A model generated the notes under the pieces. The model did no database searches and was not told the origin of the DNA. It saw nothing but the letters and a program-made list of their open reading frames with translations. A program made the position numbers and the translations under genes. This document shows, one piece after another, positions 1 through 64,000 of a DNA stretch of 64,000 nucleotides. The number at the start of each line of letters is the position of its first letter. Positions within the stretch are counted from its first letter, which is position 1. The stretch lies in NCBI GenBank assembly GCA_964649615.1, contig CAZYPW010000008.1, forward strand, positions 574 through 64,573, given 5' to 3'. Source of the stretch: an uncultured Gammaproteobacteria bacterium. Lineage in GTDB: Bacteria; Patescibacteriota; Microgenomatia; Daviesbacterales; UBA10151.

Positions 1-1673
1 GGCCCATCCAAAATAACCCTGGAGTCGACCATTGATGAAACATTGAAAGCAATTCTGCAGGGAATATTAGCTTTAATTAAACCAGTAATCACATCAACAG
101 AAGGCCTCTGGGTAGCCACCACCAAATGAATGCCTGTAGCCCTGGCAAGTTGGGCAATTCTAGTGATAGCATCCTCAATCTCAACCGGAGCAAACATCAT
201 CAAATCTGCCAGTTCATCCACAATAATCACAATATAAGGCAGGGCCTGAAAACCTGACATTTCATTATATCCACTGATATTTCTGACTCCCACAGATTGG
301 AATAACTTATATCTTCTTTCCATCTCAGCCATGGCCCACTTTAGGGCAGATAAAATCTTTTCTGGTTCAGTAATCACTGGAGTTAATAAATGAGGAATGC
401 CGTTGTAATTTGTTAACTCCACCCTTTTGGGATCAATCAAGATCAATTTTAATTCATCTGGTGAATTCCTAAACAGCAGTGAACCAATGACTGCATTAAG
501 CATGACTGATTTTCCACTCCCCGTGGTTCCCGCAATTAAACAGTGGGGCATCTTATCTATATCCACAATCAAAGGCTTGGAGGCAGTATCTCGCCCCAAT
601 GTAACAGCCAGTTTAGATTTATGCTTACTCATCTCTTCTGATTCTAAAATACCTTTAAGCCCTACTACTTCCAAAGACCTATTAGGCACTTCAATTCCCA
701 CCAGTGATTTGCCTGGAATTGGAGCCTCAATCCTGACAGTTCCAGTAGGGGTGGCTAGCGCCAGGGCAATATCATGCTGCAAATTAGCAATTTTAGAAAT
801 TTTAGTGCCTGCAGCAATTTCTAAGGCATATTGGGTTACAGCTGGACCGCCATTTACCTCAGCCACTCTGGCTTGTATGCCAAAAGAATCTAGGGTTTTT
901 TCAATCACATTGGCATTTTTCTTAACATCTCCCCGCTCTGCTGCAGAACCAACTTTATCAGATAATAATCCTAAGTTGGGATATTTCCAAACTTTAGTTT
1001 GGCCAGCCACATTTTGCACTAGCGTATCAGCAATAATAGTTTCCTTAGGTGCAACTGGGCTGGATTTGACCACAGCTTTTTCTTCCATTCCTGAAACTTT
1101 GATTTTGATGGGGGCATGTTTTATTTCAAAGGAGTCTCTTCTTTTAAATGAAGAAAACAGGGGAGAGAAGATTTGATTTTTTAAAAAATTAAAGAAAAAA
1201 CCAAAAATGGCAAAAATTTGAGAAAGTGAAGCATTAAATAAAACAACCAGTCCTACTAAAAAAACCATTACTAAGACAGCCATTGCCCCAATAGGAGTTA
1301 AAAATAAGGCCAGTTGCTCCCAAAGAGTTTGTCCTATGCTGCCTGCTTTCTCAAAAGAAACAGCAGCTGTGATACCCACAAGGGCTAAAATAATTAAAAT
1401 AAAACCTAGTAACACATTAGTTTGGGCTAGTCTCCATCTAAATCTTGATAAGACTAAGCCTGATAAAGCAAATAAAACAGGGGTAAAAAGATAAGCCCAA
1501 CCCATTAAAGAATAGGTAAATTCTTTCCAAAAAGATAAAACTTGAGAATTTGTGGCTAAAGAGACAGCAGAAATAATTGCCAAAATAAAGGAGACCAGTG
1601 AGCCAACAGCAATAATGGTTCTTTGTTTTAATTTCAACCTGGGGAGCTTATAAATAGATCTTCTGCGGGACAT
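1..1673 (-). CDS. ftsK: FtsK/SpoIIIE DNA translocase, 3'-partial (C-terminus lies beyond the window start)
   Basis: The minus-strand translation starts at 1673. It shows about four N-terminal TM helices, then a motor domain with the Walker A motif LIAGTTGSGKS (around 500-540) and IVDELADLM-like downstream motifs. It is absent from the ORF track because the reading frame runs off the window edge. Confidence 0.75.
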   Translation of the reverse strand, partial: MSRRRSIYKLPRLKLKQRTIIAVGSLVSFILAIISAVSLATNSQVLSFWKEFTYSLMGWAYLFTPVLFALSGLVLSRFRWRLAQTNVLLGFILIILALVGITAAVSFEKAGSIGQTLWEQLALFLTPIGAMAVLVMVFLVGLVVLFNASLSQIFAIFGFFFNFLKNQIFSPLFSSFKRRDSFEIKHAPIKIKVSGMEEKAVVKSSPVAPKETIIADTLVQNVAGQTKVWKYPNLGLLSDKVGSAAERGDVKKNANVIEKTLDSFGIQARVAEVNGGPAVTQYALEIAAGTKISKIANLQHDIALALATPTGTVRIEAPIPGKSLVGIEVPNRSLEVVGLKGILESEEMSKHKSKLAVTLGRDTASKPLIVDIDKMPHCLIAGTTGSGKSVMLNAVIGSLLFRNSPDELKLILIDPKRVELTNYNGIPHLLTPVITEPEKILSALKWAMAEMERRYKLFQSVGVRNISGYNEMSGFQALPYIVIIVDELADLMMFAPVEIEDAITRIAQLARATGIHLVVATQRPSVDVITGLIKANIPCRIAFNVSSMVDSRVILDG

Positions 1674-1704
1674 ATTAAATATTATACCATAAAACTATGG
1701 GTCA

Positions 1705-3396
1705 TTATGACTCAACAATGATCGGTAATACTAGCGGCCTCCTTTCTGTAGTTTGATAAAAAAATTTCTCTAAACAATCCTCTATTAGTTTTCTTAAAAA
1801 TCTCCAGTCTGTAATTTTGTGGGCATGTTTGTCTAAAGTTTCCTTTAAAATGGTTTTTGCTTCATCTAGTATCTCTCCTGCTGTCTCTTCATAAACAAAC
1901 CCCCTGGAAATAATATCAGGCTCTGCTGTTAATTTGCCAGTGTGGGGATCAATTTCTAAAACAGCAATCACAATCCCTTCCTCATTCATCTTCTGCCTAT
2001 CCCTCAATACCACATTGCCTACATCTCCAATTCCTAATCCATCCACATAGACATTTTGCACATCCAAAATTTCCCCTAATTTAATATTTTCTTTTTCTAG
2101 TGCCATGGTCTGCCCATCTTCTACTACTAAGACATGACTGCGCTGATATCCCATATCCTGGGACATCTTGGAAAAAACTCTCATATGTTTAAAAGTACCG
2201 CCTATGGGCAATAAATACTTTGGTTTAATCAAATTGATCATCAGCCTTAACTCCTCTTTGGCTGCGTGCCCAGAGACATGCAAATCTGAGGTAACAGCTG
2301 AATAATAAACATTTACCCCCAGCCTGGTTAAAGAATCAATTAAAGCATTTTGGGCAGATTCAGTGGAGGGAATAGGATCTGCTGAAAATAAGACTGCATC
2401 TCCTTCTTTTAATTTAATCTGTTTATGCTCCTCATTAGCTGCCCGGGATAGGGCAGAACCAGATTGGCCCTGGGATCCAGCAATAAGCACTAAGATTTTT
2501 TTAGGGGAATGACCTGCTATGGCCTCTGGAGTAATTACCAGCTGAGAGGGTATTCTCAAATACCCTAAATCCCGGGATATTTGAAAATTACTTTCAAAAG
2601 AACGCCCTGCTACTGCAATCTTCCTGCCAGTTTTTAAAGCCACATTGACAGCTTGCTGCATTCTGGAAACATTAGATGAAGTCATAGTGATTAACAGTTT
2701 GCCTTCAGTTTCCAAAGAGGCTTTTTCAAAAGTATCCTCAATAGATTTTTCTGATTTATTAAAGCCTTCCTTTTCTACTCTTAAGCAATCTAGCAGCAGT
2801 AAATCTACCCCTTCTTTGCCTAATCTGGCTACCTCTCCCACATCTGTCACCTGGCCTGAAACTGGAGTCCAATCAATCTTAAAATCAGCTTGATGAATAA
2901 CTAATCCTGCTGGAGTCTTAAGCACAATTCCGGTTGAATCAGGCACAGAATGGGAAACCTGGTAAAAAGAAACTTGAAACGCTCCTAAAGTAAGTTTTTG
3001 GTCTATTTTTGTTTCCATGATTTTATCTTTAGGTAAGTTGTGTTCGCTAAATTTATTTTTAATAAAAGCACAGGTTAATTTTTGGCTATAGATAGGAACC
3101 TGCAAAGTCGGCCAGATATAGGGAAGGCCCCCAATATGGTCATCATGGCCGTGAGTAATCAAGATTCCCCTAATTTTGTTTATTTTATCTTTTAGATAAG
3201 TAATGTCCGGGATCACCAAATCTACTCCTGGCGTGCCTTCATCTGGAAAACCTACTCCACAATCCACAATCACTATGTCCGAACCATACTCATAAACATA
3301 CATGTTTTTGGTTACATCACCCACCCCTCCTAAAGGAATTATTTTTAAACTCATGTCTTTATCTGATAAAAATTGTTTAGGTTTAAACATTTTCAT
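1705..3396 (-). CDS. rnj: Ribonuclease J (metallo-beta-lactamase/beta-CASP RNase)
   Basis: The HGHDDHIGG motif and overall beta-lactamase/beta-CASP architecture support the call. The track ORF begins at a TTG at 3414. A more likely start is the ATG at 3396 (MKMFKPK) or at 3354 (MSLKIIPLGG, the typical RNase J N-terminus). Confidence 0.85.
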   Translation of the reverse strand: MKMFKPKQFLSDKDMSLKIIPLGGVGDVTKNMYVYEYGSDIVIVDCGVGFPDEGTPGVDLVIPDITYLKDKINKIRGILITHGHDDHIGGLPYIWPTLQVPIYSQKLTCAFIKNKFSEHNLPKDKIMETKIDQKLTLGAFQVSFYQVSHSVPDSTGIVLKTPAGLVIHQADFKIDWTPVSGQVTDVGEVARLGKEGVDLLLLDCLRVEKEGFNKSEKSIEDTFEKASLETEGKLLITMTSSNVSRMQQAVNVALKTGRKIAVAGRSFESNFQISRDLGYLRIPSQLVITPEAIAGHSPKKILVLIAGSQGQSGSALSRAANEEHKQIKLKEGDAVLFSADPIPSTESAQNALIDSLTRLGVNVYYSAVTSDLHVSGHAAKEELRLMINLIKPKYLLPIGGTFKHMRVFSKMSQDMGYQRSHVLVVEDGQTMALEKENIKLGEILDVQNVYVDGLGIGDVGNVVLRDRQKMNEEGIVIAVLEIDPHTGKLTAEPDIISRGFVYEETAGEILDEAKTILKETLDKHAHKITDWRFLRKLIEDCLEKFFYQTTERRPLVLPIIVES

Positions 3397-3420
3397 AATA
3401 ATCTCAAAACTCAAATGTCA

Positions 3421-3500
3421 AAAGTCAAAACTACAATTAAAAACTTAAAAGTTTTAAGATTTAAGTTTCAGATTTGAGCTTTGAGTTTTGCGGTTTGAGT
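3421..3500. repeat. Imperfect long palindrome built from two inverted 7-nt-periodic arrays (ctcaaaa/gtcaaaa ... ttttaag/atttaag/tttcaga/tttgagc/tttgagt/tttgcgg/tttgagt)
   Basis: Read directly from the sequence between the Lon-like gene end and the rnj start. It is centred on aaaacttaaaagtttt. It belongs to the same heptamer family seen at 57814-57862. Confidence 0.5.
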
Positions 3501-4520
3501 TTATCCAGATAAGTATTCTCCCAAATTAGTAATTTCTATCTTAAATGGCCCTTTTTCCCCTTCCACCAACTTTCTGGCCACCTTTCTGCAAATTCCCTGC
3601 AAAGTTCTCTGCAAAGACCTAATCCCGCCGTCAAATCCTAAGGGCCTGATAATTTGCGGCCAGATGGTCTCATCTATTTTTAGCATACTTCTATCAATTC
3701 CTGCTTCATCCATCGCTTTGGGCAAAAGATAATTTTTGCCTATCACTACCTTTTCCTCATCAGAGTATGAAGGCATTTGAATAGGCTCCAACCGATCCAT
3801 CACAGCCGTGGCTATATTGGTAGTATTATTGGCTGTGGCAATGAATAATACCTGTGATAGATCATAAGGGAAATCTAAATAATGGTCAACAAAAGAATGA
3901 TTCTGGGCAGGATCCAAAAGTTCAACTAAGACTCCCATAATATCTACTCTATATTCTTGGGCCACTCTATCAATTTCATCAAGTAAAATAACTGGATTGG
4001 AAACTTTGGCAGATTGGAGAGCCTTGATAATTAGTCCTACTTCTACATCAGGCCTGGATCTTGACTGGCCTCGCAAAGTAGCTGGATCTCCCAATCCTCC
4101 AAAAGGAATTCTCACAATAGGCCTACCAAGACTTTCAGCAATAGAATAAGCAATAGAGGTTTTACCAGTACCCACCAAACCAATAAAAGCCAGTATGGGA
4201 GCATGAAAAACAGTGGCATTTTTTTGTTTATGCAAGGTTAAAACAGATAAATATTCTAAAATTCTATCTTTGACTGATTGCAAACCAAAGTGTTCTTTAT
4301 CCAAAATTTGTTTGGCCCTGTTAATATCTAAAATATCCTGGGCATATTTGCCAAAAGGGAGCGATAACACAAAATTAGCATAAGAAACTAGCCTTTCAAA
4401 TTCTATGCCAGTTCCTGGAAATTTTAATAAGTTAAGTAATTTTTCTTCTATCTCACCGGATAAATTAGCTTGGGAAATTTTTACTTTTAATTCTTCAACT
4501 GTTGTTTGGGCAGAATCCAT
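3501..4520 (-). CDS. Lon-like AAA+ ATPase lacking the C-terminal protease domain
   Basis: The ORF aligns to the LonA substrate-recognition and ATPase region. It has Walker A GLVGTGKTS, Walker B ILLDEIDRV and a sensor region ending ...GIRSLQRTLQGICRKV. It stops where the Lon protease domain would begin, with 86 nt of non-coding palindrome following. Confidence 0.6.
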   Translation of the reverse strand: MDSAQTTVEELKVKISQANLSGEIEEKLLNLLKFPGTGIEFERLVSYANFVLSLPFGKYAQDILDINRAKQILDKEHFGLQSVKDRILEYLSVLTLHKQKNATVFHAPILAFIGLVGTGKTSIAYSIAESLGRPIVRIPFGGLGDPATLRGQSRSRPDVEVGLIIKALQSAKVSNPVILLDEIDRVAQEYRVDIMGVLVELLDPAQNHSFVDHYLDFPYDLSQVLFIATANNTTNIATAVMDRLEPIQMPSYSDEEKVVIGKNYLLPKAMDEAGIDRSMLKIDETIWPQIIRPLGFDGGIRSLQRTLQGICRKVARKLVEGEKGPFKIEITNLGEYLSG

Positions 4521-4539
4521 ACTTTAGGATATTTTATCA

Positions 4540-6942
4540 CTAACGGTTATATCCGCCACCGCCTCTTCCTCCACCACGATTCCCGCCTTCGCTAAAACTA
4601 CGACGGGCAGGCCTATCAAATCCACCAGACCTTCCGCCAAATCCTCCACTGCTTCTTCTCTCTCCTCCAAAACCACTCCTTGAGCTAGTTCTTCCTCCAC
4701 TTCTTTGGAATCCACCACCAAACCGTGGCCTGGATGAATCTCCAAAAGAAGAACGGGGCCTGAAGCCACCGCTGGAACGGAACCTGTCCGCTTCGCCAGC
4801 CTCGCGTCTAGGCGGGCCAGAGCGAAAACGAGGCGAGCCTTCTGATTGCGGCTTCATATCTGATCCAAAAAGCATAGACAAACCAACTTTTCCATCTGGA
4901 GAAACATCTGTAACTCTAACTTTCACAATTTGGCCTTCAGATACAACATCCTCTGGTTTTTCAACATGACCAGGAGCCATTTGAGAAATATGTACTAATC
5001 CATCTTTTCCAGGAGTAATTTCCACAAATGCTCCAAAAGCAGCTAGTCTCACCACTTTACCCTCAAACTCATCCCCAATATTAACTTTTTTAAACATAGC
5101 TTCAATCTCTACCATGGCATTTTTGACACTATCCTGACCAACTGCTGAAATCGTCACAGTTCCGTCATCCTCAATATCAATTTGAGCTCCGGTTTTGGCA
5201 ATTAACCCATTAATTGTTTTTCCACCAGTCCCAATCAAAAGTCCAATTTCTGATGGATCAATCTTCATTGTTTCAATTCTTGGAGCATACGGAGACATTG
5301 GTCCAACAGCAGGAATAACCTTATTCATATCTTCCAGGATTGCCAATCTGGCTGCTTTACCTTGTTTTAATGCCTCTTCAATAATCTCAAAAGATAACCC
5401 TTCCAGTTTGGTATCCATTTGGATAGCCGTAATTCCGTTTTTAGTGCCGGCAATCTTAAAATCCATTTCCCCATAAAAATCTTCCACAGCTCTCATGTCT
5501 GTAATAACCTGGAATTTTTTGTCATTGGAGAAAAGCCCCATGGCAATTCCGGCCACCGGTGTAATTAAAGGCACACCGGCATTCAAAAGTGCCAGTGAGG
5601 TAGCACAGACATCAGCCTGGGAAGTGGAAGCGTTGGCAGCTAAAACCTCAGAAACAACTCTGATGGCATAAGGAAAAGTATCCTCTGAAGGGATTACCGG
5701 CAGGATAGCTTTTTCTGCTAAACCTCCGTGTCCCACGTCACGCCTGTTAGGAGAACCTATTCTTTTGACCTCACCGACCGAAAAAGGATTAATGCTCATA
5801 TTGTAATAATGCATAAATCTCTTTTTCCTCTCTCCTTCCATACCGTCCAGAGTTTGCTCTAAAGATGGGGCACCCAGGGTAGCTACAGCTAAGACTTGAG
5901 TGTCACCTCTTTTAAACAAAGCGCTGCCGTGTGTTCTGGGCAGAAGCCCCACTTCCATGCTTAAAGGCCTAATTTCTTCCATGGCCCTGCCGTCTACTCT
6001 TTTTTGCTTTTCCAAAACTGTTTCGTGAACTATCTCCTTGGCCACTTTATCAAATATTCCGGAAATTATTTGGGGAGTTAGTTTGTCAGCATATTGAACT
6101 GCCAATTGTTTTTTGATTAAGTCCCCGGTTGCCTCATGCCATGGATGATCATTGTCAAACAAAGCTGCTTCAATCCTGTCTTTGGTAAGTTTGGTGACCT
6201 CTGTTAATAATGCTTCTTCCAAAGCCTCATCAATATGTGATATTTCCATCTTTACTTTGCCTGCTTCTTTGGTAAATTCTTCTATTAAAGCAATTATTTC
6301 TTGAGACTGTTTATGTGCTTCTTTGATACCGTCAAATACAATTTTGTCATCAACCTGCTTGGCTCCTGTTTCTATCATGACTACTTTCTCGCTACCAGAT
6401 GCCACCAACAGCTCCATATTTAAAGATTCGTATTGATCCATAGTCGGATTAATAATTAAAGTTCCGTCTTTTTCACCAACTCTGACTCCGGCAATAGGCC
6501 CATTCCAGGGAATAGATGAGATGGAAAGTGCAGCTGATGCGCCAATTAAACCCAAAATGTCCGGGTCATTGCTCTGGTCAAAAGATAACACACTCAAAAT
6601 TACCTGAACTTCATTCATCTTAAATTCTTTGGGGAAGAGTGGCCTGATTGATCTATCTATTAGCCTAGCTGTTAAAATAGATTCATCTGTAGGCCTGGCT
6701 TCTCTTTTAATAAATTTAGACGAGGAGATTTTGCCTCCGGCGTAATGTTTTTCAACATACTCAACAGACAAAGGAAAGTATCCTATATCTTCTTTTAAGG
6801 ATTGAGTCGCCACAGTTGCCAAAACAACTGTTTCACCCCAAGTTAGAAGAACAGATGCATCAGCCTGTTGGGCAAGACGCCCAGTTTCCAGTACTAATTT
6901 TCTACCATTTAAATCTATTTCTTTTTTTACTATTTTGTTCAT
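4540..6942 (-). CDS. pnp: Polynucleotide phosphorylase with a roughly 100-aa Arg/Gly/Ser-rich (RGG-like) C-terminal extension
   Basis: Two RNase PH domains, a KH domain (GKTINGLIAKTGAQIDIEDDG) and an S1 domain are present. The tail reads RFRSGPPRREAGE...GGRGGGGYNR. rpsO lies upstream, the classic rpsO-pnp arrangement. Confidence 0.9.
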   Translation of the reverse strand: MNKIVKKEIDLNGRKLVLETGRLAQQADASVLLTWGETVVLATVATQSLKEDIGYFPLSVEYVEKHYAGGKISSSKFIKREARPTDESILTARLIDRSIRPLFPKEFKMNEVQVILSVLSFDQSNDPDILGLIGASAALSISSIPWNGPIAGVRVGEKDGTLIINPTMDQYESLNMELLVASGSEKVVMIETGAKQVDDKIVFDGIKEAHKQSQEIIALIEEFTKEAGKVKMEISHIDEALEEALLTEVTKLTKDRIEAALFDNDHPWHEATGDLIKKQLAVQYADKLTPQIISGIFDKVAKEIVHETVLEKQKRVDGRAMEEIRPLSMEVGLLPRTHGSALFKRGDTQVLAVATLGAPSLEQTLDGMEGERKKRFMHYYNMSINPFSVGEVKRIGSPNRRDVGHGGLAEKAILPVIPSEDTFPYAIRVVSEVLAANASTSQADVCATSLALLNAGVPLITPVAGIAMGLFSNDKKFQVITDMRAVEDFYGEMDFKIAGTKNGITAIQMDTKLEGLSFEIIEEALKQGKAARLAILEDMNKVIPAVGPMSPYAPRIETMKIDPSEIGLLIGTGGKTINGLIAKTGAQIDIEDDGTVTISAVGQDSVKNAMVEIEAMFKKVNIGDEFEGKVVRLAAFGAFVEITPGKDGLVHISQMAPGHVEKPEDVVSEGQIVKVRVTDVSPDGKVGLSMLFGSDMKPQSEGSPRFRSGPPRREAGEADRFRSSGGFRPRSSFGDSSRPRFGGGFQRSGGRTSSRSGFGGERRSSGGFGGRSGGFDRPARRSFSEGGNRGGGRGGGGYNR

Positions 6943-7109
6943 AATATTTTGTCATTCCGCACTTAATGCGGAATCTATACAAATATTGTTTTTGGAATTT
7001 GGAAACTGTAGAAAAGGTAATTAGCTTTTTGCTAACTAACTCTTTGCAATCCCCAAACTCCTGATAATTATTTATGAATCCCTGATCAAGCCAGGGATGA
7101 CACTACGTG
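6943..7109 (-). promoter_or_regulatory. rpsO-pnp intergenic leader with three hairpins
   Basis: Seen in sequence: atccctg-N7-cagggat, then gacac-tac-gtgtc just after the rpsO stop; and attccgca-cttaa-tgcggaat just before the pnp start. This resembles the processed/attenuating pnp leader of other bacteria. Confidence 0.4.
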
Positions 7110-7379
7110 TCACTTTGATAATCCTAACTTATCTATCACTATTGTATATCTTTCGTTATCTTTTTTAAACAAATACTGCAGCAGTCTTCTTCTTTTGTTC
7201 ACCATAGATAAAAGTCCGCGCCTTGAATGAACATCATGAGTGTGCTCTTTTAAGTGCGCAGTTAAATTTTTAACCTGCTCAGTCAGAAGTGCAACCTGGA
7301 CTTCAGGAGAACCTGTATCGCCAGACTTGGTAGCAAATTCCTTAATGATTTTCTGCTTTATCTTTGGGTCTAATGGCAT
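7110..7379 (-). CDS. rpsO: 30S ribosomal protein S15
   Basis: The 89-aa product has the S15 signature ...[39 protein letters not shown]... and sits immediately upstream of pnp. Confidence 0.9.
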
Positions 7380-7421
7380 CTAAACCTTTCTTGGGAAAAC
7401 ATTGGTGCCATAAAAGTAATC

Positions 7422-7470
7422 CCTAAATTAATTTAGGGGTATTCTAACAGAAATAAACAAAATATGCAAG
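7422..7470 (-). promoter_or_regulatory. Putative rpsO promoter plus leader palindrome
   Basis: On the minus strand a -35 TTGCAT (7465-7470) is followed by a 17-nt spacer and a -10 TAGAAT (7442-7447). An 18-bp perfect palindrome ccctaaattaatttaggg (7422-7439) overlaps the predicted TSS. An SD AAAGG precedes the ATG. Confidence 0.45.
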
Positions 7471-7480
7471 GGTGGCTTGT

Positions 7481-8326
7481 TTAAGAACGGAATTTCTTGA
7501 AGTAAAGATAAACGCCTGCTCCAAACAGCAGTGGCAGGACTACCCATATCCAATTTCTAATATCGATACCTTTTTTTGGTTGAACCTGGTCATCAGAGGT
7601 TGATACAGCTTTTACTTCTCCCTCCAATCTTTCTTCACCAATACCCACATTTCCCTGTGTATCTTCATTGGTTGTTGCTCCTAAAACTCCTGGGGCAAAT
7701 CCTGCTGCAGGAGGAGATACTCCCAAAACTGAATTTTACGGTACAAGTTTTGGGATCTTCTATTCCATCAGATGTCCAAGTAGTTCCGTCAACAGATCTA
7801 ACTACGTTTAAAGTTTGCCCATTAAGAGCTGTTCCAACATAGATATTTAAAGTAATAGGTGTGGAAAATGTCAACCCAATGTTGGGTATTCCCCACTGCA
7901 TTGCTCCATCTGCCACCACTCCTGTCCCCAAACCGGTTAAAGAGCTGGTCGAAACATCAGATGAGGTGAGGGCGCTGGCATCTAAATTTGTGCCGTCTGT
8001 TTTGGTAATAACAGTACATAAGTTTGGTTTAATACTACATTATTAATAGTGGTGGAAAATCCATCCTCATTAGTTTGCCATACAGGCGGGGCAAGAGAGA
8101 CGCTGCTTTGGTTTTCGGTGGAAGTAGTATCAATTACTGCTGACTGCGTGGCTGGCGGAGTAGTTAAATTCTGATCTACCACAGTTTCAGGAGTTGGCTC
8201 TGGTAATGGGGAAGATTCCAGTGTGGCTTCTGCTGTCTGTTCCTGTTCAGCAGACGGAGTAGCTTCCTGGGCGTAAACAGGGAAGGCTGCTGCTAAAGGG
8301 GTTAGAGAATTAAATAATAAGGACAA
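7481..8326 (-). pseudogene. Frameshift-disrupted gene for a secreted, membrane-anchored surface protein
   Basis: Three consecutive minus-strand ORFs (7982-8326, 7665-7931, 7481-7726) sit in different frames and read as one protein. It has an N-terminal signal peptide (MSLLFNSLTPLAAAFPVYAQE), a Pro/Thr-rich linker, a Thr/Gly-rich domain and a C-terminal TM helix with a KKFRS tail. The frame switches fall near homopolymer runs at about 7990-8040 and 7725-7760. Confidence 0.4.
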
Positions 8327-8411
8327 AGCAGCAACAGCTGAAATTATTTTTTTCTGAACTTATTCACAAGGGTAACTTCCTTATGCACTCTATAGCTACG
8401 AATTGTCAAAT

Positions 8412-9449
8412 TTAACCCAAAGAAGAGCCTTTAAAGATTTTTGGGGTCAGCCATTCTGGTTCCACTGTTTCAGAAACAACTCCTTCAGCTGATGGCCTTT
8501 CTTCAGGAGAAGGCTGGGTGCTGTGGTCATCACCCACATCAACATATCTTGAAGCAGCTGACGGGACAACTGGAGGCACAGTAAATGAGCTATCCTGGTC
8601 TGAAGGTGTAGATTGAGGCATCAAAGCAGACCAGTCAAAATTTGGTTTACCCTGAGCGGAGTCAAAGGACCCGCCTAGACTTACGCTAGTCGAGGCTGGT
8701 TTTTTGCCTCCTACCCGTAAACAATTAGCCACAGCCATGTAAGTTTCAGCTGTCACTTTATCTCCTGTTAAATTTAAGGTGGCTGCAAAGATGCCGACCA
8801 AAAGGTTAGAAGCAGCATCAGCATCTAAACTAAACCCTAAATCAGAGATTAAATTTACTAACATCTCAGATAAGGATGAAACATTGGCATCTAAAACATT
8901 AGTTTGGCCAAAGCTGGTATTAGCAGATTGAGTATCTACATTAACAATATGTGTACCAGAAAAAGCCTGTTGATTGCCCTGATAAATATTTCCTAAAGCA
9001 TTTAAATTAACTGCACCTATTACAAAAATTAAATTAAAGCCACTGCCTTGATAATGGGACACAATCCTGGCTGGCTGGAAAGTCTGATTAGGCAAAACAT
9101 GGAAGACTAAATTTAAATTATTATTTTCTGCTGCCCAATCCAATTTTTCCAAAGCTGGAATAGTGTTATCAGAAGCAGCCACTCCTTCTAAAGTAATAGT
9201 CAGATTTCCACCATCAGTTTTAGGAAGGCTTTTTTGGACATGGTCTACTCCAAAAAGATGGCCTGAAGAAACTTTAATATCATCATCAGAAACTATAGAA
9301 ACCTGTTTGCCAAGTGATTCTAAAACTAAAAATAAAGCTAAAGCAGCTGCCATTTTATCTATATCCGCATCTTTTGGAATGGCAATTAGAATTGATTTGG
9401 CAGTTGGCAGTAAATTCTTAAGTTCCACAATTTGTGAATCGTATTTCAT
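8412..9449 (-). CDS. DHH/DHHA1-family phosphoesterase-like protein (NrnA/CnpB-like, catalytic motifs possibly degenerate) with a disordered C-terminal tail
   Basis: The N-terminal DHH-like region reads ILIAIPKDADIDKMAAALAL...VSDDD...GVDHV. Its position directly downstream of infB matches where a DHH phosphoesterase follows rbfA in actinobacteria. Confidence 0.45.
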   Translation of the reverse strand: MKYDSQIVELKNLLPTAKSILIAIPKDADIDKMAAALALFLVLESLGKQVSIVSDDDIKVSSGHLFGVDHVQKSLPKTDGGNLTITLEGVAASDNTIPALEKLDWAAENNNLNLVFHVLPNQTFQPARIVSHYQGSGFNLIFVIGAVNLNALGNIYQGNQQAFSGTHIVNVDTQSANTSFGQTNVLDANVSSLSEMLVNLISDLGFSLDADAASNLLVGIFAATLNLTGDKVTAETYMAVANCLRVGGKKPASTSVSLGGSFDSAQGKPNFDWSALMPQSTPSDQDSSFTVPPVVPSAASRYVDVGDDHSTQPSPEERPSAEGVVSETVEPEWLTPKIFKGSSLG

Positions 9450-9503
9450 TGATTGAGGCAGTTATGCTTGAAATTTTACCTTAATATCCCATAATAGTCA
9501 AGC

Positions 9504-10958
9504 TTATATTACTCTAAAACTTTCAACTACATCATTTACTGTAAAATCAACTGGAGGATCAAACAGCATGCCGCAATCGTTTCCTTTTTCCGCCTTATTA
9601 ACTTCTTCTTTAACCTTTTTTAAAGACTTTAGCTTGGTTTCCCCAATCTTTACTCCATCCCTTAAAATCCTTAATTTATGGCCTTTGGCAAGCTCACCTT
9701 CTATTACCCTGCATCCTGCAATCTTTTCTGTCTTGCCATGGGGAAACTGGGCAATAATATTAGCTTTACCTATTACCTCCTCAAGCTGCCCAACCTCAAG
9801 CAGAGTTTGGACCACATCTTCAATCTCTTCTATTAATTCATAAATAATATTGTAAGTTCTGATTAAAATATGGTCATTCTCAGCAATTTTTTGGGCAGAA
9901 GTAGTTACTTTGACATTAAAACCTACTACAATTGCTCCTACTGATGAGGCTAATCTAATATTATCCTCTCCAATATCTCCTATCCCGCTAAAGATAAAAT
10001 CAACTACTTTTCTTTCTTCATTAAATTTCTCTAAAGAAGCTTGTATTGCCTCTAGCGAACCCTGTTTATCTGCTTTAATAATGACCTTCAAGGTTTTACT
10101 ATCTCCTTGTTTTAACTTGTCCACCATACTTGATACTTGATACTTGATACTTGATACATCTCCTGGCTCTTCTCCTAATTTTGCTCCCACCAATGGCACT
10201 GCTTCCAATCCCAGTATTTCCACAGGAGTAGATGGTCCAGCCTGATCAACTGCTTTACTATTAAAATCAAACATTCCCCTAATCTTTCCTTTAATGCCTC
10301 CTAGTTGAATCTGATCCCCTTTCTTTAGTGTTCCATTTCTAATTAAAATTGTGGCAATTGGGCCTTTAAATTTATCTAATGTTGCCTCAATTACTACCCC
10401 AGCCACAGGAGCTTGTGGATCAGCTTTAATCTCATTTAGTTCAGCAACTAAAGTAACCATCTCTAAAAGCTTATCTACTCCCTCACCAGTTTTGGCAGAA
10501 AGAGGCACCAATGGCACATCTCCCCCATATTCTTCTGCTAAAATTTCCCTATCAGATAGTTGTTTTTTAATTTTCTCTAGCTGCACTTTGACATTCACAC
10601 CAGCTAGATCTACTTTGTTTATTGCCACAATTAAAGGAACTTTCGCTTCTTTAATGTGCTTGATAGCCTCATCTGTTTGAGGCATAATTCCATCATCTAC
10701 AGCCACCACCAAAACAGCTATATCAGCTACCTTGGCTCCCCTGGATCTCATTTTTTCAAAAGCAGCGTGTCCCGGGGTATCTATGAAAGTGATTAATTTA
10801 CCATCATGGGTAACTTGATATGCCCCAATATGTTGGGTAATGCCGCCATGTTCTTTGGTTGCCACGGAAGATTTGCGGATAAAATCTAATAGCGTAGTCT
10901 TGCCATGGTCAACATGGCCCAGGATCGTGACTATGGGAGGTCTAGTAACTTGGCTCAT
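9504..10958 (-). CDS. infB: Translation initiation factor IF-2, minimal form that starts at the G domain
   Basis: The GHVDHGKTTLLD and DTPGH motifs are followed by domain II and the C1/C2 domains. At 484 aa it lacks the usual N-terminal extension. Confidence 0.9.
   Translation of the reverse strand: MSQVTRPPIVTILGHVDHGKTTLLDFIRKSSVATKEHGGITQHIGAYQVTHDGKLITFIDTPGHAAFEKMRSRGAKVADIAVLVVAVDDGIMPQTDEAIKHIKEAKVPLIVAINKVDLAGVNVKVQLEKIKKQLSDREILAEEYGGDVPLVPLSAKTGEGVDKLLEMVTLVAELNEIKADPQAPVAGVVIEATLDKFKGPIATILIRNGTLKKGDQIQLGGIKGKIRGMFDFNSKAVDQAGPSTPVEILGLEAVPLVGAKLGEEPGDVSSIKYQVSSMVDKLKQGDSKTLKVIIKADKQGSLEAIQASLEKFNEERKVVDFIFSGIGDIGEDNIRLASSVGAIVVGFNVKVTTSAQKIAENDHILIRTYNIIYELIEEIEDVVQTLLEVGQLEEVIGKANIIAQFPHGKTEKIAGCRVIEGELAKGHKLRILRDGVKIGETKLKSLKKVKEEVNKAEKGNDCGMLFDPPVDFTVNDVVESFRVI
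10129..10156. repeat. (TTGATAC)x4 heptamer tandem array inside infB coding sequence
   Basis: Seen in sequence. It is read in frame on the coding strand as ...DVSSIKYQVSSM... Confidence 0.7.
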
Positions 10959-10994
10959 ACTTAATTCTTTTTACTCCTTTCAATTAAATGAGAA

Positions 10995-11081
10995 AGTATT
11001 AAGTATCAAGTAGTAAGTATTATGGGAAATAATAAATTTAAATCTTTCATACCCTTAATACATAATACTTAATACATACTA
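10995..11081. repeat. Inverted pair of heptamer arrays in the nusA-infB intergenic region
   Basis: agtatta/agtatca/agtagta/agtatta (10995-11022) faces cttaata/cataata/cttaata/catacta (11054-11081). Together they can fold as a long imperfect hairpin. Confidence 0.5.
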
Positions 11082-12263
11082 CTCATTCTTATCTTTTTCC
11101 ATATCAGCTTCTGCAGGTAAGGTTTTGGTATCATCTGCAGGTTTAGTTCCAGCTTGTGGTTCTTCCTTTTTTTCTCCAGTTCCCTCAGTTTTCACTTCAC
11201 CTTCACTTTTTACAGCTTCCTCTGCTTTTTTCCCAGCTACTTGCTGCTCACTACCTGCTACTGACTCCTCTTCTGCTCCAACAATATCAATCTTCCAGCC
11301 TGTTAATTTAGCAGCTAAACGAACATTTTGCCCTCCCTTGCCTATAGCCAAAGACATCTGATCTTGAGGAACAGTCACTGTGGCAATTTTGTCAGTTTCA
11401 TTCAAACTCACTTGTAAATCTTTAGCTGGTGACAGGGCTGCAGCAATAAACCTGGCAGGATCATCTGAATAGGTAATAATATCTATTTTTTCCTCACCCA
11501 ACTCAGACATCACAGCCTGAACTCTGACCCCTTTTTGGCCCACCAAAGATCCCACAGGATCTACTCCTTCTTGAGATGATTGAGCTGCAATTTTAGTCCT
11601 GGAGCCTACTTCTCTGGCAATGGCCCGCACCTCAACTGCCCCATTTTGAATTTCTGGCACCTCTAGCGCAAAAAGAGCTTTAACTAAAGCAGGATCTGAT
11701 CTGGAAACTACCACTTCAGAACCTCTCCCGCCTTCTCTGATCTCTTTGACTAAAAACTTCAATCTTTGGTTTTGATGATACATTTCTGTATGGACTTGTT
11801 CAGATGGAGGTAAAACTCCTTCAGCCCTGCCTAAATCTACAAAAAAAGTATTGCCTTCTTGCCTTTGGATATTTCCAGAGATAACTGTACCTAATTTGCC
11901 CTCATATTCAGATAAAATTGCCCCTCTTTCTGCTTCATTAAGCCTTTGCATAATCACTTGCTTGGCAATTGAGGCTGCAATTCTGGCAAAGCCAGGGGGG
12001 GTGACATTTTTCTTTTTATCAAAGATCTTAATCTCACCAGTGGCAGGATCTACCTCAGAGGTAAACTCTTCAATATCTTCAGGCACTACTTCATTTCTAA
12101 GCATTAAATCTTTTTTGTAGGCAGCTAAAGCTGCTGCTTTGATTGCTTCTGTCACCACTGATGGGTCTACCCCTTTTTCAGAGGCTATTTGATTTAATGC
12201 AGCTGCAAATTCTGTTCGTGCTTGTGCCAATCGGAGCGCCCCTTTCTTTGGCGCGAAATCCAC
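11079..12263 (-). CDS. nusA: Transcription termination/antitermination factor NusA with a K/E-rich C-terminal tail
   Basis: The NusA N-terminal domain, S1 domain and two KH domains (e.g. GSLVGQKGVRVQAV, LAIGKGGQNVRLAAKLTGWKIDI) are present. The start codon is a GTG at 12263. Confidence 0.85.
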   Translation of the reverse strand: MDFAPKKGALRLAQARTEFAAALNQIASEKGVDPSVVTEAIKAAALAAYKKDLMLRNEVVPEDIEEFTSEVDPATGEIKIFDKKKNVTPPGFARIAASIAKQVIMQRLNEAERGAILSEYEGKLGTVISGNIQRQEGNTFFVDLGRAEGVLPPSEQVHTEMYHQNQRLKFLVKEIREGGRGSEVVVSRSDPALVKALFALEVPEIQNGAVEVRAIAREVGSRTKIAAQSSQEGVDPVGSLVGQKGVRVQAVMSELGEEKIDIITYSDDPARFIAAALSPAKDLQVSLNETDKIATVTVPQDQMSLAIGKGGQNVRLAAKLTGWKIDIVGAEEESVAGSEQQVAGKKAEEAVKSEGEVKTEGTGEKKEEPQAGTKPADDTKTLPAEADMEKDKNE

Positions 12264-12296
12264 TTGTCAAAAATACGGTTGAGTATTTTTGACAAG
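12263..12296 (-). promoter_or_regulatory. 14-bp perfect-stem hairpin abutting the nusA start codon
   Basis: cttgtcaaaaatac-ggttga-gtatttttgacaag. The last base of the 3' arm is the G of the GTG start. Confidence 0.4.
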
Positions 12297-12315
12297 GGCT
12301 AAAATCCTTTATCTA

Positions 12316-12341
12316 TCAAAAAGGTGGGACTAGCCCACCTT
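12316..12341 (-). terminator. Putative intrinsic terminator downstream of the dnaJ-like gene
   Basis: On the minus strand the stem aaggtggg-ctagt-cccacctt is followed by TTTTT. Confidence 0.5.
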
Positions 12342-12448
12342 CTCAGGTCCTTCGGATTATTAACCACGCTTTAGATAGTGAAACTATCGCAAGCTATGCT
12401 TATTTTAATCCTTTATAAAATTGAAGTCAACCCACCGCTAATTAACTG

Positions 12449-13372
12449 TTAGAACCAGCCTTTTTTCTTGTTGCTTAAATTATAAAGCTCCTCATATAAT
12501 TGTTTTTCCTGTTTAGATGGATTTTGCGGGACATTTAAATTTACCCTCACATAATGGTCTCCATGGCCAGTTTCACCTAATCTAGCTACACCTTTTCCTT
12601 TTAATTTAACCAAGGATCCTGGCTGGGTGCCTGGAGGAACTTTAACCTTCATCTTTCCCTGTACAGTATTAACTTCAAATATATCTCCCAAAACCAATTG
12701 GGGAATGTTAATGGTAATTTCAGAAAATATATCTGCTCCTTCTCTTAAAAATTCCTGATTTCTCTGTACTCCAAAAACAATATCTAAATCACCAAATTTC
12801 ATCTTAGTCCCATTATCAACTCCTGCCGGAACCTTAATCTTTAATCTTTTTCTCTCCAGCCTGCCAGATTGATTTCTGGATTCAATTTCCACCTCTTTTG
12901 TTACCCCTTTTATTGCCTCATCAAAGGATAAATTAAGCTGATAAGTTGGCCTTCTTCTCATTTGAGCTCCAAATCCACCCCCAAATATTTGTTCAAAAAG
13001 ATCAAATGGGTCTTCAAATCCGCCAAAATCGAATTGGACATTAGGGTTACCTCCTGATGAAGACCAGGAGTAAGTTCTAGCCCCACCTCCGAATGGATTA
13101 AACCCTCCTCCTGCAAAAGGATTACCACCATCGCCTCCGGCTCCTCTCTCAAAAGCAGCGTGGCCAAACTGGTCATAAGCACCCTTTTTTTGTGGATCAG
13201 ATAACACCTGATAGGCCTCCCCAAGTTCCTTAAACCTCACATCTGCACCGGCAGATTTATCTATATCAGGATGGTGCTGTCTTGCCAGTTTACGGTAAGC
13301 AGATTTTATTTCTGCCTCAGATGCTCCTTTTTTAACTCCAAGTATTTCGTAGTAATCACGCTTTGTAGCCAT
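12449..13372 (-). CDS. dnaJ: DnaJ-family co-chaperone (J domain, G/F-rich region and C-terminal domains, no Zn-finger; CbpA/type II-like)
   Basis: The J domain reads DYYEILGV...HHPD. A G/F-rich stretch follows and no CxxCxGxG repeats are present. Confidence 0.75.
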
Positions 13373-13386
13373 ATATTCTGCTTGTC

Positions 13387-13416
13387 ATTATAGCAGTCTA
13401 AGCTGAAAAGTGCTAG
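13387..13416 (-). promoter_or_regulatory. CIRCE-like HrcA operator overlapping the -10 TATAAT upstream of dnaJ
   Basis: In minus orientation it reads CTAGCACTT-N9-GACTGCTAT (7/9 and 7/9 against the TTAGCACTC-N9-GAGTGCTAA consensus). TATAAT lies at 13387-13392 and the dnaJ ATG is 14 nt further downstream. Confidence 0.45.
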
Positions 13417-13638
13417 CCTTCTCTAAGTAGCCATCCCAGGGGTGGATTTGTATTGACACCCTCCAGAGGCGGGCAGGCCTGCGGATTTTCCTTAACTTAT
13501 ACGCTCACATCTATTTTAAAATACATTTATGCTACGACCGTATGATAAATGAAAGAATGGAAATTACAAAAAGGGTTAAAACAACCTTTCCAGTTGACTT
13601 TTTAAGCTTAATCTGTTATCCTATAATAACTAAAGATC

Positions 13639-13884
13639 ATGAAAGATAGATTACTAGAAAAATATTATGATTACACTAGAGTTCCTCTTAAAACTACTAA
13701 GGTTGCTCCTGGTGTACCAAGATCAGTTATAAAAATACCTACTGCTACTAGAATATTTATAGATAAAGATAACCCATATATTGGTAAGGATGGTCACGAT
13801 TATTATTCTTTAGAAGCATTACAATCTGCTAATGATTTCTGGAAAAAAGTTCACTTTCCAAAAAGTAGAAGACCTTTGAAGTAA
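13639..13884 (+). CDS. Hypothetical small protein (81 aa), AT-rich, antisense to the chaperone operon
   Basis: This is an ORF call only. Its codon usage (AGA/ATA-rich) differs from neighbouring genes. I recognise no motif. Confidence 0.3.
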   Translation: MKDRLLEKYYDYTRVPLKTTKVAPGVPRSVIKIPTATRIFIDKDNPYIGKDGHDYYSLEALQSANDFWKKVHFPKSRRPLK

Positions 13885-13957
13885 TTATTCTTCTTTCTTT
13901 CCTTGTCCTGAGCTTGCCGAAGGATCTTCCTCCACTACCTCACCTTCAACAGCTTCC

Positions 13958-14389
13958 TCAGTTTTGTTTTTCCAAAAATTCATTAATGTTTCTAACAAAC
14001 TCTCTTAAATCATTCAGCCCAATACTAGCAGACTCGGCTAAGATGTTTAAATCTACATCAAGATACATATGCACCAAAATATTTCTAAGCCCGACAGCTT
14101 TCCCTAATTTTTCTGACAGACCTTTAGTAATAATGCCTTCTTTAACTAATAAGGGAAATAAATCCCTAGCATATTCAGGCATTCCAAGATTTAAACTAGA
14201 AACAATATGTTCTGCTACATTAATAACCATCTCTACGGCAACTTGCATACGATGTTTAGTCGCATCAGTAAAGATTAGATTTTCCTCTTCGTCTAAAGCC
14301 TCCCTAGTAACATGGCTATCCTCAATTATTTTAATTTCTCCTTCCAGGTAACGCAGAATATGATCAATAGTCTTTTTGTTAATAGCCAT
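13958..14389 (-). CDS. hepT: HepT-like HEPN-domain toxin (DUF86)
   Basis: The Rx4-6H HEPN motif GLRNILVHMY is present. It overlaps the upstream MNT gene by 11 nt. Confidence 0.7.
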   Translation of the reverse strand: MAINKKTIDHILRYLEGEIKIIEDSHVTREALDEEENLIFTDATKHRMQVAVEMVINVAEHIVSSLNLGMPEYARDLFPLLVKEGIITKGLSEKLGKAVGLRNILVHMYLDVDLNILAESASIGLNDLREFVRNINEFLEKQN

Positions 14390-14801
14390 AAGTTCCCCCT
14401 CTAATTCTTTTTTTCATATAATCATAATCTATATCCCGTAGCCTTTGTGTATCATAAAACTCTCTCATAATAGCTACTTCAAACTCAATCCTCTTTGTTT
14501 CATCTTTACTGTAAATATTTTCCCCCTGGATTACATTCATTAAAAATACCGGCGATTCTTTTAAACTTATCCCTCTCACCTCTGGCTCTGCTTTAACACT
14601 TATTTTTGGAAATTCTGAATATAATCTTCCTAATCTACTATAAAGGTCAACTTTCCCGTCAAATAGCACAGCAATATCAAGATCACTTCCTTTATGGGGG
14701 TTTCCAGAGGCAAAAGAGCCATACAAATAGACTGCCACTACATCTTTTTGAGTGGCAAAGTAATCCTGAATTTTTTTAATATCAGCTTCACTTAATTTCA
14801 T
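14379..14801 (-). CDS. mntA: MntA-like minimal nucleotidyltransferase antitoxin
   Basis: The GS-x9-DxD nucleotidyltransferase motif YLYGSFASGNPHKGSDLDIAVL is present. Pairing with the HEPN protein fits a type VII HepT/MntA module. Confidence 0.7.
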   Translation of the reverse strand: MKLSEADIKKIQDYFATQKDVVAVYLYGSFASGNPHKGSDLDIAVLFDGKVDLYSRLGRLYSEFPKISVKAEPEVRGISLKESPVFLMNVIQGENIYSKDETKRIEFEVAIMREFYDTQRLRDIDYDYMKKRIRGGTYGY

Positions 14802-14929
14802 GTCTTAATTTTAACACAAAGAATGACAAATTAAGATCCCACCATCAAAAATGCTTAACCACATCCACAAAACTCTTCTGCTAATTTTCATTAACATGTA
14901 CGATCGCACACTTTAATGGCAACAATAAA

Positions 14930-15319
14930 TTGTGTTCCCACTTGGAATGTGGGAAGGTAGACAAAAAATACTTGACATATTCTTCAGAAAAACTGATACT
15001 GAAAATAGTGAAACAGGATAAATTACTTATAAAAATTGCAAAATTATTCGCTGTAATTATAGCTGGTAAGTTTATAAATCTTCCCTTACTTGTTGTTGTT
15101 TCTTTAATACTTGGAAACAATTTTACCGATGAAATATCTATAGCTTATAACTTGACAATGGGATCTGTTCTTGGAGCAATTGGTTATTCATGGATAAAAG
15201 ATTCTAAAAATGGCAGGATTGTTTATGGTGTTATTATTGCTATAACATGGGTTATCTTAAATTTAGGATTTATAGCTATAGATTGGACTTTTATACAAAA
15301 CAGAAAACGGTTTGGTTGA
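14930..15319 (+). CDS. Hypothetical small membrane protein (true start uncertain)
   Basis: About three predicted TM helices. A possible promoter TTGACA-N17-GATACT lies at about 14975-15005. The track start overlaps a hairpin (ttcccac-N7-gtgggaa), and the real start may be a GTG near 15005. Confidence 0.25.
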   Translation: MCSHLECGKVDKKYLTYSSEKLILKIVKQDKLLIKIAKLFAVIIAGKFINLPLLVVVSLILGNNFTDEISIAYNLTMGSVLGAIGYSWIKDSKNGRIVYGVIIAITWVILNLGFIAIDWTFIQNRKRFG

Positions 15320-15341
15320 ATTCAGCAAATCAATACTTAGG

Positions 15342-17264
15342 CTATTCTTCTTTTTTCTCTTCTTCCACCACTTCACCTTCAACAGCCTCTTCAGTTTTTG
15401 GAGCTTCTCCTGATTTTTCTGATTCACTGGCAGTCTGACCTTCTGGTTGTTCTGAGTCATTCTGAGTTTTCTGATCCTTATACATAGCTGATCCTACTTT
15501 TTGCAGCACCTCCCCCAGCGCATCACCTTTTTTCTTAATATCATCTGTGTCTTCACCTTTGAGCGCTTCTTTTAGCTCATTTAGCTTTTGTTCAACTTCT
15601 GTTCTAACCTCAGCGGAAACTTTATCCCCATTATCTTTTAAGGTTTTTTCTGTCTGGTACACCAATCCATCAGCAATATTTTTAGTCTCAATCCCTTCTT
15701 TTTTCTTTTTGTCTTCCTCTGCATGGGCTTCTGCCTCTTTGGTCATCTTCTCGACTTCTTCCTTATCCAAACCTGTTGAACCGGTGATTGTTATTTTTTG
15801 CTCTTTACCAGTGGCTTTATCTTTGGCAGAGACATTTAATATGCCGTTAGCATCAATGTCAAAAGTGACCTCAACTTGCGGCACACCCCTTGGGGCCGGG
15901 GGAATTCCATCAAGCACAAACCTGCCCAATGATTTATTATCAGCAGCCATTTCTCTTTCCCCTTGCAAAACATTAATCTCCACAGCCGGCTGATTATCTG
16001 CAGCTGTTGAAAATACCTCTGATTTGGAAGAAGGAATAGTGGTGTTTCTATTTATCAAAGGAGTCCTGACTCCACCCAAAGTTTCAATTCCCAAAGTCAG
16101 GGGAGTCACATCCAATAAAAGTACATCCTTAACTTCCCCGCCTAAAACCCCTCCCTGGATGGCAGCTCCCACCGCCACTACCTCATCCGGATTAATCCCT
16201 TTATGTCCTTCTTTGCCAAAAAAATCTGAAACTGCTTTTTGGACAGATGGCATCCTGGTCATTCCACCAACCAAAACCACTTCATCAACATCTTTAGATT
16301 CCAGCTTGGCATCTTTCATAGCAGCCTTAACTGCTTCAAAGGATTTATCAATTAAAGGCTTCACCATAGCTTCAAGTTTGGCCCTACTTAGCTTCATCTC
16401 TAAATGTTTAGGTCCTGAGGTATCCGCGGTCACAAAGGGGATAGAAATTGAAGCCTCCATAGAAGATGACAGCTCAATCTTGGCTTTTTCAGCAGCATCT
16501 CGAAGCCGTTGAAGCGCTTGTCTGTCTCCTTTTAAATCAATTCCTTCTTGTTTTTTAAATTCATCTGCCAGCCAATCTATAATAATTTGATCAAAATCAT
16601 CTCCACCTAAATGAGTATCTCCATTAGTAGATTTAACCTCAATTACCCCATCACCTAACTCTAAAATAGAGATATCAAAAGTTCCCCCGCCTAAATCATA
16701 AACAGCAATAGTATGAGCATGAGATTTATCCAGTCCATAAGCCAAAGCTGCAGCAGTTGGCTCATTAATAATTCTTTGCACATTAAGCCCTGCTATTTCT
16801 CCTGCCTGTTTGGTGGCTTGCCTCCCCGCATCATCAAAATAAGCAGGAACTGTAATAACTGCATCAGTCACTTTTTCTCCTAAATAAGATTCAGCATCAG
16901 CTTTAATCTTTTGTAAAATTTGGGCAGAAATTTCCTGCGGAGTATATTCATGGCCTTCTACCTCCACCACAGCCATACCATTTTTACCGGACTTTATTTC
17001 ATAAGGCAGCCATTCTTTATCTCTTTTCACTTCCGGATCAGCAAACTTTCTGCCCATCAATCTTTTGACAGAAAAAATAGTCTCTTTAGGGTTAACCACA
17101 GCCTGACGTTTAGCCACCCTTCCCACAATATTTTTAATGGGATTTGAAACTGAGGGGATAATATTTTCCCCTTCAGCGCTGTGGATAACTTTGGGTTTTC
17201 CACCCTCCATTACAGCTACAGCTGAATTTGTTGTCCCTAAATCAATTCCAACAATTTTACTCAT
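15342..17264 (-). CDS. dnaK: Chaperone DnaK (Hsp70)
   Basis: [16 protein letters not shown] and the full Hsp70 architecture are present, with an acidic [11 protein letters not shown] tail. Confidence 0.95.
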
Positions 17265-17779
17265 ATATTTTCTCCTTCTTTGTCCGCCGAAGCTGCAACG
17301 GAGGTGGATCTTCCTACCACCACTTGAGCTGGTCTTACAACCTTCCCATTTAGATTATACCCTTTTCTGACAACTTTTAAAATTATATTATCTTCCCCCT
17401 CCTGTATGTCAACAGCTTCATGAAGGCTAGGATCAAATTGTCCGTCTGCTACAATTTCCTCCAACCCTTCAGATTTCAAGACCTCTTTAAACTGCTTTAC
17501 AGCTAACTCTACTCCTTGAAACCAGCCCTTCGACTCACTTTGTTCGCTCAGGGTGGATCGACCAAGATCAACCACCTGTTCTAAATGATCTAAAACTGGT
17601 AACAATCTTTTAACCAATTCTGCTCCCATAAAATTAGTTAACTCTGATCTACCTTCTGAAACTCTTTTCTCCAAATTTTGATAATCAGCCACTGCCCTTT
17701 TTAACTGGTTTTCCAGATCTGCCACTCGTTGTTCTAAATCACTTTTCACTTTTAACTTTTCACTTTTAACTTTATTCAT
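17261..17779 (-). CDS. grpE: Nucleotide exchange factor GrpE
   Basis: The coiled-coil N-terminus and GrpE C-terminal domain match. Its position between hrcA and dnaK also fits. Confidence 0.85.
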
Positions 17780-18504
17780 ACCCTTCCTGCTTCTACCAGC
17801 AAATTCCTGACATATTTGACATAAGGTAAAACCAGCGAAAAATTCATCCTGGCAGGACCAATTACCCCAATTATACCTTCTTTTTCCAGATCCATCTCAT
17901 ATCTGGTAAATACAAAACTGGTTGTCCGTAAATACTCAAACTCCATATCCTCACCAAACAAAATATGGACAGGTTCAGAACCAACAGCTTTTCCCATAAT
18001 CTCTTTTAATCTCGGGTTTTCATCAAAAAGCCCTAAAACAAAACGGGTTACATCAATATCATAAAACTCCGGCCAATCCAGTATATTTGCTGCTCCGGCA
18101 TAATATAGCTGACCATCGTTATCTGTTGCCAAACCCAACATATCACAACGATCTGCCAATGCCTTAACTGCTTCTTTCAAAAGCCGCTCCTGTTTATACC
18201 TTTGTTGCCACATTTGCTCTTTGATAGATACTTCTGCCGTGACAGGCAGTTGTTTCTCATTCATCAGCTCTGAAATGTAAAATCTCATTCCCATTGAAGT
18301 TGGAGTCCTGCCTGCGCTGGTATGAGGTTGCCTTAAATATCCCATCTCAGTTAATCTCACCATCTCAATCCTGATAGTAGCAGGGGAGACTCCTAAGGAA
18401 TATTTCCGCTCAATTACTTCAGAACCAATAGGTTCTGCATTTTCTATATACTCTTCAATTATTGCTTTTAAAAGTGCCTGTTGTCTATCCGTCAAATCTG
18501 CCAT
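17776..18504 (-). CDS. hrcA: Heat-inducible transcription repressor HrcA
   Basis: The N-terminal wHTH region (LLKAIIEEYIENAEPIGSEVI) matches. It is the first gene of the hrcA-grpE-dnaK operon. Confidence 0.8.
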   Translation of the reverse strand: MADLTDRQQALLKAIIEEYIENAEPIGSEVIERKYSLGVSPATIRIEMVRLTEMGYLRQPHTSAGRTPTSMGMRFYISELMNEKQLPVTAEVSIKEQMWQQRYKQERLLKEAVKALADRCDMLGLATDNDGQLYYAGAANILDWPEFYDIDVTRFVLGLFDENPRLKEIMGKAVGSEPVHILFGEDMEFEYLRTTSFVFTRYEMDLEKEGIIGVIGPARMNFSLVLPYVKYVRNLLVEAGRV

Positions 18505-18518
18505 AAAGTTTAATTAAA

Positions 18519-18555
18519 CTAGCAGTAAGATACCATGAGTGCTAAGTCTTGTCAA
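18519..18555 (-). promoter_or_regulatory. CIRCE element embedded in the hrcA promoter
   Basis: In minus orientation it reads TTAGCACTC-N9-TACTGCTAG. A -35 TTGACA (18550-18555) is followed by a 17-nt spacer and a -10 TATCTT (18527-18532). Confidence 0.55.
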
Positions 18556-18610
18556 TACTTCAATTTCATTCAGTATTGACCCTGAGCGAAGCCGAATGGG
18601 TCAAGAGGGA

Positions 18611-19876
18611 TTATACAGCTAAATCTTTACCATGATACTGCCTTAATGCTTTACCTTTAAAAGTTAAAATTGATAAAACCAGCAGCACTCCCACACCCCC
18701 TACCACCACAGAGGCCGGTCCTCCTATGGCTTTGGCCAAAAATCCTGCTTCCATATCCCCCAGCTGCGGCCCGCCCTGGAAGAAAATCCTCATTACTGAT
18801 GCCATCCTGCCCCTTAAATGATCCGGAGTAATCATTTGTCTGATGGTATTTCTGATAATAGTGGATGTCATATCCCCAAATCCCAGCAGGATTAAAAAGA
18901 AAATAGACAGGGCAAAAATTTTAGACAAACCAAATCCAATGGTGGCCAATCCATACAAAACTAATGCCGCAATAATCGTCTTGCCCTGATGCTTAATTTT
19001 ATGATGAAGTGCAGAAACCAAAAGTCCTGCCAAGACGCCACCGATGGCCGGGCCAGAATACAAAAGCCCCAATCCCTGCGGTCCAACATGTAGGACATCC
19101 TGGGCAAAAACCGGCATTAAAATGGTGGCTGTGCCAAAAAAAGTAGCAGCAAAATCCAAAATCATGGTGGTATAAAGTATAGGAGTTTTTAAAACAAATC
19201 TTATTCCTTCCATTATTGATCCCATACTAAACTTCACTTTTAAAGGATCATGTTTTTGTAAAGCTACATTAAGAGAAAGTACAGCACCTATAAAAAACAG
19301 GAAAGACAGGCTATTTAAAAGGTAAACTGCAGCTACTCCCATGCCGCCAATTAAAAATCCGGCAATGGCCGGGCCAATCATGGTAGCCCCTTGAAACTGC
19401 AGCACATTTAAAGAAACTGCATTCATAAAATACTCTTTTGGCACTAAATGAGGCAAAACAGACTGCCTGGCCGGTATAGAAAAAGACTGGGCTGTAGCAA
19501 CCAAAACTAAAATTCCATAAATCATTAAAGGGTTGATAAAATGGGTTATGGTCATAGTAAAAAGAATTAGGGCCAGAATCAGCTGGGCAGCTTGAGAAAT
19601 AATCAGCAGTTTTTTTCTATCCACTTTATCAGCCACTAAACCTCCTACCAAAGAAAATAAAATTATCGGCAGAAAATTAGCCAGACCAATCAGACCTAAA
19701 GAGGCAGGATTGCGGGTCATCTCATACACCTGCCAGGCCACAGCCACTGTTTGCATCTGATTGCCAATTTCTGATAAAAAAGCCCCAAATAAATAATTTC
19801 TAAAATGAGTTACTTTTAAAGTTAAAAAAGGTGAGATTTTAGTGCGCGAAGCGCGCGAACTTTGTTCAGATTCCAT
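18611..19876 (-). CDS. MFS transporter (12 TM, EntS/macrolide-efflux-like)
   Basis: The MFS signature region VGGLVADKVDRKKLLI and the overall topology support the call. Confidence 0.75.
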   Translation of the reverse strand: MESEQSSRASRTKISPFLTLKVTHFRNYLFGAFLSEIGNQMQTVAVAWQVYEMTRNPASLGLIGLANFLPIILFSLVGGLVADKVDRKKLLIISQAAQLILALILFTMTITHFINPLMIYGILVLVATAQSFSIPARQSVLPHLVPKEYFMNAVSLNVLQFQGATMIGPAIAGFLIGGMGVAAVYLLNSLSFLFFIGAVLSLNVALQKHDPLKVKFSMGSIMEGIRFVLKTPILYTTMILDFAATFFGTATILMPVFAQDVLHVGPQGLGLLYSGPAIGGVLAGLLVSALHHKIKHQGKTIIAALVLYGLATIGFGLSKIFALSIFFLILLGFGDMTSTIIRNTIRQMITPDHLRGRMASVMRIFFQGGPQLGDMEAGFLAKAIGGPASVVVGGVGVLLVLSILTFKGKALRQYHGKDLAV

Positions 19877-19920
19877 ATTTTAACTTTCTAGTATACGAAA
19901 AAAGTAGTATCATTTGCATT

Positions 19921-20616
19921 ATGAGAGTTCTGCTGATTGGGAAAAATGCCAAAAATATCGAAAAACTGATCAAAGATTTGGGATTTGAGATTGTGACATT
20001 AAATCCTGATCTAATCATCACTTACGGAGGAGATGGAACTTTACTGTCTGCTGAAAGTCAATTTCCACTCATTCCCAAACTTCCCATCAGAGACAGTGAC
20101 ATTTGTAAAAAATGTGTTGATCATCAGGATGAAGATGTTTTAAAAAAACTTATCAAAGGCGAGCTGAAAATTAAAGAGTATAAAAAGCTGGAAACAGAAA
20201 TTTTATTTAAAAAATTTTATGCTTTAAATGATTTTGTGGTTAGGAATTTTAGTCCTACCCATGCCATTAGATTTAAGGTGAACGGTCGGTTCTCCATTGG
20301 GGATGGAATTGTTATTTCTACTCCTTTTGGCTCAACAGCTTATTTTAGATCCGTTACCGGACAAACATTTGAAAAAGGATTCAGTATGGCATTTAACAAC
20401 ACTACAGAACAGATAGATCCACTGTTTTTGAAGGATGGAGATACACTCACTTTCCAGCTTACCCGAGGCAAAGCTACTTTATCTTTTGATAATAGTCTGG
20501 ATATTTTTAATATTGATGAGGGATCGCAATTATTATTTAAATTATCGGACCATGTTGCCAAAATCTATGAAGATACATCTTTAAGATGTCCTAATTGTGA
20601 AGTTATTAGAGGTTAA
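19921..20616 (+). CDS. nadK: NAD kinase (short form)
   Basis: ITYGGDGTLL and DGIVISTPFGSTAYFRS motifs are present. Confidence 0.75.
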   Translation: MRVLLIGKNAKNIEKLIKDLGFEIVTLNPDLIITYGGDGTLLSAESQFPLIPKLPIRDSDICKKCVDHQDEDVLKKLIKGELKIKEYKKLETEILFKKFYALNDFVVRNFSPTHAIRFKVNGRFSIGDGIVISTPFGSTAYFRSVTGQTFEKGFSMAFNNTTEQIDPLFLKDGDTLTFQLTRGKATLSFDNSLDIFNIDEGSQLLFKLSDHVAKIYEDTSLRCPNCEVIRG

Positions 20617-21557
20617 GCCACAGCTGATTCTAGAAAATTTAATTCTTTATTGCTAGTATCAAAAGAAACTTTAATTCCTATTGGCATGGGGATATTTATT
20701 GTAAAATGTCCAAAGTCCATATTTGCCATAATAGGAAATTTATAATCTTTTAAAATATCTAAAATCATCTCTTTGACTGTGGGTTCTACTACTTCTTTTT
20801 CTCTTGACGGTTTTATGTATTTAATCTTTCCGATTAACATCCCGGAAATTTTATCTAGAACTCCCGCATATTTAAGTCTGTATAAATTCCTAGCTATCAT
20901 ATGTAATTCCTGGCCTATTTCTTCCCAAAATAATATGCTTCCATTAAAATCTTCTATTTTTGGAAAATAAGGTGTACCAGCTCCTGCTGTAAGCAGTTGT
21001 AATATTCCACCAATTAAATGTCCTTCTGTTTTCCCTTTTTTCCACTGCTCCCACTCTGATAAAGGTTTTATTATTCCAGGAGCTTTATCTTTTGTTACAA
21101 ACTTTAAAAAAAATTCTTTATTGAAATTTAAAACATCATCCATATGGAATCCTACCATTCCTGTTTTTGCAAATATTGCCAGATGATAAGAAGTCATATC
21201 AGACATACCCATAAATGGTTTGGGATTATGAGTTATTAGTTCGTAGTCTAAATACTCTAAAACAGAAATTGCTGAATAACCACCAGTCTGGGCTATGATG
21301 GCTTTAATATTTTTATCTGCAAACATGGAATTTATATCATCAGCCACTTCTTTTGGACTCCCAGCCATCCACCATCTTGTTTGATCTATTGTCTTACCTT
21401 CTTTAATCCTAAAACTCATCTGTTCAATTATTTTTTTACCACGTTCATAATTCCCTTTAAATGAGGGTAAAATAGGTAAAGATGAGGCAACAATGCCAAT
21501 TGTGTCTCCAAGGGTTAACTTAGGAGGTTTAACGATTTTCACCCTTGCAGTGTACAA
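20613..21557 (-). CDS. ldcA: LD-carboxypeptidase (S66 peptidase, LdcA/MccF family)
   Basis: The nucleophile motif GMSDMT and the S66 C-terminal domain are present. Confidence 0.7.
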   Translation of the reverse strand: MYTARVKIVKPPKLTLGDTIGIVASSLPILPSFKGNYERGKKIIEQMSFRIKEGKTIDQTRWWMAGSPKEVADDINSMFADKNIKAIIAQTGGYSAISVLEYLDYELITHNPKPFMGMSDMTSYHLAIFAKTGMVGFHMDDVLNFNKEFFLKFVTKDKAPGIIKPLSEWEQWKKGKTEGHLIGGILQLLTAGAGTPYFPKIEDFNGSILFWEEIGQELHMIARNLYRLKYAGVLDKISGMLIGKIKYIKPSREKEVVEPTVKEMILDILKDYKFPIMANMDFGHFTINIPMPIGIKVSFDTSNKELNFLESAVA

Positions 21558-21562
21558 AAAAA

Positions 21563-21597
21563 TCTCGCCCCTTTAAAGAGCGAGATTTAACTTTTCC
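21563..21597 (-). terminator. Intrinsic terminator after the DUF378 gene
   Basis: On the minus strand the stem aaatctcgc-N11-gcgagattt is followed by TTTTTTT. Confidence 0.6.
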
Positions 21598-21614
21598 TAA
21601 AAATTTAGGAATAA

Positions 21615-21818
21615 TTACTTTGCACAAATCTTGCAATCACCCATGTGGGTGGCTGCGATATAGACGGCTGATACCCCAACCAAAATATAAACAATATTGG
21701 TCAGACCCATTCCACCAAAAATTGTTTCCACCAGATTTAGATTAAAAAGGGCTACCAAACCCCAGTTCAAACCGCCAACTACCAAAAGGGTAAATGCAAC
21801 CATATGAAGTGCTTTCAT
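21615..21818 (-). CDS. DUF378-family small membrane protein
   Basis: A GGLNWGLVALFNLNLV signature across two TM helices. The SD AAGGGGGTGA lies 8 nt upstream of the start. Confidence 0.6.
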   Translation of the reverse strand: MKALHMVAFTLLVVGGLNWGLVALFNLNLVETIFGGMGLTNIVYILVGVSAVYIAATHMGDCKICAK

Positions 21819-21907
21819 TTATTTAATCACCCCCTTCTATATCCAGTGTACTCACAAAGGAGTTTTTTAATCAAGATACAACTAGTTTACATAGTTGTAT
21901 CAAGAGG

Positions 21908-23785
21908 TTATGATTTTAGAATGCTTAAAAAAGCTTCCTGGGGAATCTCTACTCTACCCACCATTTTCATTTTCTTTTTTCCCTTTTTCTGTTTTTCCAA
22001 AAGCTTATCCTTGCGGGTTCTATCTCCGCCATATAATTTGGCTGTGACATCTTTTCTAAATGGAGAGATTGATTCTCTGGCTATAATAGTTCCACCTATA
22101 GCTGCTTGAACGGCTATCATAAAATTTTGCCTGGGTAAAACTTCTTTTAATTTCTCAACAATTTTTCTGCCATAACTTTCAGCTTTTGATTTAAAAACAA
22201 TTTGAGACAGCGCATCTACTTTTTCCCCTGCCACTAAAATATCTACTCTAACTGCTTCCACTTCCCTAAATTCTAAAAATTCCCAATCAAGGGAGGCAAA
22301 CCCAGATGAAACTGATTTTAACTTATCATAAAAATCAGTCACCATTTCAGAAAGAGGCATTTGATAAGAAAGTTCAACCTGCAGCCCAAAATGCTGCATA
22401 TTTAAAAACCGACCCCTTTTATCTTGTACCAAATCCATTGCTGGACCAATATAGGTTTGGGGGATGAATATTTTTAAAACTACCCAAGGCTCTTTAATGC
22501 TTTTCATATTCATGGGATCAATTTCTGATGGGTTATGGACCATCAGCCCATTAATTTCATACTCCACAAAGGGAATAGTAGCAATCAAATCTACATTAAA
22601 TTCCCCTGATAACCTTTCCTGCACTACCTCTGCATGAAGCAATCCTAAAAATCCACACCTAAACCCATTTCCCAAAGCCTGTGAGGATTCTAGCTCATAA
22701 GTGAAAGCGGGATCATTTAACCTAAATTTTTCTAAAGCTTCTTTAGCATCTATATAATCTTCTTGATCTATAGGAAAAAGCCCTACAAACACCATTGGCT
22801 TAACTTCTTTGTATCCAGGCAATGGTTGTATATCGTTTTTGTCTTCCGATATTCGATGACCGATGTTCGATAAACTTGTTATTGTATCTCCTACCCTAAC
22901 TAAATCTGACTGCTTGATTCCAGTGGCTATATAACCTATCTCTCCACTTTTCAATCTATCATTGACAGTCAGTTGTGGGGCAAAAAAACCTGTTTCTAAA
23001 ATATGTCCCTCCGACTTAGTCTGTAAAAAAGAAATTTTGCTGTTAACGCTTGGTGTAATACCTTCCACTATTCTAACCTGGGCTATCACCCCTTTGAAGC
23101 TGTCAAAAAAAGAATCAAAAATTAAAGCTTTAAGAGGTTTTTCTATTTCCTGTTTTGGAGCTGGAATTTTAGTAACAATTGCCTCCAATAGTTTATCCAC
23201 CCCAACTCCTGTTTTTCCGGAAACCAGGAGTATCTCCATATCATTAAATCCAAAAGATTCTATTAATTGTTTTTTAACATTTGCCACATCGGCATTCGGG
23301 AGATCTATTTTGTTCACAACCGGAATTAATGTTAAATTTTGCTCCATGGCAGCTAAACCATGAGCTAAGGTTTGAGCTTGTACTCCTTGTGTTGCATCTA
23401 CCAAAAGTATCGCTCCTTCCACTGCTGCCATTGCCCGGGACACTTCGTAGCTAAAATCAACATGGCCTGGAGTATCTATCAGATTCAAAATATATTCTGA
23501 ATCTACAAACTCTAAATTCGAAGCACGAAATTCGAAATTGTTTTTGTCGTTTAGATTTTGATCATTGGAATTTGTTTCGGATTTAGGATTTCGATATTCG
23601 TATTTTAATCTAACAGGGGCAAGTTTGATAGTAATGCCCCGCTCACGCTCTAATGCCAAACTATCTAAAAGCTGAGGCTGCATCTTATCTTTGGGAACAG
23701 TGCCTGTAATTTCAATAAGTCTATCTGCTAATGTAGACTTTCCGTGATCTATATGCGCTATAATTGTCACGTTACGAATATTCAT
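21908..23785 (-). CDS. lepA: Elongation factor 4 (LepA) with a low-complexity insertion in the G domain
   Basis: AHIDHGKSTLADRL and DTPGHVDF motifs and the LepA C-terminal domain are present. A roughly 33-aa insert (SETNSNDQNLNDKNNFEFRASNLEFVDSE) lies between G1 and G3. Confidence 0.9.
   Translation of the reverse strand: MNIRNVTIIAHIDHGKSTLADRLIEITGTVPKDKMQPQLLDSLALERERGITIKLAPVRLKYEYRNPKSETNSNDQNLNDKNNFEFRASNLEFVDSEYILNLIDTPGHVDFSYEVSRAMAAVEGAILLVDATQGVQAQTLAHGLAAMEQNLTLIPVVNKIDLPNADVANVKKQLIESFGFNDMEILLVSGKTGVGVDKLLEAIVTKIPAPKQEIEKPLKALIFDSFFDSFKGVIAQVRIVEGITPSVNSKISFLQTKSEGHILETGFFAPQLTVNDRLKSGEIGYIATGIKQSDLVRVGDTITSLSNIGHRISEDKNDIQPLPGYKEVKPMVFVGLFPIDQEDYIDAKEALEKFRLNDPAFTYELESSQALGNGFRCGFLGLLHAEVVQERLSGEFNVDLIATIPFVEYEINGLMVHNPSEIDPMNMKSIKEPWVVLKIFIPQTYIGPAMDLVQDKRGRFLNMQHFGLQVELSYQMPLSEMVTDFYDKLKSVSSGFASLDWEFLEFREVEAVRVDILVAGEKVDALSQIVFKSKAESYGRKIVEKLKEVLPRQNFMIAVQAAIGGTIIARESISPFRKDVTAKLYGGDRTRKDKLLEKQKKGKKKMKMVGRVEIPQEAFLSILKS
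22845..22872. repeat. (TYCGATR)x4 heptamer array inside lepA
   Basis: tccgata/ttcgatg/accgatg/ttcgata. It encodes ...NIGHRISEDKN..., an extra loop. Confidence 0.6.
23514..23610. repeat. Roughly 14-unit degenerate heptamer array forming the LepA G-domain insertion
   Basis: aaattcg/aagcacg/aaattcg/aaattgt/ttttgtc/... ending .../taggatt/tcgatat/tcgtatt. The 7-nt periodicity runs across about 98 nt. Confidence 0.55.
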
Positions 23786-23797
23786 GCGGGTATTGTA

Positions 23798-25432
23798 TCA
23801 AAGGGAATCAGGAAATATCTCTTTTGACTGCAGTTTTCCTTGAAAGTTACCTATTCTTTTTAATAAATCTGCATAAGTGGTGAGTTCTTTAACTCTCATA
23901 AACCAAACTAAACTTACATAAACTGACAGCGCAAAAACAGAAGAAAATCCAGTTAGAATCAAAAGATTAATGGTTCTGGTAGTATCAAATATAACTTGGT
24001 CTAGCAGCTTGATGGGCACATATAAAGCCACACCCATAATGACTGTGGCCATGAGCATCTTTAAAAATGGCACTAGCACTTGATTTAGGGAAAACCTGCC
24101 CACTCTAAAATGTAATGTCCAAAAAAGCAAAACTGCAGAAACTATGGCAGAGATAGAGTTTGCCAGGCCAATGCTCCATACATCCAGATGCAGCATTTGA
24201 ATAAAATAAACACTCAGTAAAATATTTAATCCAACTACCAGAAAAGAAACTGTCACTGGAGTTTTGGTATCTTTCATAGCATAAAAACCTCGCACCAAAA
24301 GTAAAGAGATGGCTTGAGCAGAAAGCCCAATAGATAAATAGGCTAGCGTTGCCCCTGTTAAAACAGTTGCTTCCCAATCAAATTGAGAAGCACCAAAAAT
24401 AAGCCTAACTACTGGGATTCTAATCACAATCAAAATAGCTGTAGCAGGGAGTGCCAAAAATAAAATTTGGTGCAAAGTGGTAATCAAGGTAATTTTAAAT
24501 TCTTCAATTTTTCCTCTAGCTCTTTCTGCAGATAAAACAGGAAGTGCAGCCTGTGACAAAGTAGCTCCAAAAAGCCCAATTGGTACCACTTGTAAATGTT
24601 GGGCAAAGGTAAGATAGGTGACAGAACCTATAGTTGAAAGTGATGCTAAAGCCAGCCCCACAGTTTCATTAATCTGTTCTGCAGCTAGTCCAATGGTTCT
24701 AACGCTCATCAGTTTCACAATTTCTTTTACTCCAGGATGGAAAAATTTTGGAGGAAATTTAAACCTAAAACCAAGTGAATAAACTAAAGGAAACTGGATT
24801 ATTGCATGTAAAAATGCCCCAATGATTACCCCAAAAGCAGCTCCCCTAATTCCCATTGAATCAGATAAAAAAATAATTCCTATAATTATCCCTAAATTAT
24901 AAAAAACAGGAGCGAATGCAGGCACCACAAACCTTTGGAAAGATTGAGAGATACCCACAAAAAAGGAACCAAACACTAAGATTATTTGCCCAAATAAAAT
25001 AACTCTGGTTAAAGAAACTACTTGAGCTTGGCGCTCTGAATCAAAACCAGGTGCGATGATAGAAGAGATGATGGGGTGGGCGAAAATAAATATTAAAATA
25101 GTAACGCCTAAAAATAGGGCTAAACATAAATTCAAAATGGCGCTGGCCATCTCAAAAGCATCGCCCTTGCCCTTATTTGCTAAGCTTTCTGTAAAAACAG
25201 GAATAAAAGCCACCGATAATGCTCCTAAAATAATAATTTGAAATATCAAATCTGGCAACCTGAAAGCAGCCCAAAAAAGATCTATCTTATCTGGGGCAAA
25301 AACATGAGCAAGCAATCTATCTCTAATTAATCCTAAAATCTTAGATAAAAACATAGTGGCCATAATAATGGAAGCACCAGATAGAATTGAAGTTTGGCGG
25401 GAGTACAAAAGAGACAAAATATTTTTAACCAT
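23798..25432 (-). CDS. murJ: Lipid II flippase MurJ (MviN)
   Basis: A 14-TM MOP-superfamily protein. The N-terminus reads ...LSKILGLIRDRLLAHVFAP..., typical of MurJ. Confidence 0.85.
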   Translation of the reverse strand: MVKNILSLLYSRQTSILSGASIIMATMFLSKILGLIRDRLLAHVFAPDKIDLFWAAFRLPDLIFQIIILGALSVAFIPVFTESLANKGKGDAFEMASAILNLCLALFLGVTILIFIFAHPIISSIIAPGFDSERQAQVVSLTRVILFGQIILVFGSFFVGISQSFQRFVVPAFAPVFYNLGIIIGIIFLSDSMGIRGAAFGVIIGAFLHAIIQFPLVYSLGFRFKFPPKFFHPGVKEIVKLMSVRTIGLAAEQINETVGLALASLSTIGSVTYLTFAQHLQVVPIGLFGATLSQAALPVLSAERARGKIEEFKITLITTLHQILFLALPATAILIVIRIPVVRLIFGASQFDWEATVLTGATLAYLSIGLSAQAISLLLVRGFYAMKDTKTPVTVSFLVVGLNILLSVYFIQMLHLDVWSIGLANSISAIVSAVLLFWTLHFRVGRFSLNQVLVPFLKMLMATVIMGVALYVPIKLLDQVIFDTTRTINLLILTGFSSVFALSVYVSLVWFMRVKELTTYADLLKRIGNFQGKLQSKEIFPDSL

Positions 25433-25495
25433 ACTAAACTAGTATAATAGCTTTCTTGCTTGATAAAAAGGTAGCAGCATGCTAACATATCGAGC

Positions 25496-25729
25496 ATGCC
25501 AATTCTTAAATCAGCTATTAAAAAGGTCAGGAAAGATAAGTTAAGAACAATTCGCAATAAAAAGCGGGAAGCTAACTTAAAAACTTTAATCAAAAAGGCA
25601 CGTTCCTCAAAATCTGCCAAAGATTTATCAGCTGTTTTTTCAGCCTTGGATAAAGCCGCTAAAGTTAAATTAATTCACCCAAATAAGTCTGCGCGGCTTA
25701 AATCAAGATTATCAAAAAAGTCCAAATGA
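25496..25729 (+). CDS. rpsT: 30S ribosomal protein S20
   Basis: A Lys/Arg-rich 77-aa protein reading ...KSAIKKVRKDKLRTIRNKK...LIHPNKSARLKSRL. Confidence 0.85.
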   Translation: MPILKSAIKKVRKDKLRTIRNKKREANLKTLIKKARSSKSAKDLSAVFSALDKAAKVKLIHPNKSARLKSRLSKKSK

Positions 25730-25743
25730 AGTATACTTAGGAC

Positions 25744-26319
25744 ATGCCTGCCAAAAATCCAAAATTATCTATTCGCCTAGATTTACTTCATCCACAAGGA
25801 AATCCCCAAAGTTTAACTGCCAGAGCAGTAAAATGGCTTCTTTCCTCAGGCAGATATATCTTTATTTTTGTAGAAGCTTTAGTTTTAATTGCTTTTTTTA
25901 CCCGGTTTAAATTAGATGCAGATTTGGCAGAAAGAAAAGAATCAATTGAGCAAAAAGTACCTTTTATTGAAAGTTTAAAGCCATATGAAACAGTGATCAG
26001 GCAAACACAACAAAAAATCTTAAGCGTTAAATCCTTTTACTCTGAGTCTCCTGATTACGCAAAAGTGCTCAGTGAACTTGCCAATCTGATTCCCCTTCAA
26101 GTAACAATCTCAAATCTAAATATGACCAAAGATATATCCAAAGTTAAAATCCAAATCAATGCAGCCTCCCAGTCAAATAACGGTCTATTAGGTTTTATGA
26201 CTGCTTTAAAAAGGAGTAATAATTTTTCAGAGGTTAATCTTTCTAGCATTGGCCTGGAAGCAAATACTATCAACTTTACTATTACCGCCACCAGTAATTT
26301 GTCTAAACAATCTATATGA
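25744..26319 (+). CDS. PilN-like inner-membrane protein (type IV pilus/competence assembly), tentative
   Basis: A short cytoplasmic N-terminus with an IRLDLL motif precedes a single TM and a periplasmic domain. It is coupled to the next gene by an ATGA overlap. Confidence 0.4.
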   Translation: MPAKNPKLSIRLDLLHPQGNPQSLTARAVKWLLSSGRYIFIFVEALVLIAFFTRFKLDADLAERKESIEQKVPFIESLKPYETVIRQTQQKILSVKSFYSESPDYAKVLSELANLIPLQVTISNLNMTKDISKVKIQINAASQSNNGLLGFMTALKRSNNFSEVNLSSIGLEANTINFTITATSNLSKQSI

Positions 26320-26921
26320 AAAATCAGTCAACCATTTATTCCCGCTATTTTACCTATATCAAACCAATTAGCAAATTCCCCATTATTAAAACTTATGGCT
26401 CAACAATTTTCACCCTTCTAATCATGATTATTTTCATCTTTTTTGCCATCAAACCAACTATTGAAACTATTTTAGTCCTGCAAAAGAAATTAGAAAATTA
26501 TGATGAAATACAAAAAAAGGTTGAGCAAAAAGCCAATGATTTATCCCAAGGGAAGCAAAATTATGATAATTTAGATGAAAACCTTAAGATCAGATTACAA
26601 AATGCTATCCCTGATTCTGCAGATATCAGTTCTATCATTTCAAATATTGAACAGATTACCAAAAGCCATAACGCTTCAATCTCTGCCATCCAGATCCAAC
26701 CAATAATTCTAACTCCCAGAGATGAAAAGATAGTGGGCACTTTAGCTGAGGTAAATTTTACTGTTAATATTGAAGGATTTTACCCTGGCCTTGTTGCTAT
26801 CTTGCAAGATTTAAGGTTAAGTAGTAGGTTGTTCTCAATAGAAAACCTAACCATCAATAAGCTTACGGAAGGATCAGGGTTAATTTTATCTATTTCAGGA
26901 AAGGCCTATTACATAAAGTAA
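26316..26921 (+). CDS. PilO-like inner-membrane protein, tentative
   Basis: An N-terminal TM helix and coiled coil are followed by a C-terminal domain ending ...GLILSISGKAYYIK. Confidence 0.4.
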   Translation: MKNQSTIYSRYFTYIKPISKFPIIKTYGSTIFTLLIMIIFIFFAIKPTIETILVLQKKLENYDEIQKKVEQKANDLSQGKQNYDNLDENLKIRLQNAIPDSADISSIISNIEQITKSHNASISAIQIQPIILTPRDEKIVGTLAEVNFTVNIEGFYPGLVAILQDLRLSSRLFSIENLTINKLTEGSGLILSISGKAYYIK

Positions 26922-26922
26922 A

Positions 26923-27093
26923 ATGACAACCAAAAAAGAGTGGCTGATTGCTACCATCTTAACTTTTATCACAGTTTGCGCTTGGGTTATATTTGATATA
27001 TTGCATACCCGTTCCCAGGTGGAAATACCGCCTAATTTACAACAGGTTATTGAACCAATTAATCCCAATTTTGAAACGGCAGTTTTTGAATGA
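26923..27093 (+). CDS. 56-aa single-TM micro-protein
   Basis: MTTKKEWLIATILTFITVCAWVIFDIL... It is translationally coupled to both neighbours (ATGA overlap at 27090). It is absent from the ORF track because it is under 60 aa. Confidence 0.3.
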   Translation: MTTKKEWLIATILTFITVCAWVIFDILHTRSQVEIPPNLQQVIEPINPNFETAVFE

Positions 27094-28040
27094 AAATTAT
27101 ATTACAAAAATTTTCTAAATTTAGGATCCCTACCTTCTTAGGTTTAGGGATCATCTTAGCCGGAATTATCACCGGAGTTTTCTTAATCTTAAAAGACCAG
27201 CAGCCATTTTTTGCCAAAGCTGATCTTAATTTTAAACCTGAACCAATTGTTACTAATATTTTAAGTGATTCTGTTACTATTTCATTTAAAACTGAAGCCT
27301 CTATCCCTGCTTTTATTAACTATGGAATTAATTCCATAGAAGAAAACGGAACCCGTGATGATAGAGATACTGATAAACCTCCTGCGCCGCGACAAATTCA
27401 TTATTTTACCATTAAAAATTTACAACCTGATACAGCTTACCAATATAGGGTTACTGTTGGAAAGAGTAAATTTGAAATACAACCTCCTTTTAAAACTGCT
27501 AAGGCAGAAACGCTACAGAATGGCTTCAACCCCATTATTGGAACTGTTTTATCAGGTAATACCCCTTTAAATGAAGGTCTTGTTTATCTTACTATAGCTA
27601 ACGCCAAACCCCAGTCAGCTTTAGTGAAAAATAACGGCAATTTTTTGATTCCTCTTACCTTTATCCGAAAAGAGGATTTATCAGATGTTTTAGTACCTGA
27701 AGATAAAACTCCTGCTAAATTAACTATTATCTCTGCCGAGGGGGAAGCCATGGTTTTACTCCCTTTAAAAGCTGATAGTGATATTCTTGATGCTATACGA
27801 TTAGGTGATAAACTAGACCTGACTGACCCCAACCCATCACCTACCCCAGACATTTCACCAAAAGAAATCATAACTTTTGATTTAAATGGTGATGGTCAAA
27901 TAAATGCAGCAGACAATGCCATCATTTTAAAAAATTTTGGCAATAATCCAAGTAATAAAAAGGCTGATTTAGATGGTAATGGAAAAGTAGATAATGAAGA
28001 TTTAAAAATAATGGCTGAAAAAATCAGTGAGCAAAATTAA
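27090..28040 (+). CDS. Membrane-anchored protein with an FN3-like domain and two C-terminal dockerin-type Ca-binding repeats
   Basis: An N-terminal TM helix is followed by an FN3/purple-acid-phosphatase-N-like region (DTAYQYRV). The C-terminus has DLNGDGQINAADNAIILKNF and DLDGNGKVDNEDLKIM repeats. Confidence 0.5.
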   Translation: MKIILQKFSKFRIPTFLGLGIILAGIITGVFLILKDQQPFFAKADLNFKPEPIVTNILSDSVTISFKTEASIPAFINYGINSIEENGTRDDRDTDKPPAPRQIHYFTIKNLQPDTAYQYRVTVGKSKFEIQPPFKTAKAETLQNGFNPIIGTVLSGNTPLNEGLVYLTIANAKPQSALVKNNGNFLIPLTFIRKEDLSDVLVPEDKTPAKLTIISAEGEAMVLLPLKADSDILDAIRLGDKLDLTDPNPSPTPDISPKEIITFDLNGDGQINAADNAIILKNFGNNPSNKKADLDGNGKVDNEDLKIMAEKISEQN

Positions 28041-28687
28041 AGGAACTGATTGATTAATATAAATTCTGCTTGACCCATCTCTAACTGACCCGATTTAATT
28101 TTAAAGTCTATTTCTAAAGTACTTTTGTAAAGATTTTTAATTTTTTCTTGATCAAACCTTTTTCTTTGCCTCATCAATTTTTGTGCAACAAATGATGGAG
28201 CATTTTTTGGAGTAACTACTAAATTCCTCAGTAGATAAAATATCATGGTGATAAAATATTGGATCTCAAAACCTGCCTCTTTTAATTTTTTTAATTCTAA
28301 GTGGGCTTTATCCTCACCACTTGCTAACATATCTAAAAAGGAGAAAATAGACCTTTCTTTTTTCTCGGGAAAAAATAAAACCTGGCCATTTTTCTTAAAG
28401 TAATCAAAAATAGGTTTTTTCTCTGTAATCTCATGGTCAAACCAAACTATTAGATTAGTTGGTAGTGGATTGATAGTGGGTGGTTGAAAATTCTCATCTG
28501 GATTTTCTAAAATAACCAATCTTTCTCCCTGCAGAAGTGGCATGGTGGTTAAACTGGCCAGAATCTCTTCTATATTTGACCCTTCCTCAAAAACCACTAC
28601 ATTACTCCCATCAAATTTAGCTTTATCCTGCAAAAGTTTTTTTCTGGAAATTACTTTAGCGCTCCCGTGCAGAAGAAGTAGCTGCAT
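28037..28687 (-). CDS. holA: DNA polymerase III delta subunit (HolA), compact form
   Basis: The N-terminal region LLLHGSAKVISRKKLLQ...GERLVILENPD matches the HolA region vYLlyGeE...RlVil. The C-terminal helical domain is also present. Confidence 0.5.
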   Translation of the reverse strand: MQLLLLHGSAKVISRKKLLQDKAKFDGSNVVVFEEGSNIEEILASLTTMPLLQGERLVILENPDENFQPPTINPLPTNLIVWFDHEITEKKPIFDYFKKNGQVLFFPEKKERSIFSFLDMLASGEDKAHLELKKLKEAGFEIQYFITMIFYLLRNLVVTPKNAPSFVAQKLMRQRKRFDQEKIKNLYKSTLEIDFKIKSGQLEMGQAEFILINQFL

Positions 28688-29852
28688 TTTTTATATCCTC
28701 CTCAAATACTCTTTTAATATATTGGTGGATGGTTGTAAAGTCATCATCTTGAGAAATTAACACATAAGCTCCACCATAATCTTGGGATGAAGGATGAAAG
28801 AAGATGGAATCATCTAAAACTATAGAATGGGTTTGTTTTAAATCTTTGGTTAGTTTAAAAAACTCGGTAGCATCTTTTAAAGAAATGTCTGTATCTATGT
28901 TTTTGCCTAAAACTTGCAGTAAATCCCCTAATTTTTTAGGGTTAGTTAATGTCTCAACTGATAAAACTTTATCTCTAATTGCCTGGATGACTTTTTCCTG
29001 TCTTTTTGATCTGGCAAAATCTGATCCTTCTCCACTGGTACCATGCCTTGAGCGGACAAACTTTAAGGCAGTTTCTCCATCCATTAAGTTTAAACCTTTA
29101 TCAAAATAAAGATGCTCATATCTACAAGAAAAATATTTTGCTCCCTGGTCTTCTTGGGCAGAATCTGTAGCAATGCGCCCTTCTGGAGAAATAAACACTT
29201 TTCTTATGCCAGCTTCTATATTTAATGCTTTTGCCTCATCTTCTGAAAAATCTTTTTCTTCTTCTTTATAACCGCAAAGGTCATTTTCTTTGCCGGTAAT
29301 GGGGTAATTGTAATCATCAAAGGTTTTGGAAACCTCAACCTCTATCCCCCCCATAGCATCTATCGCTTCCACAAAACCATGAAAATCAATTCTTAAGCTA
29401 TATTGAATTGGCAAACCTATAACATTCCCTATTACAGTTTTGGCAAAACTTAAGCCGTTTCTGTCTTTTAAACCTGTTTGATAAACTGCATTTGTCTTAG
29501 ATTGTAAAGCAGGCAGCCAAAGATCTCGGGGAATAGAGATCAGATGCAGCTGTTTATTTTTTAAATCATAAGATCCTACTAAAATTGTATCTGTTAGGGT
29601 TGCTCCATCGTGTTTGCCTCCTGCCATGCCTAAAAGTAAAACATTAACCCTGCCTTCATCTGAGGCAAGGGAGGTACCTGTAATAATTAAATTGACAACA
29701 GGTGAAGAGCCAGAAAAGGTAGATAAAAAAATAGCCAAAAAAATCAGGGCTGAAATTACTAAACCAATGGGTAAAAATTTCCTTAAAATTTTTCTAAAAC
29801 GTTTAGTTTTAAGATTACTTTTTTCTCCTAATTCTAAATCTATCCTTCTCAC
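28656..29852 (-). CDS. LytR-CpsA-Psr (LCP) family cell-envelope phosphotransferase
   Basis: An N-terminal TM anchor precedes the motifs VLLLGMAGG...ATLTDTILVGS...ISIPRD...IDFHGFVEAIDAMGGIEVEV. Confidence 0.8.
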   Translation of the reverse strand: MRRIDLELGEKSNLKTKRFRKILRKFLPIGLVISALIFLAIFLSTFSGSSPVVNLIITGTSLASDEGRVNVLLLGMAGGKHDGATLTDTILVGSYDLKNKQLHLISIPRDLWLPALQSKTNAVYQTGLKDRNGLSFAKTVIGNVIGLPIQYSLRIDFHGFVEAIDAMGGIEVEVSKTFDDYNYPITGKENDLCGYKEEEKDFSEDEAKALNIEAGIRKVFISPEGRIATDSAQEDQGAKYFSCRYEHLYFDKGLNLMDGETALKFVRSRHGTSGEGSDFARSKRQEKVIQAIRDKVLSVETLTNPKKLGDLLQVLGKNIDTDISLKDATEFFKLTKDLKQTHSIVLDDSIFFHPSSQDYGGAYVLISQDDDFTTIHQYIKRVFEEDIKNAATSSARER

Positions 29853-29857
29853 AAATT

Positions 29858-30544
29858 CTACCTTTCACAAACCTCAATTATTTTAATAAACTCCTGCGGA
29901 TCTAAAGAAGCTTTCCCAATTAAAAATCCACTAATATTTACTTTTTCGATAAAACTTTTGGCATTGTCTGCATTAACACTTCCTCCATATAAAACTTCTA
30001 AATCTGGGCCTACTTTCTCCTTTAAAGCACCTGCTACATTATTAGCATTTTCTGGAGTATCAGGATTTCCACTGCCTATGGCAAAAACTGGCTCATAGGC
30101 TACTAGCTTACAACCTTCTGGTACTAGCGTTTCTAAATTTTGAACACAAACTAAAGGGATAATCTGATTATTTAAAGCCTCTGATGTTTTTTTACTAACC
30201 ACTTCATCTGATTCAAAGAAATTCTCTCTTCTTTCAGAATGCCCTAGAATTGCTAAATTAACCATTTGCCCTAAAAGCTCTGCAGCTTCCTCACCAGTAT
30301 ATGCACCAACTCCATAGGCTGATAAATCTTGAGCCCCCACAGCCATATTAAAGTTATTCACTTTTATTTCTTTGGCTACCTCAGAAAGGCAAGAAAAAGT
30401 TGGGCAAACTACCACATTTAAAGCATCACTTTGAGGCACTTTTGGTCCCACCTTAGATATCCAATCCAAAGCTTCACTAATAGTTTTATTACTTTTCCAA
30501 TTAGCAATAATCCAAATAGTTTTATTGTTTTCCCCACCATCCAT
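29858..30544 (-). CDS. tpiA: Triosephosphate isomerase
   Basis: IIANWKSN, GAQD, GHSERR, AYEPVFAIGSG and YGGSV motifs are all present. Confidence 0.85.
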   Translation of the reverse strand: MDGGENNKTIWIIANWKSNKTISEALDWISKVGPKVPQSDALNVVVCPTFSCLSEVAKEIKVNNFNMAVGAQDLSAYGVGAYTGEEAAELLGQMVNLAILGHSERRENFFESDEVVSKKTSEALNNQIIPLVCVQNLETLVPEGCKLVAYEPVFAIGSGNPDTPENANNVAGALKEKVGPDLEVLYGGSVNADNAKSFIEKVNISGFLIGKASLDPQEFIKIIEVCER

Positions 30545-30604
30545 ATTTTTTTAAGTCTATCATGAAACCAGAAGATACTTCCACACCTTCAGTTTTAAGG
30601 AGGT

Positions 30605-30862
30605 TCAATTTTGTAATAAGCTCAGTAAATCTTGTTTTGAAGTAACCCCAATTTTTCTGCCAACTTCTTTACCGTCTTTTTCAATAACATAAGTAGGGAT
30701 ACTCATTACCCCATATTTAGAAGATATTCCAGGTTTTTCATCCACATTAATCCTTTCAATTTCAATCTTACCCTCAAGCTCTTTTTCTATCTCATCGATA
30801 ATAGGGTTCATAATCTTACATGGACCACACCAAGGGGCCCAGAAATCTAAAAGCTTAACCAT
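30605..30862 (-). CDS. trxA: Thioredoxin
   Basis: The WCGPC active site is present in an 85-aa protein. Confidence 0.9.
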   Translation of the reverse strand: MVKLLDFWAPWCGPCKIMNPIIDEIEKELEGKIEIERINVDEKPGISSKYGVMSIPTYVIEKDGKEVGRKIGVTSKQDLLSLLQN

Positions 30863-30920
30863 AGACGAGTATCATAGCACAACAATTTCATTTAGAAAAT
30901 ATGTTAATATATGCTCCGTT

Positions 30921-32822
30921 ATGCCCTCTACTTCGACTACTCTCAGTACTAATAGTCTTCTGGATGATCTAAACCCACAGCAACAATTAGCAGTAAAACA
31001 AATTGAAGGGCCTGTTTTAATCTTGGCTGGAGCAGGATCTGGTAAAACCAGAGCTTTAACTTATCGTGTGGCTTATTTAATTAAAGAAAAAAAAGTTGCT
31101 CCGGAAAATATCCTGGTAATGACTTTTACAAATAAGGCCGCTGGTGAAATGATTGACCGAATTCTCAAACTCCTCAACTACAACCTACAACCTATAACCT
31201 ATAACCTACCCATGATGGGCACTTTTCATTCTTTTTGCGCCAGAGTCTTAAGGCGTGATGGCAAAGAACTAGGACTGCCCCCAGGATTTGCTATCTACGA
31301 TGAGTCTGATGCGCTAGATGCTATCAAAGAAGCAATGGGAAATCTTAATATTCCTACCCAAAAAACTTCTCCCTCTGCTGTCAGAAATACTATCTCTTCT
31401 GCAAAAAATGAGCTGATCTCTTCTTTGGAGTATCCAAGATATGCCAGAGGTTATTTTCAGGGAATAGTGGCCAAAATATATCTTGAATATCAAAAGATTT
31501 TAGAGAAAAATTATGCTTTGGATTTTGATGATCTATTGCTTTATACTATCAAACTTTTCCAAACATCTCCTGCTATCTTAACCCGTTATCAAATTAAGTT
31601 CCAATATATCTTAATAGATGAATATCAAGATACAAACCCTGCTCAATATTTAATTTCTAAGTATTTGGCAAACCGCCATAAAAATATTTGTGTAGTTGGG
31701 GATGCTGCACAATCGATTTACTCATTTCGGGGAGCAGATTTTAGAAATATTGTTAATTTTGAAAAAGACTATTCGAATTGCAAAATTTTTAATCTGGAAC
31801 AAAACTACAGATCTACTCAAAATATTTTAGATGCAGCTACTTCTGTTATTTCTAAAAATAAATCTCATCCTATTTTGAAGCTCTGGACAGAAAAAAAGCA
31901 GGGAGAAAAAATAGAAATAGTGGAAGTTAGAAATGAGGTTGAAGAGGCCTTATTTATCATTAACCACCTCCGAGGTGAAAAAATGCGCTTACACCTCGGA
32001 GGTGTAGCCGTACTTTATAGAACAAATGCCCAATCCAGATCTTTGGAAGAACAATTTTTAAAATCAGGCGTGCCTTATAAATTAGTCGGCGGGGTAAGTT
32101 TTTATCAAAGAAAAGAAATTAAAGATGTGCTTTCGTACTTGCGGCTTATGCAAAATCCTAAGGACTCAGTTTCTATAAAAAGAGCAGAAAAGATTGGCAA
32201 AGGCAGGCTGGCAAAACTAATGGAACTTTATGCAGAAATATCTGTAAATTTGGATCAATATTCTACCTTAGAACTGTTGGACAAAATTTTAGAAAAAACA
32301 GGTTATTTAGCTTACCTTGATGATAGCACAGAGGAGGGAAAAGGAAGAGTGGAAAATGTTAAGGAGCTAAGATCTGTAGCTGAGGAATTTCCTAATTTGG
32401 TAGACTTTTTAGAAAACGTGGCTTTAGTAGAAAATGGATCTAATCCCCGTAAAAAAGAGGACCAGGATGCAGTCACTTTAATGACTCTGCATTCTGCTAA
32501 AGGATTAGAATTTCCTACTATTTTTATAGTAGGCATGGAGGAAGGATTATTCCCACACTCCAGAGCAATGCTTGATATGAACGAGCTAGAGGAGGAAAGA
32601 AGGCTTTGTTATGTAGGTATCACCCGTGCTAAAGAAAAATTATTTTTAACTTATACTAGAAACAGGCTTTATTTTGGCCAAAGAAGTAATAATTTAGTCT
32701 CTCGCTTTTTAGCAGATATACCAGAGCAATTAATTATCTCCAATAGCAAATTCCAAGATCAGGATCAATTTCTAGATGATGTCAGTACTAGTTATGATAG
32801 TGAAGATTGGCTAAAGGTTTAA
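30921..32822 (+). CDS. pcrA: UvrD/PcrA-family ATP-dependent DNA helicase
   Basis: Walker A AGAGSGKTRAL, DEYQDTN, and the later helicase motifs including VGITRAK are present. Confidence 0.85.
   Translation: MPSTSTTLSTNSLLDDLNPQQQLAVKQIEGPVLILAGAGSGKTRALTYRVAYLIKEKKVAPENILVMTFTNKAAGEMIDRILKLLNYNLQPITYNLPMMGTFHSFCARVLRRDGKELGLPPGFAIYDESDALDAIKEAMGNLNIPTQKTSPSAVRNTISSAKNELISSLEYPRYARGYFQGIVAKIYLEYQKILEKNYALDFDDLLLYTIKLFQTSPAILTRYQIKFQYILIDEYQDTNPAQYLISKYLANRHKNICVVGDAAQSIYSFRGADFRNIVNFEKDYSNCKIFNLEQNYRSTQNILDAATSVISKNKSHPILKLWTEKKQGEKIEIVEVRNEVEEALFIINHLRGEKMRLHLGGVAVLYRTNAQSRSLEEQFLKSGVPYKLVGGVSFYQRKEIKDVLSYLRLMQNPKDSVSIKRAEKIGKGRLAKLMELYAEISVNLDQYSTLELLDKILEKTGYLAYLDDSTEEGKGRVENVKELRSVAEEFPNLVDFLENVALVENGSNPRKKEDQDAVTLMTLHSAKGLEFPTIFIVGMEEGLFPHSRAMLDMNELEEERRLCYVGITRAKEKLFLTYTRNRLYFGQRSNNLVSRFLADIPEQLIISNSKFQDQDQFLDDVSTSYDSEDWLKV
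31179..31213. repeat. Heptamer tandem array (ctacaac x2, ctataac x2, ctaccca) inside the pcrA-like gene
   Basis: Seen in sequence. It encodes the LNYNLQPITYNLP insertion between helicase motifs I and Ia. Confidence 0.7.
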
Positions 32823-33562
32823 TGGAAAGATACTTAGGCATTATCTTAATAATTATTATGACTCTTTTTGCCAAAAACTTTTGGCATAATCCTGCAGTAT
32901 TAGGTGAAAGCTCTCCCTCCCCCACAGAAACTTTGCCAATTAACCAACCAGTCACTACTGAATCTTCTTTTACAGAAAAGTTAGAGGAAGAAACAGAAAT
33001 TTTAGCTAAAAAAACAATTTATCAAGATGACCCGGAAACAGAAGCCGGAGAAGAAAAGGTTTTGGAAGAAGGGGGAGATGGCAAAAGAGTCAGGATTATA
33101 AAAATTACTTATATAAAACCAGCAAACACCTCGGGGGTGGGCCTTGACTCCTTCGAGGTAAGCCAAAATGAGGAGTACTCAAGAGAAATAGTATCTTCTG
33201 AAACTACTCCTCCAAAAGATAAAAAGATTTTACGGGGAACTAAAATTGTCTGGAAAACTTTGGATACTCCTGATGGAGAGATTAGATACTGGAAAAAGAT
33301 GAGGGTTTATGCTACCCATTATGATTCACACTGTTTGGGTTGTAATGAATGGACAGCTATTGGGATGAGAGCAGGCAAAGGGGTTATTGCTGTTGATCCA
33401 AAGGTAATCCCTTTAAGAAGTAAAGTTTATGTACCGGAATACGGTACAGCAGTTGCCGGAGATACAGGAGGAGCAATAAAAGGAAATATCATTGACTTAG
33501 GATTTGATGATGCCAGAATAGCAGGCTGGACAGCCAGATTTGTAGATATCTATCTACTTTGA
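32807..33562 (+). CDS. Membrane-anchored G5-domain and 3D-domain protein (YabE/Rpf-like cell-wall-active)
   Basis: The G5-like region KVLEEGGDGKRVRIIKITY is followed by a 3D domain reading GTAVAGDTGGAIKGNIIDLGFDD. Confidence 0.65.
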   Translation: MAKGLMERYLGIILIIIMTLFAKNFWHNPAVLGESSPSPTETLPINQPVTTESSFTEKLEEETEILAKKTIYQDDPETEAGEEKVLEEGGDGKRVRIIKITYIKPANTSGVGLDSFEVSQNEEYSREIVSSETTPPKDKKILRGTKIVWKTLDTPDGEIRYWKKMRVYATHYDSHCLGCNEWTAIGMRAGKGVIAVDPKVIPLRSKVYVPEYGTAVAGDTGGAIKGNIIDLGFDDARIAGWTARFVDIYLL

Positions 33563-33607
33563 ACTTCCCTATTGTAAAAAGATAAAAAATTCTGTTAATA
33601 TCTGGCA

Positions 33608-34267
33608 ATGCCGAAAAAAGTTAAATCAGTAAAAATAACTGCTAATCCAATTAACAGTAGTACCAATTTTTTAATGGCTTTACCTGAAAGGATAATTTCC
33701 TACCGCCCTTCTAAAAAAGTTTCTTTGATTCTTTTGGCTGCTGGTATTTTACTGTTAGCCGTTTTTAAAAAAGAGTGGTTTATTGCAGCAACTGTTAATG
33801 GATCCCTAATCACTAATTTAGAAGTACAAATGAAATTAAACCAGCAATTTAAAAATCAGATTTTAACTCAACTGATCAATGAAAAATTAATTTTATCTGA
33901 GGCTGCAAAGATGGGGACTTTACCATCTGATGCTGAAATAGATGCTAAAGTAGCAGAGGTAGAAGCAAGATTAGGAGGAACAGAAACTCTTAATTCCCTG
34001 CTCGCCCAACAAAATGCCTCCAAAGAAACTTTTAGAAACCAGTTAAAATTAGAGTTAGCAATTACCAAACTATATGAAAAAGAAGCTACATTTTCTGCAG
34101 AAGAGCTACAAAAATTTATGGAAGATAATAAAAATGTCTTACAATCAACAGATTCTGCTTCTTTACAAAAAGAAGCATCAGATATGTTAAGGCAACAAAA
34201 ACTTTCCCAAATCTTTAACCAAAAATTTCAAGAACTTAAAGAAAAAGCAAATATTCAGATTTTTTAG
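33608..34267 (+). CDS. SurA-N/PpiD-like periplasmic chaperone domain protein without a PPIase domain
   Basis: A TM anchor precedes IAATVNGSLITNLEV..., typical of the SurA_N / PrsA N-terminus. Confidence 0.5.
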   Translation: MPKKVKSVKITANPINSSTNFLMALPERIISYRPSKKVSLILLAAGILLLAVFKKEWFIAATVNGSLITNLEVQMKLNQQFKNQILTQLINEKLILSEAAKMGTLPSDAEIDAKVAEVEARLGGTETLNSLLAQQNASKETFRNQLKLELAITKLYEKEATFSAEELQKFMEDNKNVLQSTDSASLQKEASDMLRQQKLSQIFNQKFQELKEKANIQIF

Positions 34268-34279
34268 TACAATGGTCGA

Positions 34280-35287
34280 ATGGATTTACGGCCAATTACT
34301 GACAAACAAAAATCCCAATATAACAAACTGGTTACCCATGTTATCCAGTCCTGGGAATGGGGGAAATTTCGCAAAAGTTTGGGGATACCAGTTGTAAGAT
34401 ATGGATTATACAAAAATGACAAATTATCAAAAGCATTCCAGCTAACCTTACACAAAATTCCATTCACAGACAAATTTGTAGGTTACCTGCCAAAAGGCCC
34501 GTTCCCGAATAAAGATTTGGCAGGGACTCTTGAAAAAATTGGCAAAGAATATCATTGTGCTTTTATAAAACTTGAACCGAATGTAGAGGTTACAGGTAAT
34601 AGGTTACAGGTTACAGGAAACCTCATTAAATCTCCTAAACCACTTTTTACAAAATACAACTTCGTACTAGATCTGACAAAATCCGAGGAGGAACTTTTAA
34701 AAAATATGCACCCTAAAACCAGATACAATATTAAAGTAGCTCAAAAACATGGAGTTAAAGTAGAAGAAAGAGTAGATGATGAAGCTTTCAAAATTTATTT
34801 AAAATTATATTTTGAGACAACTAAACGCCAGGGTTATCATGGCCATAATGAAAACTACCACAGAAAAGTTTGGGAAACTTTGAAAAAAGAAAATATGGCT
34901 ACCTTATTAATAGCCACCCTAAAAAGTGCGCCTCTAACTGCCTGGATGCTGCTCAAATTTAGGGATACTCTATACTATCCATACGGTGGTTCATCGCTTG
35001 CCCATAGAGAAGCTATGGCCAATAATTTAGTAGCCTGGGAGGCTATAAAATTAGGCAAAAAAATGGGCCTTAAAAAATTTGATATGTGGGGAGCATTGAG
35101 TTCTGATGCCAACCCTCAAGATCCCTGGTTCGGATTCCATAAATTCAAACAAGGTTATGGTGGAAAATTAGTTGAGTATATCGGCACATATGATTTAGTT
35201 TTCAACTGGCCAATTTACATCTTGTTTACAGCTATTGACAAATTGACTCCTTTAAAAATTGCCCTCCTGAAATTGCTAAAAAAGTAA
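34280..35287 (+). CDS. FemAB-family peptidoglycan interpeptide-bridge aminoacyltransferase
   Basis: A FemX/MurM-like GNAT-pair architecture of about 335 aa with conserved ...KTRYNIK...KRQGYHG... regions. Confidence 0.7.
   Translation: MDLRPITDKQKSQYNKLVTHVIQSWEWGKFRKSLGIPVVRYGLYKNDKLSKAFQLTLHKIPFTDKFVGYLPKGPFPNKDLAGTLEKIGKEYHCAFIKLEPNVEVTGNRLQVTGNLIKSPKPLFTKYNFVLDLTKSEEELLKNMHPKTRYNIKVAQKHGVKVEERVDDEAFKIYLKLYFETTKRQGYHGHNENYHRKVWETLKKENMATLLIATLKSAPLTAWMLLKFRDTLYYPYGGSSLAHREAMANNLVAWEAIKLGKKMGLKKFDMWGALSSDANPQDPWFGFHKFKQGYGGKLVEYIGTYDLVFNWPIYILFTAIDKLTPLKIALLKLLKK
34583..34617. repeat. Heptamer tandem array (gtagagg/ttacagg/taatagg/ttacagg/ttacagg) inside the femAB-family gene
   Basis: Seen in sequence. 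It encodes VEVTGNRLQVTGNL. It is the same TTRYAGG unit family as the pcrA array, in the opposite orientation. Confidence 0.7.
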
Positions 35288-35701
35288 ATCACGAGCCACC
35301 TTATAACCCTTATTCTTATAAAACTCATCAAAAGACAAAATAATACCTGCTTTATGCTGCTTTGCCAGTGCCAAAATCAAACAATCAAAGGGGGTATGGT
35401 GTTTAGAGGCTAATGCGTCAAAGTAGCTGACTGAATTCATAAAATCTTCCTGGGAAACAGCTATTACCAATAGATTAGGGTCCGTATATTGTTGTAACAA
35501 TTCATTAGTAAGCTGGGGGTTGTTGTAACGCCTTTGAATAGTTGTGGCAGCTTCAACCAAAGCAGAAACAGGAAATAATACCTTTGCTCCACTCTCAATC
35601 AACTTCTGTGCTATTTTTAGTGCATAAATGTGGTTGGAATCATTTTCCATCATCTGGGAGATTAAAAAATCAGCATCACAGACACAAACCTGATTATCCA
35701 T
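35276..35701 (-). CDS. vapC: PIN-domain toxin VapC
   Basis: PIN acidic residues lie in VCDADFLIS, ...PFDCLILALA and ILSFD. It overlaps the upstream antitoxin gene. Confidence 0.75.
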   Translation of the reverse strand: MDNQVCVCDADFLISQMMENDSNHIYALKIAQKLIESGAKVLFPVSALVEAATTIQRRYNNPQLTNELLQQYTDPNLLVIAVSQEDFMNSVSYFDALASKHHTPFDCLILALAKQHKAGIILSFDEFYKNKGYKVARDLLF

Positions 35702-35971
35702 TTTTATTGCCCTGACCCTGCCACATCTTATCTATCTCTTCTAAAGCACTACTCTTTGGCAATTTGCCAGTTTGATATTTTTTACCCAACTCAGCTAGTT
35801 TAAGCAAAGACTTTGCAGAGGCATTTTTTTGAGAGCTGGCAGTCTCCAAACCTGCTTCAAGGGCGGCTCTTATGACTTCGGCCTGGCTAGTGCCCTCGCT
35901 ATCAGCAACCTTTTTTATCCTCTCTTTTATGTACGCTGGTATATACATCATGGTCTTTTGCATTTGCATAA
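35694..35971 (-). CDS. vapB: Ribbon-helix-helix (CopG/VapB-type) antitoxin
   Basis: The RHH fold reads IPAYIKERIKKVADSEGTSQAEVIRAALEAGL. The track start at 35990 lies inside the promoter, so the likely start is the ATG at 35971 (MQMQKT). Confidence 0.7.
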
Positions 35972-35978
35972 TATAATC

Positions 35979-36018
35979 ATTATACCACAAATACCATATA
36001 TGTCAAGTATATATGGTA
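35979..36018 (-). promoter_or_regulatory. vapBC promoter with a palindromic operator over the -35 box
   Basis: On the minus strand a TTGACA is followed by a 16-nt spacer and TATAAT, then 9 nt to the ATG (near-leaderless). A 10-bp inverted repeat taccatatat-N7-atatatggta (35992-36018) brackets the -35. Confidence 0.5.
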
Positions 36019-36026
36019 AATCAGCT

Positions 36027-36048
36027 CAATTTTGACTGAAATCTTACA
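36027..36048. repeat. Direct repeat copy 1 (aattttgactgaaatcttaca) upstream of fic
   Basis: It is identical over 21 bp to 37134-37154 and contains a TTGACT -35-like hexamer. Confidence 0.7.
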
Positions 36049-36087
36049 AAGTACACTATTTTATACTACACTAATGCCCATATACAC

Positions 36088-36116
36088 TTGACATGTAGTG
36101 TTAAGTAGTATAAGAT
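36088..36116 (+). promoter_or_regulatory. Putative fic promoter
   Basis: TTGACA-N17-TAAGAT sits 6 nt upstream of the fic ATG (leaderless-type). Confidence 0.35.
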
Positions 36117-36122
36117 AGCCTT

Positions 36123-37064
36123 ATGGATAACAAATTACAGCTACTTACTAGGAAAAAACAAAAACTAGACACTTTCAGACCATTACCGCCAGAACTGGTT
36201 AAAAATCTTGATGACTGGTTTAAGGTTGAGTTGACCTATACCTCTAATGCCATAGAAGGGAACACCCTTACGAGGGCAGAGACAGCCTTGGTAGTGGAAA
36301 AGGGTCTTACAGTTCAGGGCAAAAGTTTAACAGAACATTTAGAGGCTACTAATCATGCCGAGGCATTAGATTATGTAAAAACACTAGTTGGTAAGAATAG
36401 ACAAGACATAACTGAAAACGACATTTTTGAGATACACAAACTAATCCTAAATAAAATTGAGGCAGAAAATGCTGGAAGATATAGGACACAACATGCAAGG
36501 TTTACGCAGTCAGATGTGGTTTTACCAAACCCTGTTAAAATCCCAGACCTGATGCAAGAGTTTATGGTTTGGTTAAAGGGTCGAAACTTAGACCATATAG
36601 TTAAAATTGCTGCCGATGCCCATTATAGGTTAGTCAGTATCCATCCTTTCTCGGATGGTAATGGTAGAACTTCACGCCTCTTAATGAATTTACTTTTAAT
36701 GCAACAGGGATACCCACCAGCCATCATCCGTAAAGAAGACAGGTTAGCTTACATAAACTCTTTAGAAAAGGCTCAAAAAGGGAATGGCTTGGATGATTTC
36801 TACAACCTTGTCTATGAGGCAGTTGACCGTTCATTGGATATTTACCTTGAGGCGATTGAGCCTGAGAGGATAAGTGTGGCTGAACCAAGTCCCAAGCAAC
36901 TTTTCTATACCACAGAGGAAGTGGCAAAGTTACTTCAGGTAGACCCAGAAAGTGTCAGGCGTTATGTTAGAAGTGGAAAATTAAGGGCAGTCAGGTTAGG
37001 CGGCAAATTTATCAGAATAGACAGAGCGGACTTAAATAATTTTATAGAGGAACTTAAAAGATAA
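36123..37064 (+). CDS. fic: Fic/Doc-family AMPylase fused to a C-terminal excisionase/MerR-type HTH domain
   Basis: The Fic motif is HPFSDGNGRTSR. The C-terminal HTH reads LFYTTEEVAKLLQVDPESVRRYVRSGKLRAVRLGGKFIRI. Confidence 0.85.
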   Translation: MDNKLQLLTRKKQKLDTFRPLPPELVKNLDDWFKVELTYTSNAIEGNTLTRAETALVVEKGLTVQGKSLTEHLEATNHAEALDYVKTLVGKNRQDITENDIFEIHKLILNKIEAENAGRYRTQHARFTQSDVVLPNPVKIPDLMQEFMVWLKGRNLDHIVKIAADAHYRLVSIHPFSDGNGRTSRLLMNLLLMQQGYPPAIIRKEDRLAYINSLEKAQKGNGLDDFYNLVYEAVDRSLDIYLEAIEPERISVAEPSPKQLFYTTEEVAKLLQVDPESVRRYVRSGKLRAVRLGGKFIRIDRADLNNFIEELKR

Positions 37065-37131
37065 AAGTGTGGTTTAATTAAATAAAACCATATTTTTCAA
37101 TCATTTAGCCTCAAAACATTGAAAAATACCT

Positions 37132-37166
37132 CAAATTTTGACTGAAATCTTACAGCACGTTATAAT
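37132..37166 (+). promoter_or_regulatory. Direct repeat copy 2 forming a consensus sigma70-type promoter for the downstream methyltransferase
   Basis: TTGACT-gaaatcttacagcacgt (17 nt)-TATAAT. The repeat core lies at 37134-37154. Confidence 0.55.
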
Positions 37167-37202
37167 CAACCAAATTTTTAATCAAATCTTTCAATACACA
37201 TA

Positions 37203-37760
37203 ATGGATATAACTCTTATAATTTCCAGTGGAATTTTACTTGGCTGCCTCCTTGCTCTTTCCTGGTTTGCCGGATCCGATGCCCCATATGTTCCAACTAA
37301 AATGGATTATATAAGAAAAATTTTGAAATTCGCCGGGGTTAAAAAAGGCAGAAAATTTTATGAATTAGGATCCGGTGATGGAAGGGTAGTTATAGCAGCT
37401 GCAAAACTGGGGGCTCACTCTATTGGAATAGAGCAGTCTTGGATTCGCGTATTATATTCAAAATATAAATCCAGCAAACTAGCTTCCCACTCGTCAAGTG
37501 GGAACGTAGATTTTTATCATGGAAATATTTTTAAAAAATCATACCAGGATGCAGATATTGTTTATATTTATTTACTCAACAAGGGTGTTAATAAATTGGA
37601 AGAAAAGTTAAGAAAAGAATTAAAAAAAGGGAGCATCGTAATCATCCAAACTTACCATTTTCCAAATTGGAAACCGTTTAAACAAATAGATCTTTCCAAA
37701 GAAATTGATTTTTCCAAAGATATTCAAGGGGCTGGAAACTTTTGGCTGTATCGAGTTTAA
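37203..37760 (+). CDS. Class I SAM-dependent methyltransferase with an N-terminal membrane anchor
   Basis: Motif I is ELGSGDGRVVIAAAKLG. An N-terminal TM helix is present. Confidence 0.6.
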   Translation: MDITLIISSGILLGCLLALSWFAGSDAPYVPTKMDYIRKILKFAGVKKGRKFYELGSGDGRVVIAAAKLGAHSIGIEQSWIRVLYSKYKSSKLASHSSSGNVDFYHGNIFKKSYQDADIVYIYLLNKGVNKLEEKLRKELKKGSIVIIQTYHFPNWKPFKQIDLSKEIDFSKDIQGAGNFWLYRV

Positions 37761-38371
37761 AAGCCTAATTTTTCATTAACTAAAATTAAAGTTAATCTTC
37801 CCGGAATTTTTTCTTTATTTATTATTAACAGTTTGCTGACTCCACTTTCAACACCATATGCTTTTTTAGCTCTTTCATTCTCTAACGGCAAAACATATTC
37901 ATAAATTCTCTTGATACCTTCATCAGTATTTTTAACAATTTTTTGTGCTCCTACCACCCAAATTACATTTAATGCTGCATATGCATAAGCTGGTAATTGG
38001 CTTCCAGAATTGGAGGCAATTAAGACTTGTCCTTCTTCTGTCACCGCATGAACACTGCCTATTGCATATTGGGACGCTGCTCCCAGTTTATTCATTTCCT
38101 GAGCTTGAGTCTGCTGATTCATGGCATAAAGCTTATCTCTAACCGGCTTAAATTTGCCATCTTTTTTATTTATCTCTTCAGATAAACCAATAGTATCTAA
38201 AGTGACTGAGGTCATCGTCATTATTTCAGCACCCTCTGGTAAAAGCTTAAGCACCATTTCTTTTGCTTGATTACCATTCTCTGCATATTTAGCATCTATC
38301 CCATTTGCCTTCAAAGCTGCAATTGTTTTATCTAAAATAGCTTTATCTGCCAGTTGATTCCATTTATCCAT
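37757..38371 (-). CDS. LUD-domain protein (LutC/YkgG-like)
   Basis: The LUD family region IGSVHAVTEEGQVLIASNSGSQL matches. Confidence 0.55.
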   Translation of the reverse strand: MDKWNQLADKAILDKTIAALKANGIDAKYAENGNQAKEMVLKLLPEGAEIMTMTSVTLDTIGLSEEINKKDGKFKPVRDKLYAMNQQTQAQEMNKLGAASQYAIGSVHAVTEEGQVLIASNSGSQLPAYAYAALNVIWVVGAQKIVKNTDEGIKRIYEYVLPLENERAKKAYGVESGVSKLLIINKEKIPGRLTLILVNEKLGF

Positions 38372-38384
38372 AGGAGATCAGATA

Positions 38385-39506
38385 TTATAACTGAATTATT
38401 TCTTTGGGGGAAGTAGTCAGTTGTCTTAAAGCTGTCTTTTCCAAAACAAATAAATCCTCAATTCTAACTCCGCCAAAATCCGGGATATAAATTCCTGGTT
38501 CAATTGAAAAAACCATCCCCTCTTTTAAAATATCTTTACTTTTTGGTGACAAAGATGGGTGTTCGTGCACTTTAAGTCCAATTCCATGACCCAGGGAATG
38601 TGGAATGGTCGGGAAACCATGAGATGTGATGTATTTTCTTGCTGTCTTATCCACCTCTTTGGCCTTGATCTTCTGCCCGCTTTCTGTTGCTGCCTTGATA
38701 AATTCCACTGCCTTTTGTTGAGCTTCTAAAACAATACTGTAAACTTCTTTGTGTTTATCAGAAGGTTTTCCAAAAAATACAGTCCTTGTCATATCCGAAC
38801 AATAATTCTCAAACTTTACTCCGAAGTCAACAAGGATAAATAATCCTTGTTGTCCTGAGCGACCGGAGGGAGTCGAAGGACCCAGTTTTGTATTTCCAGT
38901 TTGATGATGGGGAACTGAGGAATTTTTTCCAAACGCCACAATTGTAGGGAAAGCGATTTCTGCTTCCTGCTTTTTAATAAAATTTTCCAGCTCCTCTGCT
39001 ATTTCTTTTTCAGTTACCCCAACTTTGATTTTCTTTAAAATATATTCAAAAGCTTGATCGCCAATTTTGCATGCTTTTTCTATTTTGCTTAACTCATCAT
39101 CTGTCTTTATAGATCTTAAATTATCTACACTAAAATGTTTTATATTTTTAAAATGCTTTTTAAAAAATTTTCCCTCCAAAACAGTTAAATTATCTTCCTC
39201 AATCCCCAATTTTTTGATCTCTTTTTTATGTTTTTTTAAAAGATCCTCTGTTGATTTTCCCTGCCCTCTTTGGAAAAGCTCTAAATGAGGCACTTCTTTT
39301 TTTATAGCTTCTGAATATCTGCCGTCTGTAATAATGTACCCAAAATTTTCTCCCAAAAAAATATATGCCTCTCTTTCATCCTTGGAAAAATTTGAATACC
39401 CTGTCAGATACTCAATATTTGAAACTGAAGAAACAAAAACAGCATCAAGCTTTTCAGTTTTAATATCTTCTCGTAACTTCTGGATTCTTTTTATATACAT
39501 ATTCAA
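38385..39506 (-). CDS. pepP: M24-family Xaa-Pro aminopeptidase/dipeptidase
   Basis: The metal-binding motifs read ...DMTRTVFFG...HSLGHGIGLKVHE...EPGIYIPDFGGVRIED. Confidence 0.8.
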   Translation of the reverse strand: MNMYIKRIQKLREDIKTEKLDAVFVSSVSNIEYLTGYSNFSKDEREAYIFLGENFGYIITDGRYSEAIKKEVPHLELFQRGQGKSTEDLLKKHKKEIKKLGIEEDNLTVLEGKFFKKHFKNIKHFSVDNLRSIKTDDELSKIEKACKIGDQAFEYILKKIKVGVTEKEIAEELENFIKKQEAEIAFPTIVAFGKNSSVPHHQTGNTKLGPSTPSGRSGQQGLFILVDFGVKFENYCSDMTRTVFFGKPSDKHKEVYSIVLEAQQKAVEFIKAATESGQKIKAKEVDKTARKYITSHGFPTIPHSLGHGIGLKVHEHPSLSPKSKDILKEGMVFSIEPGIYIPDFGGVRIEDLFVLEKTALRQLTTSPKEIIQL

Positions 39507-42463
39507 AAACTCAAAGTTCGTAACTCACAATACTTACAATCTTTTTTCCCGCATGTCTGGTCCCAAAAAGTAAGGTTTATTATTTGATCACCCACTGACT
39601 TTATCAGCTTTTCCAGTTCTTTAACTTGACTTTCAGAAATGGAAAAAATTTCTGATTTGAATTTTCCTTTTTCATCCGGTTCTATAAAATCTATCACACC
39701 CTCATTCATTTTGAACAATCCGTTTTTATACCGATCCAGCAGCAATTTATAAAATACCAGCTGTCTTAAGTAATTATATTTTTTATCATCTTTTGAACCG
39801 TCAATTTGAGATCTGGATCTTGGCTTTCCGGTTTTAAAATCATGCACCGATACGATATTGCCTCTGATAACCTCAATCATATCCAGCCGGCCATTTAATA
39901 TCAGATTATTGGAAAATTTAACACCCTTAATTTGCATTTCGCTTTGCAAATCTTTAGGCCAAGTCGGAATAATCTGATGGAAATAATTAATCAGCACTTT
40001 TTTGCCTTTTTCCACAAGCTCTTTGTAGTCTGTCTCTGATAAAGCGCTTTTATCCAAAACTTCCAGATATTTATCAATCAATATTTTCTCATTTATTTTT
40101 TTATAATGCCTGGCCTTTATAAAATAATCCAGAGCATTATGTATTGCTGTTCCGAAAATTAGAAATTTATTTTTGACATCAGGGAGAGATACCAAGTTTA
40201 TAAAAAAATATTTCCAGGGACATTCAAGAAAATTTCCCAAACCGGTAACAGATAAACCTTTCTCCAAAAATAAACTCTGTAGATATTTTTTATTTTTGGC
40301 ACTGATTTTTATTGGCTTACTGTTTGCAAATAAATCTTTTTTGTCAAAACTTTTTTCAAACTTAACAGTATCAATATACTCAACAAATTGATCATTGATT
40401 TCCTGTAAAAACTGACTGGGTAATTGTTCCCTTCCCTCAATTGAAACAGCAGGATAAGTTAAATAAATATTTTTTTTTGCTCTGGTTAACCCAACATACA
40501 AAAGCCTTCTTTCATCCTCCAGTTTTTCAAATTCAACCTCTGTTTTAACATTTTCTCCTAAAAATTTCCAGGGAATAGCAATTTTTGCATCTTTCTTCCT
40601 GCTGCCCCAACGGCTGTCAAAAAAATTGATAATAAAAACCGTTTCAAATTCCAATCCTTTCGATTTATGAACAGTCATAAGCCTGACTCCTTCATCCAGA
40701 GTTTTTTGATCTTTGGTGGAAATTGTTACCTTATGTTTTTTTGAAGTTTCCAAAAGATAAAGAAAATCAGATAAAGAAAACGCAGGATTTTTGTAAGTAT
40801 TCTGTTTTATCTGATTAAAAAGTGCGGTTAATTTATTTAAAACCTGATACCTGTCTGACTTTGATAAAATATCCTTCATCAACCCTGATTCATCAATTAT
40901 TTTTACAAATAAATCATCAAAAGGAATATTTACAGAAAGTGTAATCCAACCCTTATAGGTTTGTAGAAAAAGTTTAAATTTCTCATTTTTTTCTAGTGCG
41001 GAAATAAAACTAATCTTCTCTTTTTTGGCAAAATGAATTGTTTTATATAAATCAAAAGGGTCAAAGCCCAAAAAATCTATCTGCATTACCCTGGACAGAT
41101 AATACTCATCAAAAGGACTTGCCAGAGATTCCAGTATAAGGATTAATTTTTTTATCTGGTCAGATTCCAGCACATCGTCATCTGATGAAATAATAAACTT
41201 GATTCCCTTTTTGTTTAAAACCTCAACTAAAGGAAATAGATCGGCATTTCTTCTTGCTAAAACCGCGATCTCCGAAATATTGGCTCCCTTTTTAATCAGG
41301 TCTTTAATTTCTTCTCCAATATATTCATATTCCAAATTATAATCAGATAATTTGACTACTTTTATTCTGGAACCTGTTTTTTTATTATTAGATGTTAAAC
41401 GAACGGAAGGCAAAATATTGGCACTGATATTTTTTTCAATTAGTGATGTGGCTGCATCCAATATAGTTTGATATGACCGGTAATTTTTCTGCAAATTTAT
41501 CATTTTTGCCCTCTTATATAATTTTTTAAAAAACAAAAAATTCTCTAAAGATGCGCCCTGAAAACGGTATATTGCCTGACTGATATCTCCCACCACAAAT
41601 AAATTGGGATTATCATAGTAGGAAGAAATCAGTTCAACCAGTTTATTTTGGGCAGAATTTGTATCCTGGTGTTCATCTATCAAAATATATTGATACTTTT
41701 CTTGAAGACGTAAAAGGAGATCTTTTTCTTTCTGCAAAACCTTCACCGCTTCAATCAGCATATCGCTAAAATCATATTTCTTCTCATCAATCAAAGTTTG
41801 CTGGTATAGAGTAAATATCTTTAAAAATTCGCGGCATTTCTCAATATCTTTTTTTAAATCAATATATTTGCCTTTCATCTCCCCTTTATATTTACCTTTT
41901 TCATGATATAAATCGGGAGCAGAGACAAACTCCTCCTGCCATTTGTTGATAGCTTCTTCTAATCTTTTGTGACTGATCCCTTCCTTTTTTAAATTGTTAA
42001 TTGAGGATAAAATATCGCGGATGTAATAGAGAGAATCTCCAAAGGGGCGCAGAATTTTAAAATCATCTTTTTCCAGTAACCTTTCCAAAATCTCCAGTTG
42101 TTCAATCTCTGTAATTGACTCTGCTGACAAAAGATAGGGGAATTCATCAGGATAATTTTTAATAATGTCATTAGCAAAAGAATGAAATGTTGAAATCTCA
42201 ACCCGAAATGCAGGCGTTCCGATAATTTCGGCAAGCCTTTTTCTCATCTCATATGCTGCCGATTCGGAAAATGTTAAAGCAAGAATATTTTCAGGGTTGA
42301 CTTGTGTCTTAAGTAAAATATTTGCAATCCTAACAGTCAAGATTTGGGTTTTACCTGTACCAGGACCGGCAAGCACCATCACAGGGCCCTCAATTTCATC
42401 AACTGCTTCTTTCTGCTGAGGATTTAAATTTTTGTATGCAAGTTTAAATTCATTTGTTATCAT
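39503..42463 (-). CDS. UvrD/PcrA-type SF1 helicase fused to a C-terminal Cas4/AddB-type Fe-S RecB-family nuclease
   Basis: The helicase has Walker A AGPGTGKTQ, DEHQDTN and VGLTRAK. The nuclease has GRLDMIEV, VHDFKTGK, QLVFY (QxxxY) and a 1+3 cysteine set (CPWKYF ... CGKKDCKYC). It overlaps the DUF2130-like gene by 14 nt. Confidence 0.75.
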   Translation of the reverse strand: MITNEFKLAYKNLNPQQKEAVDEIEGPVMVLAGPGTGKTQILTVRIANILLKTQVNPENILALTFSESAAYEMRKRLAEIIGTPAFRVEISTFHSFANDIIKNYPDEFPYLLSAESITEIEQLEILERLLEKDDFKILRPFGDSLYYIRDILSSINNLKKEGISHKRLEEAINKWQEEFVSAPDLYHEKGKYKGEMKGKYIDLKKDIEKCREFLKIFTLYQQTLIDEKKYDFSDMLIEAVKVLQKEKDLLLRLQEKYQYILIDEHQDTNSAQNKLVELISSYYDNPNLFVVGDISQAIYRFQGASLENFLFFKKLYKRAKMINLQKNYRSYQTILDAATSLIEKNISANILPSVRLTSNNKKTGSRIKVVKLSDYNLEYEYIGEEIKDLIKKGANISEIAVLARRNADLFPLVEVLNKKGIKFIISSDDDVLESDQIKKLILILESLASPFDEYYLSRVMQIDFLGFDPFDLYKTIHFAKKEKISFISALEKNEKFKLFLQTYKGWITLSVNIPFDDLFVKIIDESGLMKDILSKSDRYQVLNKLTALFNQIKQNTYKNPAFSLSDFLYLLETSKKHKVTISTKDQKTLDEGVRLMTVHKSKGLEFETVFIINFFDSRWGSRKKDAKIAIPWKFLGENVKTEVEFEKLEDERRLLYVGLTRAKKNIYLTYPAVSIEGREQLPSQFLQEINDQFVEYIDTVKFEKSFDKKDLFANSKPIKISAKNKKYLQSLFLEKGLSVTGLGNFLECPWKYFFINLVSLPDVKNKFLIFGTAIHNALDYFIKARHYKKINEKILIDKYLEVLDKSALSETDYKELVEKGKKVLINYFHQIIPTWPKDLQSEMQIKGVKFSNNLILNGRLDMIEVIRGNIVSVHDFKTGKPRSRSQIDGSKDDKKYNYLRQLVFYKLLLDRYKNGLFKMNEGVIDFIEPDEKGKFKSEIFSISESQVKELEKLIKSVGDQIINLTFWDQTCGKKDCKYCELRTLSF

Positions 42464-43601
42464 CTGTCTTAGTTTCTAATAATAAAGTTTCTGCTTCTAA
42501 AGCTTTTATTTCAGGCAAAGAAGCTCCCATTAGACCCTGCAGATCTCCATACATCCCAACTGTATTATCAATTACTTTCTGAATCTGTTTTTCTCTTTTA
42601 GCCCAAACTCTTGTATAAAGCTGTTTTTCAGATTCTAAATCCCCTTTCATGCTACTGAAAGCTTCAATTATTGCTTCAAATCGCTGCCTGAATTCATTTC
42701 CGCAAAGATAGGAATATAAAATTTCCATTTTGCTGTTTTTATCGACAACCGAAAGTTTACTCTTGGCAAGTTCCAACAGACTATTTCTTATAAGTTTTGC
42801 TAAAGACAAAAAAGCATCAAAACTTGCAATATGTACACCATCTTTGGTATCAAAATTCTTTATTCCCTCAGGTAGAATGCTGGAAATAATTATTGCAACG
42901 TCTGCTTTCGAGGCTCTCTGATCATCTTTCAATTTCTGTATCCACCCTTCAGTCCAATTTTTAGTCCGTTTGCTCTCCCAGATAATAGCTCCGCAAATTC
43001 TTCCATTTGAATCTTGTACTCTTTGTATAACATCCGCCCCCACAATGCCCTTTGGAACAGGAATTATTTCATCTGAAGGGAATTCTTTTTTTAAAATCTC
43101 TTCCAGCTCAAGTTCCATAACTTCCCCCTGTAGCTGCTGTGAACCCAAAGAGGCTTTTCTTTGTGCTTCTTCAAGAGATTTTTTCATCGCTTCCATCTGA
43201 TTCTCGTATTCTTTTTCTTTCAAATGAAACTTTTCTGCAACTTCTGTTTCAGTTTTTTCCTGAATTTTTTTTCTTTCTTCGTCAATTTGTCTTTGCTTTT
43301 CCAACTCCAGATTTTTTTCTTTTTCTTCCAGTTCTTGAGTTTTCTTCCGCAGTCCCAGCTCATATTCTCTGGCTTTTTCCAACTCTTCCTGCTGTTTTTT
43401 TACCCTTTCTTCTAAAACTGATCTTTCTTTTAAATCCTGTTCTTTAATTCTCTCTTCCAGTTTTAATTTTTCGTTAATCCATTTTTTATTAAACTCATCC
43501 CTTAATGACTGCTTTATTTTATCCTCAAGCTGACCTTTAAGGGCCTCGTCAACAGATATTTCTTTTTTACAGTTCGGACAAATCAAGATAGCTGCGCTCA
43601 T
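42450..43601 (-). CDS. DUF2130-like protein: N-terminal Zn-ribbon, long K/E-rich coiled coil and a C-terminal domain with a D...ExK motif
   Basis: The N-terminus reads CPNCKKEI. About 130 aa of heptad-rich coiled coil follow. The C-terminal GADVIQRV...GAIIWESKRTK is compatible with a PD-(D/E)xK fold. The family assignment is from memory. Confidence 0.5.
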   Translation of the reverse strand: MSAAILICPNCKKEISVDEALKGQLEDKIKQSLRDEFNKKWINEKLKLEERIKEQDLKERSVLEERVKKQQEELEKAREYELGLRKKTQELEEKEKNLELEKQRQIDEERKKIQEKTETEVAEKFHLKEKEYENQMEAMKKSLEEAQRKASLGSQQLQGEVMELELEEILKKEFPSDEIIPVPKGIVGADVIQRVQDSNGRICGAIIWESKRTKNWTEGWIQKLKDDQRASKADVAIIISSILPEGIKNFDTKDGVHIASFDAFLSLAKLIRNSLLELAKSKLSVVDKNSKMEILYSYLCGNEFRQRFEAIIEAFSSMKGDLESEKQLYTRVWAKREKQIQKVIDNTVGMYGDLQGLMGASLPEIKALEAETLLLETKTDDNK

Positions 43602-43618
43602 AACGTGGGTATTTTACC

Positions 43619-44032
43619 ATGATCAAAATTGTTAAGATATATCCTATGGTTAAAATATTTATAAAAGTTTTACCTGCTTTAATTTCATGGGCAATTTTTA
43701 TCTTTGCAGTTTTATACATTCCTTATCCGGAAACTTTAACTCAAGCAACAATTTTCCAAATACTCGGATTTTTTATCCCCTTATTTTTAGCAATCACTTT
43801 AACTTTAAACATTTTTTTAAAAAATATCTTTATATCTTTTTCAATTTCTTTAGGAATAACTATGCTACTGCTTCTTAAAGCTTTAGGTTCCCTAAATTTG
43901 GTTACTGGGATTTTAACAATTATTTCTGTAGGGCTGCTTATTAGTTATTTTAGAAAAATAAAAAAGCATAAGTTGACTTTGGAATCAAAGATACCTAAAC
44001 TCAAATCTTTTTCTAGACAAAAATCTTCTTGA
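43619..44032 (+). CDS. Hypothetical polytopic membrane protein
   Basis: Four predicted TM helices and no recognisable motif. Confidence 0.3.
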   Translation: MIKIVKIYPMVKIFIKVLPALISWAIFIFAVLYIPYPETLTQATIFQILGFFIPLFLAITLTLNIFLKNIFISFSISLGITMLLLLKALGSLNLVTGILTIISVGLLISYFRKIKKHKLTLESKIPKLKSFSRQKSS

Positions 44033-44063
44033 CTTTCGTATTTTATTTGGGTAATATAAATCC

Positions 44064-45194
44064 ATGCCCCTTAGAATTAAAATAACTAGAGATTTGTTAA
44101 ATAAATTTTATTGGGATAAAGATTTATCTATATATCAAATTGCTCCCATTTTAAAATACCATCCAGCAACTGTGGCAAAAAAATTGCATGAATTTAACAT
44201 TACTATCAAAACACCTACTGAAAGAACTATACTCTCTAAAAATAATCTTAAAGATTTATATTTAAAAGAAGGGCTATCTACAAATCAAGTCGCTAAACAA
44301 CTAAAATGTAGTGTTAAAACTGTCAGAAGAGGAATGAGAATATACAATATTTCTCTTCGTCCTCTGAAAAGAATTACCATAGAAAAAAAGATATTGGAAA
44401 CTCTTTACTATAAAAGTAATCTCTCGTTACAAACCATCGGGAAAAGGTATAATCTGACGCCATCTGGTGTTCTAAGGAAAATGAGAAAATATAATATCCG
44501 CTTAAAAACTAGTTGGGAAAATAATACTATTCATCCCAAAATACCTTTTAATGGTTCTTCTGAGGAAAAAGCTTATCTTATCGGCTTTAGATTGGGGGAT
44601 TTAGGAGTAAAGCAGAAAAGTAAACGTACTGGTTCTATTGTAGTCAAGTCTAACACCACAAAACTTGAACAAGTTACTTTGATGAAAAATCTATTTTCTT
44701 GTTATTCCGCCGTTTGGATCAGTGGGCCCAATATCAAAGGAGTATTCCATTTTACAACACTTTTACATCCCTCATTTGATTTTTTAATTCCTAAGAATGA
44801 TTGTATACCAGATTGGATCAAAAACACCAAAAAGCTTTTTCTTGCTTTTATAGCTGGGTACACGGACGCAGAGGGTAATATCGGAGTGTACGGTGGAAGA
44901 GCTCGTTTTAGAATTGGATCATATGACATAGGTATCTTGAGAAGTATAAATGATTTCTTTGCAAAACTCGGCCTTAGAACTATCCTAAGATTAGAGCAAC
45001 CAAAAGGTTTCATTGATAAACGAGGTGTTATACATAACGGAGATTTTTGGCGTGTATGTATAAATGAAAAGAATTCCCTGTTAAAAATTTTTGATTTATT
45101 AATTGTTTACATGAAGCATCAAAAGAGAATAGCAGATTTGCTGAAAGCAAGAGTTAATATTCTACAAAGAAATCATGCTATAATCCAGGCATGA
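44064..45194 (+). CDS. Free-standing double-motif LAGLIDADG homing endonuclease with three N-terminal HTH repeats
   Basis: The LAGLIDADG-like motifs are KAYLIGFRLGDLG and FLAFIAGYTDAEGNIGV. There are three ~55-aa repeats (...LSxxQIAxxLKxSxxTVxRxxRxYNI). The stop overlaps the metG ATG as ATGA. Confidence 0.65.
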   Translation: MPLRIKITRDLLNKFYWDKDLSIYQIAPILKYHPATVAKKLHEFNITIKTPTERTILSKNNLKDLYLKEGLSTNQVAKQLKCSVKTVRRGMRIYNISLRPLKRITIEKKILETLYYKSNLSLQTIGKRYNLTPSGVLRKMRKYNIRLKTSWENNTIHPKIPFNGSSEEKAYLIGFRLGDLGVKQKSKRTGSIVVKSNTTKLEQVTLMKNLFSCYSAVWISGPNIKGVFHFTTLLHPSFDFLIPKNDCIPDWIKNTKKLFLAFIAGYTDAEGNIGVYGGRARFRIGSYDIGILRSINDFFAKLGLRTILRLEQPKGFIDKRGVIHNGDFWRVCINEKNSLLKIFDLLIVYMKHQKRIADLLKARVNILQRNHAIIQA

Positions 45195-46576
45195 AGAAGT
45201 ATTTTGTTACTACGCCTATTTATTACGTAAACGATGTCGCACACATTGGGCATGCTTATCCTACCGTAGCAGCCGATGTTATAACTCGTTACTGGAAATT
45301 AAAAGGATACGACGCTAGACTTCTAACAGGCACTGATGAACATGGAGCAAAAATTGCCGAAGCTGCCAAAAAACATGATGAAGAACCAAAACAATATGCT
45401 GATGAGATTTCTGAAAAATTTAAAGAGGCTTGGAAAAAACTAAATATTAATTATGCTAGATTTATTAGAACAACTGACGAAGATCATATAAAAATTGCCC
45501 AAGATTTCTTGCAAAAACTTTATGACAAAGGTGCAATAGATCCAAAACCAAGACTTTATAAAGGATTATATTGTATCGGTCACGAAAAGTTTATGTCTCC
45601 TGATGAATTAAAAGATGGGCTATGCCCAGATCATAAAACAAAACCTGTTGAGCATTCGGAGGAAAATTACTATTTTAAACTTAGTAACTATCAAGAAAAA
45701 TTAGAAAAATTAATTGGCTCTGACGAAATTAAAGTAAGACCGATCTCAAGAAAAAATGAGATACTAGGAAAAATAAAACAAGGATTAGAAGATATCTCAA
45801 TTTCTCGAGCCAACCTTGAGTGGGGAATTCCTCTACCTTTTGATCTTTCTCATACTGCTTATGTTTGGATAGAGGCTTTAATTAATTACTATACTTATGG
45901 ATCACAAAATAGAATTTGGCCTGCTGATTTACACTTAGTAGGAAGAGATATCGTTTGGTTTCACAGCATAATTTGGCCTGCTATGTTACTGGCCATTAAT
46001 GAACGGCTACCGAAGGAAATTTTTGGTCATGGATTTTTTACAATTGATGGACAAAAGATGTCAAAGACTATCGGAAATGTAATTCATCCAGATGATTTAG
46101 TTGAAAAATATGGAGTTGATGGTACCAGGTATGTTCTACTTGCGGCATTTCCTTTTGGGGAAGATGGTGATTTTTCCTGGGATTTATTTGATAGATTATA
46201 TAACGCAGATTTGGCCAATGGCTTAGGCAATTTAGTGGCCAGAGTGGCTAAGCTATGTGAACAAAATAATATTACTGCTACAGCGGGACCAGATGTCTGG
46301 TGCGCTGATTTGGAAAAATTTATGGGGGAGTTTAAATTTAATGAAGCAATTGCAGTTATTTGGACGCTGATAACTGAGGCCGACCAGAAAGTAAATTTGG
46401 AAAAACCCTGGGAGCTGGCGGGTGAAAAAGCCAAAGTAGTTTTGGAGGATTTGGTTAAAAGAATTCAGGCAATTGGTTTTAATTTGCAGCCATTTTTACC
46501 CCAAACTTCAGAAAAAATCTTAAAACAATTTTCCGGAGAAATTAAATCAGGTAAACCCTTGTTCCCCCGCATATGA
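45191..46576 (+). CDS. metG: Methionyl-tRNA synthetase (short form lacking the C-terminal tRNA-binding domain)
   Basis: The HIGH motif is HIGHAY and the KMSKS motif is KMSKT. The anticodon-binding helical domain is present. Confidence 0.9.
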   Translation: MKKYFVTTPIYYVNDVAHIGHAYPTVAADVITRYWKLKGYDARLLTGTDEHGAKIAEAAKKHDEEPKQYADEISEKFKEAWKKLNINYARFIRTTDEDHIKIAQDFLQKLYDKGAIDPKPRLYKGLYCIGHEKFMSPDELKDGLCPDHKTKPVEHSEENYYFKLSNYQEKLEKLIGSDEIKVRPISRKNEILGKIKQGLEDISISRANLEWGIPLPFDLSHTAYVWIEALINYYTYGSQNRIWPADLHLVGRDIVWFHSIIWPAMLLAINERLPKEIFGHGFFTIDGQKMSKTIGNVIHPDDLVEKYGVDGTRYVLLAAFPFGEDGDFSWDLFDRLYNADLANGLGNLVARVAKLCEQNNITATAGPDVWCADLEKFMGEFKFNEAIAVIWTLITEADQKVNLEKPWELAGEKAKVVLEDLVKRIQAIGFNLQPFLPQTSEKILKQFSGEIKSGKPLFPRI

Positions 46577-47178
46577 TCTTTGTCTCATCAATAAAACTAA
46601 ATGGGAATATGTCCATATATTATGGAGATCCCAAGAAAGCTTTAGAGAATAGGAAAAGGTTTTTTGGAAAATTAGGAATTAATATAAAGAATGTTGTTGA
46701 AGTTAAACAAGTTCATGGTAATAAAGTCCTTCTAGCAGAAGATATTTTAAATTCCACTGCAGAAGCTGATAGTCTCCTCACTAACAAACAAGGGTTCATT
46801 TTGATGATGAAGATTGCAGACTGTATGGCAATTGGTTTATATGATCCAAAGCATAATGCTATAGCTTTAATCCACGCTGGATTTAGAGGGCTAGATAATG
46901 GGATCATTAAAAATTCCATTGATAAAATGAGGAAAAAATATAAAACTAATCCCAAAGATTTAATTATTAAAATCAACCCATCTATTGGGCCGTGCCATTA
47001 CCGGATAGACTTATGGAAACAAGCCGAAGAACAACTTATAGATGCAGGTGTCTTAAAGAAAAATATTGATAACCCAAAAATCTGCACTTATGAATCATCA
47101 GATTATTTTTCTCACAGAAGGTCAGATGATACAAACACAACTGAGGGCAGGTTTGTTACAATATTCGGATTATGTTAA
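46573..47178 (+). CDS. pgeF: PgeF/YfiH-family (DUF152) purine-nucleoside phosphorylase/peptidoglycan editing factor
   Basis: QVHG, ADCMAIGLYDP, HAGFRG and ...CTYESSDYFSHRR motifs are present. Confidence 0.75.
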   Translation: MIFVSSIKLNGNMSIYYGDPKKALENRKRFFGKLGINIKNVVEVKQVHGNKVLLAEDILNSTAEADSLLTNKQGFILMMKIADCMAIGLYDPKHNAIALIHAGFRGLDNGIIKNSIDKMRKKYKTNPKDLIIKINPSIGPCHYRIDLWKQAEEQLIDAGVLKKNIDNPKICTYESSDYFSHRRSDDTNTTEGRFVTIFGLC

Positions 47179-48083
47179 TTGACACACATGCTCATCTTTA
47201 TTGGTCGGATTACAAACAAGATTTTGATCAGGTTATTCAGCGCTCAATTGACGCTGGCGTAACCACTATAATAAACGTCGGTGTTGATGTTGAAAAATCT
47301 AAGGAAGCCCTGCAACAAGTTCAGGGTAAACTAGCAAATATACCCGGTTTAGAAGCCTATTCCACCATCGGAATTCATCCCCATGAAGCTATAAAATACA
47401 CTCAATCCATACACTTATCATACGACCGTGATATAAATGTACAAAACAATATCAGTAAGGACGTCTCTGAATTGGAAAAAATCTATAATTTGAATCTCGA
47501 CAAAATAGTCGCTGTTGGAGAATGTGGTCTAGACTATTATTTTAGAGGATTAGATCCTTCGGTCGCTTCACTCCCTAAGGATGACAACAAGATTTTACAA
47601 AGACAGCTTTTTCAAGCTCAAATTGATCTGGCTAAGAAACTTAATCTTCCATTAATTGTGCACTGTCGGGATGACCGCTCTCAAAATCCGGAAAATTCTG
47701 AAGCTTGGGATGAAGTTTTAAAGATGGTTGAAGACCATCCGACTATTCTTCATTGTTACTCTGGCTTACCACCCACCACCAACCGTATCCTACAAACTAC
47801 CCACCTTATTGTTTCTTTTGCAGGAACTCTTACCTACCCTAAAAATGAATACTTAAGAGAAGCTGTGAAACTTCTACCCTTGGAAAAAATAGTTTTAGAA
47901 ACAGATTGTCCATTCCTTCCACCCCAATCCAAAAGAGGCACTAGAAATGAACCATCATCTGTTTTAGAAATTGCCCAACTTATTGCTGATATAAAAGGGG
48001 TATCTTTGAAAGAAGTATCAAACCAAACTACAATCAATGTCAAAAAAATTTTTAATATGGATCCTGAAACAAGTTCAGGATGA
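47172..48083 (+). CDS. tatD: TatD-family metal-dependent DNase/hydrolase
   Basis: IDTHAHL, ...GECGLDYYF and ...LETDCPFL motifs are present. The metG-tatD linkage is common in bacteria. Confidence 0.85.
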   Translation: MLIDTHAHLYWSDYKQDFDQVIQRSIDAGVTTIINVGVDVEKSKEALQQVQGKLANIPGLEAYSTIGIHPHEAIKYTQSIHLSYDRDINVQNNISKDVSELEKIYNLNLDKIVAVGECGLDYYFRGLDPSVASLPKDDNKILQRQLFQAQIDLAKKLNLPLIVHCRDDRSQNPENSEAWDEVLKMVEDHPTILHCYSGLPPTTNRILQTTHLIVSFAGTLTYPKNEYLREAVKLLPLEKIVLETDCPFLPPQSKRGTRNEPSSVLEIAQLIADIKGVSLKEVSNQTTINVKKIFNMDPETSSG

Positions 48084-48104
48084 CACTGTGTGTCATTTGC
48101 TTTC
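48079..48104 (+). terminator. Putative terminator hairpin after tatD
   Basis: atgacac-tgt-gtgtcat is followed by ttgctttct. The same hairpin motif recurs at 7090-7107. Confidence 0.4.
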
Positions 48105-48136
48105 TGAGGCTAAAATAAGTACACTTAAGAATACTC

Positions 48137-49912
48137 ATGAGGATCATTTTGGCCTTTTTTATAGGTTTTTTATCTTTTTTTTATATCTCTGAGATTATTA
48201 AAAGAATCTTAGGCAATGTCAGATATTCTATCTTTGGCATAATCTTTATTATTTTGGGCTTTGCCATAGGTATTTTTGGGGCTAGCTTTTTTCCAGGTGG
48301 AGTTAATGTTCTATCCTCATTTTTTCTAATTGGAGCAGGGCTTGGCATAATTACCCATCATCTGCTTTCCAAAAGATTTATTTTATTTGAGATTGTGGAA
48401 AAGGAATTTGTTTTAAAACATGAAACAAAAGTAGAAAGGTTTTTGGAAATTTTACCAGGAAGCTTAACTTGGCTGGCCCTCACCTCCCCTATCTGGCTCT
48501 CTTTTACCCTGCCTTATGCTGTAGCTTACCTGATTTTGATTGCAGATGTTTATTGGCTGCTGTCCGCTCTGCGGATTGCTATTTTAATCTTAATTGGATC
48601 TAAAAAAATGGAAGAAGTTAAAAAAGAAAACTGGCTTAAGCGTTTAAAAGATGACTATCCTACCGGTTTTGAAAAATATTATCACTTAATTTTAGTGCCT
48701 ACCTATAAAGAAGCCCTTTATATTCTTACTCCTAGCTTTACGGCCATACTGGACTGCGCTTATCCCAAAAATAAAATCTTTCTAGCTGTTGGCTTTGAGG
48801 AAAGAGATGATCATAAGAAAATTGAAGAGACAAAAAAATATTTAAAAAAGATAGAGAATAAACTAGCAGGAGTTTTTATCACCGTTCATCCTTATAACCT
48901 TCCTGGTGAAGTGGCAGGCCAAGGTTCTAATAAAAACTGGATGATCAAACACCTTGTTCCTCAGCTTGAAAAAAAGGGTGTCAAAATAGAAGATGTTTTT
49001 GTGACTACTTTGGATGCAGATTTTGTAGTCTCTCCCCAATTTTTAGCAGGAGCTTTACATAAATATTTATCACAGCCAAAAACGGAAAGGGATAAAAGAA
49101 CTTTTACAGGAGTATTTTTATACCATAATAATTACTGGCAAACTCCCACCCCTATGAGGCTGATGGCAGCAGGCACTTCCTTTTGGCAACTGGCAGAAAT
49201 GGTAGGCTCAGATAAATATATGAACTATTCTTCTATGTCTATTTCTTTGAAAGCTTTACTTGATATTGGCGGCTGGATACCAGATAAAGTTAATGATGAC
49301 AATGGCTTTTATTGGAAAGCTTATTTTCATTTTAATGGGGATTACAGAGTCATCCCCCATTTTCTGCCTCTTTCAGCAGATGCAGTCCAAGATACCACTT
49401 TGCTTAGAACCTTCCAAAATCAATATTTACAAATTAAAAGGTGGGCTTATGGGGTTGAACATATCCCTTTTATTGTTAAACAATATTTTACTAAAGAAAT
49501 TGATTTTTGGGATAAAACAGACAGGGTCCTTTTTAAATTATGGGGAGATTTAAAATGGGGCTTTTTAGCCATCTTTGTTACTTTTGGCAGTTTATTTATT
49601 CCCCTGGTTAATCCAAATTTTAAAGAATCTGTGCTATCTGTTAATTTACCAATTGTGTCATCCTGGATATTAACCACAGCTTTTTTCGGGCTTTTTGCCA
49701 CTATTTATGTCCATGAAAAAGTGGTGCCAAAAAGACCAAAAAACTGGTCCGTCTTTAAAAAGATTTGGTCTTATTTGCAATGGGTTTTAGTGCCAATAAT
49801 TTTGATCACTATCTCATCTCTGCCTGCAATTGATGCCCAAACCTCTTTAATGTTTGGCAGGAAATTAGAATTTAGAGTTACTAACAAGGCAAGACTTTTA
49901 GAGAAAGTATGA
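48137..49912 (+). CDS. Membrane-embedded processive family-2 glycosyltransferase (cellulose/chitin-synthase-like)
   Basis: DxD (TTLDADF) and QxxRW (QIKRWAYG) motifs are flanked by multiple TM helices. Confidence 0.7.
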   Translation: MRIILAFFIGFLSFFYISEIIKRILGNVRYSIFGIIFIILGFAIGIFGASFFPGGVNVLSSFFLIGAGLGIITHHLLSKRFILFEIVEKEFVLKHETKVERFLEILPGSLTWLALTSPIWLSFTLPYAVAYLILIADVYWLLSALRIAILILIGSKKMEEVKKENWLKRLKDDYPTGFEKYYHLILVPTYKEALYILTPSFTAILDCAYPKNKIFLAVGFEERDDHKKIEETKKYLKKIENKLAGVFITVHPYNLPGEVAGQGSNKNWMIKHLVPQLEKKGVKIEDVFVTTLDADFVVSPQFLAGALHKYLSQPKTERDKRTFTGVFLYHNNYWQTPTPMRLMAAGTSFWQLAEMVGSDKYMNYSSMSISLKALLDIGGWIPDKVNDDNGFYWKAYFHFNGDYRVIPHFLPLSADAVQDTTLLRTFQNQYLQIKRWAYGVEHIPFIVKQYFTKEIDFWDKTDRVLFKLWGDLKWGFLAIFVTFGSLFIPLVNPNFKESVLSVNLPIVSSWILTTAFFGLFATIYVHEKVVPKRPKNWSVFKKIWSYLQWVLVPIILITISSLPAIDAQTSLMFGRKLEFRVTNKARLLEKV

Positions 49913-50271
49913 CAAACTATAACAACAAAGTTGTTGCAAGCTTCGCTTATAAGATAATTTTTTATTTAAATATTATCCCTTTAATTTTTGCAACCATCAT
50001 GAGTATTTCTATCCCTATTATTTTTAGGATTTTGCCTGAAAAATTACCTTTATTTTATTCTCTAGCTTGGGGGGAAATACAGCTTGCTAGCCATGAGCAG
50101 TTTTTTATCCTGCCTGCCAGTATTATCTTAGTTACCTTAATAAACTTATTTTTATCTTGGCAACTGCATCCGAGCCAGATTTTTTTAAAAAAAATTTTAC
50201 TTGCCTCTTCAGTGATTATTAGTATAATTTTATCTATCACTTTTTTAAAAATAGTATTTATTTTTATTTAA
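49909..50271 (+). CDS. Hypothetical small membrane protein
   Basis: Three or four TM helices. It is coupled to the flanking genes. Confidence 0.3.
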   Translation: MTNYNNKVVASFAYKIIFYLNIIPLIFATIMSISIPIIFRILPEKLPLFYSLAWGEIQLASHEQFFILPASIILVTLINLFLSWQLHPSQIFLKKILLASSVIISIILSITFLKIVFIFI

Positions 50272-51348
50272 ATGGATTTTATATTTCCTGCCTTAATCTC
50301 TTTTTTAATTACAGTCTCCTTAATCCCCCTAACAATTCGCTTTGCTAAAAAGTATGGGCTGTTAGATAATCCTAAGATTAGGCCACATCCTGCCCATATT
50401 CAACAAAGAATTGTCCCCAGAGCAGGGGGATTAGGTCCTTTTTTTGCCATACTTTTATCCACTTTTATGTTTATTAACTTCAGTATAGAGATCACAGGAA
50501 TTTTATTAGGGCTTAATATTTTACTTGTAATTGGCCTTTTAGATGATAAGTTTAAAAATTTCTCACCATATATAAGGTTATTTGGCCAATTTATAGCTGC
50601 AGTTATGGTTGTTTTTTCTGGAATTAGTATAGATTTTATCACCAACCCCTTGGGGGGAATTCTTTACTTAAATTTTCCCATCACTGTATTTAACCAAACT
50701 CTGCCAATCCTTTTTTCAGACTTTCTAGCCATTGTTTGGATTGTTTGGGTGATGAACATGATTAATTGGTCAAAGGGAGTTGATGGGCAGATGCCCTCTA
50801 TTACTACTGTGGCCTCATTTTTTTTAGGGCTGCTGTCAGTCAAATTAACTCTAGCAGGTGATCCAAATCAAATCAATGTTTCCAAATTATCTTTTATCAC
50901 CACAGGTGCCAGTTTAGGGCTGCTTATTTTTAATTGGCATCCTGCTAAAATTTTCCCAGGTTTTTCTGCTTCAGCAATTTTTGGTTTTTTAATTGCTGTG
51001 TTATCTATTTTATCTGGTGCCAAACTAGCCACAGCTGGGCTAATCTTACTGATCCCTGCCACTGATTTTGCTTATACTTTTATTAGAAGAGTCCTGCAAG
51101 GAAAATCCCCAGTCTGGGGAGACCGGGGACACCTGCATCACAAACTTCTGGAGATGGGCCTATCTCATCAGAAAATTAGCTTGTTTTATTTTTTTGGATC
51201 TGTTATCTTGGGAGCAGCTGCCTTAAGCCTATCGTCATCTGGTAAGCTGTTCGCTGCAACCTTGCTGGCGGTTGTCATCTTAGGAGGAATTATATGGTTG
51301 AACTTCTTTGGGGATTACTTAAAACGTCAAGACCAAGACAGTGGATAA
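50272..51348 (+). CDS. MraY/WecA-family (GT4) polyprenyl-phosphate N-acetylhexosamine-1-phosphate transferase
   Basis: LLDDK, NMINWSKGVDGQ, PGFSASAIFGF and DRGHLHHKL motifs are present. Confidence 0.75.
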   Translation: MDFIFPALISFLITVSLIPLTIRFAKKYGLLDNPKIRPHPAHIQQRIVPRAGGLGPFFAILLSTFMFINFSIEITGILLGLNILLVIGLLDDKFKNFSPYIRLFGQFIAAVMVVFSGISIDFITNPLGGILYLNFPITVFNQTLPILFSDFLAIVWIVWVMNMINWSKGVDGQMPSITTVASFFLGLLSVKLTLAGDPNQINVSKLSFITTGASLGLLIFNWHPAKIFPGFSASAIFGFLIAVLSILSGAKLATAGLILLIPATDFAYTFIRRVLQGKSPVWGDRGHLHHKLLEMGLSHQKISLFYFFGSVILGAAALSLSSSGKLFAATLLAVVILGGIIWLNFFGDYLKRQDQDSG

Positions 51349-52226
51349 AAAACTTTGCCGTCTTTGCTGCCTTAATTTTTTCTGGAACTTTATTTGATAG
51401 AACAAACCAGATTAGATCATTTGAGGCTGTTTTGCTTTTTTGTATCTTTTCCTCTGCTACTTACCTGTTAAATGATGTTTTTGATAAGGAACGGGATAAA
51501 CTCCATCCTTTTAAAAAAAAGAGGCCGGTGGCCTCAGGATTAATCCCTGCTAATTTAGCAATTATTGTAGCCCTGGGACTGATTGTGATAGGATTGCCTT
51601 TAGCTTTCTCTTTGTCTCCAGCTTTTTTCTTTGCCTCTATTACTTACTTAGTTTTACAGCTACTTTATTCCACTTATCTAAAACAAGTGATTTTAATTGA
51701 TGTTTTAGTAATTGCTGCAGGATTTGTTTTAAGGGTTTACGCTGGGGTTTGGGCAATTGATGCTCATCTTAATGTCTGGTTTTTATTGTCTGTTTCATCT
51801 TTTGCCCTGTTTTTAGCCATAGGTAAAAGGAGGTCTGAGCGAACTCTGATGGAAGGCCATGCAGGCCAACATAGAGAAACGCTATTGCACTATCCAGAAA
51901 ATCTATTAGATATCTTAACTGCCATGTTTGCCAACTCTACCTGGTTAACTTATGCTTTATTCACCTTTTTGCAACCTCCCATTACCGCCCGGGGTGCTGT
52001 TAATACCTTTTTAGGAGGGTTTGAATTGCCTTTTACTCAGGCCAAGTTTTTAATGGCCACAGTTCCTGTAGTGGTCTATGCTGTAATGAGATATTTATAT
52101 ATTATTTATGAAAAAAAGGAGGGAGAATCACCTGAGCGAGTTATTTTAACTGATGCTCCACTCCTTGCTGCTGTAGTTCTTTGGTTGGTGATGGTGACTG
52201 GAATTATTTATTACCTTGGTGCTTAA
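51294..52226 (+). CDS. UbiA-family prenyl-phosphate phosphoribosyltransferase (decaprenyl-phosphate 5-phosphoribosyltransferase-like)
   Basis: An N-terminal RPRQWIKN signature and about 8 TM helices. The start probably lies downstream of 51294, since it overlaps the previous gene. Confidence 0.65.
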   Translation: MVELLWGLLKTSRPRQWIKNFAVFAALIFSGTLFDRTNQIRSFEAVLLFCIFSSATYLLNDVFDKERDKLHPFKKKRPVASGLIPANLAIIVALGLIVIGLPLAFSLSPAFFFASITYLVLQLLYSTYLKQVILIDVLVIAAGFVLRVYAGVWAIDAHLNVWFLLSVSSFALFLAIGKRRSERTLMEGHAGQHRETLLHYPENLLDILTAMFANSTWLTYALFTFLQPPITARGAVNTFLGGFELPFTQAKFLMATVPVVVYAVMRYLYIIYEKKEGESPERVILTDAPLLAAVVLWLVMVTGIIYYLGA

Positions 52227-52340
52227 AGGAAGATTTTGAAAGACTTAAGGATCTTTTTGTGAATCTAAATCTGAGTTATTTTTAATCATATCTCACTCCT
52301 CCCAAAAATTGGGAGATTACCTTTATGTTAAAAGCAGACA

Positions 52341-52799
52341 TTAATTCATTCTATTACTACCTTGTTGCGGAAAACCTATTCTTTGTCCATCTGCTTCAAC
52401 TTCATCTCCAAACTTAATACCTGCTCTGGCAGACAAAGCTATTGATTCAATTAGATTTCGTATCTGATAAACATCTCTCCTGAAAAGTTTATCAACAAAG
52501 ATATCAAAACCTCCTGTTAAACTTTTAACATGGATGTGTCCAAAAAATGGACCAGCCGATGCATCTACACAGGCAATATCTGTAGCCATAATAGAAATCA
52601 CTTCATCAGCCCACAGGCCATAATTTTTCATCCAAATCACCCTCAACTGCTCAATGATCAACTGATCAGGAAACAAAGTTAAAGGGAAAATCTGCTTAAA
52701 ACGACCTAAAACTTTAGAACTTGTATCTTCTCCGTCAAATGTTCTAACTCCCACTACTTGATCCAGTTGCCAAATTCCGGTTTGAGCAAGGTATCTCAT
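52341..52799 (-). CDS. Hypothetical protein co-transcribed with the MarR regulator
   Basis: ATGA overlap with marR. I recognise no motif. Confidence 0.3.
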   Translation of the reverse strand: MRYLAQTGIWQLDQVVGVRTFDGEDTSSKVLGRFKQIFPLTLFPDQLIIEQLRVIWMKNYGLWADEVISIMATDIACVDASAGPFFGHIHVKSLTGGFDIFVDKLFRRDVYQIRNLIESIALSARAGIKFGDEVEADGQRIGFPQQGSNRMN

Positions 52800-53233
52800 T
52801 TTTCACCTCCTTTCCAATCTTCTAAACTTTGATCTAATTTTTCTAAAGTCAGATAAAAACACTGTGCTTCTTTAGCAGAAAGCCTCGCTTTTAAAAACTC
52901 ATCAAGTTTAGTAGCACGATCTAAAATCTGTTTTACTATCTTTTTACCCTTACTAGTCAGAGTGATTTTATATTTCCTCCGATCATCATTAACACTTTCT
53001 CTTTTCACTAAATCTAGATCTTCCAATTCATCGATTAGTACCACTACTGTGGCTGGCTCAAGATTTAAAGTTTGGGCAATTTGTTTTTGGCTGACCTCTT
53101 TTTTTGAATTTATAAACAACAAAGCAGATGATTGTGAATAGGAAAGTGAACTAAAAGCTAAATCAAAGTCTATACATTTTTGGAATTTTTTACCAAGATT
53201 AACAGTATGGAAAAGGAATGTATGTTTCATCAA
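52796..53233 (-). CDS. marR: MarR-family transcriptional regulator
   Basis: The wHTH reads VSQKQIAQTLNLEPATVVVLIDELEDLDLVKRESVNDDRRKYKITLTSKG. Confidence 0.75.
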   Translation of the reverse strand: MMKHTFLFHTVNLGKKFQKCIDFDLAFSSLSYSQSSALLFINSKKEVSQKQIAQTLNLEPATVVVLIDELEDLDLVKRESVNDDRRKYKITLTSKGKKIVKQILDRATKLDEFLKARLSAKEAQCFYLTLEKLDQSLEDWKGGEK

Positions 53234-53282
53234 TAGTTAGATTTCTAACAATAAGAAATCTAACATATCAGATATTTACCTG

Positions 53283-54086
53283 TCAAGGTGTCTTTTTCTC
53301 AACGTAGGCGGCAAAAACATATCCTTCTAAATTATTAGTTAATCTAACCCTATACCAACTGCCCTCCTCAGATAGTATTATCAAAGTATCCCCTGGCTTA
53401 ACTTGGGCAATCTCTTTGCCAGCAGTTGAGGCTTTATCTCTGACCCTTAAAAATCCTGTTGGGGTCTGTTTTACTATTACCTCAGGAGTGGTGGTAATGG
53501 TGGAAGTAGCAAAAGTAGTTAAATCTACCTCTGAAAGAGCCAAATCTAGTGCTATTGTTAAATTAAACCCTTCTGGAAGTTTGGCAGATAAGCTTCTTTT
53601 TAAATAATTAGGGTGGGAAACTATAATATTATGTTCACCTGAGGGAATATTGATGGTGAGCGGGCTTTTACCATAAACTTTAGAATCTACCTCTATCTCT
53701 GAATCAGAAGGATTAGAAATAATCGTTACTCCCTTACCTTTTTCCAAGGTTAAAGTTTCACCTGCAGATGAGGTTGGATCTTTTGATAAATCCCTATTTA
53801 CAATTGAAATAGCATCTGGTTTTAACTCTACTTTCCCCTGCCAGATGCTACCATCTTTTTCTATCTTTACTAAAACTATTTTAGGTTCCAATGTTTCATT
53901 GCTGTAAGGAGTCTTACCTACTTCAGCACCATCAATAAAAACAGTGGCTGAATCAGGAGTTGAAGTTAAAGAAATACCGCTTTTTTGTTTGATACCTAAA
54001 ATAGTCTGAGGAATTTGGCTGCTAAACCTAATAATTAGGGCTAATAAACTAACTACAACTAAAAACCAAATTATTATTTTTTTCAT
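53283..54086 (-). CDS. Signal-anchored protein with two PEGA domains and a C-terminal bacterial SH3 domain
   Basis: The PEGA domains read ATVFIDGAEVGKTPYS and SEIEVDSKVYGKSPL...EHNIIVSHPNY. The SH3b domain reads GFLRVRDKASTAGKEIAQVKPGDTLIIL...WYRV. Confidence 0.6.
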   Translation of the reverse strand: MKKIIIWFLVVVSLLALIIRFSSQIPQTILGIKQKSGISLTSTPDSATVFIDGAEVGKTPYSNETLEPKIVLVKIEKDGSIWQGKVELKPDAISIVNRDLSKDPTSSAGETLTLEKGKGVTIISNPSDSEIEVDSKVYGKSPLTINIPSGEHNIIVSHPNYLKRSLSAKLPEGFNLTIALDLALSEVDLTTFATSTITTTPEVIVKQTPTGFLRVRDKASTAGKEIAQVKPGDTLIILSEEGSWYRVRLTNNLEGYVFAAYVEKKTP

Positions 54087-54166
54087 CTTTACAGTATACC
54101 AATAAATTTGACCTTTAGTTCTAAATTTAGTAAAATACGCTATCTTCCGCTAAAAGCGGTTTTATT

Positions 54167-54739
54167 TTGAAAAAACAAACCAAAAATAATCAAATATTTT
54201 CTAAACTTACTATACTGGCCGTGTTGAGCCTTTTCCTTTCTGGATACCACCCGGCTCTTAGCTTTCCACCGGTAGAACTCTCAGATACCCTAGCTCACGA
54301 AAACCAAGAGCAAAAGGAAGAGATTTTAGCCTCATCTTTTAGGGAAGCTGTTATCTTGCCTCACCCCGGATATTTATCAACTAGGTATTCTACTTTCCAT
54401 CCAGGAGTAGATATTGCCTCAGGTTTAGGCATGCCAATTCACCCCATTAATCCAGGTCAAATTATAGAAACTGGCAGAGATTTTTTTGGCTTAGGAAATT
54501 ATATAATCATCTCTCATGAAAATGGATTTAAATCAAAATATGCCCATCTGGGCAAAATATTTGTTAAAAAGAATCAACCTGTTAACACAGAAAATACTTT
54601 AGGGGAAGTTGGGATGACTGGAAATACCTCAGGCCCTCATACGCATTTGGAAATCACTCTCAATGGAAATTTTATTGATCCTCAAACAATACTTCCAGAA
54701 ATTCCACCTATTCCACAGCAAACTCTTTCTAAGAAATAA
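54167..54739 (+). CDS. M23/LytM-family metallopeptidase
   Basis: HPGVDIA and GMTGNTSGPHTHLEI (HxH) motifs follow a signal peptide. Confidence 0.8.
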   Translation: MKKQTKNNQIFSKLTILAVLSLFLSGYHPALSFPPVELSDTLAHENQEQKEEILASSFREAVILPHPGYLSTRYSTFHPGVDIASGLGMPIHPINPGQIIETGRDFFGLGNYIIISHENGFKSKYAHLGKIFVKKNQPVNTENTLGEVGMTGNTSGPHTHLEITLNGNFIDPQTILPEIPPIPQQTLSKK

Positions 54740-54757
54740 CCCTGGGACTATTTCCTT

Positions 54758-55351
54758 TCAGGAAATAACTTCACCCTCCACAGTAGTCAGGGGTGTCCCT
54801 CTTAAGCCTAATTGCTCTCTTTCTCTATTGATTGATCTTTCAAGCAGATTTTTTATTTCTATTGGATAATCAACATAGTCTAAAGATATTTCTCCTTTAT
54901 TCATTCCAGCAGTGTTAACTACAATTCTGCCATGATGGAAAAAGATCCTATCCACAAATCCCTGAATCACTTCAATATGGGTTATTTTATCAAATAAAGC
55001 AGAACTTAAGGTCACTGAAAATAAGCCTTTTTTAATAATCACTCTGCTGGTAGTAAGCAGGTATCTGCGGGAATGGTAAGTATGGAGGGTTTTTAAAATA
55101 GCAAAAATAGCCATCAAAGTTAAAGCAATAACCAAGGAGGTTAATAGGCCTAATTTTAAAATCCAGGCTAAACCAAACCCTAATACCCCAAAGATAATGC
55201 CTGGAAACAGTAGATAGATACAGAATTTGCTTCTTAAATAAGCATTAGATAAACCAGTCACCAAAACTAATTCCTCATCCTCTGATAAATATTTAGCAAA
55301 CACCTTTTTTTGTTTCTCAGTAGGAGATTCCCTATAGTGGAACTTAGCCAT
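54758..55351 (-). CDS. Bacterial PH-domain (DUF304/YdbS-like) membrane protein
   Basis: Two TM helices are followed by a bPH domain reading ...YLLTTSRVIIKKGLFSVTLSSALFDKITHIEV.... Confidence 0.55.
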   Translation of the reverse strand: MAKFHYRESPTEKQKKVFAKYLSEDEELVLVTGLSNAYLRSKFCIYLLFPGIIFGVLGFGLAWILKLGLLTSLVIALTLMAIFAILKTLHTYHSRRYLLTTSRVIIKKGLFSVTLSSALFDKITHIEVIQGFVDRIFFHHGRIVVNTAGMNKGEISLDYVDYPIEIKNLLERSINREREQLGLRGTPLTTVEGEVIS

Positions 55352-55398
55352 TAAAAGTATTGTACTATACCCTAAACCCTATACACTATTCCCTAATT

Positions 55399-57012
<1,614 letters not shown>

Positions 57013-57014
57013 AA

Positions 57015-57269
57015 TTATTCTATAAATCTAGTATTAGCGCCAGGTATTGTACTTACATCTTTTGCTGGAATTCCAATTCCATACAAAGAACCACCCCTCA
57101 TAAAGTCTTCCAATCCTCTATCTAATCTATTAGCTGCATTATCAGTTATACTTACCACCATCTCTGGTTGTATAGGATTTGTAGCTCGAACAATTGCACC
57201 ATATATCCTATCAACTCGATCTGGTCCAACATATTCTTCAAAACTTATCTTTGGTGCGTATTCTGCCAT
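57015..57269 (-). CDS. 84-aa protein of unknown function inserted between groES and groEL
   Basis: Only 1 nt separates it from the groES stop and 2 nt from the groEL start. Its own SD GGAGAA lies 5 nt upstream of the ATG. I recognise no motif ([39 protein letters not shown]...). Confidence 0.5.
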
Positions 57270-57270
57270 A

Positions 57271-57594
57271 TTAGTTCTCCAATATCGCCATCAAGTCATC
57301 AAATTTGACTAATTTTAATTCCTTTCCTTCTATTTTTATTTCATCCCCACCCCATTTTTTATAAACCACTTTATCCCCATTTTTTACCGGGCATTTAACA
57401 GTCTTGCCATTCTCCATCACCATGTCATCTCCACAAGCAATTACTATGCCTTGGGCTGGTTTTTCCTGGGCCCCTTCGGGTAAATATATGCCAGAGGCTG
57501 TTTTGGTTTCCGCTTCACTAGGTTGCACCAAACAATAACCCATTAAGGGTTTTATGTTTATTTTTGAAGTTGTATTTTTACTAACTTTTGACAT
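57271..57594 (-). CDS. groES: Co-chaperonin GroES
   Basis: The Cpn10 fold reads ...IKPLMGYCLVQPSEAETKTASGIYLPEGAQEKP.QGIVIACG.... Confidence 0.9.
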   Translation of the reverse strand: MSKVSKNTTSKINIKPLMGYCLVQPSEAETKTASGIYLPEGAQEKPAQGIVIACGDDMVMENGKTVKCPVKNGDKVVYKKWGGDEIKIEGKELKLVKFDDLMAILEN

Positions 57595-57652
57595 ATGAAA
57601 TTAACATGAGGCAGAGCTGAGTTAGATTTATACCAAAAACTAGCACTGCTTG

Positions 57653-58513
57653 TCAAGCCCTGCTAATTTTTTGTTTGTAGAGCTTTAAAATGTTAGGTCT
57701 GATATCTAAAGGGTGGAGGTACAAAGCCCCTTCTTGTATCCGTTCCATACCTTCTGGCTTTTTCATAATTTTTAGCTGTATCCACCTTGCTATCTTTTCT
57801 AATAAGTCAAAAGTTTTGAGATTTGATTTGTAGGTTTGAGATTTGCGTTTTGAGATTTGCGTTTTTTCTCCAATCCAATTTGGTAAAAACTTAAAAGCCC
57901 AACTGTTATCAGACAAATACTTGGTATAAATTCCCTCCCTTTGCCAAAGAAGCTTCATTTGCAAAACTTCATGGGCAGTATATAGATCTTTAAACAATTG
58001 CTCCAAATGGTCTTCATCCAAAATAGTATTCAAACAAAATTTTCCCCGGGCATCTTTAAAACTCATCCCGACTTTTCTTCTTACTCCAAAAAAATCTAGA
58101 ATAAATATGACCAGCATCCGGGATAACCAAAGCCTGTTTTTATCAGTAATTAAAAACAAATCTATATCATCACGTTTTTCACTATTCTCAAGGGCTAATC
58201 CACCTGAAATTCCCACTAATTTTACCCAGGGAATAATTTTAAGAAATTGACCAAATATTTTTGCTTTTTTAAAATAAATTTCTGATTGCTTTTCTCTTCT
58301 TTTTCTTTTTAAAACCAGTTGTTTATGGTTCTTCAAAAAATAAAAGTCCCCGGAGTTACCAATTTTTCTTTTTTTAAAAAGTCTGGTTAATGCTTTTTCT
58401 ACTTGCCAGAAAGTGGCTTGTTTTCCAATCAGCCATTTATGAATTTCGTAGGCTTTCATTGGAAACAAAAAAATATTGGCATAAATTAATGTTTTTAAAA
58501 CCGCCTTTTCCAT
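57653..58513 (-). CDS. Hypothetical protein with a nucleotidyltransferase-fold signature (GISGGLA...DDIDLFLI) carrying an internal heptamer array
   Basis: The GS-x(n)-DxD pattern is present. The array at 57814-57862 (ttttgag/atttgat/ttgtagg/tttgaga/tttgcgt/tttgaga/tttgcgt) encodes a K/S/Q-rich segment. Confidence 0.35.
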   Translation of the reverse strand: MEKAVLKTLIYANIFLFPMKAYEIHKWLIGKQATFWQVEKALTRLFKKRKIGNSGDFYFLKNHKQLVLKRKRREKQSEIYFKKAKIFGQFLKIIPWVKLVGISGGLALENSEKRDDIDLFLITDKNRLWLSRMLVIFILDFFGVRRKVGMSFKDARGKFCLNTILDEDHLEQLFKDLYTAHEVLQMKLLWQREGIYTKYLSDNSWAFKFLPNWIGEKTQISKRKSQTYKSNLKTFDLLEKIARWIQLKIMKKPEGMERIQEGALYLHPLDIRPNILKLYKQKISRA

Positions 58514-58530
58514 AGGAGTATAATAATCAA

Positions 58531-59448
58531 ATGCAAATTAAAAGTAACTACCCGCTATCACAAGTTACCACTTTACAAATTGGTGGTCCTGCTAAAAAGT
58601 TTGTTGAAGTGTCTTCAAATGAAGAATTAACAAAGGCAATAAATTTTGCCAAAGCAAATAACCTGAATTATTTAGTAATAGGCGAAGGGAGTAATTTATT
58701 AGTTTCTGATAAAGGGGTTGATAAATTAATTATTAAAAATTCTATCACTGGTATAGCCTCACAGGGTTCAACCTTACGAGTTCAAAGCGGCACTGTTTTA
58801 CAAGAGTTAGTGGATTTTTCCATTAAATATGGACTAGCTGGATTACAAAAATTAACCGGTATCCCCGGAACTGTGGGTGGTGCAATTTACGGAAATGCCG
58901 GAGCATATGGACAAACAATCTCAGACCATATTGTGGAGGTTACTGTTCTGAATCCTTCAACTGTCATTCCCGCGCAGGGGTGTGGTTTTAATTATCGGGA
59001 CAGCAACTTCAAAAGAAATCACCATATCATCTTAGAAGTTACTTTCCAATTTGAAAAATCTGATCCACAGATTATGAAGGCTGAAGCAAAAGAAGTCTTA
59101 TCTAAAAGACTGGTTAAGTATCCTCCGGGAATAAAATGCCCCGGATCTTTTTTTAAAAATATAGTGGCAGATACTTTGTCAAAAGAAATTTTAGACAAAA
59201 TACCTAAAAAAGCTATAATCTACGGTAAGCTTCCAGCAGGGTATCTTTTAGAACAAGTTGGAGCTAAAGGGAATTCATTAGATGGAATTTATATCGCAGA
59301 TTATCATGCAAACTTATTTATAAATAATGACCATGGAAATGCTCAGGCCTTCCATGATTTAGCCAAAAAATATGCTGAAAAAGTTTATGAAAAATATGGA
59401 ATTAAATTAGAACCAGAAGTACAGCTTATTAACCTACCTCCGCTTTAA
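58531..59448 (+). CDS. murB: UDP-N-acetylenolpyruvoylglucosamine reductase
   Basis: A FAD-binding N-terminus (LQIGGPAKKFVEV...LVIGEGSNLL) and the MurB C-terminal domain are present. Confidence 0.85.
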   Translation: MQIKSNYPLSQVTTLQIGGPAKKFVEVSSNEELTKAINFAKANNLNYLVIGEGSNLLVSDKGVDKLIIKNSITGIASQGSTLRVQSGTVLQELVDFSIKYGLAGLQKLTGIPGTVGGAIYGNAGAYGQTISDHIVEVTVLNPSTVIPAQGCGFNYRDSNFKRNHHIILEVTFQFEKSDPQIMKAEAKEVLSKRLVKYPPGIKCPGSFFKNIVADTLSKEILDKIPKKAIIYGKLPAGYLLEQVGAKGNSLDGIYIADYHANLFINNDHGNAQAFHDLAKKYAEKVYEKYGIKLEPEVQLINLPPL

Positions 59449-60002
59449 AAAAGTTTTATTAAATCAGGACATTCATGAGACATTTCATTAAAATGTCCTT
59501 TGTTGTGCTCTATATATACTTTAGCCCCTAATTTTTCTTCAAAAAGTTTTTTATTTATCTCCAGTGGAACAAACGGATCATTATCAGAAAAAACTGCCAC
59601 AAAAGAATTAGCCTTGGTTTTTACCTCCTCTAAATTAAGTGTAGAATCAATCCAAGACTGAGCAATTTGCTGTTCTTCTTCTGTTAATCCCTTAAGATAT
59701 GCACCAAACCCAGCTACCAGTATTACTTTCCCAACTTTTTTATTTTCTGGCAAGCCTTCTAAGAAACGTAAGATTGTTTGGCATCCCATACTATGACCGA
59801 CAAGTACATCATCTGCTCTAACCTCACCCACTATTTTCGCTAAATATGGGACCCAATTTTCTATTTTAGGATAATCTGGATTAGGCATTGTTGGTGCCAT
59901 CACCTCATATCCTTTTTTCTCCAATTCCTCTCTGAGCCAAGGAAAGAAATCTTTAGCGGGTGACCCACTCCACCCATGAACAATAATTACTCTTTTAGAC
60001 AT
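59445..60002 (-). CDS. YdeN/RBBP9-like alpha/beta serine hydrolase
   Basis: The nucleophile elbow is GHSMGC. The length is about 185 aa. Confidence 0.65.
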   Translation of the reverse strand: MSKRVIIVHGWSGSPAKDFFPWLREELEKKGYEVMAPTMPNPDYPKIENWVPYLAKIVGEVRADDVLVGHSMGCQTILRFLEGLPENKKVGKVILVAGFGAYLKGLTEEEQQIAQSWIDSTLNLEEVKTKANSFVAVFSDNDPFVPLEINKKLFEEKLGAKVYIEHNKGHFNEMSHECPDLIKLF

Positions 60003-60083
60003 AAATTACCATAGAATTATCTAAAGCAAAGACCAATACATACAAACTTTGGTTACAACAATACGCTATAGCTTATCATTGTA

Positions 60084-60257
60084 ACTCTATTTATTATTCT
60101 CTATCTTATTTTTTAAATTCTGTTTGGCAAACACTGTTTCTAGTTCCTCCTGTCCAAGACTTTTGCCCTGCTTTTCCGCTTCTCCCATAACCTGACAGAC
60201 CAGACAGTCATCAAAATACTCATTATCTTTTATTTTTACTTCCTTGGTCTTTTTCAT
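60084..60257 (-). CDS. 56-aa hypothetical protein with a CxxC pair
   Basis: MKKTKEVKIKDNEYFDDCLVCQVMGEAEKQ... It is absent from the ORF track because it is under 60 aa. ORF call only. Confidence 0.2.
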
Positions 60258-60288
60258 CTTACTCAATAATATGATTATGGTTAGAATG

Positions 60289-60302
60289 AATCGCGGCCGC
60301 GA
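60289..60302. repeat. GC-rich 14-bp perfect palindrome ATCGCGGCCGCGAT (contains a NotI site)
   Basis: Seen in sequence. It stands out in an AT-rich intergenic region. Confidence 0.6.
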
Positions 60303-60314
60303 TCAGATGTAACC

Positions 60315-60830
60315 CTATTTTTTAACTTTGTAATGTAACTGAACTGTATTTTTGTTTAACTTGTTTGCCTCTATAAATTCTAAATTTACCTCAAAATCTG
60401 CATCTGCAAAGAGTTTAATTCCTTTTCCAAAAACAATTGGTTCTACATCAAGATAAATTTCATCGATTAGTCCTGCTTTCATAAAAGAGCTATTTAGTTT
60501 CCCTCCTCCAGCCAGAAAAGCCTCACTAAATCCTCTTTCTTCTAACATCTGTAGAACTTCTCCTGGAGATTGATCTATAATTATTACTTTATCCCCCCAT
60601 TTATTTTCTAAAAGTTGGTGAGTTACAACTATATTTACGGCATCTGGAAATGGAAAATACCCATACTTTAAGGCAGCTTCATAAGTATTCCTACCCATGA
60701 TAATATTCCCAGTTTGTTTACTATGATGATAAAAACCTTGTAAATCTTCCTCTGAAGTCCACTCAGAATCCCCATCTTCTTTAGCTATATATCCATTTGG
60801 AGTTATCCCCATATACAAAATTGTTTTCAT
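60315..60830 (-). CDS. Dihydrofolate-reductase-family protein (RibD C-terminal-like reductase)
   Basis: ...MGRNTYEA...LAGGGKLNSSFMKAGLIDEIYLDVEPIVFGKG... matches the DHFR-like Rossmann domain. Confidence 0.7.
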   Translation of the reverse strand: MKTILYMGITPNGYIAKEDGDSEWTSEEDLQGFYHHSKQTGNIIMGRNTYEAALKYGYFPFPDAVNIVVTHQLLENKWGDKVIIIDQSPGEVLQMLEERGFSEAFLAGGGKLNSSFMKAGLIDEIYLDVEPIVFGKGIKLFADADFEVNLEFIEANKLNKNTVQLHYKVKK

Positions 60831-60961
60831 TTTAAATCTTTTAACTGTTCATCTGTAAGTTCTGACTGCTTGATAATTTTTCTCAAAGTTCCTTCTGGAA
60901 CTGATCCTGGATGAACTGCTACTTGAGTCCATCTACCATCTGGACTGGCACCTCTTGACCT
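60827..60961 (-). pseudogene. hicA: HicA-toxin C-terminal fragment (no start codon), translationally coupled to the DHFR-like gene
   Basis: PDGRWTQVAVHPGSVPEGTLRKIIKQSELTDEQL matches the HicA C-terminus (hPDGR..tVPvH.gkdlp.GTLrsILKQAGL). The N-terminal GSH region is absent. The stop forms an ATGA overlap with the downstream gene. Confidence 0.3.
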
Positions 60962-61093
60962 TCATCTCTCAACACTTCTATAGCCAACTCAATTCCATCT
61001 TTAATACTTTTTAAAGCTTCATCAATAGAATCACCATAATCAGCCACACCTAATGTTGGACAATAGGCATTATAGACAGTTTTCCTATCCATT
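60919..61093 (-). CDS. hicB: HicB-like (UPF0150) antitoxin, 57 aa
   Basis: MDRKTVYNAYCPTLGVADYGDSIDEALKSIKDGIELAIEVL matches the HicB/UPF0150 N-terminal fold pattern (CPELPGC...G.T.EEAL.N..EAI). Confidence 0.4.
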
Positions 61094-61184
61094 TTTCCGG
61101 TTCAATAATAATTCTGTAGTTTAAAACCTGCTTTTGCATGAGTTTATTTTAACATATCATCTAAATTCACGTTATTTTGCCAAT

Positions 61185-61325
61185 TTAAATCAATTTCAAC
61201 TTTTCCATAGGATAATCTTTTTTATTATTTGTCACAAGGATTAAACCATTAATCACAGCTGTTGCTGCAATACAGGAATCAACCAGATGTAAGGTTTTGT
61301 GCCTAAACCTTCGTTTGTACTTGAC
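61185..61325 (-). pseudogene. 3' remnant of a PIN-domain (VapC) gene, paralogous to 62869-63246
   Basis: It encodes ...RHKTLHLVDSCIAATAVINGLILVTNNKKDYPMEKLKLI with no start codon. A 31-bp core (ggataatcttttttattatttgtcacaag) is identical to 62893-62923. Confidence 0.45.
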
Positions 61326-61356
61326 GGTTTAGCCTTAATACTCTATAATATACTGT

Positions 61357-62736
61357 ATGGATAAAGATTTATTAAATACTCTCTTAACCCGCTGGAATCC
61401 TCACTTTAGTGACCTTACTAAAGGAAAGTGGGAAGGAACAGTTAAGAGAGCAAAATACCTTGAACGGTTAAAGCCGCTCATGGATATACCCCATGTGGTA
61501 ATTCTGTCGGGTGTTCGCCGAGCAGGAAAATCAACGCTCATGCAGCAGACAATGGAATATTTAATTAAAGAAAAGGGGGTACCAGCAAAAAATGTGGTCT
61601 ATATATTCTTAGAGGATATACTTGTCCAGCAATACCTTTCAATGGGATGGGAATTACTTGACCAACTTTATAACCATTATCTTGAAATGTACAATCCAGA
61701 AGGAAAAGTCTATTTATTCTTAGACGAGATACAAGGAGTAAAAGAGTTTAATCGGTGGGCAGCAAGCAGGTATGAACGCAAAGAACCAATAAAATTTGTT
61801 TTCTCAGGCTCTCGAAAAGCCTTACTTGAATCTGAATCTGCAACAGTATTAACCGGAAGAAATGTTTTAGTAAATGTATATCCCCTCAATTTTTATGAAT
61901 ATCTCCTAATAAAAAATGTTCCTATTCTGGGTGATAATTCCATACAATCCCTGCGGGATGCAAATTTCGATCAACAACATACAATTCTGCATCATTTGAG
62001 CAAATATTTATATGAAGGTGGTTATCCGGAAATTGTGCTTGCGCAAGCAGAGGAGGCAAAACGAGCAATAGCAGGAGGTTATTACAGTGATATTGTAACA
62101 AGAGATGTACTTCGCCCAAATGCTGTGCGCAATGCTCATGAAGTAGAATTGTTAGGTTTGCAAATAATGAATGAGTTCACAAAAACTCATACCTACAGTA
62201 GTCTGGGAAGATCGCAAAAACTCTCCGTTGATACAGTGAAAAACTATCTTGACTACTTTGCAAAGGCACATCTATTTTTTGAAAGCACCCATTTTTCTTA
62301 TAAAACAAAAGAGACACAAGATATACAACGACCACGAAAAATATATGTGGTTGATAATGGACTCCGAAACTTCAATGTCCCACAACTGAAGCCTGATTTA
62401 GGACAATGTGCTGAAAATACCGCTTATATGGAACTACAAAAGAACAATGTTGCAGTTCACTATTGGAAGGAGAAGAAAGAAATAGATTTTGTTACCATGA
62501 ACCCAGCCCTTGCGTTTCTCAATGTTTCTTATACTGATGAATTACATCCACGAGAAGTAGAAAGCATGGTAGAAGGATTAAAGGAATTTGATAAAGATAA
62601 AGGAATAATACTCACGAAAAATTACGCTGGCAAGAAAGAGATAGAGGGAAAAAATATAGAATTTATACCGCTTTGGGCATGGCTTATTTTAAATGGAAGA
62701 GTTTTCTTTAAAGAAGCCAATATACTTCAAGATTAA
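61357..62736 (+). CDS. COG1373-type AAA+ ATPase (AAA_14 plus a DUF4143 C-terminal domain)
   Basis: Walker A is GVRRAGKST and Walker B is LFLDEIQ. The local GC content is higher than in neighbouring genes. Confidence 0.75.
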   Translation: MDKDLLNTLLTRWNPHFSDLTKGKWEGTVKRAKYLERLKPLMDIPHVVILSGVRRAGKSTLMQQTMEYLIKEKGVPAKNVVYIFLEDILVQQYLSMGWELLDQLYNHYLEMYNPEGKVYLFLDEIQGVKEFNRWAASRYERKEPIKFVFSGSRKALLESESATVLTGRNVLVNVYPLNFYEYLLIKNVPILGDNSIQSLRDANFDQQHTILHHLSKYLYEGGYPEIVLAQAEEAKRAIAGGYYSDIVTRDVLRPNAVRNAHEVELLGLQIMNEFTKTHTYSSLGRSQKLSVDTVKNYLDYFAKAHLFFESTHFSYKTKETQDIQRPRKIYVVDNGLRNFNVPQLKPDLGQCAENTAYMELQKNNVAVHYWKEKKEIDFVTMNPALAFLNVSYTDELHPREVESMVEGLKEFDKDKGIILTKNYAGKKEIEGKNIEFIPLWAWLILNGRVFFKEANILQD

Positions 62737-62868
62737 CGGTACAGACATTCCACATCCGAAGTGAATTAGGTAGACACATCAGATAAAGCACCTTATTTTA
62801 AAAAGATAAAAGAAAAAGATAAAATCCCAATGTGCGAAGCTGTTCCATATCGGAGGTGGAAAGTGTTC

Positions 62869-63246
62869 TTAAATCAACTTTAATCCTTCCATCGGATAAT
62901 CTTTTTTATTATTTGTCACAAGAATTAGATTATTTTTAATAGCTGTAGCAACAATGCAAGCATCAACTAAATATAGCGCCCTCCCTTTTTTACCAAAACT
63001 CCTAATAAATTCTATGGCTAATTGAGCAATATCATTTGTCAATGGGATAATGGTTAAAGCGTCAAAAAACTTATTTATTTTTGGAATTTGGGCATCTTTC
63101 AATCCTATCTTAACTTCTATCTCAATCAAGACAGATACCGCGGGTAGTTCATCAAGTTGAATAATTTTTTCAATTAAAGCGATTGCTGATTCTCGTTTTG
63201 CCAAATAGTCAATAATGATATCAGAATTAAGTAGATAAGTTGTCAC
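62869..63246 (-). CDS. vapC: PIN-domain toxin VapC
   Basis: LNSDIIIDYL, LYLVDACIVATA and LVTNNKKDY motifs are present. Confidence 0.75.
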   Translation of the reverse strand: MTTYLLNSDIIIDYLAKRESAIALIEKIIQLDELPAVSVLIEIEVKIGLKDAQIPKINKFFDALTIIPLTNDIAQLAIEFIRSFGKKGRALYLVDACIVATAIKNNLILVTNNKKDYPMEGLKLI

Positions 63247-63503
63247 TATTTAAATCTTAAATCATTCTTTTTACGGAAGGATCTAATATAGGACCTTACC
63301 TTTTTAGCAGTAGAAAAATGAGGGTAATTTTTAGCATCAAGCATACCAACAGACTCTCTGGCAACTTTAGCAAAATTAATTTGATTAAGATGTTTTCTGA
63401 CAGATTCTGCCAAAAAGGCGCTTCTTTTACCTGGACCTACTAACTTATCAACTTCTAAAAGTAGGTCTTTAGGAAATATAATATTAGCACGGACCATGTT
63501 CAT
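63246..63503 (-). CDS. vapB: VapB-type RHH/AbrB-like antitoxin
   Basis: MVRANIIFPKDLLLEVDKLVGPGKRSAFLAESVRKHL. The track start at 63521 is probably too far upstream, and the start is more likely at 63503 or 63497. Confidence 0.6.
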   Translation of the reverse strand: MNMVRANIIFPKDLLLEVDKLVGPGKRSAFLAESVRKHLNQINFAKVARESVGMLDAKNYPHFSTAKKVRSYIRSFRKKNDLRFK

Positions 63504-63642
63504 ATACACACTATTATACACACTATTAAAAATCTGTCAAATTCAAGCTATTTTATTCTCCATCAGGATATCTTACCTTACTAAAAGACCAGGTTTCCTC
63601 TATCCAATCTTTAACTGGCACAAAAGTAATAATTTTAAACAT

Positions 63643-64000
63643 TAAGGTGAGGCAGCAGGGATGTTTCTGACTAAATCATTTAATACCTGGTCTACCCCTT
63701 TGGCTACAGTTTGCAAAGCAACTTGTGGATCAGTTCCTTGCAGAGTGGCATTAATCCCATCCTCGAAGTATTTAATCATCTGGTCATTAATCCCATTATC
63801 ATAGGTATTAGATGCTAGATACCAGAATTTATAATTTGGCCCTTGTGAAACTACAGCTCCTATTAAAGGATCATTAATTAATTCCCCTTGCAGAGAAATT
63901 AAAGAATATGGTTCTCCAAATAATCTGACTTGGGAGGCTTGTTGATAGAGTAATCTTTCAGCTGGTTCAGAGGTTAAAAACTTGACAAATTTCCAAGCTT
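63643..64000 (-). CDS. ABC-transporter extracellular solute-binding protein, C-terminal part (5' end beyond the window)
   Basis: The minus-strand translation ...AWKFVKFLTSEPAERLLYQQASQ...YLASNTYDNGIND... is typical of the family-1 sugar-binding-protein C-terminus. Confidence 0.6.

What the first reader, a model, noticed from the sequence alone, without database searches (positions are those of the whole stretch)
39503..43601. Translationally coupled DUF2130-like gene and UvrD-helicase/Cas4-type Fe-S nuclease fusion: candidate undescribed DNA-processing or defence module
Seen in sequence: a 383-aa protein (Zn-ribbon CPNCKKEI, about 130 aa of K/E coiled coil, and a C-terminal domain with a D...WESK pattern compatible with PD-(D/E)xK) overlaps by 14 nt a 986-aa protein. 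That second protein joins an intact SF1 UvrD helicase core to a RecB-family nuclease carrying the four-cysteine cluster of AddB/Cas4. Established: AddA nucleases lack the Fe-S cluster and AddB helicase domains are inactive, so a single-chain active helicase plus Fe-S nuclease is not the canonical AddAB layout. A second, housekeeping-type PcrA/UvrD is present at 30921-32822. Inference: the pair sits in an island full of toxin-antitoxin modules, Fic, a homing endonuclease and pseudogenes, which is the typical context for anti-phage systems. Known helicase-nuclease defence genes (Nhi, Gabija, Hachiman) use different partner proteins.
Basis: partly seen in the sequence, partly recalled or inferred. 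Interest (0 to 1): 0.8.

Follow-up and report, generated by a model that had tools for sequence, protein, structure and literature searches.

The report
Conserved repair helicase–nuclease with DUF2130 partner
The two overlapping genes are real, but they are probably inherited DNA repair and recombination genes in a conserved housekeeping block of Daviesbacteria, not an anti-phage island; the main new point is that DUF2130 occupies the slot that RmuC holds in sister lineages.

Summary
On the minus strand, 42450-43601 encodes a 383-aa DUF2130 protein. It has an invariant CPxC, a roughly 155-residue helix and a PD-(D/E)xK core. It overlaps by 14 nt the gene at 39503-42463, which encodes a 986-aa UvrD-type helicase fused to a RecB/Cas4-type nuclease with four invariant cysteines.

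The defence reading is not supported for this locus. In relatives down to 47% identity, the pair lies in the same housekeeping block (TatD-MetRS-small ORF | DUF2130-helicase/nuclease-M24 peptidase-methyltransferase-FemAB…PcrA). The Fic, PIN/antitoxin and LAGLIDADG-like genes are insertions specific to this window. In 80 more distant relatives the helicase–nuclease neighbours DnaG–RpoD, RecR, RecA or MetRS, and no recurrent neighbour is an R-M or defence gene.

The pairing is lineage-restricted. Two of 80 DUF2130 loci carry the helicase–nuclease, and one of 80 helicase–nuclease loci carries DUF2130. In a sister Microgenomates lineage, RmuC fills the same slot.

UvrD–Cas4-like fusions were described in 2017, and DUF2130 was classed as PD-(D/E)xK in 2012.

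Best reading: a single-chain AddA/RecB-like end-resection enzyme with an RmuC-analogous nuclease. Function is inferred, not shown. Interest is moderate.

The parts
42450..43601 (-). DUF2130 gene (383 aa): N-terminal CPxC, long coiled-coil helix, PD-(D/E)xK nuclease core, helical C-terminal region
43569..43580 (-). CPNC motif (residues 8-11). C8 and C11 are invariant. Putative metal-binding or dimer-tethering site.
   Evidence: Invariant in alignments A1 and A3. There are only two cysteines, so this is not a classical zinc ribbon. The function is inferred.
43083..43550 (-). Predicted single long alpha-helix / coiled coil (residues 18-173)
   Evidence: DSSP on the AlphaFold2 model, helix 18-173.
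42825..43142 (-). PD-(D/E)xK catalytic core of DUF2130 (residues about 154-259; E160/E163, D177, D190, E209-x-K211)
   Evidence: Conserved columns. Strand order E178-181, E191-196, E202-211, H219-230, E235-240. Fold matches to Can2, McrC, Hjc, Bax1 and restriction endonucleases.
39503..42463 (-). Helicase-nuclease gene (986 aa), overlapping the DUF2130 stop by 14 nt
   Evidence: The whole-chain model matches AddA (E=1e-33), RecB, AdnB, AdnA and AddB.
40454..42427 (-). SF1A UvrD/PcrA-type motor (residues 13-670) with intact Walker A, DEHQD, motif III (R300/F301) and motif VI (R661)
   Evidence: Pfam UvrD-helicase and UvrD_C. Invariant motifs. PcrA 1pjr at E=2e-68 by sequence and 4e-36 by fold.
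39515..40255 (-). RecB/Cas4-type PD-(D/E)xK nuclease domain (residues 737-983) with four invariant cysteines (C748, C971, C976, C979) spaced as in Fe-S cluster nucleases
   Evidence: PDDEXK_1 E=2e-19. Cas4 TIGR00372 at 38.8 bits, below its cutoff of 65. Invariant D861, D875xK877 and QxxxY. Cluster binding itself was not tested.
38385..39506 (-). M24 Xaa-Pro peptidase gene, same strand, 4-nt overlap with the helicase-nuclease gene. Context only, not part of the module.
   Evidence: Present downstream in L002/L003, L171 and L172 and absent in L004.
43619..44032 (+). Small membrane-protein ORF divergent from DUF2130. It marks the conserved 'slot' between MetRS and the nuclease gene.
   Evidence: Homologous to the ORFs in the same position in L002, L004 and L005. 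Weakly similar (E=0.002) to the ORF next to RmuC in L102; L102's ORF in turn matches those in L131 and L096.
45191..46576 (+). Methionyl-tRNA synthetase, the conserved anchor of the syntenic block

Best explanation
This is a vertically inherited housekeeping DNA recombination and repair locus of Daviesbacteria (Microgenomates, CPR). It is not defence-island cargo.

**Helicase–nuclease.** The 986-aa protein is a single-chain counterpart of AddA, RecB and AdnB. Its UvrD-type 3'->5' motor would unwind DNA from an end or nick. Its C-terminal nuclease is of the RecB/Cas4 type and is probably stabilised by an Fe-S cluster. It would cut the displaced strand, leaving single-stranded DNA for RecA.

**DUF2130.** The upstream protein is a coiled-coil endonuclease with a PD-(D/E)xK core. 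In this lineage it occupies the genomic position that RmuC holds in sister Microgenomates. It most likely does an RmuC-like job, such as cutting branched or secondary-structure DNA, or otherwise generating or processing substrates for the helicase–nuclease.

**Status of the evidence.** The domain content, conserved catalytic residues, synteny and the RmuC/DUF2130 alternation are shown. Enzymatic activities, strand polarity, Fe-S binding and any physical or pathway coupling between the two proteins are inferred.

**My estimates.** About 0.75 that the locus is housekeeping repair or recombination rather than dedicated defence. About 0.45 that the two proteins actually work together.
For: **1. 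Synteny**
- L002/L003 (61% identity) and L004 (47%) keep the block TatD-MetRS-small ORF | DUF2130-helicase/nuclease-(M24)-DOT1-like MTase-FemAB...G5/3D-PcrA.
- L008 (50%), L171 (48%), L005 (48%) and L172 (53%) keep large parts of it.
- The Fic, PIN, LUD, Cu-oxidase_4 and LAGLIDADG-like genes occur only in the window.

**2. Matching divergence (for L002/L004/L005/L008)**
- Helicase–nuclease: 61/47/48/50%.
- DUF2130: 57/50/47/48%.
- MetRS: 73/45/44/48%.
- The Daviesbacteria DUF2130 sequences form one clade.

**3. Housekeeping context of more distant helicase–nuclease relatives.** In 80 relatives (30-53% identity), recurrent neighbours are RpoD (15 loci), DnaG (10), DsbA-like (14), RecR (9), BacA (9), a 3'-5' exonuclease (6), RecA (5) and MetRS (5). 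No recurrent neighbour cluster was a restriction-modification or defence gene. Other repair genes lie alongside in L168 (Exo_endo_phos, DNA_alkylation) and L169 (PIF1).

**4. The RmuC slot**
- RmuC (PF02646, E=3e-52) lies directly upstream on the same strand in L094, L096, L097, L100, L131, L168 and L169.
- It is two genes away in L170.
- In L096, L097, L100, L131 and L168-L170 it sits in the MetRS-flanked slot, with TatD also seen in L168-L170.
- The lineage is labelled Microgenomates.

**5. Other DUF2130 pairings.** DUF2130 also sits upstream of distant helicase–nucleases in L071 (RecA two genes away) and L112. Both copies fall on separate DUF2130 branches.

**6. Intact catalytic motifs** in both proteins.

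**7. Structure.** The whole-chain fold matches AddA, RecB and AdnB. The DUF2130 core matches PD-(D/E)xK nucleases, including the Holliday-junction resolvase Hjc.

**8. Parallel with RmuC.** Housekeeping RmuC is linked to recombination at inverted repeats, and RmuC domains have nuclease activity (PMC10270631).
Against: - No experiment exists on either protein or on any close homologue.
- The pairing is not obligatory. Among eight distinct Daviesbacteria-like loci it is direct in four.
  - In L171 one opposite-strand gene interrupts it.
  - In L005 about 7 kb separate the two genes.
  - L172 has no DUF2130 within 7 kb.
  - L010 has DUF2130 followed by 1.4 kb without a helicase.
- Other CPR lineages, including Levybacteria and Roizmanbacteria, have DUF2130 without the helicase–nuclease nearby.
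- DUF2130 and RmuC are not demonstrably homologous beyond the first catalytic helix (hhalign E=0.1). 'Analogue' rests on architecture and position only.
- Outside CPR, DUF2130 sits in defence islands and on plasmids.
- Distant UvrD-nuclease fusions (23-26% identity) on plasmids lie next to BREX or R-M genes. A defence-related activity therefore cannot be excluded.
- Whether the genome lacks AddAB, RecBCD, RecJ or SbcCD could not be checked.
Confidence: 0.6

Rival explanations
1. The pair is an anti-phage or anti-plasmid defence system. DUF2130 senses or cuts invading DNA and the helicase-nuclease degrades it, as in Gabija-, Nhi- or RecBCD-type immunity. The system has become fixed in the Daviesbacteria chromosome.
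For: - Outside CPR, 14 of 80 DUF2130 loci carry strong defence components. These are DrmD 717 bits, Type III MTase 763 bits, SIR2 446 bits with HerA 535 bits, and PDC-S06 951 bits.
- DUF2130 occurs on 46 plasmids and 7 Helicobacter prophage-like records.
- Distant full-length UvrD-nuclease fusions lie beside BREX-1 or an R-M methylase. Hudaiberdiev et al. 2017 predicted defence roles for such fusions.
- The window holds TA and Fic genes nearby.
Against: - The pair sits in a housekeeping block that stays syntenic down to 47% identity. The TA and Fic genes are window-specific insertions.
- Divergence matches that of MetRS.
- In 86 helicase-nuclease loci, no recurrent neighbour cluster is a restriction, methylase or known defence gene.
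- PADLOC hits to GajB come from the generic UvrD core, and no GajA-like partner is present. DUF2130 has no PADLOC model match.
- No phage record carries a full-length homologue of the helicase-nuclease.
Confidence: 0.12
2. The two genes are functionally unrelated neighbours. The helicase-nuclease is a housekeeping repair enzyme. DUF2130 is an independent, possibly once-mobile, nuclease that inserted next to it in the Daviesbacteria ancestor. The 14-nt overlap is just genome compaction.
For: - Only 2 of 80 DUF2130 loci have the helicase-nuclease and only 1 of 80 helicase-nuclease loci has DUF2130.
- The pair is split in L005, L171, L172 and L010.
- The overlap is not conserved: the gap is +6 nt in L004 and 89 nt in L071.
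- The unrelated M24 peptidase gene is equally tightly overlapped (4 nt).
- DUF2130 is stand-alone on plasmids.
Against: - A nuclease of the same architecture class (RmuC) occupies the same slot directly upstream of the orthologous helicase-nuclease in a sister lineage.
- DUF2130 appears upstream of very distant helicase-nucleases in L071 and L112, on separate DUF2130 branches.
- Repeated juxtaposition of coiled-coil PD-(D/E)xK nucleases with this helicase is unlikely by chance in genomes of about 1000 genes. This is an argument, not a computed probability.
Confidence: 0.2
3. The proteins process imported or foreign DNA for nucleotide salvage or natural transformation. This is a suggested need of small-genome CPR bacteria (stated from my own knowledge, not checked here). 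They would not act in chromosomal break repair.
For: - A TatD DNase gene lies in the same conserved block.
- A weak 'Competence-induced Ccs4_N' hit lies at the edge of L168 and L170.
- The helicase-nuclease and an endonuclease together could degrade linear DNA.
Against: - No competence, uptake or nucleotide-salvage genes recur next to the helicase-nuclease.
- The recurring neighbours with DNA roles are RecR, RecA, DnaG and a 3'-5' exonuclease.
- TatD adjacency is to MetRS and is on the opposite strand.
Confidence: 0.06

Closest known systems
AddAB (Bacillus subtilis) and RecBCD (E. coli) end-resection helicase-nucleases
   Same: - UvrD-like SF1A motor followed by a C-terminal RecB-family nuclease in one chain.
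- The whole-chain model matches AddA (4cej_A, E=1e-33) and RecB (E about 1e-25).
- The four-cysteine pattern matches the AddB nuclease.
   Different: - No AddB/RecC-like partner gene lies alongside.
- The Fe-S-type cysteines sit on the chain with the active motor. AddA lacks them, and AddB has an inactive motor.
- NCBIfam scores are far below the cutoffs: AddA 146 vs 708, AddB 28 vs 904, RecB 174 vs 696.
AdnAB (mycobacteria)
   Same: - Each subunit is a UvrD-like motor or motor-like domain plus a C-terminal RecB-like nuclease.
- AdnB matches by sequence (6ppr_B, E=4e-23) and by fold (7sjr_B, TMq 0.57).
   Different: [quoted passage not shown]
- Its Fe-S cluster is in AdnA, the subunit with the inactive motor (PMC13000450).
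- Here there is one chain, and its neighbour is not a paralogue.
UvrD-Cas4-like fusion proteins of pfam12705 (Hudaiberdiev et al. 2017, PMC5704561)
   Same: Same architecture: an SF1 UvrD helicase fused to a Cas4-like nuclease of the PDDEXK_1 family.
   Different: - Those were reported mostly beside Type III R-M (Mod/Res) or Dcm/Vsr genes and were predicted to be defence-associated.
- Plasmid examples found here (Phaeobacter, Hymenobacter) are only 23-26% identical to the window protein.
- The CPR clade sits in housekeeping contexts.
- Membership of their monophyletic clade was not tested.
RmuC (E. coli YigN; PF02646) and the Shield effector ShdA
   Same: - RmuC has a similar layout to DUF2130: a non-catalytic N-terminal region (a predicted transmembrane helix in E. 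coli RmuC) followed by a PD-(D/E)xK nuclease domain.
- RmuC occupies the identical slot upstream of the orthologous helicase-nuclease in sister Microgenomates.
- Both families have housekeeping copies and copies associated with defence islands, including DISARM (PMC10270631).
   Different: - The window protein has no Pfam RmuC match.
- The profile-profile comparison is not significant (E=0.1).
- DUF2130 has an N-terminal CPxC instead of RmuC's N-terminal membrane helix.
Gabija (GajA/GajB) and Nhi helicase-nuclease defence systems
   Same: A UvrD-family helicase working with a nuclease. The best PADLOC GajB model scores 287 bits.
   Different: - The GajB similarity is confined to the generic UvrD core.
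- No OLD-family GajA is present.
- GajB lacks a fused RecB-type nuclease.
- The genomic context here is not a defence island.
Dna2 (eukaryotes and archaea)
   Same: A single chain combining an active SF1 helicase with an Fe-S cluster RecB-type nuclease. There is a weak Pfam Dna2 hit (E=0.0013, residues 737-842).
   Different: Dna2 has the nuclease N-terminal to an SF1B (5'->3') helicase. Here the SF1A motor comes first and the nuclease is C-terminal.

Membership tests
DUF2130 (PF09903 / COG4487) | Match to the Pfam model above the gathering score | tested here: met
   226.8 bits against a cutoff of 26.7, residues 127-369. NCBI names the identical protein 'DUF2130 domain-containing protein'.
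PD-(D/E)xK nuclease superfamily (DUF2130 C-domain) | Conserved D...(D/E)xK catalytic residues on an alpha-beta-beta-beta-alpha-beta core | tested here: met
RmuC (PF02646), asked of the DUF2130 protein | Sequence or profile match to RmuC | tested here: not met
   No Pfam RmuC hit. hhalign of DUF2130 against RmuC gives probability 0.6% and E=0.1, aligning only the first catalytic helix.
SF1A UvrD/PcrA/Rep helicases | Intact motifs I (Walker A), II (DExx), III and VI, plus the two RecA-like domains with 1B/2B inserts | tested here: met
   Pfam UvrD-helicase and UvrD_C. Invariant GPGTGKT, DEHQD, R300/F301 and R661. Fold match to PcrA and UvrD at E about 1e-36. ATPase and unwinding activity cannot be tested here.
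PcrA / UvrD / Rep orthologues (NCBIfam equivalogs) | Score above the curated equivalog cutoff | tested here: not met
   PcrA 333 against 911, UvrD 273 against 1144, Rep 266 against 951. The true PcrA-like gene is at 30921-32822.
RecB-family / Cas4-type Fe-S nucleases | Motifs D, (D/E)xK and QxxxY, plus one N-terminal and three C-terminal cysteines | tested here: met
   PDDEXK_1 E=2e-19. D861, D875-F-K877, Q901..Y905 and C748/C971/C976/C979 are invariant. Actual Fe-S binding cannot be tested with these tools.
Cas4 proper (TIGR00372) | Score above the equivalog cutoff, and CRISPR-cas context | tested here: not met
   38.8 bits against a cutoff of 65. No cas genes within +/-10 kb.
AddAB / AdnAB / RecBCD complexes | Adjacent partner subunit (AddB/AdnA/RecC-like) with a degenerate helicase fold | tested here: not met
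   The neighbours are DUF2130 and an M24 peptidase. All equivalog scores are below their cutoffs. A partner encoded elsewhere in the genome cannot be excluded.
Gabija | GajA (OLD-type ATPase-TOPRIM nuclease) encoded next to GajB | tested here: not met
   No GajA-like gene nearby. The GajB hits cover the generic UvrD core only.
Defence-island cargo (operational definition) | Variable presence between related genomes, and recurrent neighbourhood of known defence genes | tested here: not met
   Conserved housekeeping synteny. No defence-gene cluster recurs around 86 helicase-nuclease loci. The criterion is met for DUF2130 in other phyla.
UvrD-Cas4 fusion clade of Hudaiberdiev et al. 2017 | Monophyly with the published fusion clade; Type III R-M or Dcm/Vsr context | tested here: inconclusive
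   The architecture matches. The published context is not found in the CPR loci. Plasmid representatives are 23-26% identical.

The most novel reading that the evidence does not exclude
Coiled-coil PD-(D/E)xK nucleases (RmuC, or DUF2130 as its positional replacement) and the single-chain UvrD/Fe-S-nuclease enzyme form an unrecognised two-step pathway in CPR bacteria. It would process breaks or DNA secondary structures and would fill the roles of SbcCD and RecBCD/AddAB in these small genomes. That would give the first functional assignment to DUF2130 and a biochemical partner for RmuC, whose role has been unclear since 2000. The invariant N-terminal CPxC ahead of a roughly 155-residue helix might act like the Rad50 zinc hook to tether DNA ends. 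The Rad50 comparison is recalled from memory and was not tested.
Probability: 0.3. Interest if true: 0.65.

Novelty: new variant of a known kind. Interest (0 to 1): 0.42.

Why it matters
**If the best reading is right.** This locus would identify the likely double-strand-break resection enzyme of a large group of uncultivated small-genome bacteria. That enzyme would be one chain combining an active UvrD motor with an Fe-S-type nuclease, rather than the two- or three-subunit AddAB, AdnAB or RecBCD machines.

**Leads on two poorly understood nucleases.** The in-place alternation of RmuC and DUF2130 upstream of that enzyme is a concrete, testable clue to the function of both families.

**A caution for genome scans.** TA, Fic and homing-endonuclease genes nearby do not make a locus a defence island. 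DUF2130 sits in defence islands in other phyla, yet in this lineage it is part of the conserved core.

Tried and rejected
- **Gabija via PADLOC.** The GajB hits were rejected as evidence. They cover only the UvrD core and no GajA is present.
- **Sequence search of DUF2130 and of the isolated nuclease domain against PDB chains.** No usable hits, so fold searches were needed.
- **AlphaFold-database fold libraries.** Not available, so structural similarity of DUF2130 to RmuC models could not be tested.
- **hhalign of DUF2130 against RmuC.** Not significant, so I do not claim homology.
- **Promoter and terminator scan of 38000-44200.** 23 promoter-like sites were found against 23 expected, and 3 terminator-like sites against 3.9. 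Uninformative about operon structure.
- **Rfam on the ORF-free 1.4 kb after DUF2130 in L010.** No match; this stretch is unexplained.
- **My recollection that both AdnA and AdnB carry Fe-S clusters.** Checked and dropped. The paper describes the cluster in AdnA only.
- **L071 as an independent proteobacterial case.** The locus is labelled 'uncultured Pseudomonadales', but its context (DUF4012, PMT, UbiA-GT4, RNase Y, RecA) looks CPR-like. I treat the label as doubtful.
- **Base composition.** The pair has 31-34% GC against 34-37% nearby. I attribute this to the Lys/Glu-rich coiled coil and do not take it as evidence of transfer.


Full report
**1. Observation**

The window comes from a Candidatus Daviesbacteria MAG (Microgenomates, CPR). 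The record is GCA_016176385.1, contig JACOXE010000004.1, 146 kb.

Two minus-strand ORFs lie at 42450..43601 (383 aa) and 39503..42463 (986 aa). The junction ...GATGATAACAAATGA places the downstream ATG 14 nt before the end of the upstream stop codon. The 986-aa gene also overlaps the next gene, an M24 Xaa-Pro peptidase at 38385..39506, by 4 nt.

Pfam assigns domains as follows:
- The 383-aa protein is DUF2130 (E=3.5e-67).
- The 986-aa protein has UvrD-helicase, UvrD_C and PDDEXK_1 domains.

All NCBIfam equivalogs score far below their cutoffs: PcrA, UvrD, Rep, RecB, AddA, AddB and Cas4. The protein is therefore none of these named orthologues.

**2. Anatomy**

*Helicase–nuclease.* In 34 homologues (48-100% identity), the helicase motifs, the nuclease motifs (D861, D875-x-K877, Q901xxxY905) and all four cysteines (C748, C971, C976, C979) are invariant.

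An AlphaFold2 model (pLDDT 81) was searched against PDB:
- The motor matches PcrA and UvrD (E about 1e-36).
- The whole chain matches AddA (E=1e-33), RecB, AdnB, AdnA and AddB.

**3. Is it a variable island? No.**

Genomic contexts were retrieved for homologues at decreasing identity. They show one block:

UbiA-GT4-(591 aa)-TatD-MetRS-small membrane ORF (all one strand) | DUF2130-helicase/nuclease-(M24 peptidase)-DOT1-like methyltransferase-FemAB-...-G5/3D-PcrA-thioredoxin-TIM

The following genes are present only in the window and are insertions:
- Fic/HTH_17 (36123-37064)
- antitoxin + PIN (35276-35990)
- LUD_dom (37757-38371)
- Cu-oxidase_4 (46573-47178)
- HTH/LAGLIDADG-like ORF (44064-45194)

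Identities to the window proteins, for L002/L004/L005/L008:

| Protein | L002 | L004 | L005 | L008 |
|---|---|---|---|---|
| Helicase–nuclease | 61% | 47% | 48% | 50% |
| DUF2130 | 57% | 50% | 47% | 48% |
| MetRS | 73% | 45% | 44% | 48% |

The pair diverges along with its housekeeping neighbours. Daviesbacteria DUF2130 sequences form one clade in a rough neighbour-joining tree without bootstrap support.

**4. How conserved is the pairing?**

Eight distinct loci were inspected:

| State of the pair | Loci |
|---|---|
| Directly adjacent, same strand | L001, L002/L003, L004, L008 |
| One opposite-strand gene between | L171 |
| About 7 kb and 14 genes between | L005 |
| No DUF2130 within 7 kb | L172 |
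| DUF2130 followed by 1.4 kb without a helicase | L010 |

*Beyond Daviesbacteria.*
- DUF2130 is a broad family, with 1552 clusters at 50% identity at E<=1e-30. In 80 loci from species-representative genomes of many phyla, only L008 (Daviesbacteria) and L071 carry the helicase–nuclease.
- Conversely, of 80 metagenomic helicase–nuclease relatives (30-53% identity), only L112 has DUF2130.

**5. Context of the helicase–nuclease elsewhere**

Neighbour clustering and Pfam annotation found these recurrent neighbours:
- DnaG primase and RpoD upstream (10 and 15 loci)
- a DsbA-like protein (14)
- a Big_5 protein followed by RecR (13 and 9)
- BacA (9)
- a 3'-5' exonuclease (6)
- FemAB

RecA lies nearby in five loci and MetRS in five. 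None of the recurrent clusters is a restriction, methylase or defence gene. The clade is therefore a core gene that is often near replication and recombination genes.

Full-length UvrD-nuclease fusions on plasmids are a different matter. They are only 23-26% identical, and they lie next to BREX-1 (Hymenobacter) or an R-M methylase and an ABC-three-component system (Phaeobacter). This matches the defence-linked UvrD-Cas4 fusions of Hudaiberdiev et al. 2017. No phage carries a full-length homologue.

**6. The RmuC slot**

In seven loci, the gene directly upstream of the helicase–nuclease on the same strand is RmuC (PF02646, E=3e-52). These are L094, L096, L097, L100, L131, L168 and L169. In L170 two small genes intervene.

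The surrounding order is (507 aa)-TatD-MetRS-TrpR-like-small membrane ORF | RmuC-helicase/nuclease. This is the Daviesbacteria block with RmuC in place of DUF2130. MetRS is seen upstream of RmuC in L096, L097, L100, L131 and L168-L170.

Further details:
- The small membrane ORF next to DUF2130 is weakly similar (E=0.002) to the one next to RmuC in L102, and L102's ORF in turn matches those in L131 and L096.
- The RmuC lineage is labelled 'Microgenomates group bacterium'.
- No RmuC is found in the 64-kb window.
- RmuC and DUF2130 share an architecture class (non-catalytic N-terminal region followed by a PD-(D/E)xK domain). They are not significantly similar by profile comparison (E=0.1; only the first catalytic helix aligns).

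I read this as in-place displacement by an analogue. DUF2130 also sits upstream of distant helicase–nucleases in two other loci:
- L071, with RecA two genes away.
- L112, with one unknown ORF between the two genes.

These two DUF2130 copies lie on separate branches of the tree. A coiled-coil PD-(D/E)xK nuclease therefore appears to have been placed upstream of this helicase repeatedly. That argues for a functional link, but not an obligatory one.

**7. DUF2130 elsewhere**

In Nitrospira, Nitrosomonas and others, DUF2130 is embedded among strong PADLOC matches:
- DrmD, 717 bits
- Type III methyltransferase, 763 bits
- SIR2 (446 bits) with HerA (535 bits)
- PDC-S06, 951 bits
- Schlafen-like proteins

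A frame DrmD-[cargo]-DUF2130-[cargo]-MTase recurs in L047, L052, L058 and L079. In total, 14 of 80 loci carry at least one of these genes.

DUF2130 is also found on 46 plasmids, 32 of them from Bradyrhizobium. On pMLa it lies near relaxase, ParA and ArdC-like genes. It also occurs in 7 Helicobacter heilmannii prophage-like records.

RmuC shows the same split between housekeeping copies and copies in defence islands, including DISARM-associated ones (Shield paper). DUF2130 as a family is thus versatile. In Daviesbacteria it is a fixed core gene.

**8. Mechanism (inferred)**

The UvrD-type motor has an intact ATP site and an aromatic residue at the motif III 'pawl' position (F301; aligned by eye against UvrD, AdnB and RecB). 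It should translocate 3'->5' and unwind from ends.

The C-terminal RecB/Cas4-type nuclease, probably stabilised by an Fe-S cluster, should cut the displaced strand. The result would be RecA substrates.

DUF2130, like RmuC, would act as a structure- or end-directed endonuclease. It would be held as a coiled-coil dimer, perhaps tethered through the CPxC.

None of these activities has been measured.

**9. Comparison and novelty**

The closest functional analogues are AddA, RecB and AdnB. In both AddAB and AdnAB, the Fe-S cluster is on the subunit with the inactive motor. An active motor with an Fe-S-type nuclease in one chain is therefore a variant layout. As an architecture it was already catalogued in 2017.

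I found no paper linking DUF2130 or RmuC to such helicase–nucleases. Two points appear new:
- a housekeeping CPR clade of this fusion;
- the RmuC/DUF2130 alternation upstream of it.

**10. Verdict**

- Observation: confirmed.
- 'DNA-processing module': supported.
- 'Defence module in a variable island': not supported.
- Novelty: new variant of a known kind.
- Interest: moderate (0.42).

The main limits are that there is no experimental evidence, no genome-wide presence/absence data and no test of a physical complex.

Noticed in passing
L047, L052, L058, L079 (also L076, L085), around position 10001-11260 of each locus: Outside CPR, DUF2130 recurs between a DISARM-type SNF2 helicase (DrmD, 717 bits) and a Type III methyltransferase (763 bits). 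Other systems (SIR2+HerA, PDC-S06, Schlafen-like) are nested beside it. DUF2130 may be an unrecognised component or accessory of a DISARM-like or R-M-like system. Fourteen of 80 loci carry at least one such gene.
   Followed up: partly
L166 (Mesorhizobium japonicum pMLa 268052-269347), L167 (Bradyrhizobium plasmid p4_1): DUF2130 is stand-alone on 46 plasmids, 32 of them Bradyrhizobium and 20 predicted conjugative. On pMLa it lies near relaxase, ParA, DUF736 and a zincin-like (ArdC-type) gene. It also occurs in 7 Helicobacter heilmannii prophage-like records.
   Followed up: partly
window 44064-45194 (+): A 376-aa ORF with several N-terminal HTH motifs and a weak LAGLIDADG_3 match (E=5e-4). It lies between the small membrane ORF and MetRS and overlaps the MetRS start by 4 nt. 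It is absent from all relatives examined, so it looks like a free-standing homing-endonuclease-like insertion.
   Followed up: partly
window 35276-37064 and 37757-38371, 46573-47178: Five genes are absent from the 61%-identical relative L002/L003: Fic/HTH_17, a PIN toxin with a small upstream ORF, a LUD_dom protein and a Cu-oxidase_4 protein. They are scattered small insertions into an otherwise syntenic housekeeping block.
   Followed up: partly
L071 11286-14330 and L086-L093 (helicase-nuclease C-termini): One subclade of the helicase-nuclease ends at '...LKFL' and lacks the three C-terminal cysteines. This suggests loss of the Fe-S site. Another subclade (L094-L102) has a CxxCx5(H)C variant. 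By a strict pattern, 55 of 86 genes keep a C-terminal cysteine triad.
   Followed up: no
L168 10426-12260; L169 10040-11344: In the RmuC-bearing lineage, more DNA-metabolism genes follow the helicase-nuclease directly. L168 has an Exo_endo_phos nuclease and a DNA_alkylation repair protein. L169 has a PIF1-family helicase.
   Followed up: no
window 43569-43580 (DUF2130 residues 8-11) and alignment A3: The invariant CPxC(G) directly precedes a helix of about 155 residues. It resembles the Rad50 zinc-hook motif (recalled from memory, not tested) and may mediate metal-dependent dimer or tetramer tethering.
   Followed up: no
L010 11129-12511: In one Daviesbacteria MAG, DUF2130 is followed to the contig end by 1.4 kb with no ORF over 72 aa. 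This stretch has no helicase similarity and no Rfam match. Unexplained.
   Followed up: partly
L071 (record title 'uncultured Pseudomonadales'): The gene content (DUF4012, RNase Y, PMT, UbiA-GT4, RecA) and the CPR-type helicase-nuclease suggest the taxonomic label of this MAG contig is wrong.
   Followed up: no
L096 6350-6712, L131 2119-2484, L102 13362-13724, L168-L170: A conserved 120-aa Trp-repressor-like protein (PF01371, E=8.5e-11) sits between MetRS and the small membrane ORF in the RmuC lineage. It is absent from the Daviesbacteria block.
   Followed up: no

What the first reader, a model, noticed from the sequence alone, without database searches (positions are those of the whole stretch)
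44064..45194. Free-standing LAGLIDADG endonuclease with triple HTH repeats, stop-start overlapped with metG
The two LAGLIDADG-type motifs (LIGFRLGDLG, FIAGYTDAEGN) and three ~55-aa helix-turn-helix repeats indicate a homing-endonuclease-derived DNA-binding protein. It is not inside an intron or intein. It is translationally coupled (ATGA) to the essential metG-pgeF-tatD operon. It may be a domesticated regulator, or a selfish element anchored to an essential transcript.
Basis: partly seen in the sequence, partly recalled or inferred. Interest (0 to 1): 0.6.

Follow-up and report, generated by a model that had tools for sequence, protein, structure and literature searches.

The report
Mobile homing endonuclease gene at metG
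This gene most likely encodes a selfish DNA-cutting enzyme that has inserted just ahead of an essential gene (metG); it belongs to a large, undescribed family in ultra-small bacteria and archaea that appears to cut metG copies lacking it and may replace them in the process.

Summary
Window 44064..45194(+) is an intact 376-aa ORF with three 49-50-aa helix-turn-helix (HTH) repeats and a two-motif LAGLIDADG core. Its TGA overlaps the metG ATG.

The LAGLIDADG fold is supported by an AlphaFold model (pLDDT 91.8) whose best PDB matches are all LAGLIDADG enzymes. Both catalytic acids (D179, E270) are invariant in 40 homologues.

- The gene sits directly 5' of metG wherever enough downstream DNA was held. 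That is 8 homologue contexts, 2 genome loci and about 60 metagenome loci, in CPR bacteria and DPANN archaea.
- It is absent from 78 of the 80 closest metG loci. Daviesbacteria relatives with the same gene order show clean empty sites.
- Sister subfamilies sit 5' of iscU, ileS and lepA.
- In at least 25 of 62 loci a truncated metG 5' stub lies upstream of the gene and ends at the HIGH-motif codons. A lepA stub shows the same layout. This suggests where the enzyme cuts and that it can replace the resident gene's 5' end.

The window copy has no stub. Cleavage, target and mobility are inferred, not shown. I found no paper describing this family.

The parts
43619..44032 (+). Left flank: small membrane-protein gene (137 aa). 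In HEG-less Daviesbacteria relatives its homologue abuts or overlaps the metG start.
   Evidence: Homologues lie 0-50 nt from metG in L014-L020, L023, L030, L033, L035 and L039.
44029..44057 (+). Promoter-like element of the cassette: TTGACT (44029-44034), 17 nt, TAATAT (44052-44057), then 6 nt to the ATG. This spacing suggests a leaderless transcript. The -35 hexamer overlaps the stop codon of the upstream gene.
   Evidence: One search found the site, but the region has no more such sites than chance gives. The same arrangement sits before the HEG start in L003, L001, L002, L097, L100, L101 and L126. Function is inferred.
44064..45194 (+). Free-standing HTH-LAGLIDADG homing endonuclease gene (HEG), 376 aa, intact.
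44073..44219 (+). HTH repeat 1 (residues 4-52; helices 9-18, 23-30, 34-43).
   Evidence: Pfam HTH_38, E = 2e-8.
44223..44369 (+). HTH repeat 2 (residues 54-102; helices 59-68, 73-79, 84-93).
   Evidence: The family profile matches Cbp2 (2lvs) across repeats 1-2 at E = 5.6e-5.
44370..44519 (+). HTH repeat 3 (residues 103-152; helices 108-117, 122-128, 133-142).
44559..45101 (+). [quoted passage not shown] A long C-terminal helix (residues 353-375) follows.
   Evidence: pLDDT above 90 throughout. I-DmoI TM-score normalised to the target 0.61-0.69; PI-PfuI E = 5e-9.
44574..44606 (+). LAGLIDADG motif 1, YLIGFRLGDLG. The catalytic Asp179 codon is 44598-44600.
   Evidence: D179 is invariant in 40 homologues and aligns with I-DmoI D21.
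44847..44879 (+). LAGLIDADG motif 2, FIAGYTDAEGN. The catalytic Glu270 codon is 44871-44873.
   Evidence: E270 is invariant and aligns with I-DmoI E117.
45179..45194 (+). HEG 3' tail: TATAAT (45179-45184), CCAGGC, then ATGA. This is a -10-like hexamer 6 nt before the metG ATG, followed by the stop/start overlap. It encodes the conserved C-terminus IIQA*.
   Evidence: L003 and L001 end in GGTATAATCCACGCATGA or a near-identical sequence. The same 18-mer lies upstream of metG in the HEG-less locus L017.
45191..46576 (+). metG (MetRS, 461 aa), the gene the element is attached to and the inferred target gene of the family.
45239..45253 (+). Codons for A17-H18-I19-G20-H21 of MetRS (the HIGH motif). 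This is the position where metG stubs end in related loci, so it is the inferred cleavage region in HEG-less alleles. Here codon 17 is GCA (Ala), where most HEG-less relatives have CCN (Pro).
   Evidence: Inference only; no cleavage data.

Best explanation
The ORF is a free-standing LAGLIDADG homing endonuclease gene, that is, a selfish mobile cassette. It is inserted between a small membrane-protein gene and metG in a Candidatus Daviesbacteria genome.

What the sequence shows directly:
- The protein has three homeodomain-like HTH modules, presumably giving extra DNA-binding specificity.
- These are fused to a monomeric two-domain LAGLIDADG nuclease that keeps both metal-binding acids.
- The cassette appears to carry its own promoter-like element, placed so the transcript would be leaderless.
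- Its last codons form a -10-like hexamer and the ATGA overlap. metG-pgeF-tatD would therefore be transcribed and translated through it.

The proposed mechanism is inferred from related loci, not shown for this copy:
1. The enzyme cuts metG alleles that lack the cassette, at or next to the codons of the HIGH catalytic motif, about 50 nt into metG.
2. The break is repaired from a cassette-bearing allele. This copies the cassette together with the 5' end of metG, or sometimes the whole gene.
3. When only the 3' side of the break finds homology, the recipient's old 5' end is left behind as a stub upstream of the cassette.
4. When both sides are homologous, as between close relatives, no stub is left. 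That is the state seen in this window.
5. The cassette-linked metG copy is presumably resistant because of changes at the site. Here that may be Ala instead of Pro just before HIGH.
For: Fold and active site:
- AlphaFold model has pLDDT 91.8.
- All top Foldseek PDB hits are LAGLIDADG enzymes.
- The family profile matches PI-PfuI at E = 3.6e-7 and I-DmoI at 0.011.
- D179 and E270 are invariant in 40 homologues that share 39-73% identity with the window protein.

Fixed position:
- The gene is directly 5' of metG on the same strand in all 8 homologue contexts looked up, in both bacteria and archaea.
- The same holds in 2 genome loci.
- It also holds in about 60 of the metagenome loci that had enough downstream DNA.
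- The gap between the two genes is mostly -8 to +11 nt; 13 of 51 loci have the ATGA overlap.

Sporadic presence:
- Only 2 of the 80 closest metG loci among species-representative genomes carry it.
- Daviesbacteria relatives with 71-85% identical MetRS and the same gene order have the membrane-protein gene abutting metG.
- The HEG-less locus L017 keeps an 18-mer identical to the HEG 3' tail of L001, which looks like a deletion scar.

Insertion footprints:
- At least 25 of 62 non-redundant loci have a metG 5' stub upstream of the HEG (z of 4 or more against shuffles).
- The stubs end between the conserved Asn and the first His of HIGH. They are often of a different MetRS subtype from the intact gene.
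- The lepA subfamily locus L170 has the same stub-HEG-gene layout (z = 25).

Family behaviour:
- Subfamilies sit 5' of iscU (4 loci), ileS (one look-up) and lepA (one locus).

HEG and MetRS histories:
- Pairwise identities correlate only partly (r = 0.55).
- Some pairs are clearly discordant, for example HEG 72% against MetRS 50%.

Target motif:
- HEG-linked metG alleles have a non-canonical P-H-x-G-H motif in 24 of 63 cases, against 5 of 77 HEG-less alleles. This comparison is not phylogenetically controlled.
Against: - No cleavage, binding or mobility data exist for any member.
- The window copy has no stub, so the target inference rests on relatives.
- No decayed HEG remnants were found upstream of 73 HEG-less metG genes. 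Nearly all copies are intact.
- The HEG is about as conserved as MetRS in close pairs (66% against 76% for window and L003). Both points would also fit a function useful to the host.
- HEG and MetRS divergence are significantly correlated (Mantel p = 5e-4), so much of the history is co-inheritance.
- There is no 5'-to-3' co-conversion gradient along metG.
- The HEG's base composition matches its neighbours, so it is not a recent arrival.
- How the intact downstream metG escapes cutting is unknown.
- The promoter-like sites are not more frequent than chance in this AT-rich region.
- The basic active-site residues of I-DmoI (K43, K120) are not conserved here.
Confidence: 0.7

Rival explanations
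1. Domesticated or moonlighting DNA-binding protein. The HTH array, with or without the nuclease core, binds the metG operon control region and regulates metG-pgeF-tatD. This would resemble I-TevI autorepression or WhiA. On this reading the gene is kept because it benefits the host.
For: - It is tightly coupled to metG in every lineage.
- Copies are nearly always intact, and no pseudogene remnants were found.
- It is about as conserved as MetRS in close pairs.
- The cassette supplies promoter-like elements for the operon.
- HTH arrays of the Cbp1/Cbp2 type are DNA-binding, non-catalytic proteins.
Against: - It is absent from 78 of the 80 closest metG loci, including near relatives with the same operon. 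It is therefore dispensable.
- Both catalytic acids are invariant, whereas WhiA has lost them (PMC3384342).
- The stubs show it arrived by insertion into metG.
- Sister subfamilies sit at unrelated genes: iscU, lepA and ileS.
Confidence: 0.13
2. Stranded former homing endonuclease. The gene entered by homing long ago but no longer has cleavable targets in its population. It persists here only because deleting it would remove the promoter and translational coupling of the essential metG gene.
For: - Its composition is fully adapted to the host.
- No stub is left in the window.
- The cassette carries the only obvious promoter-like element and the ATGA coupling for metG.
- The closest relative, L014, is HEG-less but shares the window-type metG 5' end and the Ala before HIGH, as expected for a resistant allele.
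Against: - The ORF is full-length with every family-invariant residue. Without selection for activity, decay would be expected.
- L017 and the other empty sites show the cassette can be lost while metG keeps working.
Confidence: 0.1
3. RNA-binding or MetRS-partner protein. On this reading it is a LAGLIDADG maturase-like protein acting on tRNA-Met or on the metG mRNA rather than on DNA.
For: - Some LAGLIDADG proteins are RNA maturases; bI3 and I-AniI are among the structural hits.
- The link to metG is strict, and two loci show in-frame fusion to MetRS (L137 and L155).
Against: - Catalytic acids are conserved and the distribution is sporadic.
- Related subfamilies sit at iscU and lepA, which have no tRNA link.
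- The HTH modules are of a DNA-binding type.
- No structured RNA or intron is present.
Confidence: 0.03

Closest known systems
Free-standing homing endonucleases of T4-like phages (Seg and Mob proteins; 'intronless homing'; review PMC2988022)
   Same: - The gene lies between host genes, next to the gene it is thought to cut.
- It is present or absent among close relatives.
- It is expected to spread by double-strand-break repair, with co-conversion of flanking sequence.
- Its nuclease is fused to HTH-type DNA-binding modules.
   Different: - The phage enzymes are GIY-YIG or HNH nucleases in phage genomes.
- This one is a LAGLIDADG enzyme in cellular chromosomes of CPR bacteria and DPANN archaea.
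- It is always at the 5' end of the target gene, coupled to it, and often leaves a 5' stub of that gene.
Monomeric LAGLIDADG homing endonucleases (I-DmoI, I-SceI, I-AniI, the PI-PfuI endonuclease domain)
   Same: - It has a two-domain LAGLIDADG fold.
- An acidic residue closes each LAGLIDADG helix (D179 and E270 align with I-DmoI D21 and E117).
   Different: - Those enzymes are encoded inside group I introns, archaeal introns or inteins and have no HTH array.
- This protein is free-standing and has one to four N-terminal HTH repeats.
- The basic residues equivalent to I-DmoI K43 and K120 are not conserved.
WhiA/DUF199 (a LAGLIDADG protein domesticated as a transcription factor; PMC3384342)
   Same: A LAGLIDADG core joined to an HTH domain in a bacterial chromosomal gene. 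There is a weak profile match (3hyi, E = 0.004) and a structural match (8dy9, rank 48).
   Different: - WhiA has lost the catalytic acids, has a single C-terminal HTH, and is inherited vertically in Gram-positive bacteria.
- This protein keeps the acids, has N-terminal repeats and is sporadic.
Cbp1/Cbp2 CRISPR repeat-binding proteins of Crenarchaeota (PMC3597662; PDB 2lvs)
   Same: Tandem homeodomain-like three-helix HTH repeats joined by short basic linkers. The family profile matches 2lvs at E = 5.6e-5 over two repeats. NCBIfam HTH_Cbp1 scores 27.7 bits.
   Different: - Cbp proteins are small stand-alone DNA binders with no nuclease.
- The NCBIfam score is far below that family's cut-off (140 bits).
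- There is no CRISPR context here.
Endonuclease ORFs in fungal mitochondrial protein genes that carry a replacement gene end (for example Allomyces atp6).
   Same: The endonuclease gene invades a protein-coding gene without an intron or intein, keeps the gene intact by bringing a spare terminal segment, and leaves the old segment behind as a remnant.
   Different: Those cases are in organelles, involve the 3' end of the gene, and mostly use GIY-YIG enzymes. Here the 5' end is replaced, in prokaryotic chromosomes.

Membership tests
LAGLIDADG homing endonuclease superfamily | [quoted passage not shown] | tested here: met
   The AlphaFold model has pLDDT 91.8 and this topology. More than 100 Foldseek PDB hits have E of 1e-3 or less, and all top hits are LAGLIDADG enzymes.
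LAGLIDADG homing endonuclease superfamily | Acidic metal-binding residue at the end of each LAGLIDADG motif | tested here: met
   D179 and E270 are invariant in 40 homologues. They align with I-DmoI D21 and E117.
LAGLIDADG homing endonuclease superfamily | Sequence-profile membership (Pfam LAGLIDADG_3, PF14528) | tested here: inconclusive
   The window protein scores 20.8 bits against a cut-off of 22.5. Many homologues carry precomputed PF14528 hits. The family profile matches PI-PfuI at E = 3.6e-7.
LAGLIDADG homing endonuclease superfamily | Site-specific double-strand cleavage of a long target site | not testable with these tools
   This needs biochemistry. The target is only inferred, from where the stubs end.
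LAGLIDADG homing endonuclease superfamily | Encoded within a self-splicing intron or an intein (the usual setting) | tested here: not met
   It is a free-standing ORF between two genes. There are no Rfam intron hits and no intein splicing domains.
Free-standing homing endonuclease genes ('intronless homing') | Presence/absence polymorphism at one fixed site among related genomes | tested here: met
   Only 2 of the 80 closest metG loci are occupied. Daviesbacteria relatives with the same gene order have empty sites.
Free-standing homing endonuclease genes ('intronless homing') | Cleavage site lies in the neighbouring gene of genomes that lack the endonuclease | tested here: inconclusive
   metG stubs in at least 25 of 62 loci, and one lepA stub, end at conserved-motif codons. 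This is indirect, and the window copy has no stub.
Free-standing homing endonuclease genes ('intronless homing') | Co-conversion of flanking markers with the endonuclease gene | tested here: inconclusive
   Stub and intact gene are often of different MetRS subtypes. HEG and MetRS identities correlate at r = 0.55. There is no positional gradient along metG.
WhiA/DUF199 | Catalytic acids lost; single C-terminal HTH; vertically inherited in all members of a lineage | tested here: not met
   The acids are invariant. The HTH modules are N-terminal and triple. Only 2 of 80 related loci carry the gene.
Cbp1/Cbp2 CRISPR repeat-binding proteins | Small stand-alone protein made of HTH repeats; NCBIfam NF040595 cut-off of 140 bits | tested here: not met
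   The score is 27.7 bits. The repeats are fused to a nuclease, and there is no CRISPR context.

The most novel reading that the evidence does not exclude
A large family of modular meganucleases, each an HTH array plus a LAGLIDADG core, spans bacteria and archaea. Members invade essential genes (metG, ileS, lepA, iscU) at or near the codons of their catalytic motifs, without an intron or intein. They keep the gene working by bringing a spare promoter and 5' end. In doing so they replace the resident 5' end, or the whole gene, with a foreign one. That would be a concrete mechanism for the well-known horizontal replacement of aminoacyl-tRNA synthetase genes.
Probability: 0.45. Interest if true: 0.85.

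Novelty: new variant of a known kind. Interest (0 to 1): 0.7.

Why it matters
If the model holds, three things follow.

1. It adds a new way of life for LAGLIDADG enzymes. They would be free-standing in cellular chromosomes, parked at the 5' end of essential genes, and shared between ultra-small bacteria (CPR) and archaea (DPANN). Until now they were known mainly from introns and inteins.
2. The stubs give direct sequence evidence that the element can swap one MetRS type for another in place. aaRS genes are famous for horizontal transfer, and this would be a testable mechanism for it.
3. A natural meganuclease with a variable number of HTH modules (one to four, sometimes more) is a ready-made example of modular target recognition. 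That could interest genome-engineering work.

For genome annotation, the 'hypothetical protein' upstream of metG in many CPR and DPANN genomes can be named. Short metG, lepA or similar fragments next to it should be read as insertion footprints.

Tried and rejected
- Paralogues in the window: none found by tblastn.
- Rfam and tRNA scans of the window: nothing, so there is no intron context.
- Viral contigs: only two distant hits at 24-25% identity. This does not look like a phage-borne family.
- Co-conversion gradient: the correlation between HEG and MetRS divergence is no stronger for the 5' quarter of MetRS. A sliding-window comparison of the window's metG with relatives shows no 5' switch.
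- Decayed HEG remnants upstream of 73 HEG-less metG genes: none (best E = 0.13).
- metG stub upstream of the window HEG, and in L003 and L001: none detectable. A by-eye match between the last codons of the membrane-protein gene and a metG start was not convincing, so I dropped it.
- Stubs in the iscU and ileS subfamilies: none.
- Promoter scan: the sites found are not enriched over shuffles. The promoter claim rests only on conservation across loci.
- Basic active-site residues: I-DmoI K43 and K120 do not map to conserved positions. K200 and R283 are only candidates.
- L017 'scar': I considered that it might be a native metG promoter. I kept the scar reading because other Daviesbacteria empty sites have a Shine-Dalgarno-led metG abutting the upstream gene, and the 18-mer is identical to the HEG tail of the distant locus L001.
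- Literature: five searches found no description of this family.
Full report
**1. The observation**

Window 44064..45194(+) is an intact ORF of 376 aa. Its stop codon TGA overlaps the ATG of metG as ATGA (45191-45194). metG (461 aa), pgeF (Cu-oxidase_4 family) and tatD follow with 4-nt and 7-nt overlaps.

The N-terminus holds three ungapped repeats: residues 4-52, 54-102 and 103-152. The period is 49-50 aa rather than 55. Pairwise identity is 27-34%, with z = 7.3-9.1 against shuffles. Several Pfam HTH families hit them; HTH_38 is above its cut-off.

The window has no Rfam family and no tRNA and no paralogue of the ORF. The window is part of a Candidatus Daviesbacteria assembly, GCA_016176385.1, where the protein is annotated 'hypothetical'.

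**2. Fold and active site**

Alone, the protein scores just below the Pfam LAGLIDADG_3 cut-off (20.8 against 22.5 bits). A profile of 40 homologues matches the following:
- PI-PfuI, E = 3.6e-7
- Cbp2 (2lvs), E = 5.6e-5, over the HTH repeats
- WhiA, E = 0.004
- I-DmoI, E = 0.011

An AlphaFold model built on that alignment has mean pLDDT 91.8. [quoted passage not shown] Foldseek against the PDB returns only LAGLIDADG enzymes at the top: PI-PfuI, I-AniI, E-DreI, I-DmoI (TM-score normalised to the target 0.61-0.69), I-Tsp061I and I-SceI. WhiA appears at rank 48.

In the 40-sequence alignment (39-73% identity to the window protein), D179 and E270 are invariant. So are most of both motifs. They align with the catalytic D21 and E117 of I-DmoI (residue roles from PMC3384342). 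The basic residues of I-DmoI do not map to conserved positions. K200 and R283 are only candidates.

**3. Genomic context in relatives**

The family is large. The searches gave:
- 389 word-index hits;
- at least 752 hits with a second query;
- 804 clusters at 50% identity with E of 1e-30 or less.

Members carry one to four HTH repeats.

Of the eleven homologue contexts looked up, eight have the gene directly 5' of metG on the same strand. This holds although the wider neighbourhood differs. These eight include loci with archaeal marker genes (RFC, aIF5A) and a protein labelled Woesearchaeota. The other three are in section 5.

Among 80 metagenome loci, about 60 of those with enough downstream DNA show the same arrangement. 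The spacing between the two genes is mostly -8 to +11 nt, and 13 of 51 loci have the ATGA overlap.

**4. Sporadic distribution and empty sites**

I scanned species-representative genomes with the window's MetRS and got 80 loci (43-85% identity). Only two carry the gene.

The closest relatives lack it. These are L014-L020 and L023: MetRS 71-85% identical, with the same local gene order as the window (membrane-protein gene, metG, sometimes pgeF, tatD and a glycosyltransferase gene; a UvrD-like helicase gene and DUF2130 further upstream where the locus reaches that far). In them the membrane-protein gene abuts or overlaps metG. The window therefore carries an insertion of about 1.16 kb, roughly 44029-45190.

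One HEG-less locus, L017, has upstream of metG the 18-mer GGTATAATCCACGCATGA. This is identical to the HEG 3' tail of the distant locus L001 and 17/18 identical to that of L003. The other empty sites instead have a Shine-Dalgarno-led metG. I read L017 as a deletion scar.

A gene that is dispensable in near relatives but always sits at one site, in two domains of life, behaves like a mobile element. It does not behave like a core regulator.

**5. Related subfamilies**

The most distant members are not at metG but directly 5' of other conserved genes:
- iscU/nifU in four independent loci: L165, L166, and the contigs of P0154 and P0160;
- ileS (P0159);
- lepA (L170).

A few others lie next to groES-groEL or uvrA. 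Switching of target genes between subfamilies is typical of homing endonuclease families.

**6. Insertion footprints**

Reading the DNA upstream of the HEG in relatives showed short copies of the metG 5' end. An example is L002...ACC TTA CCG TAT GTG AAT GCC GAG CCA CAT | TTG TTGACA.

A systematic search found a significant stub (z of 4 or more) in 25 of 62 non-redundant loci. About ten weaker ones are visible by eye. The stubs have these properties:
- They start at the metG ATG, often with their own -10-like element upstream.
- They end between the conserved Asn and the first His of the HIGH motif.
- They are followed at once by the cassette's promoter-like element.
- They are often of a different MetRS subtype from the intact gene downstream. 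In L009 and L032, for example, an AIPYVN-type stub precedes a PIYYVN-type intact gene.

The lepA locus shows the same layout, with a stub running through the GTP-binding motif (z = 25).

The simplest reading has three steps. A break is made at those codons in a gene without the cassette. The 3' side is repaired by homology from a donor carrying the cassette. The 5' side is joined without homology. Such 'one-sided' events are described for phage T4 (PMC2988022). Where both sides are homologous, no stub is expected. That matches the window, L003 and L001, which have none.

**7. Expression signals**

In bacterial loci the HEG start is preceded by TTGACt-N17-tAATAt and 5-6 nt. In the window this is 44029-44057, with the ATG at 44064. 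Loci that look archaeal have a conserved TTAGGACA...TTTAAATA about 30 nt before the start.

The HEG's conserved C-terminal codons form a -10-like hexamer 6 nt before the metG ATG (window TATAAT, 45179-45184).

These are conserved arrangements, not tested promoters. The generic scan is not above chance.

**8. History of HEG against MetRS**

For 45 HEG/MetRS pairs, pairwise identities correlate at r = 0.55 (Mantel p = 5e-4). There are clear discordances in both directions, for example HEG 72% against MetRS 50%, and HEG 46% against MetRS 72%. This fits linked inheritance with occasional independent movement or gene replacement. I found no 5'-to-3' gradient.

**9. Possible immunity**

HEG-linked metG alleles depart from P-H-[ILVM]-G-[HFSTN] in 24 of 63 cases, against 5 of 77 HEG-less alleles (Fisher p = 5e-6). 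The two sets were sampled differently, so this is only a lead.

In the window's own clade, both HEG-bearing alleles (window and L003) have Ala (GCN) instead of Pro (CCN) just before HIGH. This is exactly where the stubs end. The HEG-less L014 shares this change and could be a resistant ex-carrier.

**10. Points against a purely selfish reading**

- Copies are nearly all intact.
- No decayed remnants were found at 73 empty sites.
- The protein is about as conserved as MetRS in close pairs.
- Its base composition is fully adapted to the host.

Rapid deletion of useless DNA in these very small genomes could explain the first two points. A moonlighting role, such as autoregulation of the operon as in I-TevI, cannot be excluded.

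**11. Comparison with known systems and verdict**

By fold and active site the protein is a LAGLIDADG homing endonuclease. By setting it resembles the free-standing GIY-YIG and HNH endonucleases of T4-like phages. It is not a WhiA-type domesticated regulator: the acids are kept, the HTH modules are N-terminal repeats, and the distribution is sporadic. It is not a Cbp1/Cbp2 protein either, although its HTH repeats resemble theirs (PMC3597662).

Five literature searches found no description of this family. The known CPR LAGLIDADG enzymes are those in rRNA introns (PMC11270868).

I rate it a new variant of a known kind. My confidence is about 0.7 that it is, or recently was, a mobile homing endonuclease gene. 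It is about 0.5 that the target is the HIGH-motif region of metG.

Noticed in passing
L137/L138 (3001-5982) and L155 (2794-5379): The HEG and MetRS form one continuous ORF (993 and 861 aa) with no stop codon between them. This is either an in-frame fusion or a lost stop codon. In L137 the second motif reads DAEA rather than DAEG.
   Followed up: partly
window 45191-46576 compared with L014-L024 and with L030, L033, L035, L039: Daviesbacteria loci with the same gene order and equally similar flanks (tatD 57-69%; glycosyltransferase 65-81% where it aligns in full) carry two deeply different MetRS types. One is the PIYYVN type (64-85% identical to the window); the other is the AIPYVN type (52-54%). 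metG seems to have been replaced in place within this lineage.
   Followed up: partly
window 46573-47178 (pgeF): The pgeF gene between metG and tatD is present in the window, L003, L019 and L033. It is absent in L014, L016, L017 and L018. This is a second presence/absence difference in the same operon.
   Followed up: no
L126, about 110 nt upstream of the HEG start: The metG stub is itself preceded by GTACAATACGAGTGTGGA, which resembles the HEG 3' tail (GGTACAATTCAGTTATGA). This could be a native promoter or a trace of an earlier invasion at the same site.
   Followed up: no
window 39503-43601, minus strand: A 986-aa UvrD-type helicase with a PD-(D/E)XK nuclease domain overlaps a DUF2130 protein gene by 14 nt. 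The pair is conserved upstream of the metG locus in Daviesbacteria relatives, and related loci have RmuC in place of DUF2130.
   Followed up: no
protein family: P0223, P0245, P0257, P0270: Some proteins of 650-820 aa match the profile only over the HTH region, in 7-8 separate stretches. These are long arrays of the same HTH repeat. Whether they carry a nuclease was not checked.
   Followed up: no
L169, L171/L172: Distant family members (36-37% identity) lie next to groES-groEL and uvrA on the opposite strand. They are not directly 5' of a co-oriented conserved gene, so not every member fits the '5' of its target' pattern.
   Followed up: no
L174 (viral contig IMGVR_UViG_3300023197_000086, 2962-4134): A 390-aa protein with 25% identity to the window protein is encoded on a high-GC viral contig of 111 kb. 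It is the only full-length viral relative found.
   Followed up: no

What the first reader, a model, noticed from the sequence alone, without database searches (positions are those of the whole stretch)
57015..57269. Unknown 84-aa gene inserted inside the groES-groEL bicistron
groES-groEL is one of the most conserved two-gene operons in bacteria, with the genes normally adjacent. Here an ORF with its own SD (GGAGAA) sits 1 nt after the groES stop and 2 nt before the groEL ATG, so all three are translationally coupled. The protein ([84 protein letters not shown]) carries no motif I recognise. Its Arg codons differ from its neighbours. It could be a new chaperonin accessory or client-specific factor, or a selfish insertion riding a heat-shock transcript.
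Basis: seen in the sequence. Interest (0 to 1): 0.7.

Follow-up and report, generated by a model that had tools for sequence, protein, structure and literature searches.

The report
Orphan gene slot inside groES-groEL operon
The 84-codon gene wedged between groES and groEL is real but has no relatives anywhere, and it is one case of a recurring oddity: in about 44% of Candidatus Daviesbacteria lineages this exact junction holds a different, unrelated small gene that is translated in relay with the chaperonin genes.

Summary
On the minus strand, groES (57271-57594), ORF84 (57015-57269) and groEL (55399-57012) are joined by TAA-T-ATG and TAA-TT-ATG, with no internal promoter, terminator, RNA family or flanking repeats. 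ORF84 has host-like codon usage and strong codon periodicity, but no homologue in 1.84 billion cluster representatives (drawn from ~15 billion proteins) apart from repeat-amplified noise.

The main result comes from 160 related groESL loci. Of 89 distinct Daviesbacteria-like loci, 41 have a tight junction (TAA + 1-8 nt + ATG) and 39 carry one to three sense ORFs (65-230 aa) in the same slot. In other Microgenomates only 2 of 42 do. Slot ORFs start where groEL starts in empty sites, fill 88-99% of single-ORF gaps, and are almost all mutually unrelated, even between genomes with 94-97% identical GroEL (1 of 26 pairs homologous). The one alignable pair has dN/dS 0.29. As a class they are Arg/Glu-rich, Lys-poor and hydrophilic.

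Best reading: ORF84 is a lineage-specific hitch-hiker gene in a clade-specific insertion hot spot. Its frame stays open because groEL translation runs through it. It is not a conserved chaperonin subunit. Its protein function is unknown, and its origin could not be traced.

The parts
57626..57666 (-). Promoter region of the operon: CIRCE-like half-sites TTAGCA-N15-TGCTAG (57640-57666) enclosing the -35 TTGACA (57651-57656), and an extended -10 TGGTATAAAT (57626-57635).
   Evidence: Seen in the sequence. The same architecture is found upstream of groES in both empty and occupied relatives, and never inside a slot. Function is inferred from resemblance to the CIRCE/HrcA operator and the sigma-70 consensus (own knowledge).
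57271..57594 (-). groES (107 aa).
   Evidence: Pfam Cpn10 2e-28; NCBIfam GroES models.
57275..57280 (-). Shine-Dalgarno-like GGAGAA within the last codons of groES, 7 nt upstream of the ORF84 ATG. In relatives with an empty slot the same element precedes groEL.
57261..57273 (-). Junction 1, TAA-T-ATGGCAGAA: groES stop, one base, ORF84 start. It is the same arrangement as the native groES|groEL junction of the empty-site relatives L067 and L144.
57015..57269 (-). ORF84, the orphan slot gene (84 aa, pI 4.8, R7/K2).
   Evidence: coding signature. (no family, no homologue). (annotated as hypothetical protein HYS92_00925, MBI2017591.1).
57069..57080 (-). 6-nt tandem micro-duplication GGAATT GGAATT (Gly-Ile-Gly-Ile) inside ORF84.
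   Evidence: Similar 6-12-nt micro-duplications occur in several other slot ORFs.
57004..57020 (-). Junction 2, GAA-TAA-TT-ATGGCAAAA: ORF84 stop, two bases, groEL start. No GGAG/GAGG/AGGA lies 4-20 nt upstream of the groEL ATG.
55399..57012 (-). groEL (537 aa).
   Evidence: TIGR02348 2e-225; Pfam Cpn60_TCP1.

Best explanation
ORF84 is a real, host-adapted but orphan protein gene. It occupies a recurrent insertion slot at the groES|groEL junction that is specific to Daviesbacteria.

Shown: it starts exactly where groEL starts in relatives with an empty slot, using the SD inside the groES 3' end and a TAA-N1-ATG junction. It ends 2 nt before the groEL ATG, and groEL has no SD of its own.

Inferred: ribosomes that finish groES initiate ORF84, and ribosomes that finish ORF84 re-initiate on groEL, so all three proteins come from one heat-shock-type transcript. 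Because groEL translation passes through the insert, a premature stop would be polar on an essential gene. This keeps the frame open whatever the protein does.

The protein sequence is only weakly to moderately constrained and is replaced quickly on an evolutionary scale. ORF84 is therefore best seen as a young, lineage-specific hitch-hiker whose composition is shaped for harmless high-level expression (hydrophilic, Arg/Glu-rich). It is not a conserved chaperonin component.

Where the slot comes from (partly shown in other loci, not in the window): in this clade the groES 3' end (KFDDLMAILE*) and the groEL 5' end (MAKILKFD) share up to 11 nt of microhomology. One locus preserves the predicted product of unequal recombination there, a mini-ORF MAKILKF-DDLMAILEN* with native junctions on both sides.
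For: Anatomy and coupling.

No internal promoter, terminator or CIRCE-like site. No RNA family, no unusual fold, no flanking repeats.

Coding signature and host-like codon usage. All 48 slot ORFs have GC1 > GC3.

Orphan status: only a self-hit among 5.8 billion cluster representatives. The exhaustive phmmer search of 1.84 billion representatives gave only repeat proteins, with per-repeat scores <= 11.7 bits and i-E >= 2.7e4. No tblastn hit in 160 related loci.

Slot census: 39 of 89 Daviesbacteria-like loci are occupied against 2 of 42 others, Fisher p = 1.9e-6. Sense ORFs fill 88-99% of single-ORF gaps, shuffle P <= 0.03 each. Spacing is <= 9 nt at the 5' junction in 29 of 39 loci and <= 16 nt at the 3' junction in 36 of 39.

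Turnover: 48 non-redundant slot ORFs give only 3 related pairs. 1 of 26 occupied pairs at 94-97% GroEL identity is homologous, and 0 of 639 below 94%. Insert DNAs are unrelated except for initiation regions and MITE-like elements. Ten slot ORFs looked up are singleton or 2-member clusters among ~15 billion proteins.

Constraint: the L028/L129 slot ORF has dN/dS 0.29, against 0.03-0.04 for groES and groEL of the same genomes.

Class composition: R x2.1, E x1.6, K x0.6, GRAVY -0.41 vs -0.18. ORF84 is the outlier among small ORFs of its own window. SD-like density doubles in the last 30 nt of slot ORFs.

Origin relics: (L014 mini-ORF; L030 duplicated groEL start; L033, L042, L096 and L108 duplicated groES end or junction). 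Microhomology >= 8 nt in 23 of 93 Daviesbacteria-like loci against 1 of 37 others.
Against: There is no expression, ribosome or proteome data, so co-transcription, translation and re-initiation are inferred from sequence alone.

dN/dS of 0.29 in the one testable family, and the shared Arg/Glu-rich composition, show more protein-level selection than a pure spacer would need.

Streamlined CPR genomes would be expected to delete useless inserts, yet 44% of lineages keep one.

About half of the long slots carry an SD before groEL (22 of 42), so in those loci groEL need not depend on translation of the insert.

ORF84's own ends show no significant similarity to the groEL 5' or groES 3' ends (p = 0.60 and 0.32), so the duplication origin is not shown for this gene, and the source of its 258 nt is unknown.

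No control was possible on whether other coupled junctions in the same genomes are equally variable.

ORF84 itself is known from a single assembly.
Confidence: 0.5

Rival explanations
1. ORF84 and the other slot ORFs are functional, lineage-specific proteins tied to the chaperonin: species-specific modulators, obligate clients, or effectors in an arms race (for example with phages that depend on GroEL, or in host interaction). The slot is kept because it guarantees chaperonin-level, heat-shock-coupled expression. Diversity would reflect diversifying selection and replacement.
For: Purifying selection in the one alignable family (dN/dS 0.29). A shared, non-random composition across unrelated ORFs that is specific to the slot. 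Retention in 44% of lineages of a streamlined clade. A weak excess of G-hydrophobic-P motifs: 13 of 47 slot ORFs against 5.3 in shuffles.
Against: There is no conserved sequence, motif or length among slot ORFs, and 41 of 89 lineages do without any insert. The strict GroES-mobile-loop-like motif is not enriched, and host proteins show a similar G-hydrophobic-P excess. There are no hits to defence models. The AlphaFold2 model of ORF84 is low-confidence (pLDDT 49).
Confidence: 0.2
2. ORF84 is cargo or a remnant of a selfish or mobile element that targets the groES|groEL junction. The hot spot would exist because nucleases or transposable elements recognise this conserved sequence.
For: In other genomes the same junction holds: MITE-like palindromic elements (L020, L022, L034, L122, L146; and L033, L042, L096 with a duplicated groES 3' end); an HNH-endonuclease-like ORF that begins with a duplicated groEL N-terminus (L030; phrog_1271 2e-4); and a 23S-rRNA-IVS protein (L140; PF05635 1.6e-29). 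Occupied and empty states are interleaved on the GroES/GroEL tree.
Against: ORF84 has no nuclease, transposase or integrase domain, no terminal inverted or direct repeats and no copy elsewhere in the window or the loci. Its codon usage is host-like. 258 nt is too small to be autonomous. Most slot inserts are clean ORFs without element ends.
Confidence: 0.15
3. All slot ORFs descend from one ancient gene inserted in the Daviesbacteria ancestor. It has diverged beyond recognition and was lost in half of the lineages.
For: Many slot ORFs share the start ATGGCAGAA(AGA), giving MAE(R). N-terminal resemblances exist between some pairs: L110/L147 'FEIKKT', L006/L102, and the window against L148 'MAEY..FEE'. 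GroEL at 85-90% identity implies deep divergence.
Against: At the same GroEL divergence (95%), L028 and L129 keep 67% identity while 25 other pairs keep none. Lengths range from 65 to 230 aa, with one to three ORFs per slot. The shared starts match the generic initiation context (GGAGAAAAT-ATG-GCA-GAA) that is also seen at second and third ORFs within a slot.
Confidence: 0.08
4. The ORF is not a gene: it is a non-coding spacer that happens to be open, or an assembly artefact.
For: ORF84 is known from a single MAG assembly. The antisense frame is also stop-free.
Against: The in-frame codon score equals that of host genes, while the other frames score negative or near zero. GC3 is 0.15. All 20 gaps >= 190 nt tested are filled by sense ORFs (single-ORF gaps 88-99% covered, P <= 0.03 each). 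Identical slot ORFs are recovered in several separately assembled and deposited records for other loci: L003=L082, L010=L092, L015=L106, L028=L123, and P0013 on 34 contigs. The antisense frame has no start codon and runs into both neighbouring genes.
Confidence: 0.04

Closest known systems
Lineage-specific intergenic small ORFs with high turnover ('ismORFs', proto-genes) described in Enterobacteriaceae (PMC11188072, read)
   Same: Both are lineage-specific ORFs at syntenic sites that are empty in relatives. Both show high turnover and frequent placement within 10 nt of, or overlapping, neighbouring genes, which suggests recruitment into operons.
   Different: Those ORFs are 15-70 codons, lie mostly in ordinary intergenic DNA, and tend to be hydrophobic because intergenic DNA is AT-rich. 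The slot ORFs here are 65-230 aa, hydrophilic and Arg/Glu-rich. They sit inside an essential, normally inseparable bicistron whose ancestral spacer is only 1-8 nt. They recur at one site in 44% of the lineages of a clade.
Translational coupling by termination-reinitiation in bacterial operons (textbook mechanism; own knowledge)
   Same: Stop and start codons are 1-4 nt apart or overlapping. The downstream gene has a weak or absent SD and depends on ribosomes arriving from the upstream ORF.
   Different: Here the relay passes through an orphan ORF whose sequence is not conserved, so coupling would be the reason the frame is preserved, not a device to match the amounts of two partner proteins. 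This is inferred, not measured.
Phage 'morons' and free-standing homing-endonuclease insertions between conserved genes (own knowledge)
   Same: Extra genes of unknown function are inserted between conserved neighbours, with patchy distribution among relatives. One slot (L030) holds an HNH-like ORF that carries a duplicated target-gene start.
   Different: Morons bring their own promoter and terminator, and homing-endonuclease genes encode a nuclease. ORF84 has neither, and the context is a cellular chaperonin operon, not a phage.
Corynebacterial porA/porH small genes next to groEL2 (PMC3792995)
   Same: Very small, fast-evolving, lineage-variable ORFs at a conserved position beside a chaperonin gene. 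The number of ORFs differs between species.
   Different: They lie downstream of groEL2, not between groES and groEL. They are reported as autonomously transcribed with their own terminators, and they form a recognisable family with a known function (cell-wall channel).
LVIVD / EPTP-type beta-propeller repeats (PF08309, PF03736)
   Same: ORF84 residues 26-66 align to single repeats of P0002, P0003 and P0005, sharing a motif of the type (T/S)(N/D)PxxPxxVxSITD.
   Different: There is no Pfam match even at E <= 1. Every per-repeat score is <= 11.7 bits (i-E >= 2.7e4), and the totals are inflated by 7-17 non-independent repeats. An unrelated MBG-repeat protein hits the same segment. ORF84 would be a single unit, which cannot form a propeller. 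I judge this to be chance.

Membership tests
GroES/Cpn10 or GroEL/Cpn60 (paralogue or fragment) | Significant match to the Cpn10 or Cpn60 profile, or to the locus's own groES or groEL in any frame. | tested here: not met
   No Pfam or NCBIfam hit at E <= 1. blastn and tblastx of the gap against its own groES and groEL found nothing at E <= 0.05. ORF84's ends compared with the groEL 5' and groES 3' ends give p = 0.60 and 0.32.
LVIVD beta-propeller repeat (PF08309) | Profile match above the gathering score, and several tandem repeats forming blades. | tested here: not met
   No PF08309 hit. A single unit only. Per-repeat scores <= 11.7 bits. The low-confidence AlphaFold2 model predicts helices.
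MITE / IS / transposon insertion | Terminal inverted repeats and a target-site duplication flanking the insert, or a transposase. | tested here: not met
   No flanking inverted or direct repeats around 57013-57270. No transposase domain. No other copy in the window or the loci. MITE-like elements do occur in the same slot of other genomes.
Homing endonuclease gene | An HNH, LAGLIDADG, GIY-YIG or PD-(D/E)xK nuclease domain. | tested here: not met
   No hit in Pfam, PHROGs or PADLOC for ORF84. Only L030's 230-aa slot ORF resembles HNH endonucleases.
Integron gene cassette | An attC recombination site (imperfect inverted repeat of ~60-140 nt) after the ORF, and an integrase nearby. | tested here: not met
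   Only 2 nt separate the ORF84 stop from the groEL ATG. No inverted repeat at the 3' end. No integrase was seen among the called neighbours.
Known anti-phage defence or toxin-antitoxin component | Match to a PADLOC model, or a paired toxin/antitoxin gene. | tested here: not met
   No PADLOC hit for ORF84 or five other orphan slot ORFs. ORF84 is a single ORF with no partner.
Known structured RNA (Rfam) instead of a protein gene | A covariance-model match, or unusually stable folding. | tested here: not met
   0 Rfam matches at E <= 1 in 54500-58600. Folding z-score 0.07.
Orphan / lineage-specific (proto-)gene in an operon | No homologue outside the lineage. | tested here: met
Orphan / lineage-specific (proto-)gene in an operon | A syntenic site that is empty in relatives. 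| tested here: met
   41 of 89 Daviesbacteria-like loci have TAA + 1-8 nt + ATG. L067 and L144 have the same '...AAC TAA (T) ATG' junction as the window.
Orphan / lineage-specific (proto-)gene in an operon | A coding signature in its own frame. | tested here: met
Orphan / lineage-specific (proto-)gene in an operon | De novo origin from previously non-coding or out-of-frame local sequence. | tested here: inconclusive
   The ancestral spacer is only 1-8 nt, so DNA must have been added. Relics of junction duplication exist in L014, L030, L033, L042, L096 and L108 but not in ORF84. There is no donor sequence anywhere. Only 6-12-nt micro-duplications are seen.
Orphan / lineage-specific (proto-)gene in an operon | Evidence of transcription and translation. 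| not testable with these tools
   No RNA-seq, Ribo-seq or proteome data are available here.
Translationally coupled operon member (termination-reinitiation) | Stop-start distance of a few nt on the same strand at both junctions. | tested here: met
   1 nt and 2 nt. For the class as a whole, see the spacings.
Translationally coupled operon member (termination-reinitiation) | No independent promoter or terminator between the genes. | tested here: met
   The consensus scan finds none on the minus strand between 57012 and 57271. No internal CIRCE-like site. These are consensus scans only.
Translationally coupled operon member (termination-reinitiation) | Expression of the downstream gene depends on translation of the upstream ORF. 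| not testable with these tools
   Inferred from the lack of an SD 4-20 nt before the groEL ATG. A nonsense-mutant experiment is needed.

The most novel reading that the evidence does not exclude
The groES|groEL junction of Daviesbacteria is an evolved 'innovation slot': a place where new or captured coding sequences are plugged into the strongest stress-inducible, translationally coupled expression context of the cell. At least some residents, possibly including ORF84, would be functional species-specific partners, clients or regulators of the chaperonin, or arms-race proteins, kept diverse by selection. This would be a natural, repeatedly used gene-birth site inside one of the most conserved operons known.
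Probability: 0.2. Interest if true: 0.8.

Novelty: new variant of a known kind. Interest (0 to 1): 0.6.

Why it matters
groES-groEL is used as a textbook example of an inseparable, stoichiometrically coupled bicistron. Here a whole candidate-phylum clade tolerates, in nearly half of its lineages, an extra unrelated ORF placed in the translational relay between the two genes.

If the reading is right, it offers three things:
- A natural series of at least 35 independent 'experiments' in which new coding sequence is born or captured at one defined, highly expressed site. That makes questions about orphan-gene birth, survival and composition directly comparable across lineages.
- A case where an ORF may be preserved by polarity on an essential downstream gene and not by its own product.
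- A caution for annotation and for groEL/cpn60-based marker work in Patescibacteria.

If some slot proteins bind the chaperonin, they would be new chaperonin modulators.

Tried and rejected
1. Homology to LVIVD/EPTP propeller repeats. The exhaustive phmmer search gave E = 1.9e-14 to P0002, but every single repeat scores <= 11.7 bits, an unrelated MBG-repeat protein hits the same segment, and there is no Pfam hit. Rejected as repeat-amplified noise.

2. ORF84 derived from duplicated groEL 5' and groES 3' ends. By eye, PKISFEE resembles AKILKFD and RFIE* resembles AILE*. Local alignment against shuffles is not significant (p = 0.60 and 0.32), and there is no enrichment over 41 slots. Rejected for ORF84, kept only for the loci that have explicit relics.

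3. Foreign origin from Arg codon usage. Rejected.

4. GroES mobile-loop mimic ([10 protein letters not shown]). The strict motif is not enriched, and the loose G-hydrophobic-P excess is shared by host proteins. Inconclusive to negative.

5. Selection for internal SD-like motifs as the cause of the Arg/Glu/Gly richness. The density is fully explained by codon composition. Rejected, apart from the 3'-terminal SD peak.

6. Growth by large internal duplications. Not enriched.

7. Frameshifted host coding sequence as the source. The GC1 > GC2 > GC3 pattern is canonical in the ORFs' own frame and no DNA similarity was found. Not supported.

8. The antisense stop-free frame as a gene. It has no start codon and runs into both neighbours. 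Rejected.

9. A concatenated query of 11 slot ORFs to test their orphan status returned nothing, although all 10 slot ORFs looked up (8 of them were in the query) are in the collection. This was a technical failure and is uninformative.

10. Single-sequence AlphaFold2 gave pLDDT 49. No fold search was run because the matches would be meaningless.

11. The literature searches found no description of ORFs between groES and groEL in Patescibacteria.
Full report
**1. The observation**

The window comes from a Candidatus Daviesbacteria (Patescibacteria/CPR, Microgenomates) MAG: GCA_016176385.1, contig JACOXE010000004.1. On the minus strand:
- groES lies at 57271-57594 (Cpn10, 2e-28).
- An 84-codon ORF lies at 57015-57269.
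- groEL lies at 55399-57012 (TIGR02348, 2e-225).

The junctions read ...TTGGAGAAC-TAA-T-ATG... and ...GAA-TAA-TT-ATG.... The description is therefore correct.

The ORF is not a chance open frame:
- Only 0.7% of dinucleotide shuffles of the 258-nt gap are as open.
- GC at the three codon positions is 0.51/0.44/0.15.
- The codon-usage log-odds score is 0.32 bits/codon in frame, against 0.34 +/- 0.09 for 48 genes of the window, and is negative or near zero in the other five frames.

What is unusual is that ORF84 has 7 Arg and 2 Lys in a genome where Lys outnumbers Arg by more than 2 to 1.

**2. What ORF84 is not**

- It matches no Pfam, NCBIfam, PHROG or PADLOC model and no Rfam family.
- Its RNA folds no better than shuffles.
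- It has no flanking inverted or direct repeats.
- It has no other copy or source fragment, in any frame, in the window or in 160 related loci.
- No sigma-70-like promoter, intrinsic terminator or CIRCE-like site lies between groES and groEL.
- A word-seeded search of 5.8 billion cluster representatives found only the protein itself.
- An exhaustive phmmer search of 1.84 billion representatives found, besides itself, four long repeat proteins. Three are LVIVD/EPTP-type beta-propellers and one is an MBG-repeat protein. Their E-values (down to 1.9e-14) are sums over 7-17 non-independent repeats. No single repeat exceeds 11.7 bits (i-E >= 2.7e4), and two unrelated repeat families hit the same segment. 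I treat this as noise.
- Single-sequence AlphaFold2 gave pLDDT 49, so no fold comparison was attempted.

ORF84 is an orphan.

**3. The slot**

Scanning one genome per species and metagenomes with the window's GroES gave 160 loci. After dereplication:

| Group | Distinct loci | With >= 1 sense ORF of >= 60 aa | Tight (<= 20 nt) | Other |
|---|---|---|---|---|
| Daviesbacteria-like (groEL starts MAKILKF) | 89 | 39 (44%) | 41 | 9 (short inserts, mini-ORFs of 9-31 aa, or MITE-like elements) |
| Other Microgenomates | 42 | 2 (5%) | 12 | 28 (27 of them ordinary 21-149-nt non-coding spacers) |

The difference in occupancy gives Fisher p = 1.9e-6. The tight junction is typically TAA-AAAT-ATG. The 39 occupied loci carry one (35), two (5) or three (1) ORFs, median 106 aa, range 65-230 (counts include the two non-Daviesbacteria occupied loci).

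In occupied loci the first slot ORF starts where groEL starts in empty loci, with the same SD in the groES 3' end and the same TAA-N1-4-ATG. The last slot ORF ends within 16 nt of the groEL ATG in 36 of 39 loci. In all 20 gaps >= 190 nt tested, sense ORFs fill the gap: 88-99% for single-ORF gaps, with P <= 0.03 against shuffles each. All 48 non-redundant slot ORFs have GC1 > GC3.

The window's closest junction types (...AAC-TAA-T-ATG) occur both empty (L067, L144) and occupied by different ORFs (L003, L004, L019, L090, L110, L141).

**4. Turnover**

- The 48 non-redundant slot ORFs are almost all unrelated. phmmer finds three related pairs: one is a pair of near-identical strains, and one is a tandem paralogue pair within L042.
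- Insert DNAs share only short initiation regions and MITE-like elements.
- Occupied and empty states are interleaved on a GroES+GroEL tree.
- Among pairs of occupied loci with 94-97% identical GroEL (residues 1-300), 1 of 26 has homologous slot ORFs. Below 94% the figure is 0 of 639.
- That one pair (L028/L129) is 67% identical with an 11-residue indel. Its dN/dS is 0.29, against 0.03-0.04 for groES and groEL of the same genomes. A profile of the pair finds no third member among 5.8 billion representatives.

At that rate, orthologues in the other 25 pairs would still be recognisable. The contents are therefore replaced or gained independently, not merely diverged.

Ten slot ORFs looked up exactly are all deposited as 'hypothetical protein' and are singleton or 2-member clusters among about 15 billion proteins. 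Several are recovered identically in separately deposited assemblies (P0013 on 34 contigs). This rules out an assembly artefact for the class.

**5. Class properties**

Although unrelated in sequence, slot ORFs share a composition that differs from 224 flanking host proteins:

| Property | Slot ORFs | Host proteins |
|---|---|---|
| Arg | x2.07 | reference |
| Glu | x1.56 | reference |
| Gly | x1.25 | reference |
| Lys | x0.60 | reference |
| Phe | x0.66 | reference |
| GRAVY | -0.41 | -0.18 |
| pI | 6.8 | 8.1 |

All comparisons have p < 1e-4. ORF84 fits this profile and is the outlier among the small ORFs of its own window.

Their purine and G content (0.61/0.26) equals that of groES and groEL rather than average genes (0.54/0.21). 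SD-like tetramers are enriched, but exactly as their codon composition predicts. The only positional signal is a two-fold peak in the last 30 nt, which is the SD for groEL.

This composition is the opposite of what was reported for de novo intergenic microproteins in Enterobacteriaceae, which tend to be hydrophobic because intergenic DNA is AT-rich (PMC11188072). I could not decide whether it reflects selection for harmless, soluble, highly expressed polypeptides, a shared function, or origin. It is recorded as unexplained.

**6. How the slot may open**

In Daviesbacteria, groES ends ...AAA-TTT-GAT-GAT-TTA-ATG-GCA-ATT-TTG-GAG-TAA (KFDDLMAILE*), and groEL begins ATG-GCA-AAG-ATA-TTA-AAA-TTT-GAT (MAKILKFD). 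The two share up to 11 nt (TAAAATTTGAT), about 50 nt apart. Microhomology of >= 8 nt occurs in 23 of 93 Daviesbacteria-like loci against 1 of 37 others (p = 8e-8). It does not differ between occupied and empty loci within the clade.

L014 preserves, between its two slot ORFs, the mini-ORF ATG GCT AAG ATA TTA AAA TTT GAC GAC TTA ATG GCA ATT TTG GAG AAT TAA, which translates as MAKILKF-DDLMAILEN*. That is groEL codons 1-7 fused in frame to the last codons of groES, with native junctions on both sides. It is the product expected from unequal recombination or slippage at the KFD repeat.

Other relics:
- L030's HNH-endonuclease-like ORF begins with a duplicated MAKILKF.
- L033, L042 and L096 have a duplicated groES 3' end behind a MITE-like element.
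- L108 repeats the junction before its second ORF.
- L140's slot ORF is a 23S-rRNA-IVS protein (PF05635), a family typical of inserted DNA.

The junction is thus a clade-specific hot spot where duplications, small mobile elements and ORF-bearing DNA accumulate.

For ORF84 itself none of these marks is detectable. Its ends are not significantly similar to groEL 5' or groES 3'. Only a 6-nt micro-duplication (GGAATT x2) hints at slippage. Where its 258 nt came from remains unknown.

**7. Mechanism proposed**

Shown from sequence:
- One upstream promoter region, with CIRCE-like half-sites around a TTGACA -35 box and a TGGTATAAAT extended -10 (57626-57666). It is conserved in relatives whether or not the slot is filled.
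- No internal signals.
- ORF84 uses the initiation site that belongs to groEL in empty-site relatives.
- groEL follows 2 nt after the ORF84 stop, without an SD.

Inferred:
- The three cistrons are co-transcribed.
- Ribosomes terminating on groES initiate ORF84, and ribosomes terminating on ORF84 re-initiate on groEL.
- A premature stop in the insert would uncouple or reduce GroEL synthesis. This gives selection for an open frame irrespective of the protein's sequence.

This accounts for ORFs that always fill the gap, their lack of conservation, their variable length and the conserved junction geometry. It does not by itself account for dN/dS of 0.29, for the shared composition, or for retention in a streamlined genome. 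Some protein-level selection exists, at least against harmful products and possibly for a function.

I put 0.5 on this hitch-hiker reading. The rivals are: a functional lineage-specific chaperonin-linked protein (0.2), a remnant or cargo of a mobile element (0.15), one ancient gene diverged beyond recognition (0.08), and not a gene or an artefact (0.04).

**8. Comparison with what is known**

The nearest concepts are:
- Lineage-specific small-ORF turnover and operon recruitment (PMC11188072).
- Classic translational coupling.
- Phage morons and free-standing homing-endonuclease insertions.
- Loosely, the small porA/porH genes beside groEL2 in Corynebacterium, which lie downstream of groEL2, are autonomously transcribed, and form a true family (PMC3792995).

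Full-text searches found no report of ORFs between groES and groEL in Patescibacteria or elsewhere. This library lacks most subscription-journal papers, so prior description cannot be excluded.

I classify the finding as a new variant of a known kind: orphan or hitch-hiker genes in operons. The unusual features are the location, the recurrence at a single site, and the class-level composition.

**9. Limits**

- There are no expression data.
- ORF84 is known from one assembly.
- One capped search failed technically.
- The structure prediction was uninformative.
- GroEL identity is a coarse clock.

Noticed in passing
window 57626-57666 (minus strand): A CIRCE-like inverted repeat TTAGCAGGG-N9-CAGTGCTAG encloses the -35 box TTGACA, followed by an extended -10 TGGTATAAAT. 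The architecture TTAGCA-N3-CTTGACAAG-N3-TGCTAR recurs upstream of groES in many Daviesbacteria loci. This suggests HrcA-type heat-shock control with the operator overlapping the promoter.
   Followed up: partly
L014 4683-4737 (between its two slot ORFs): A relic mini-ORF MAKILKFDDLMAILEN*: groEL codons 1-7 fused in frame to the groES C-terminus, with native TAA-N-ATG junctions on both sides. This is the expected product of unequal recombination at the shared AAATTTGAT (K-F-D) microhomology.
   Followed up: yes
L030 4321-5384: This slot holds a 122-aa ORF with predicted hydrophobic segments and a 230-aa Cys-rich ORF. The 230-aa ORF starts with a duplicated groEL N-terminus (MAKILKF) and resembles phage HNH endonucleases (phrog_1271, E = 2e-4). 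The real groEL behind it appears to begin with ATT instead of ATG.
   Followed up: partly
L020, L022, L034/L130, L122, L146 (directly after the groES stop); L033, L042, L096: MITE-like palindromic elements (ccctccattgtcatcctgag...ctcagaatgacaa, and a second type agttgacaatttgtg...) are inserted at the groES 3' end. In L033, L042 and L096 the element is followed by a second, diverged copy of the last ~8 groES codons, as if the element supplied a replacement gene end.
   Followed up: partly
L140 930-1286: The slot ORF here is a 23S rRNA-intervening-sequence protein (PF05635, 1.6e-29; also bAvd-like). It is the only slot ORF with a confident family assignment.
   Followed up: yes
window 57000-57300, plus strand: The frame antisense to ORF84 is stop-free for about 100 codons and runs into groEL and groES, with no start codon. 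The same holds for several other slots (L004, L009, L028, L039). It is probably a by-product of sense-strand codon bias.
   Followed up: partly
L037 vs L136 (slot ORF 124 vs 113 aa): These are near-identical inserts (99.7%) that differ by a 1-nt indel. The indel truncates the ORF and leaves ~45 untranslated nt before groEL. It is either a tolerated frameshift or a sequencing error, and it bears on whether coupling is strictly required.
   Followed up: no
L006/L091 (24-aa ORF) vs L102 (65-aa ORF); L041 (9-aa ORF): Mini-ORFs occupy the slot. L006 shares its N-terminus (MAE..P..MSVE[DE]IF) and its 3' end (ggaattaatt) with L102, and looks like an internal deletion of it. This suggests slot ORFs shrink as well as grow.
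   Followed up: partly
record titles of L002-L004, L007, L014, L018 and many others: Many TPA_asm MAGs titled 'uncultured Gammaproteobacteria/Pseudomonadales bacterium' carry groESL loci 75-87% identical to Daviesbacteria GroES and have CPR-like AT-rich flanks. The organism labels of these records look wrong.
   Followed up: no
window 55352-55398 (downstream of groEL); leaders in L010, L014, L113, L146, L148: Low-complexity A/T/G-rich motifs recur in non-coding leaders in and around the operon: TAGGGAATAGTGTATAGGGTTTAGGGTATAG downstream of the window's groEL and ggtatagcgtatagggtttggggtatag in L146; gtattaagtataaagtattaag in L014, L113 and L148; aattaagaataaagaattatgaattaagg in L010. Curtissbacteria spacers instead carry ctac/gtag-type palindromic repeats (L044, L154). 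Their role is unknown.
   Followed up: no
window 52341-52799 (minus strand, 152 aa): This is the only other small ORF in the window with more Arg than Lys (R10/K6), resembling the slot-ORF composition.
   Followed up: no
window 57653-58513 (minus strand, 286 aa, directly upstream of groES): A conserved-looking neighbour without any Pfam family (only a sub-threshold DUF5457 hit). It was not examined further.
   Followed up: no
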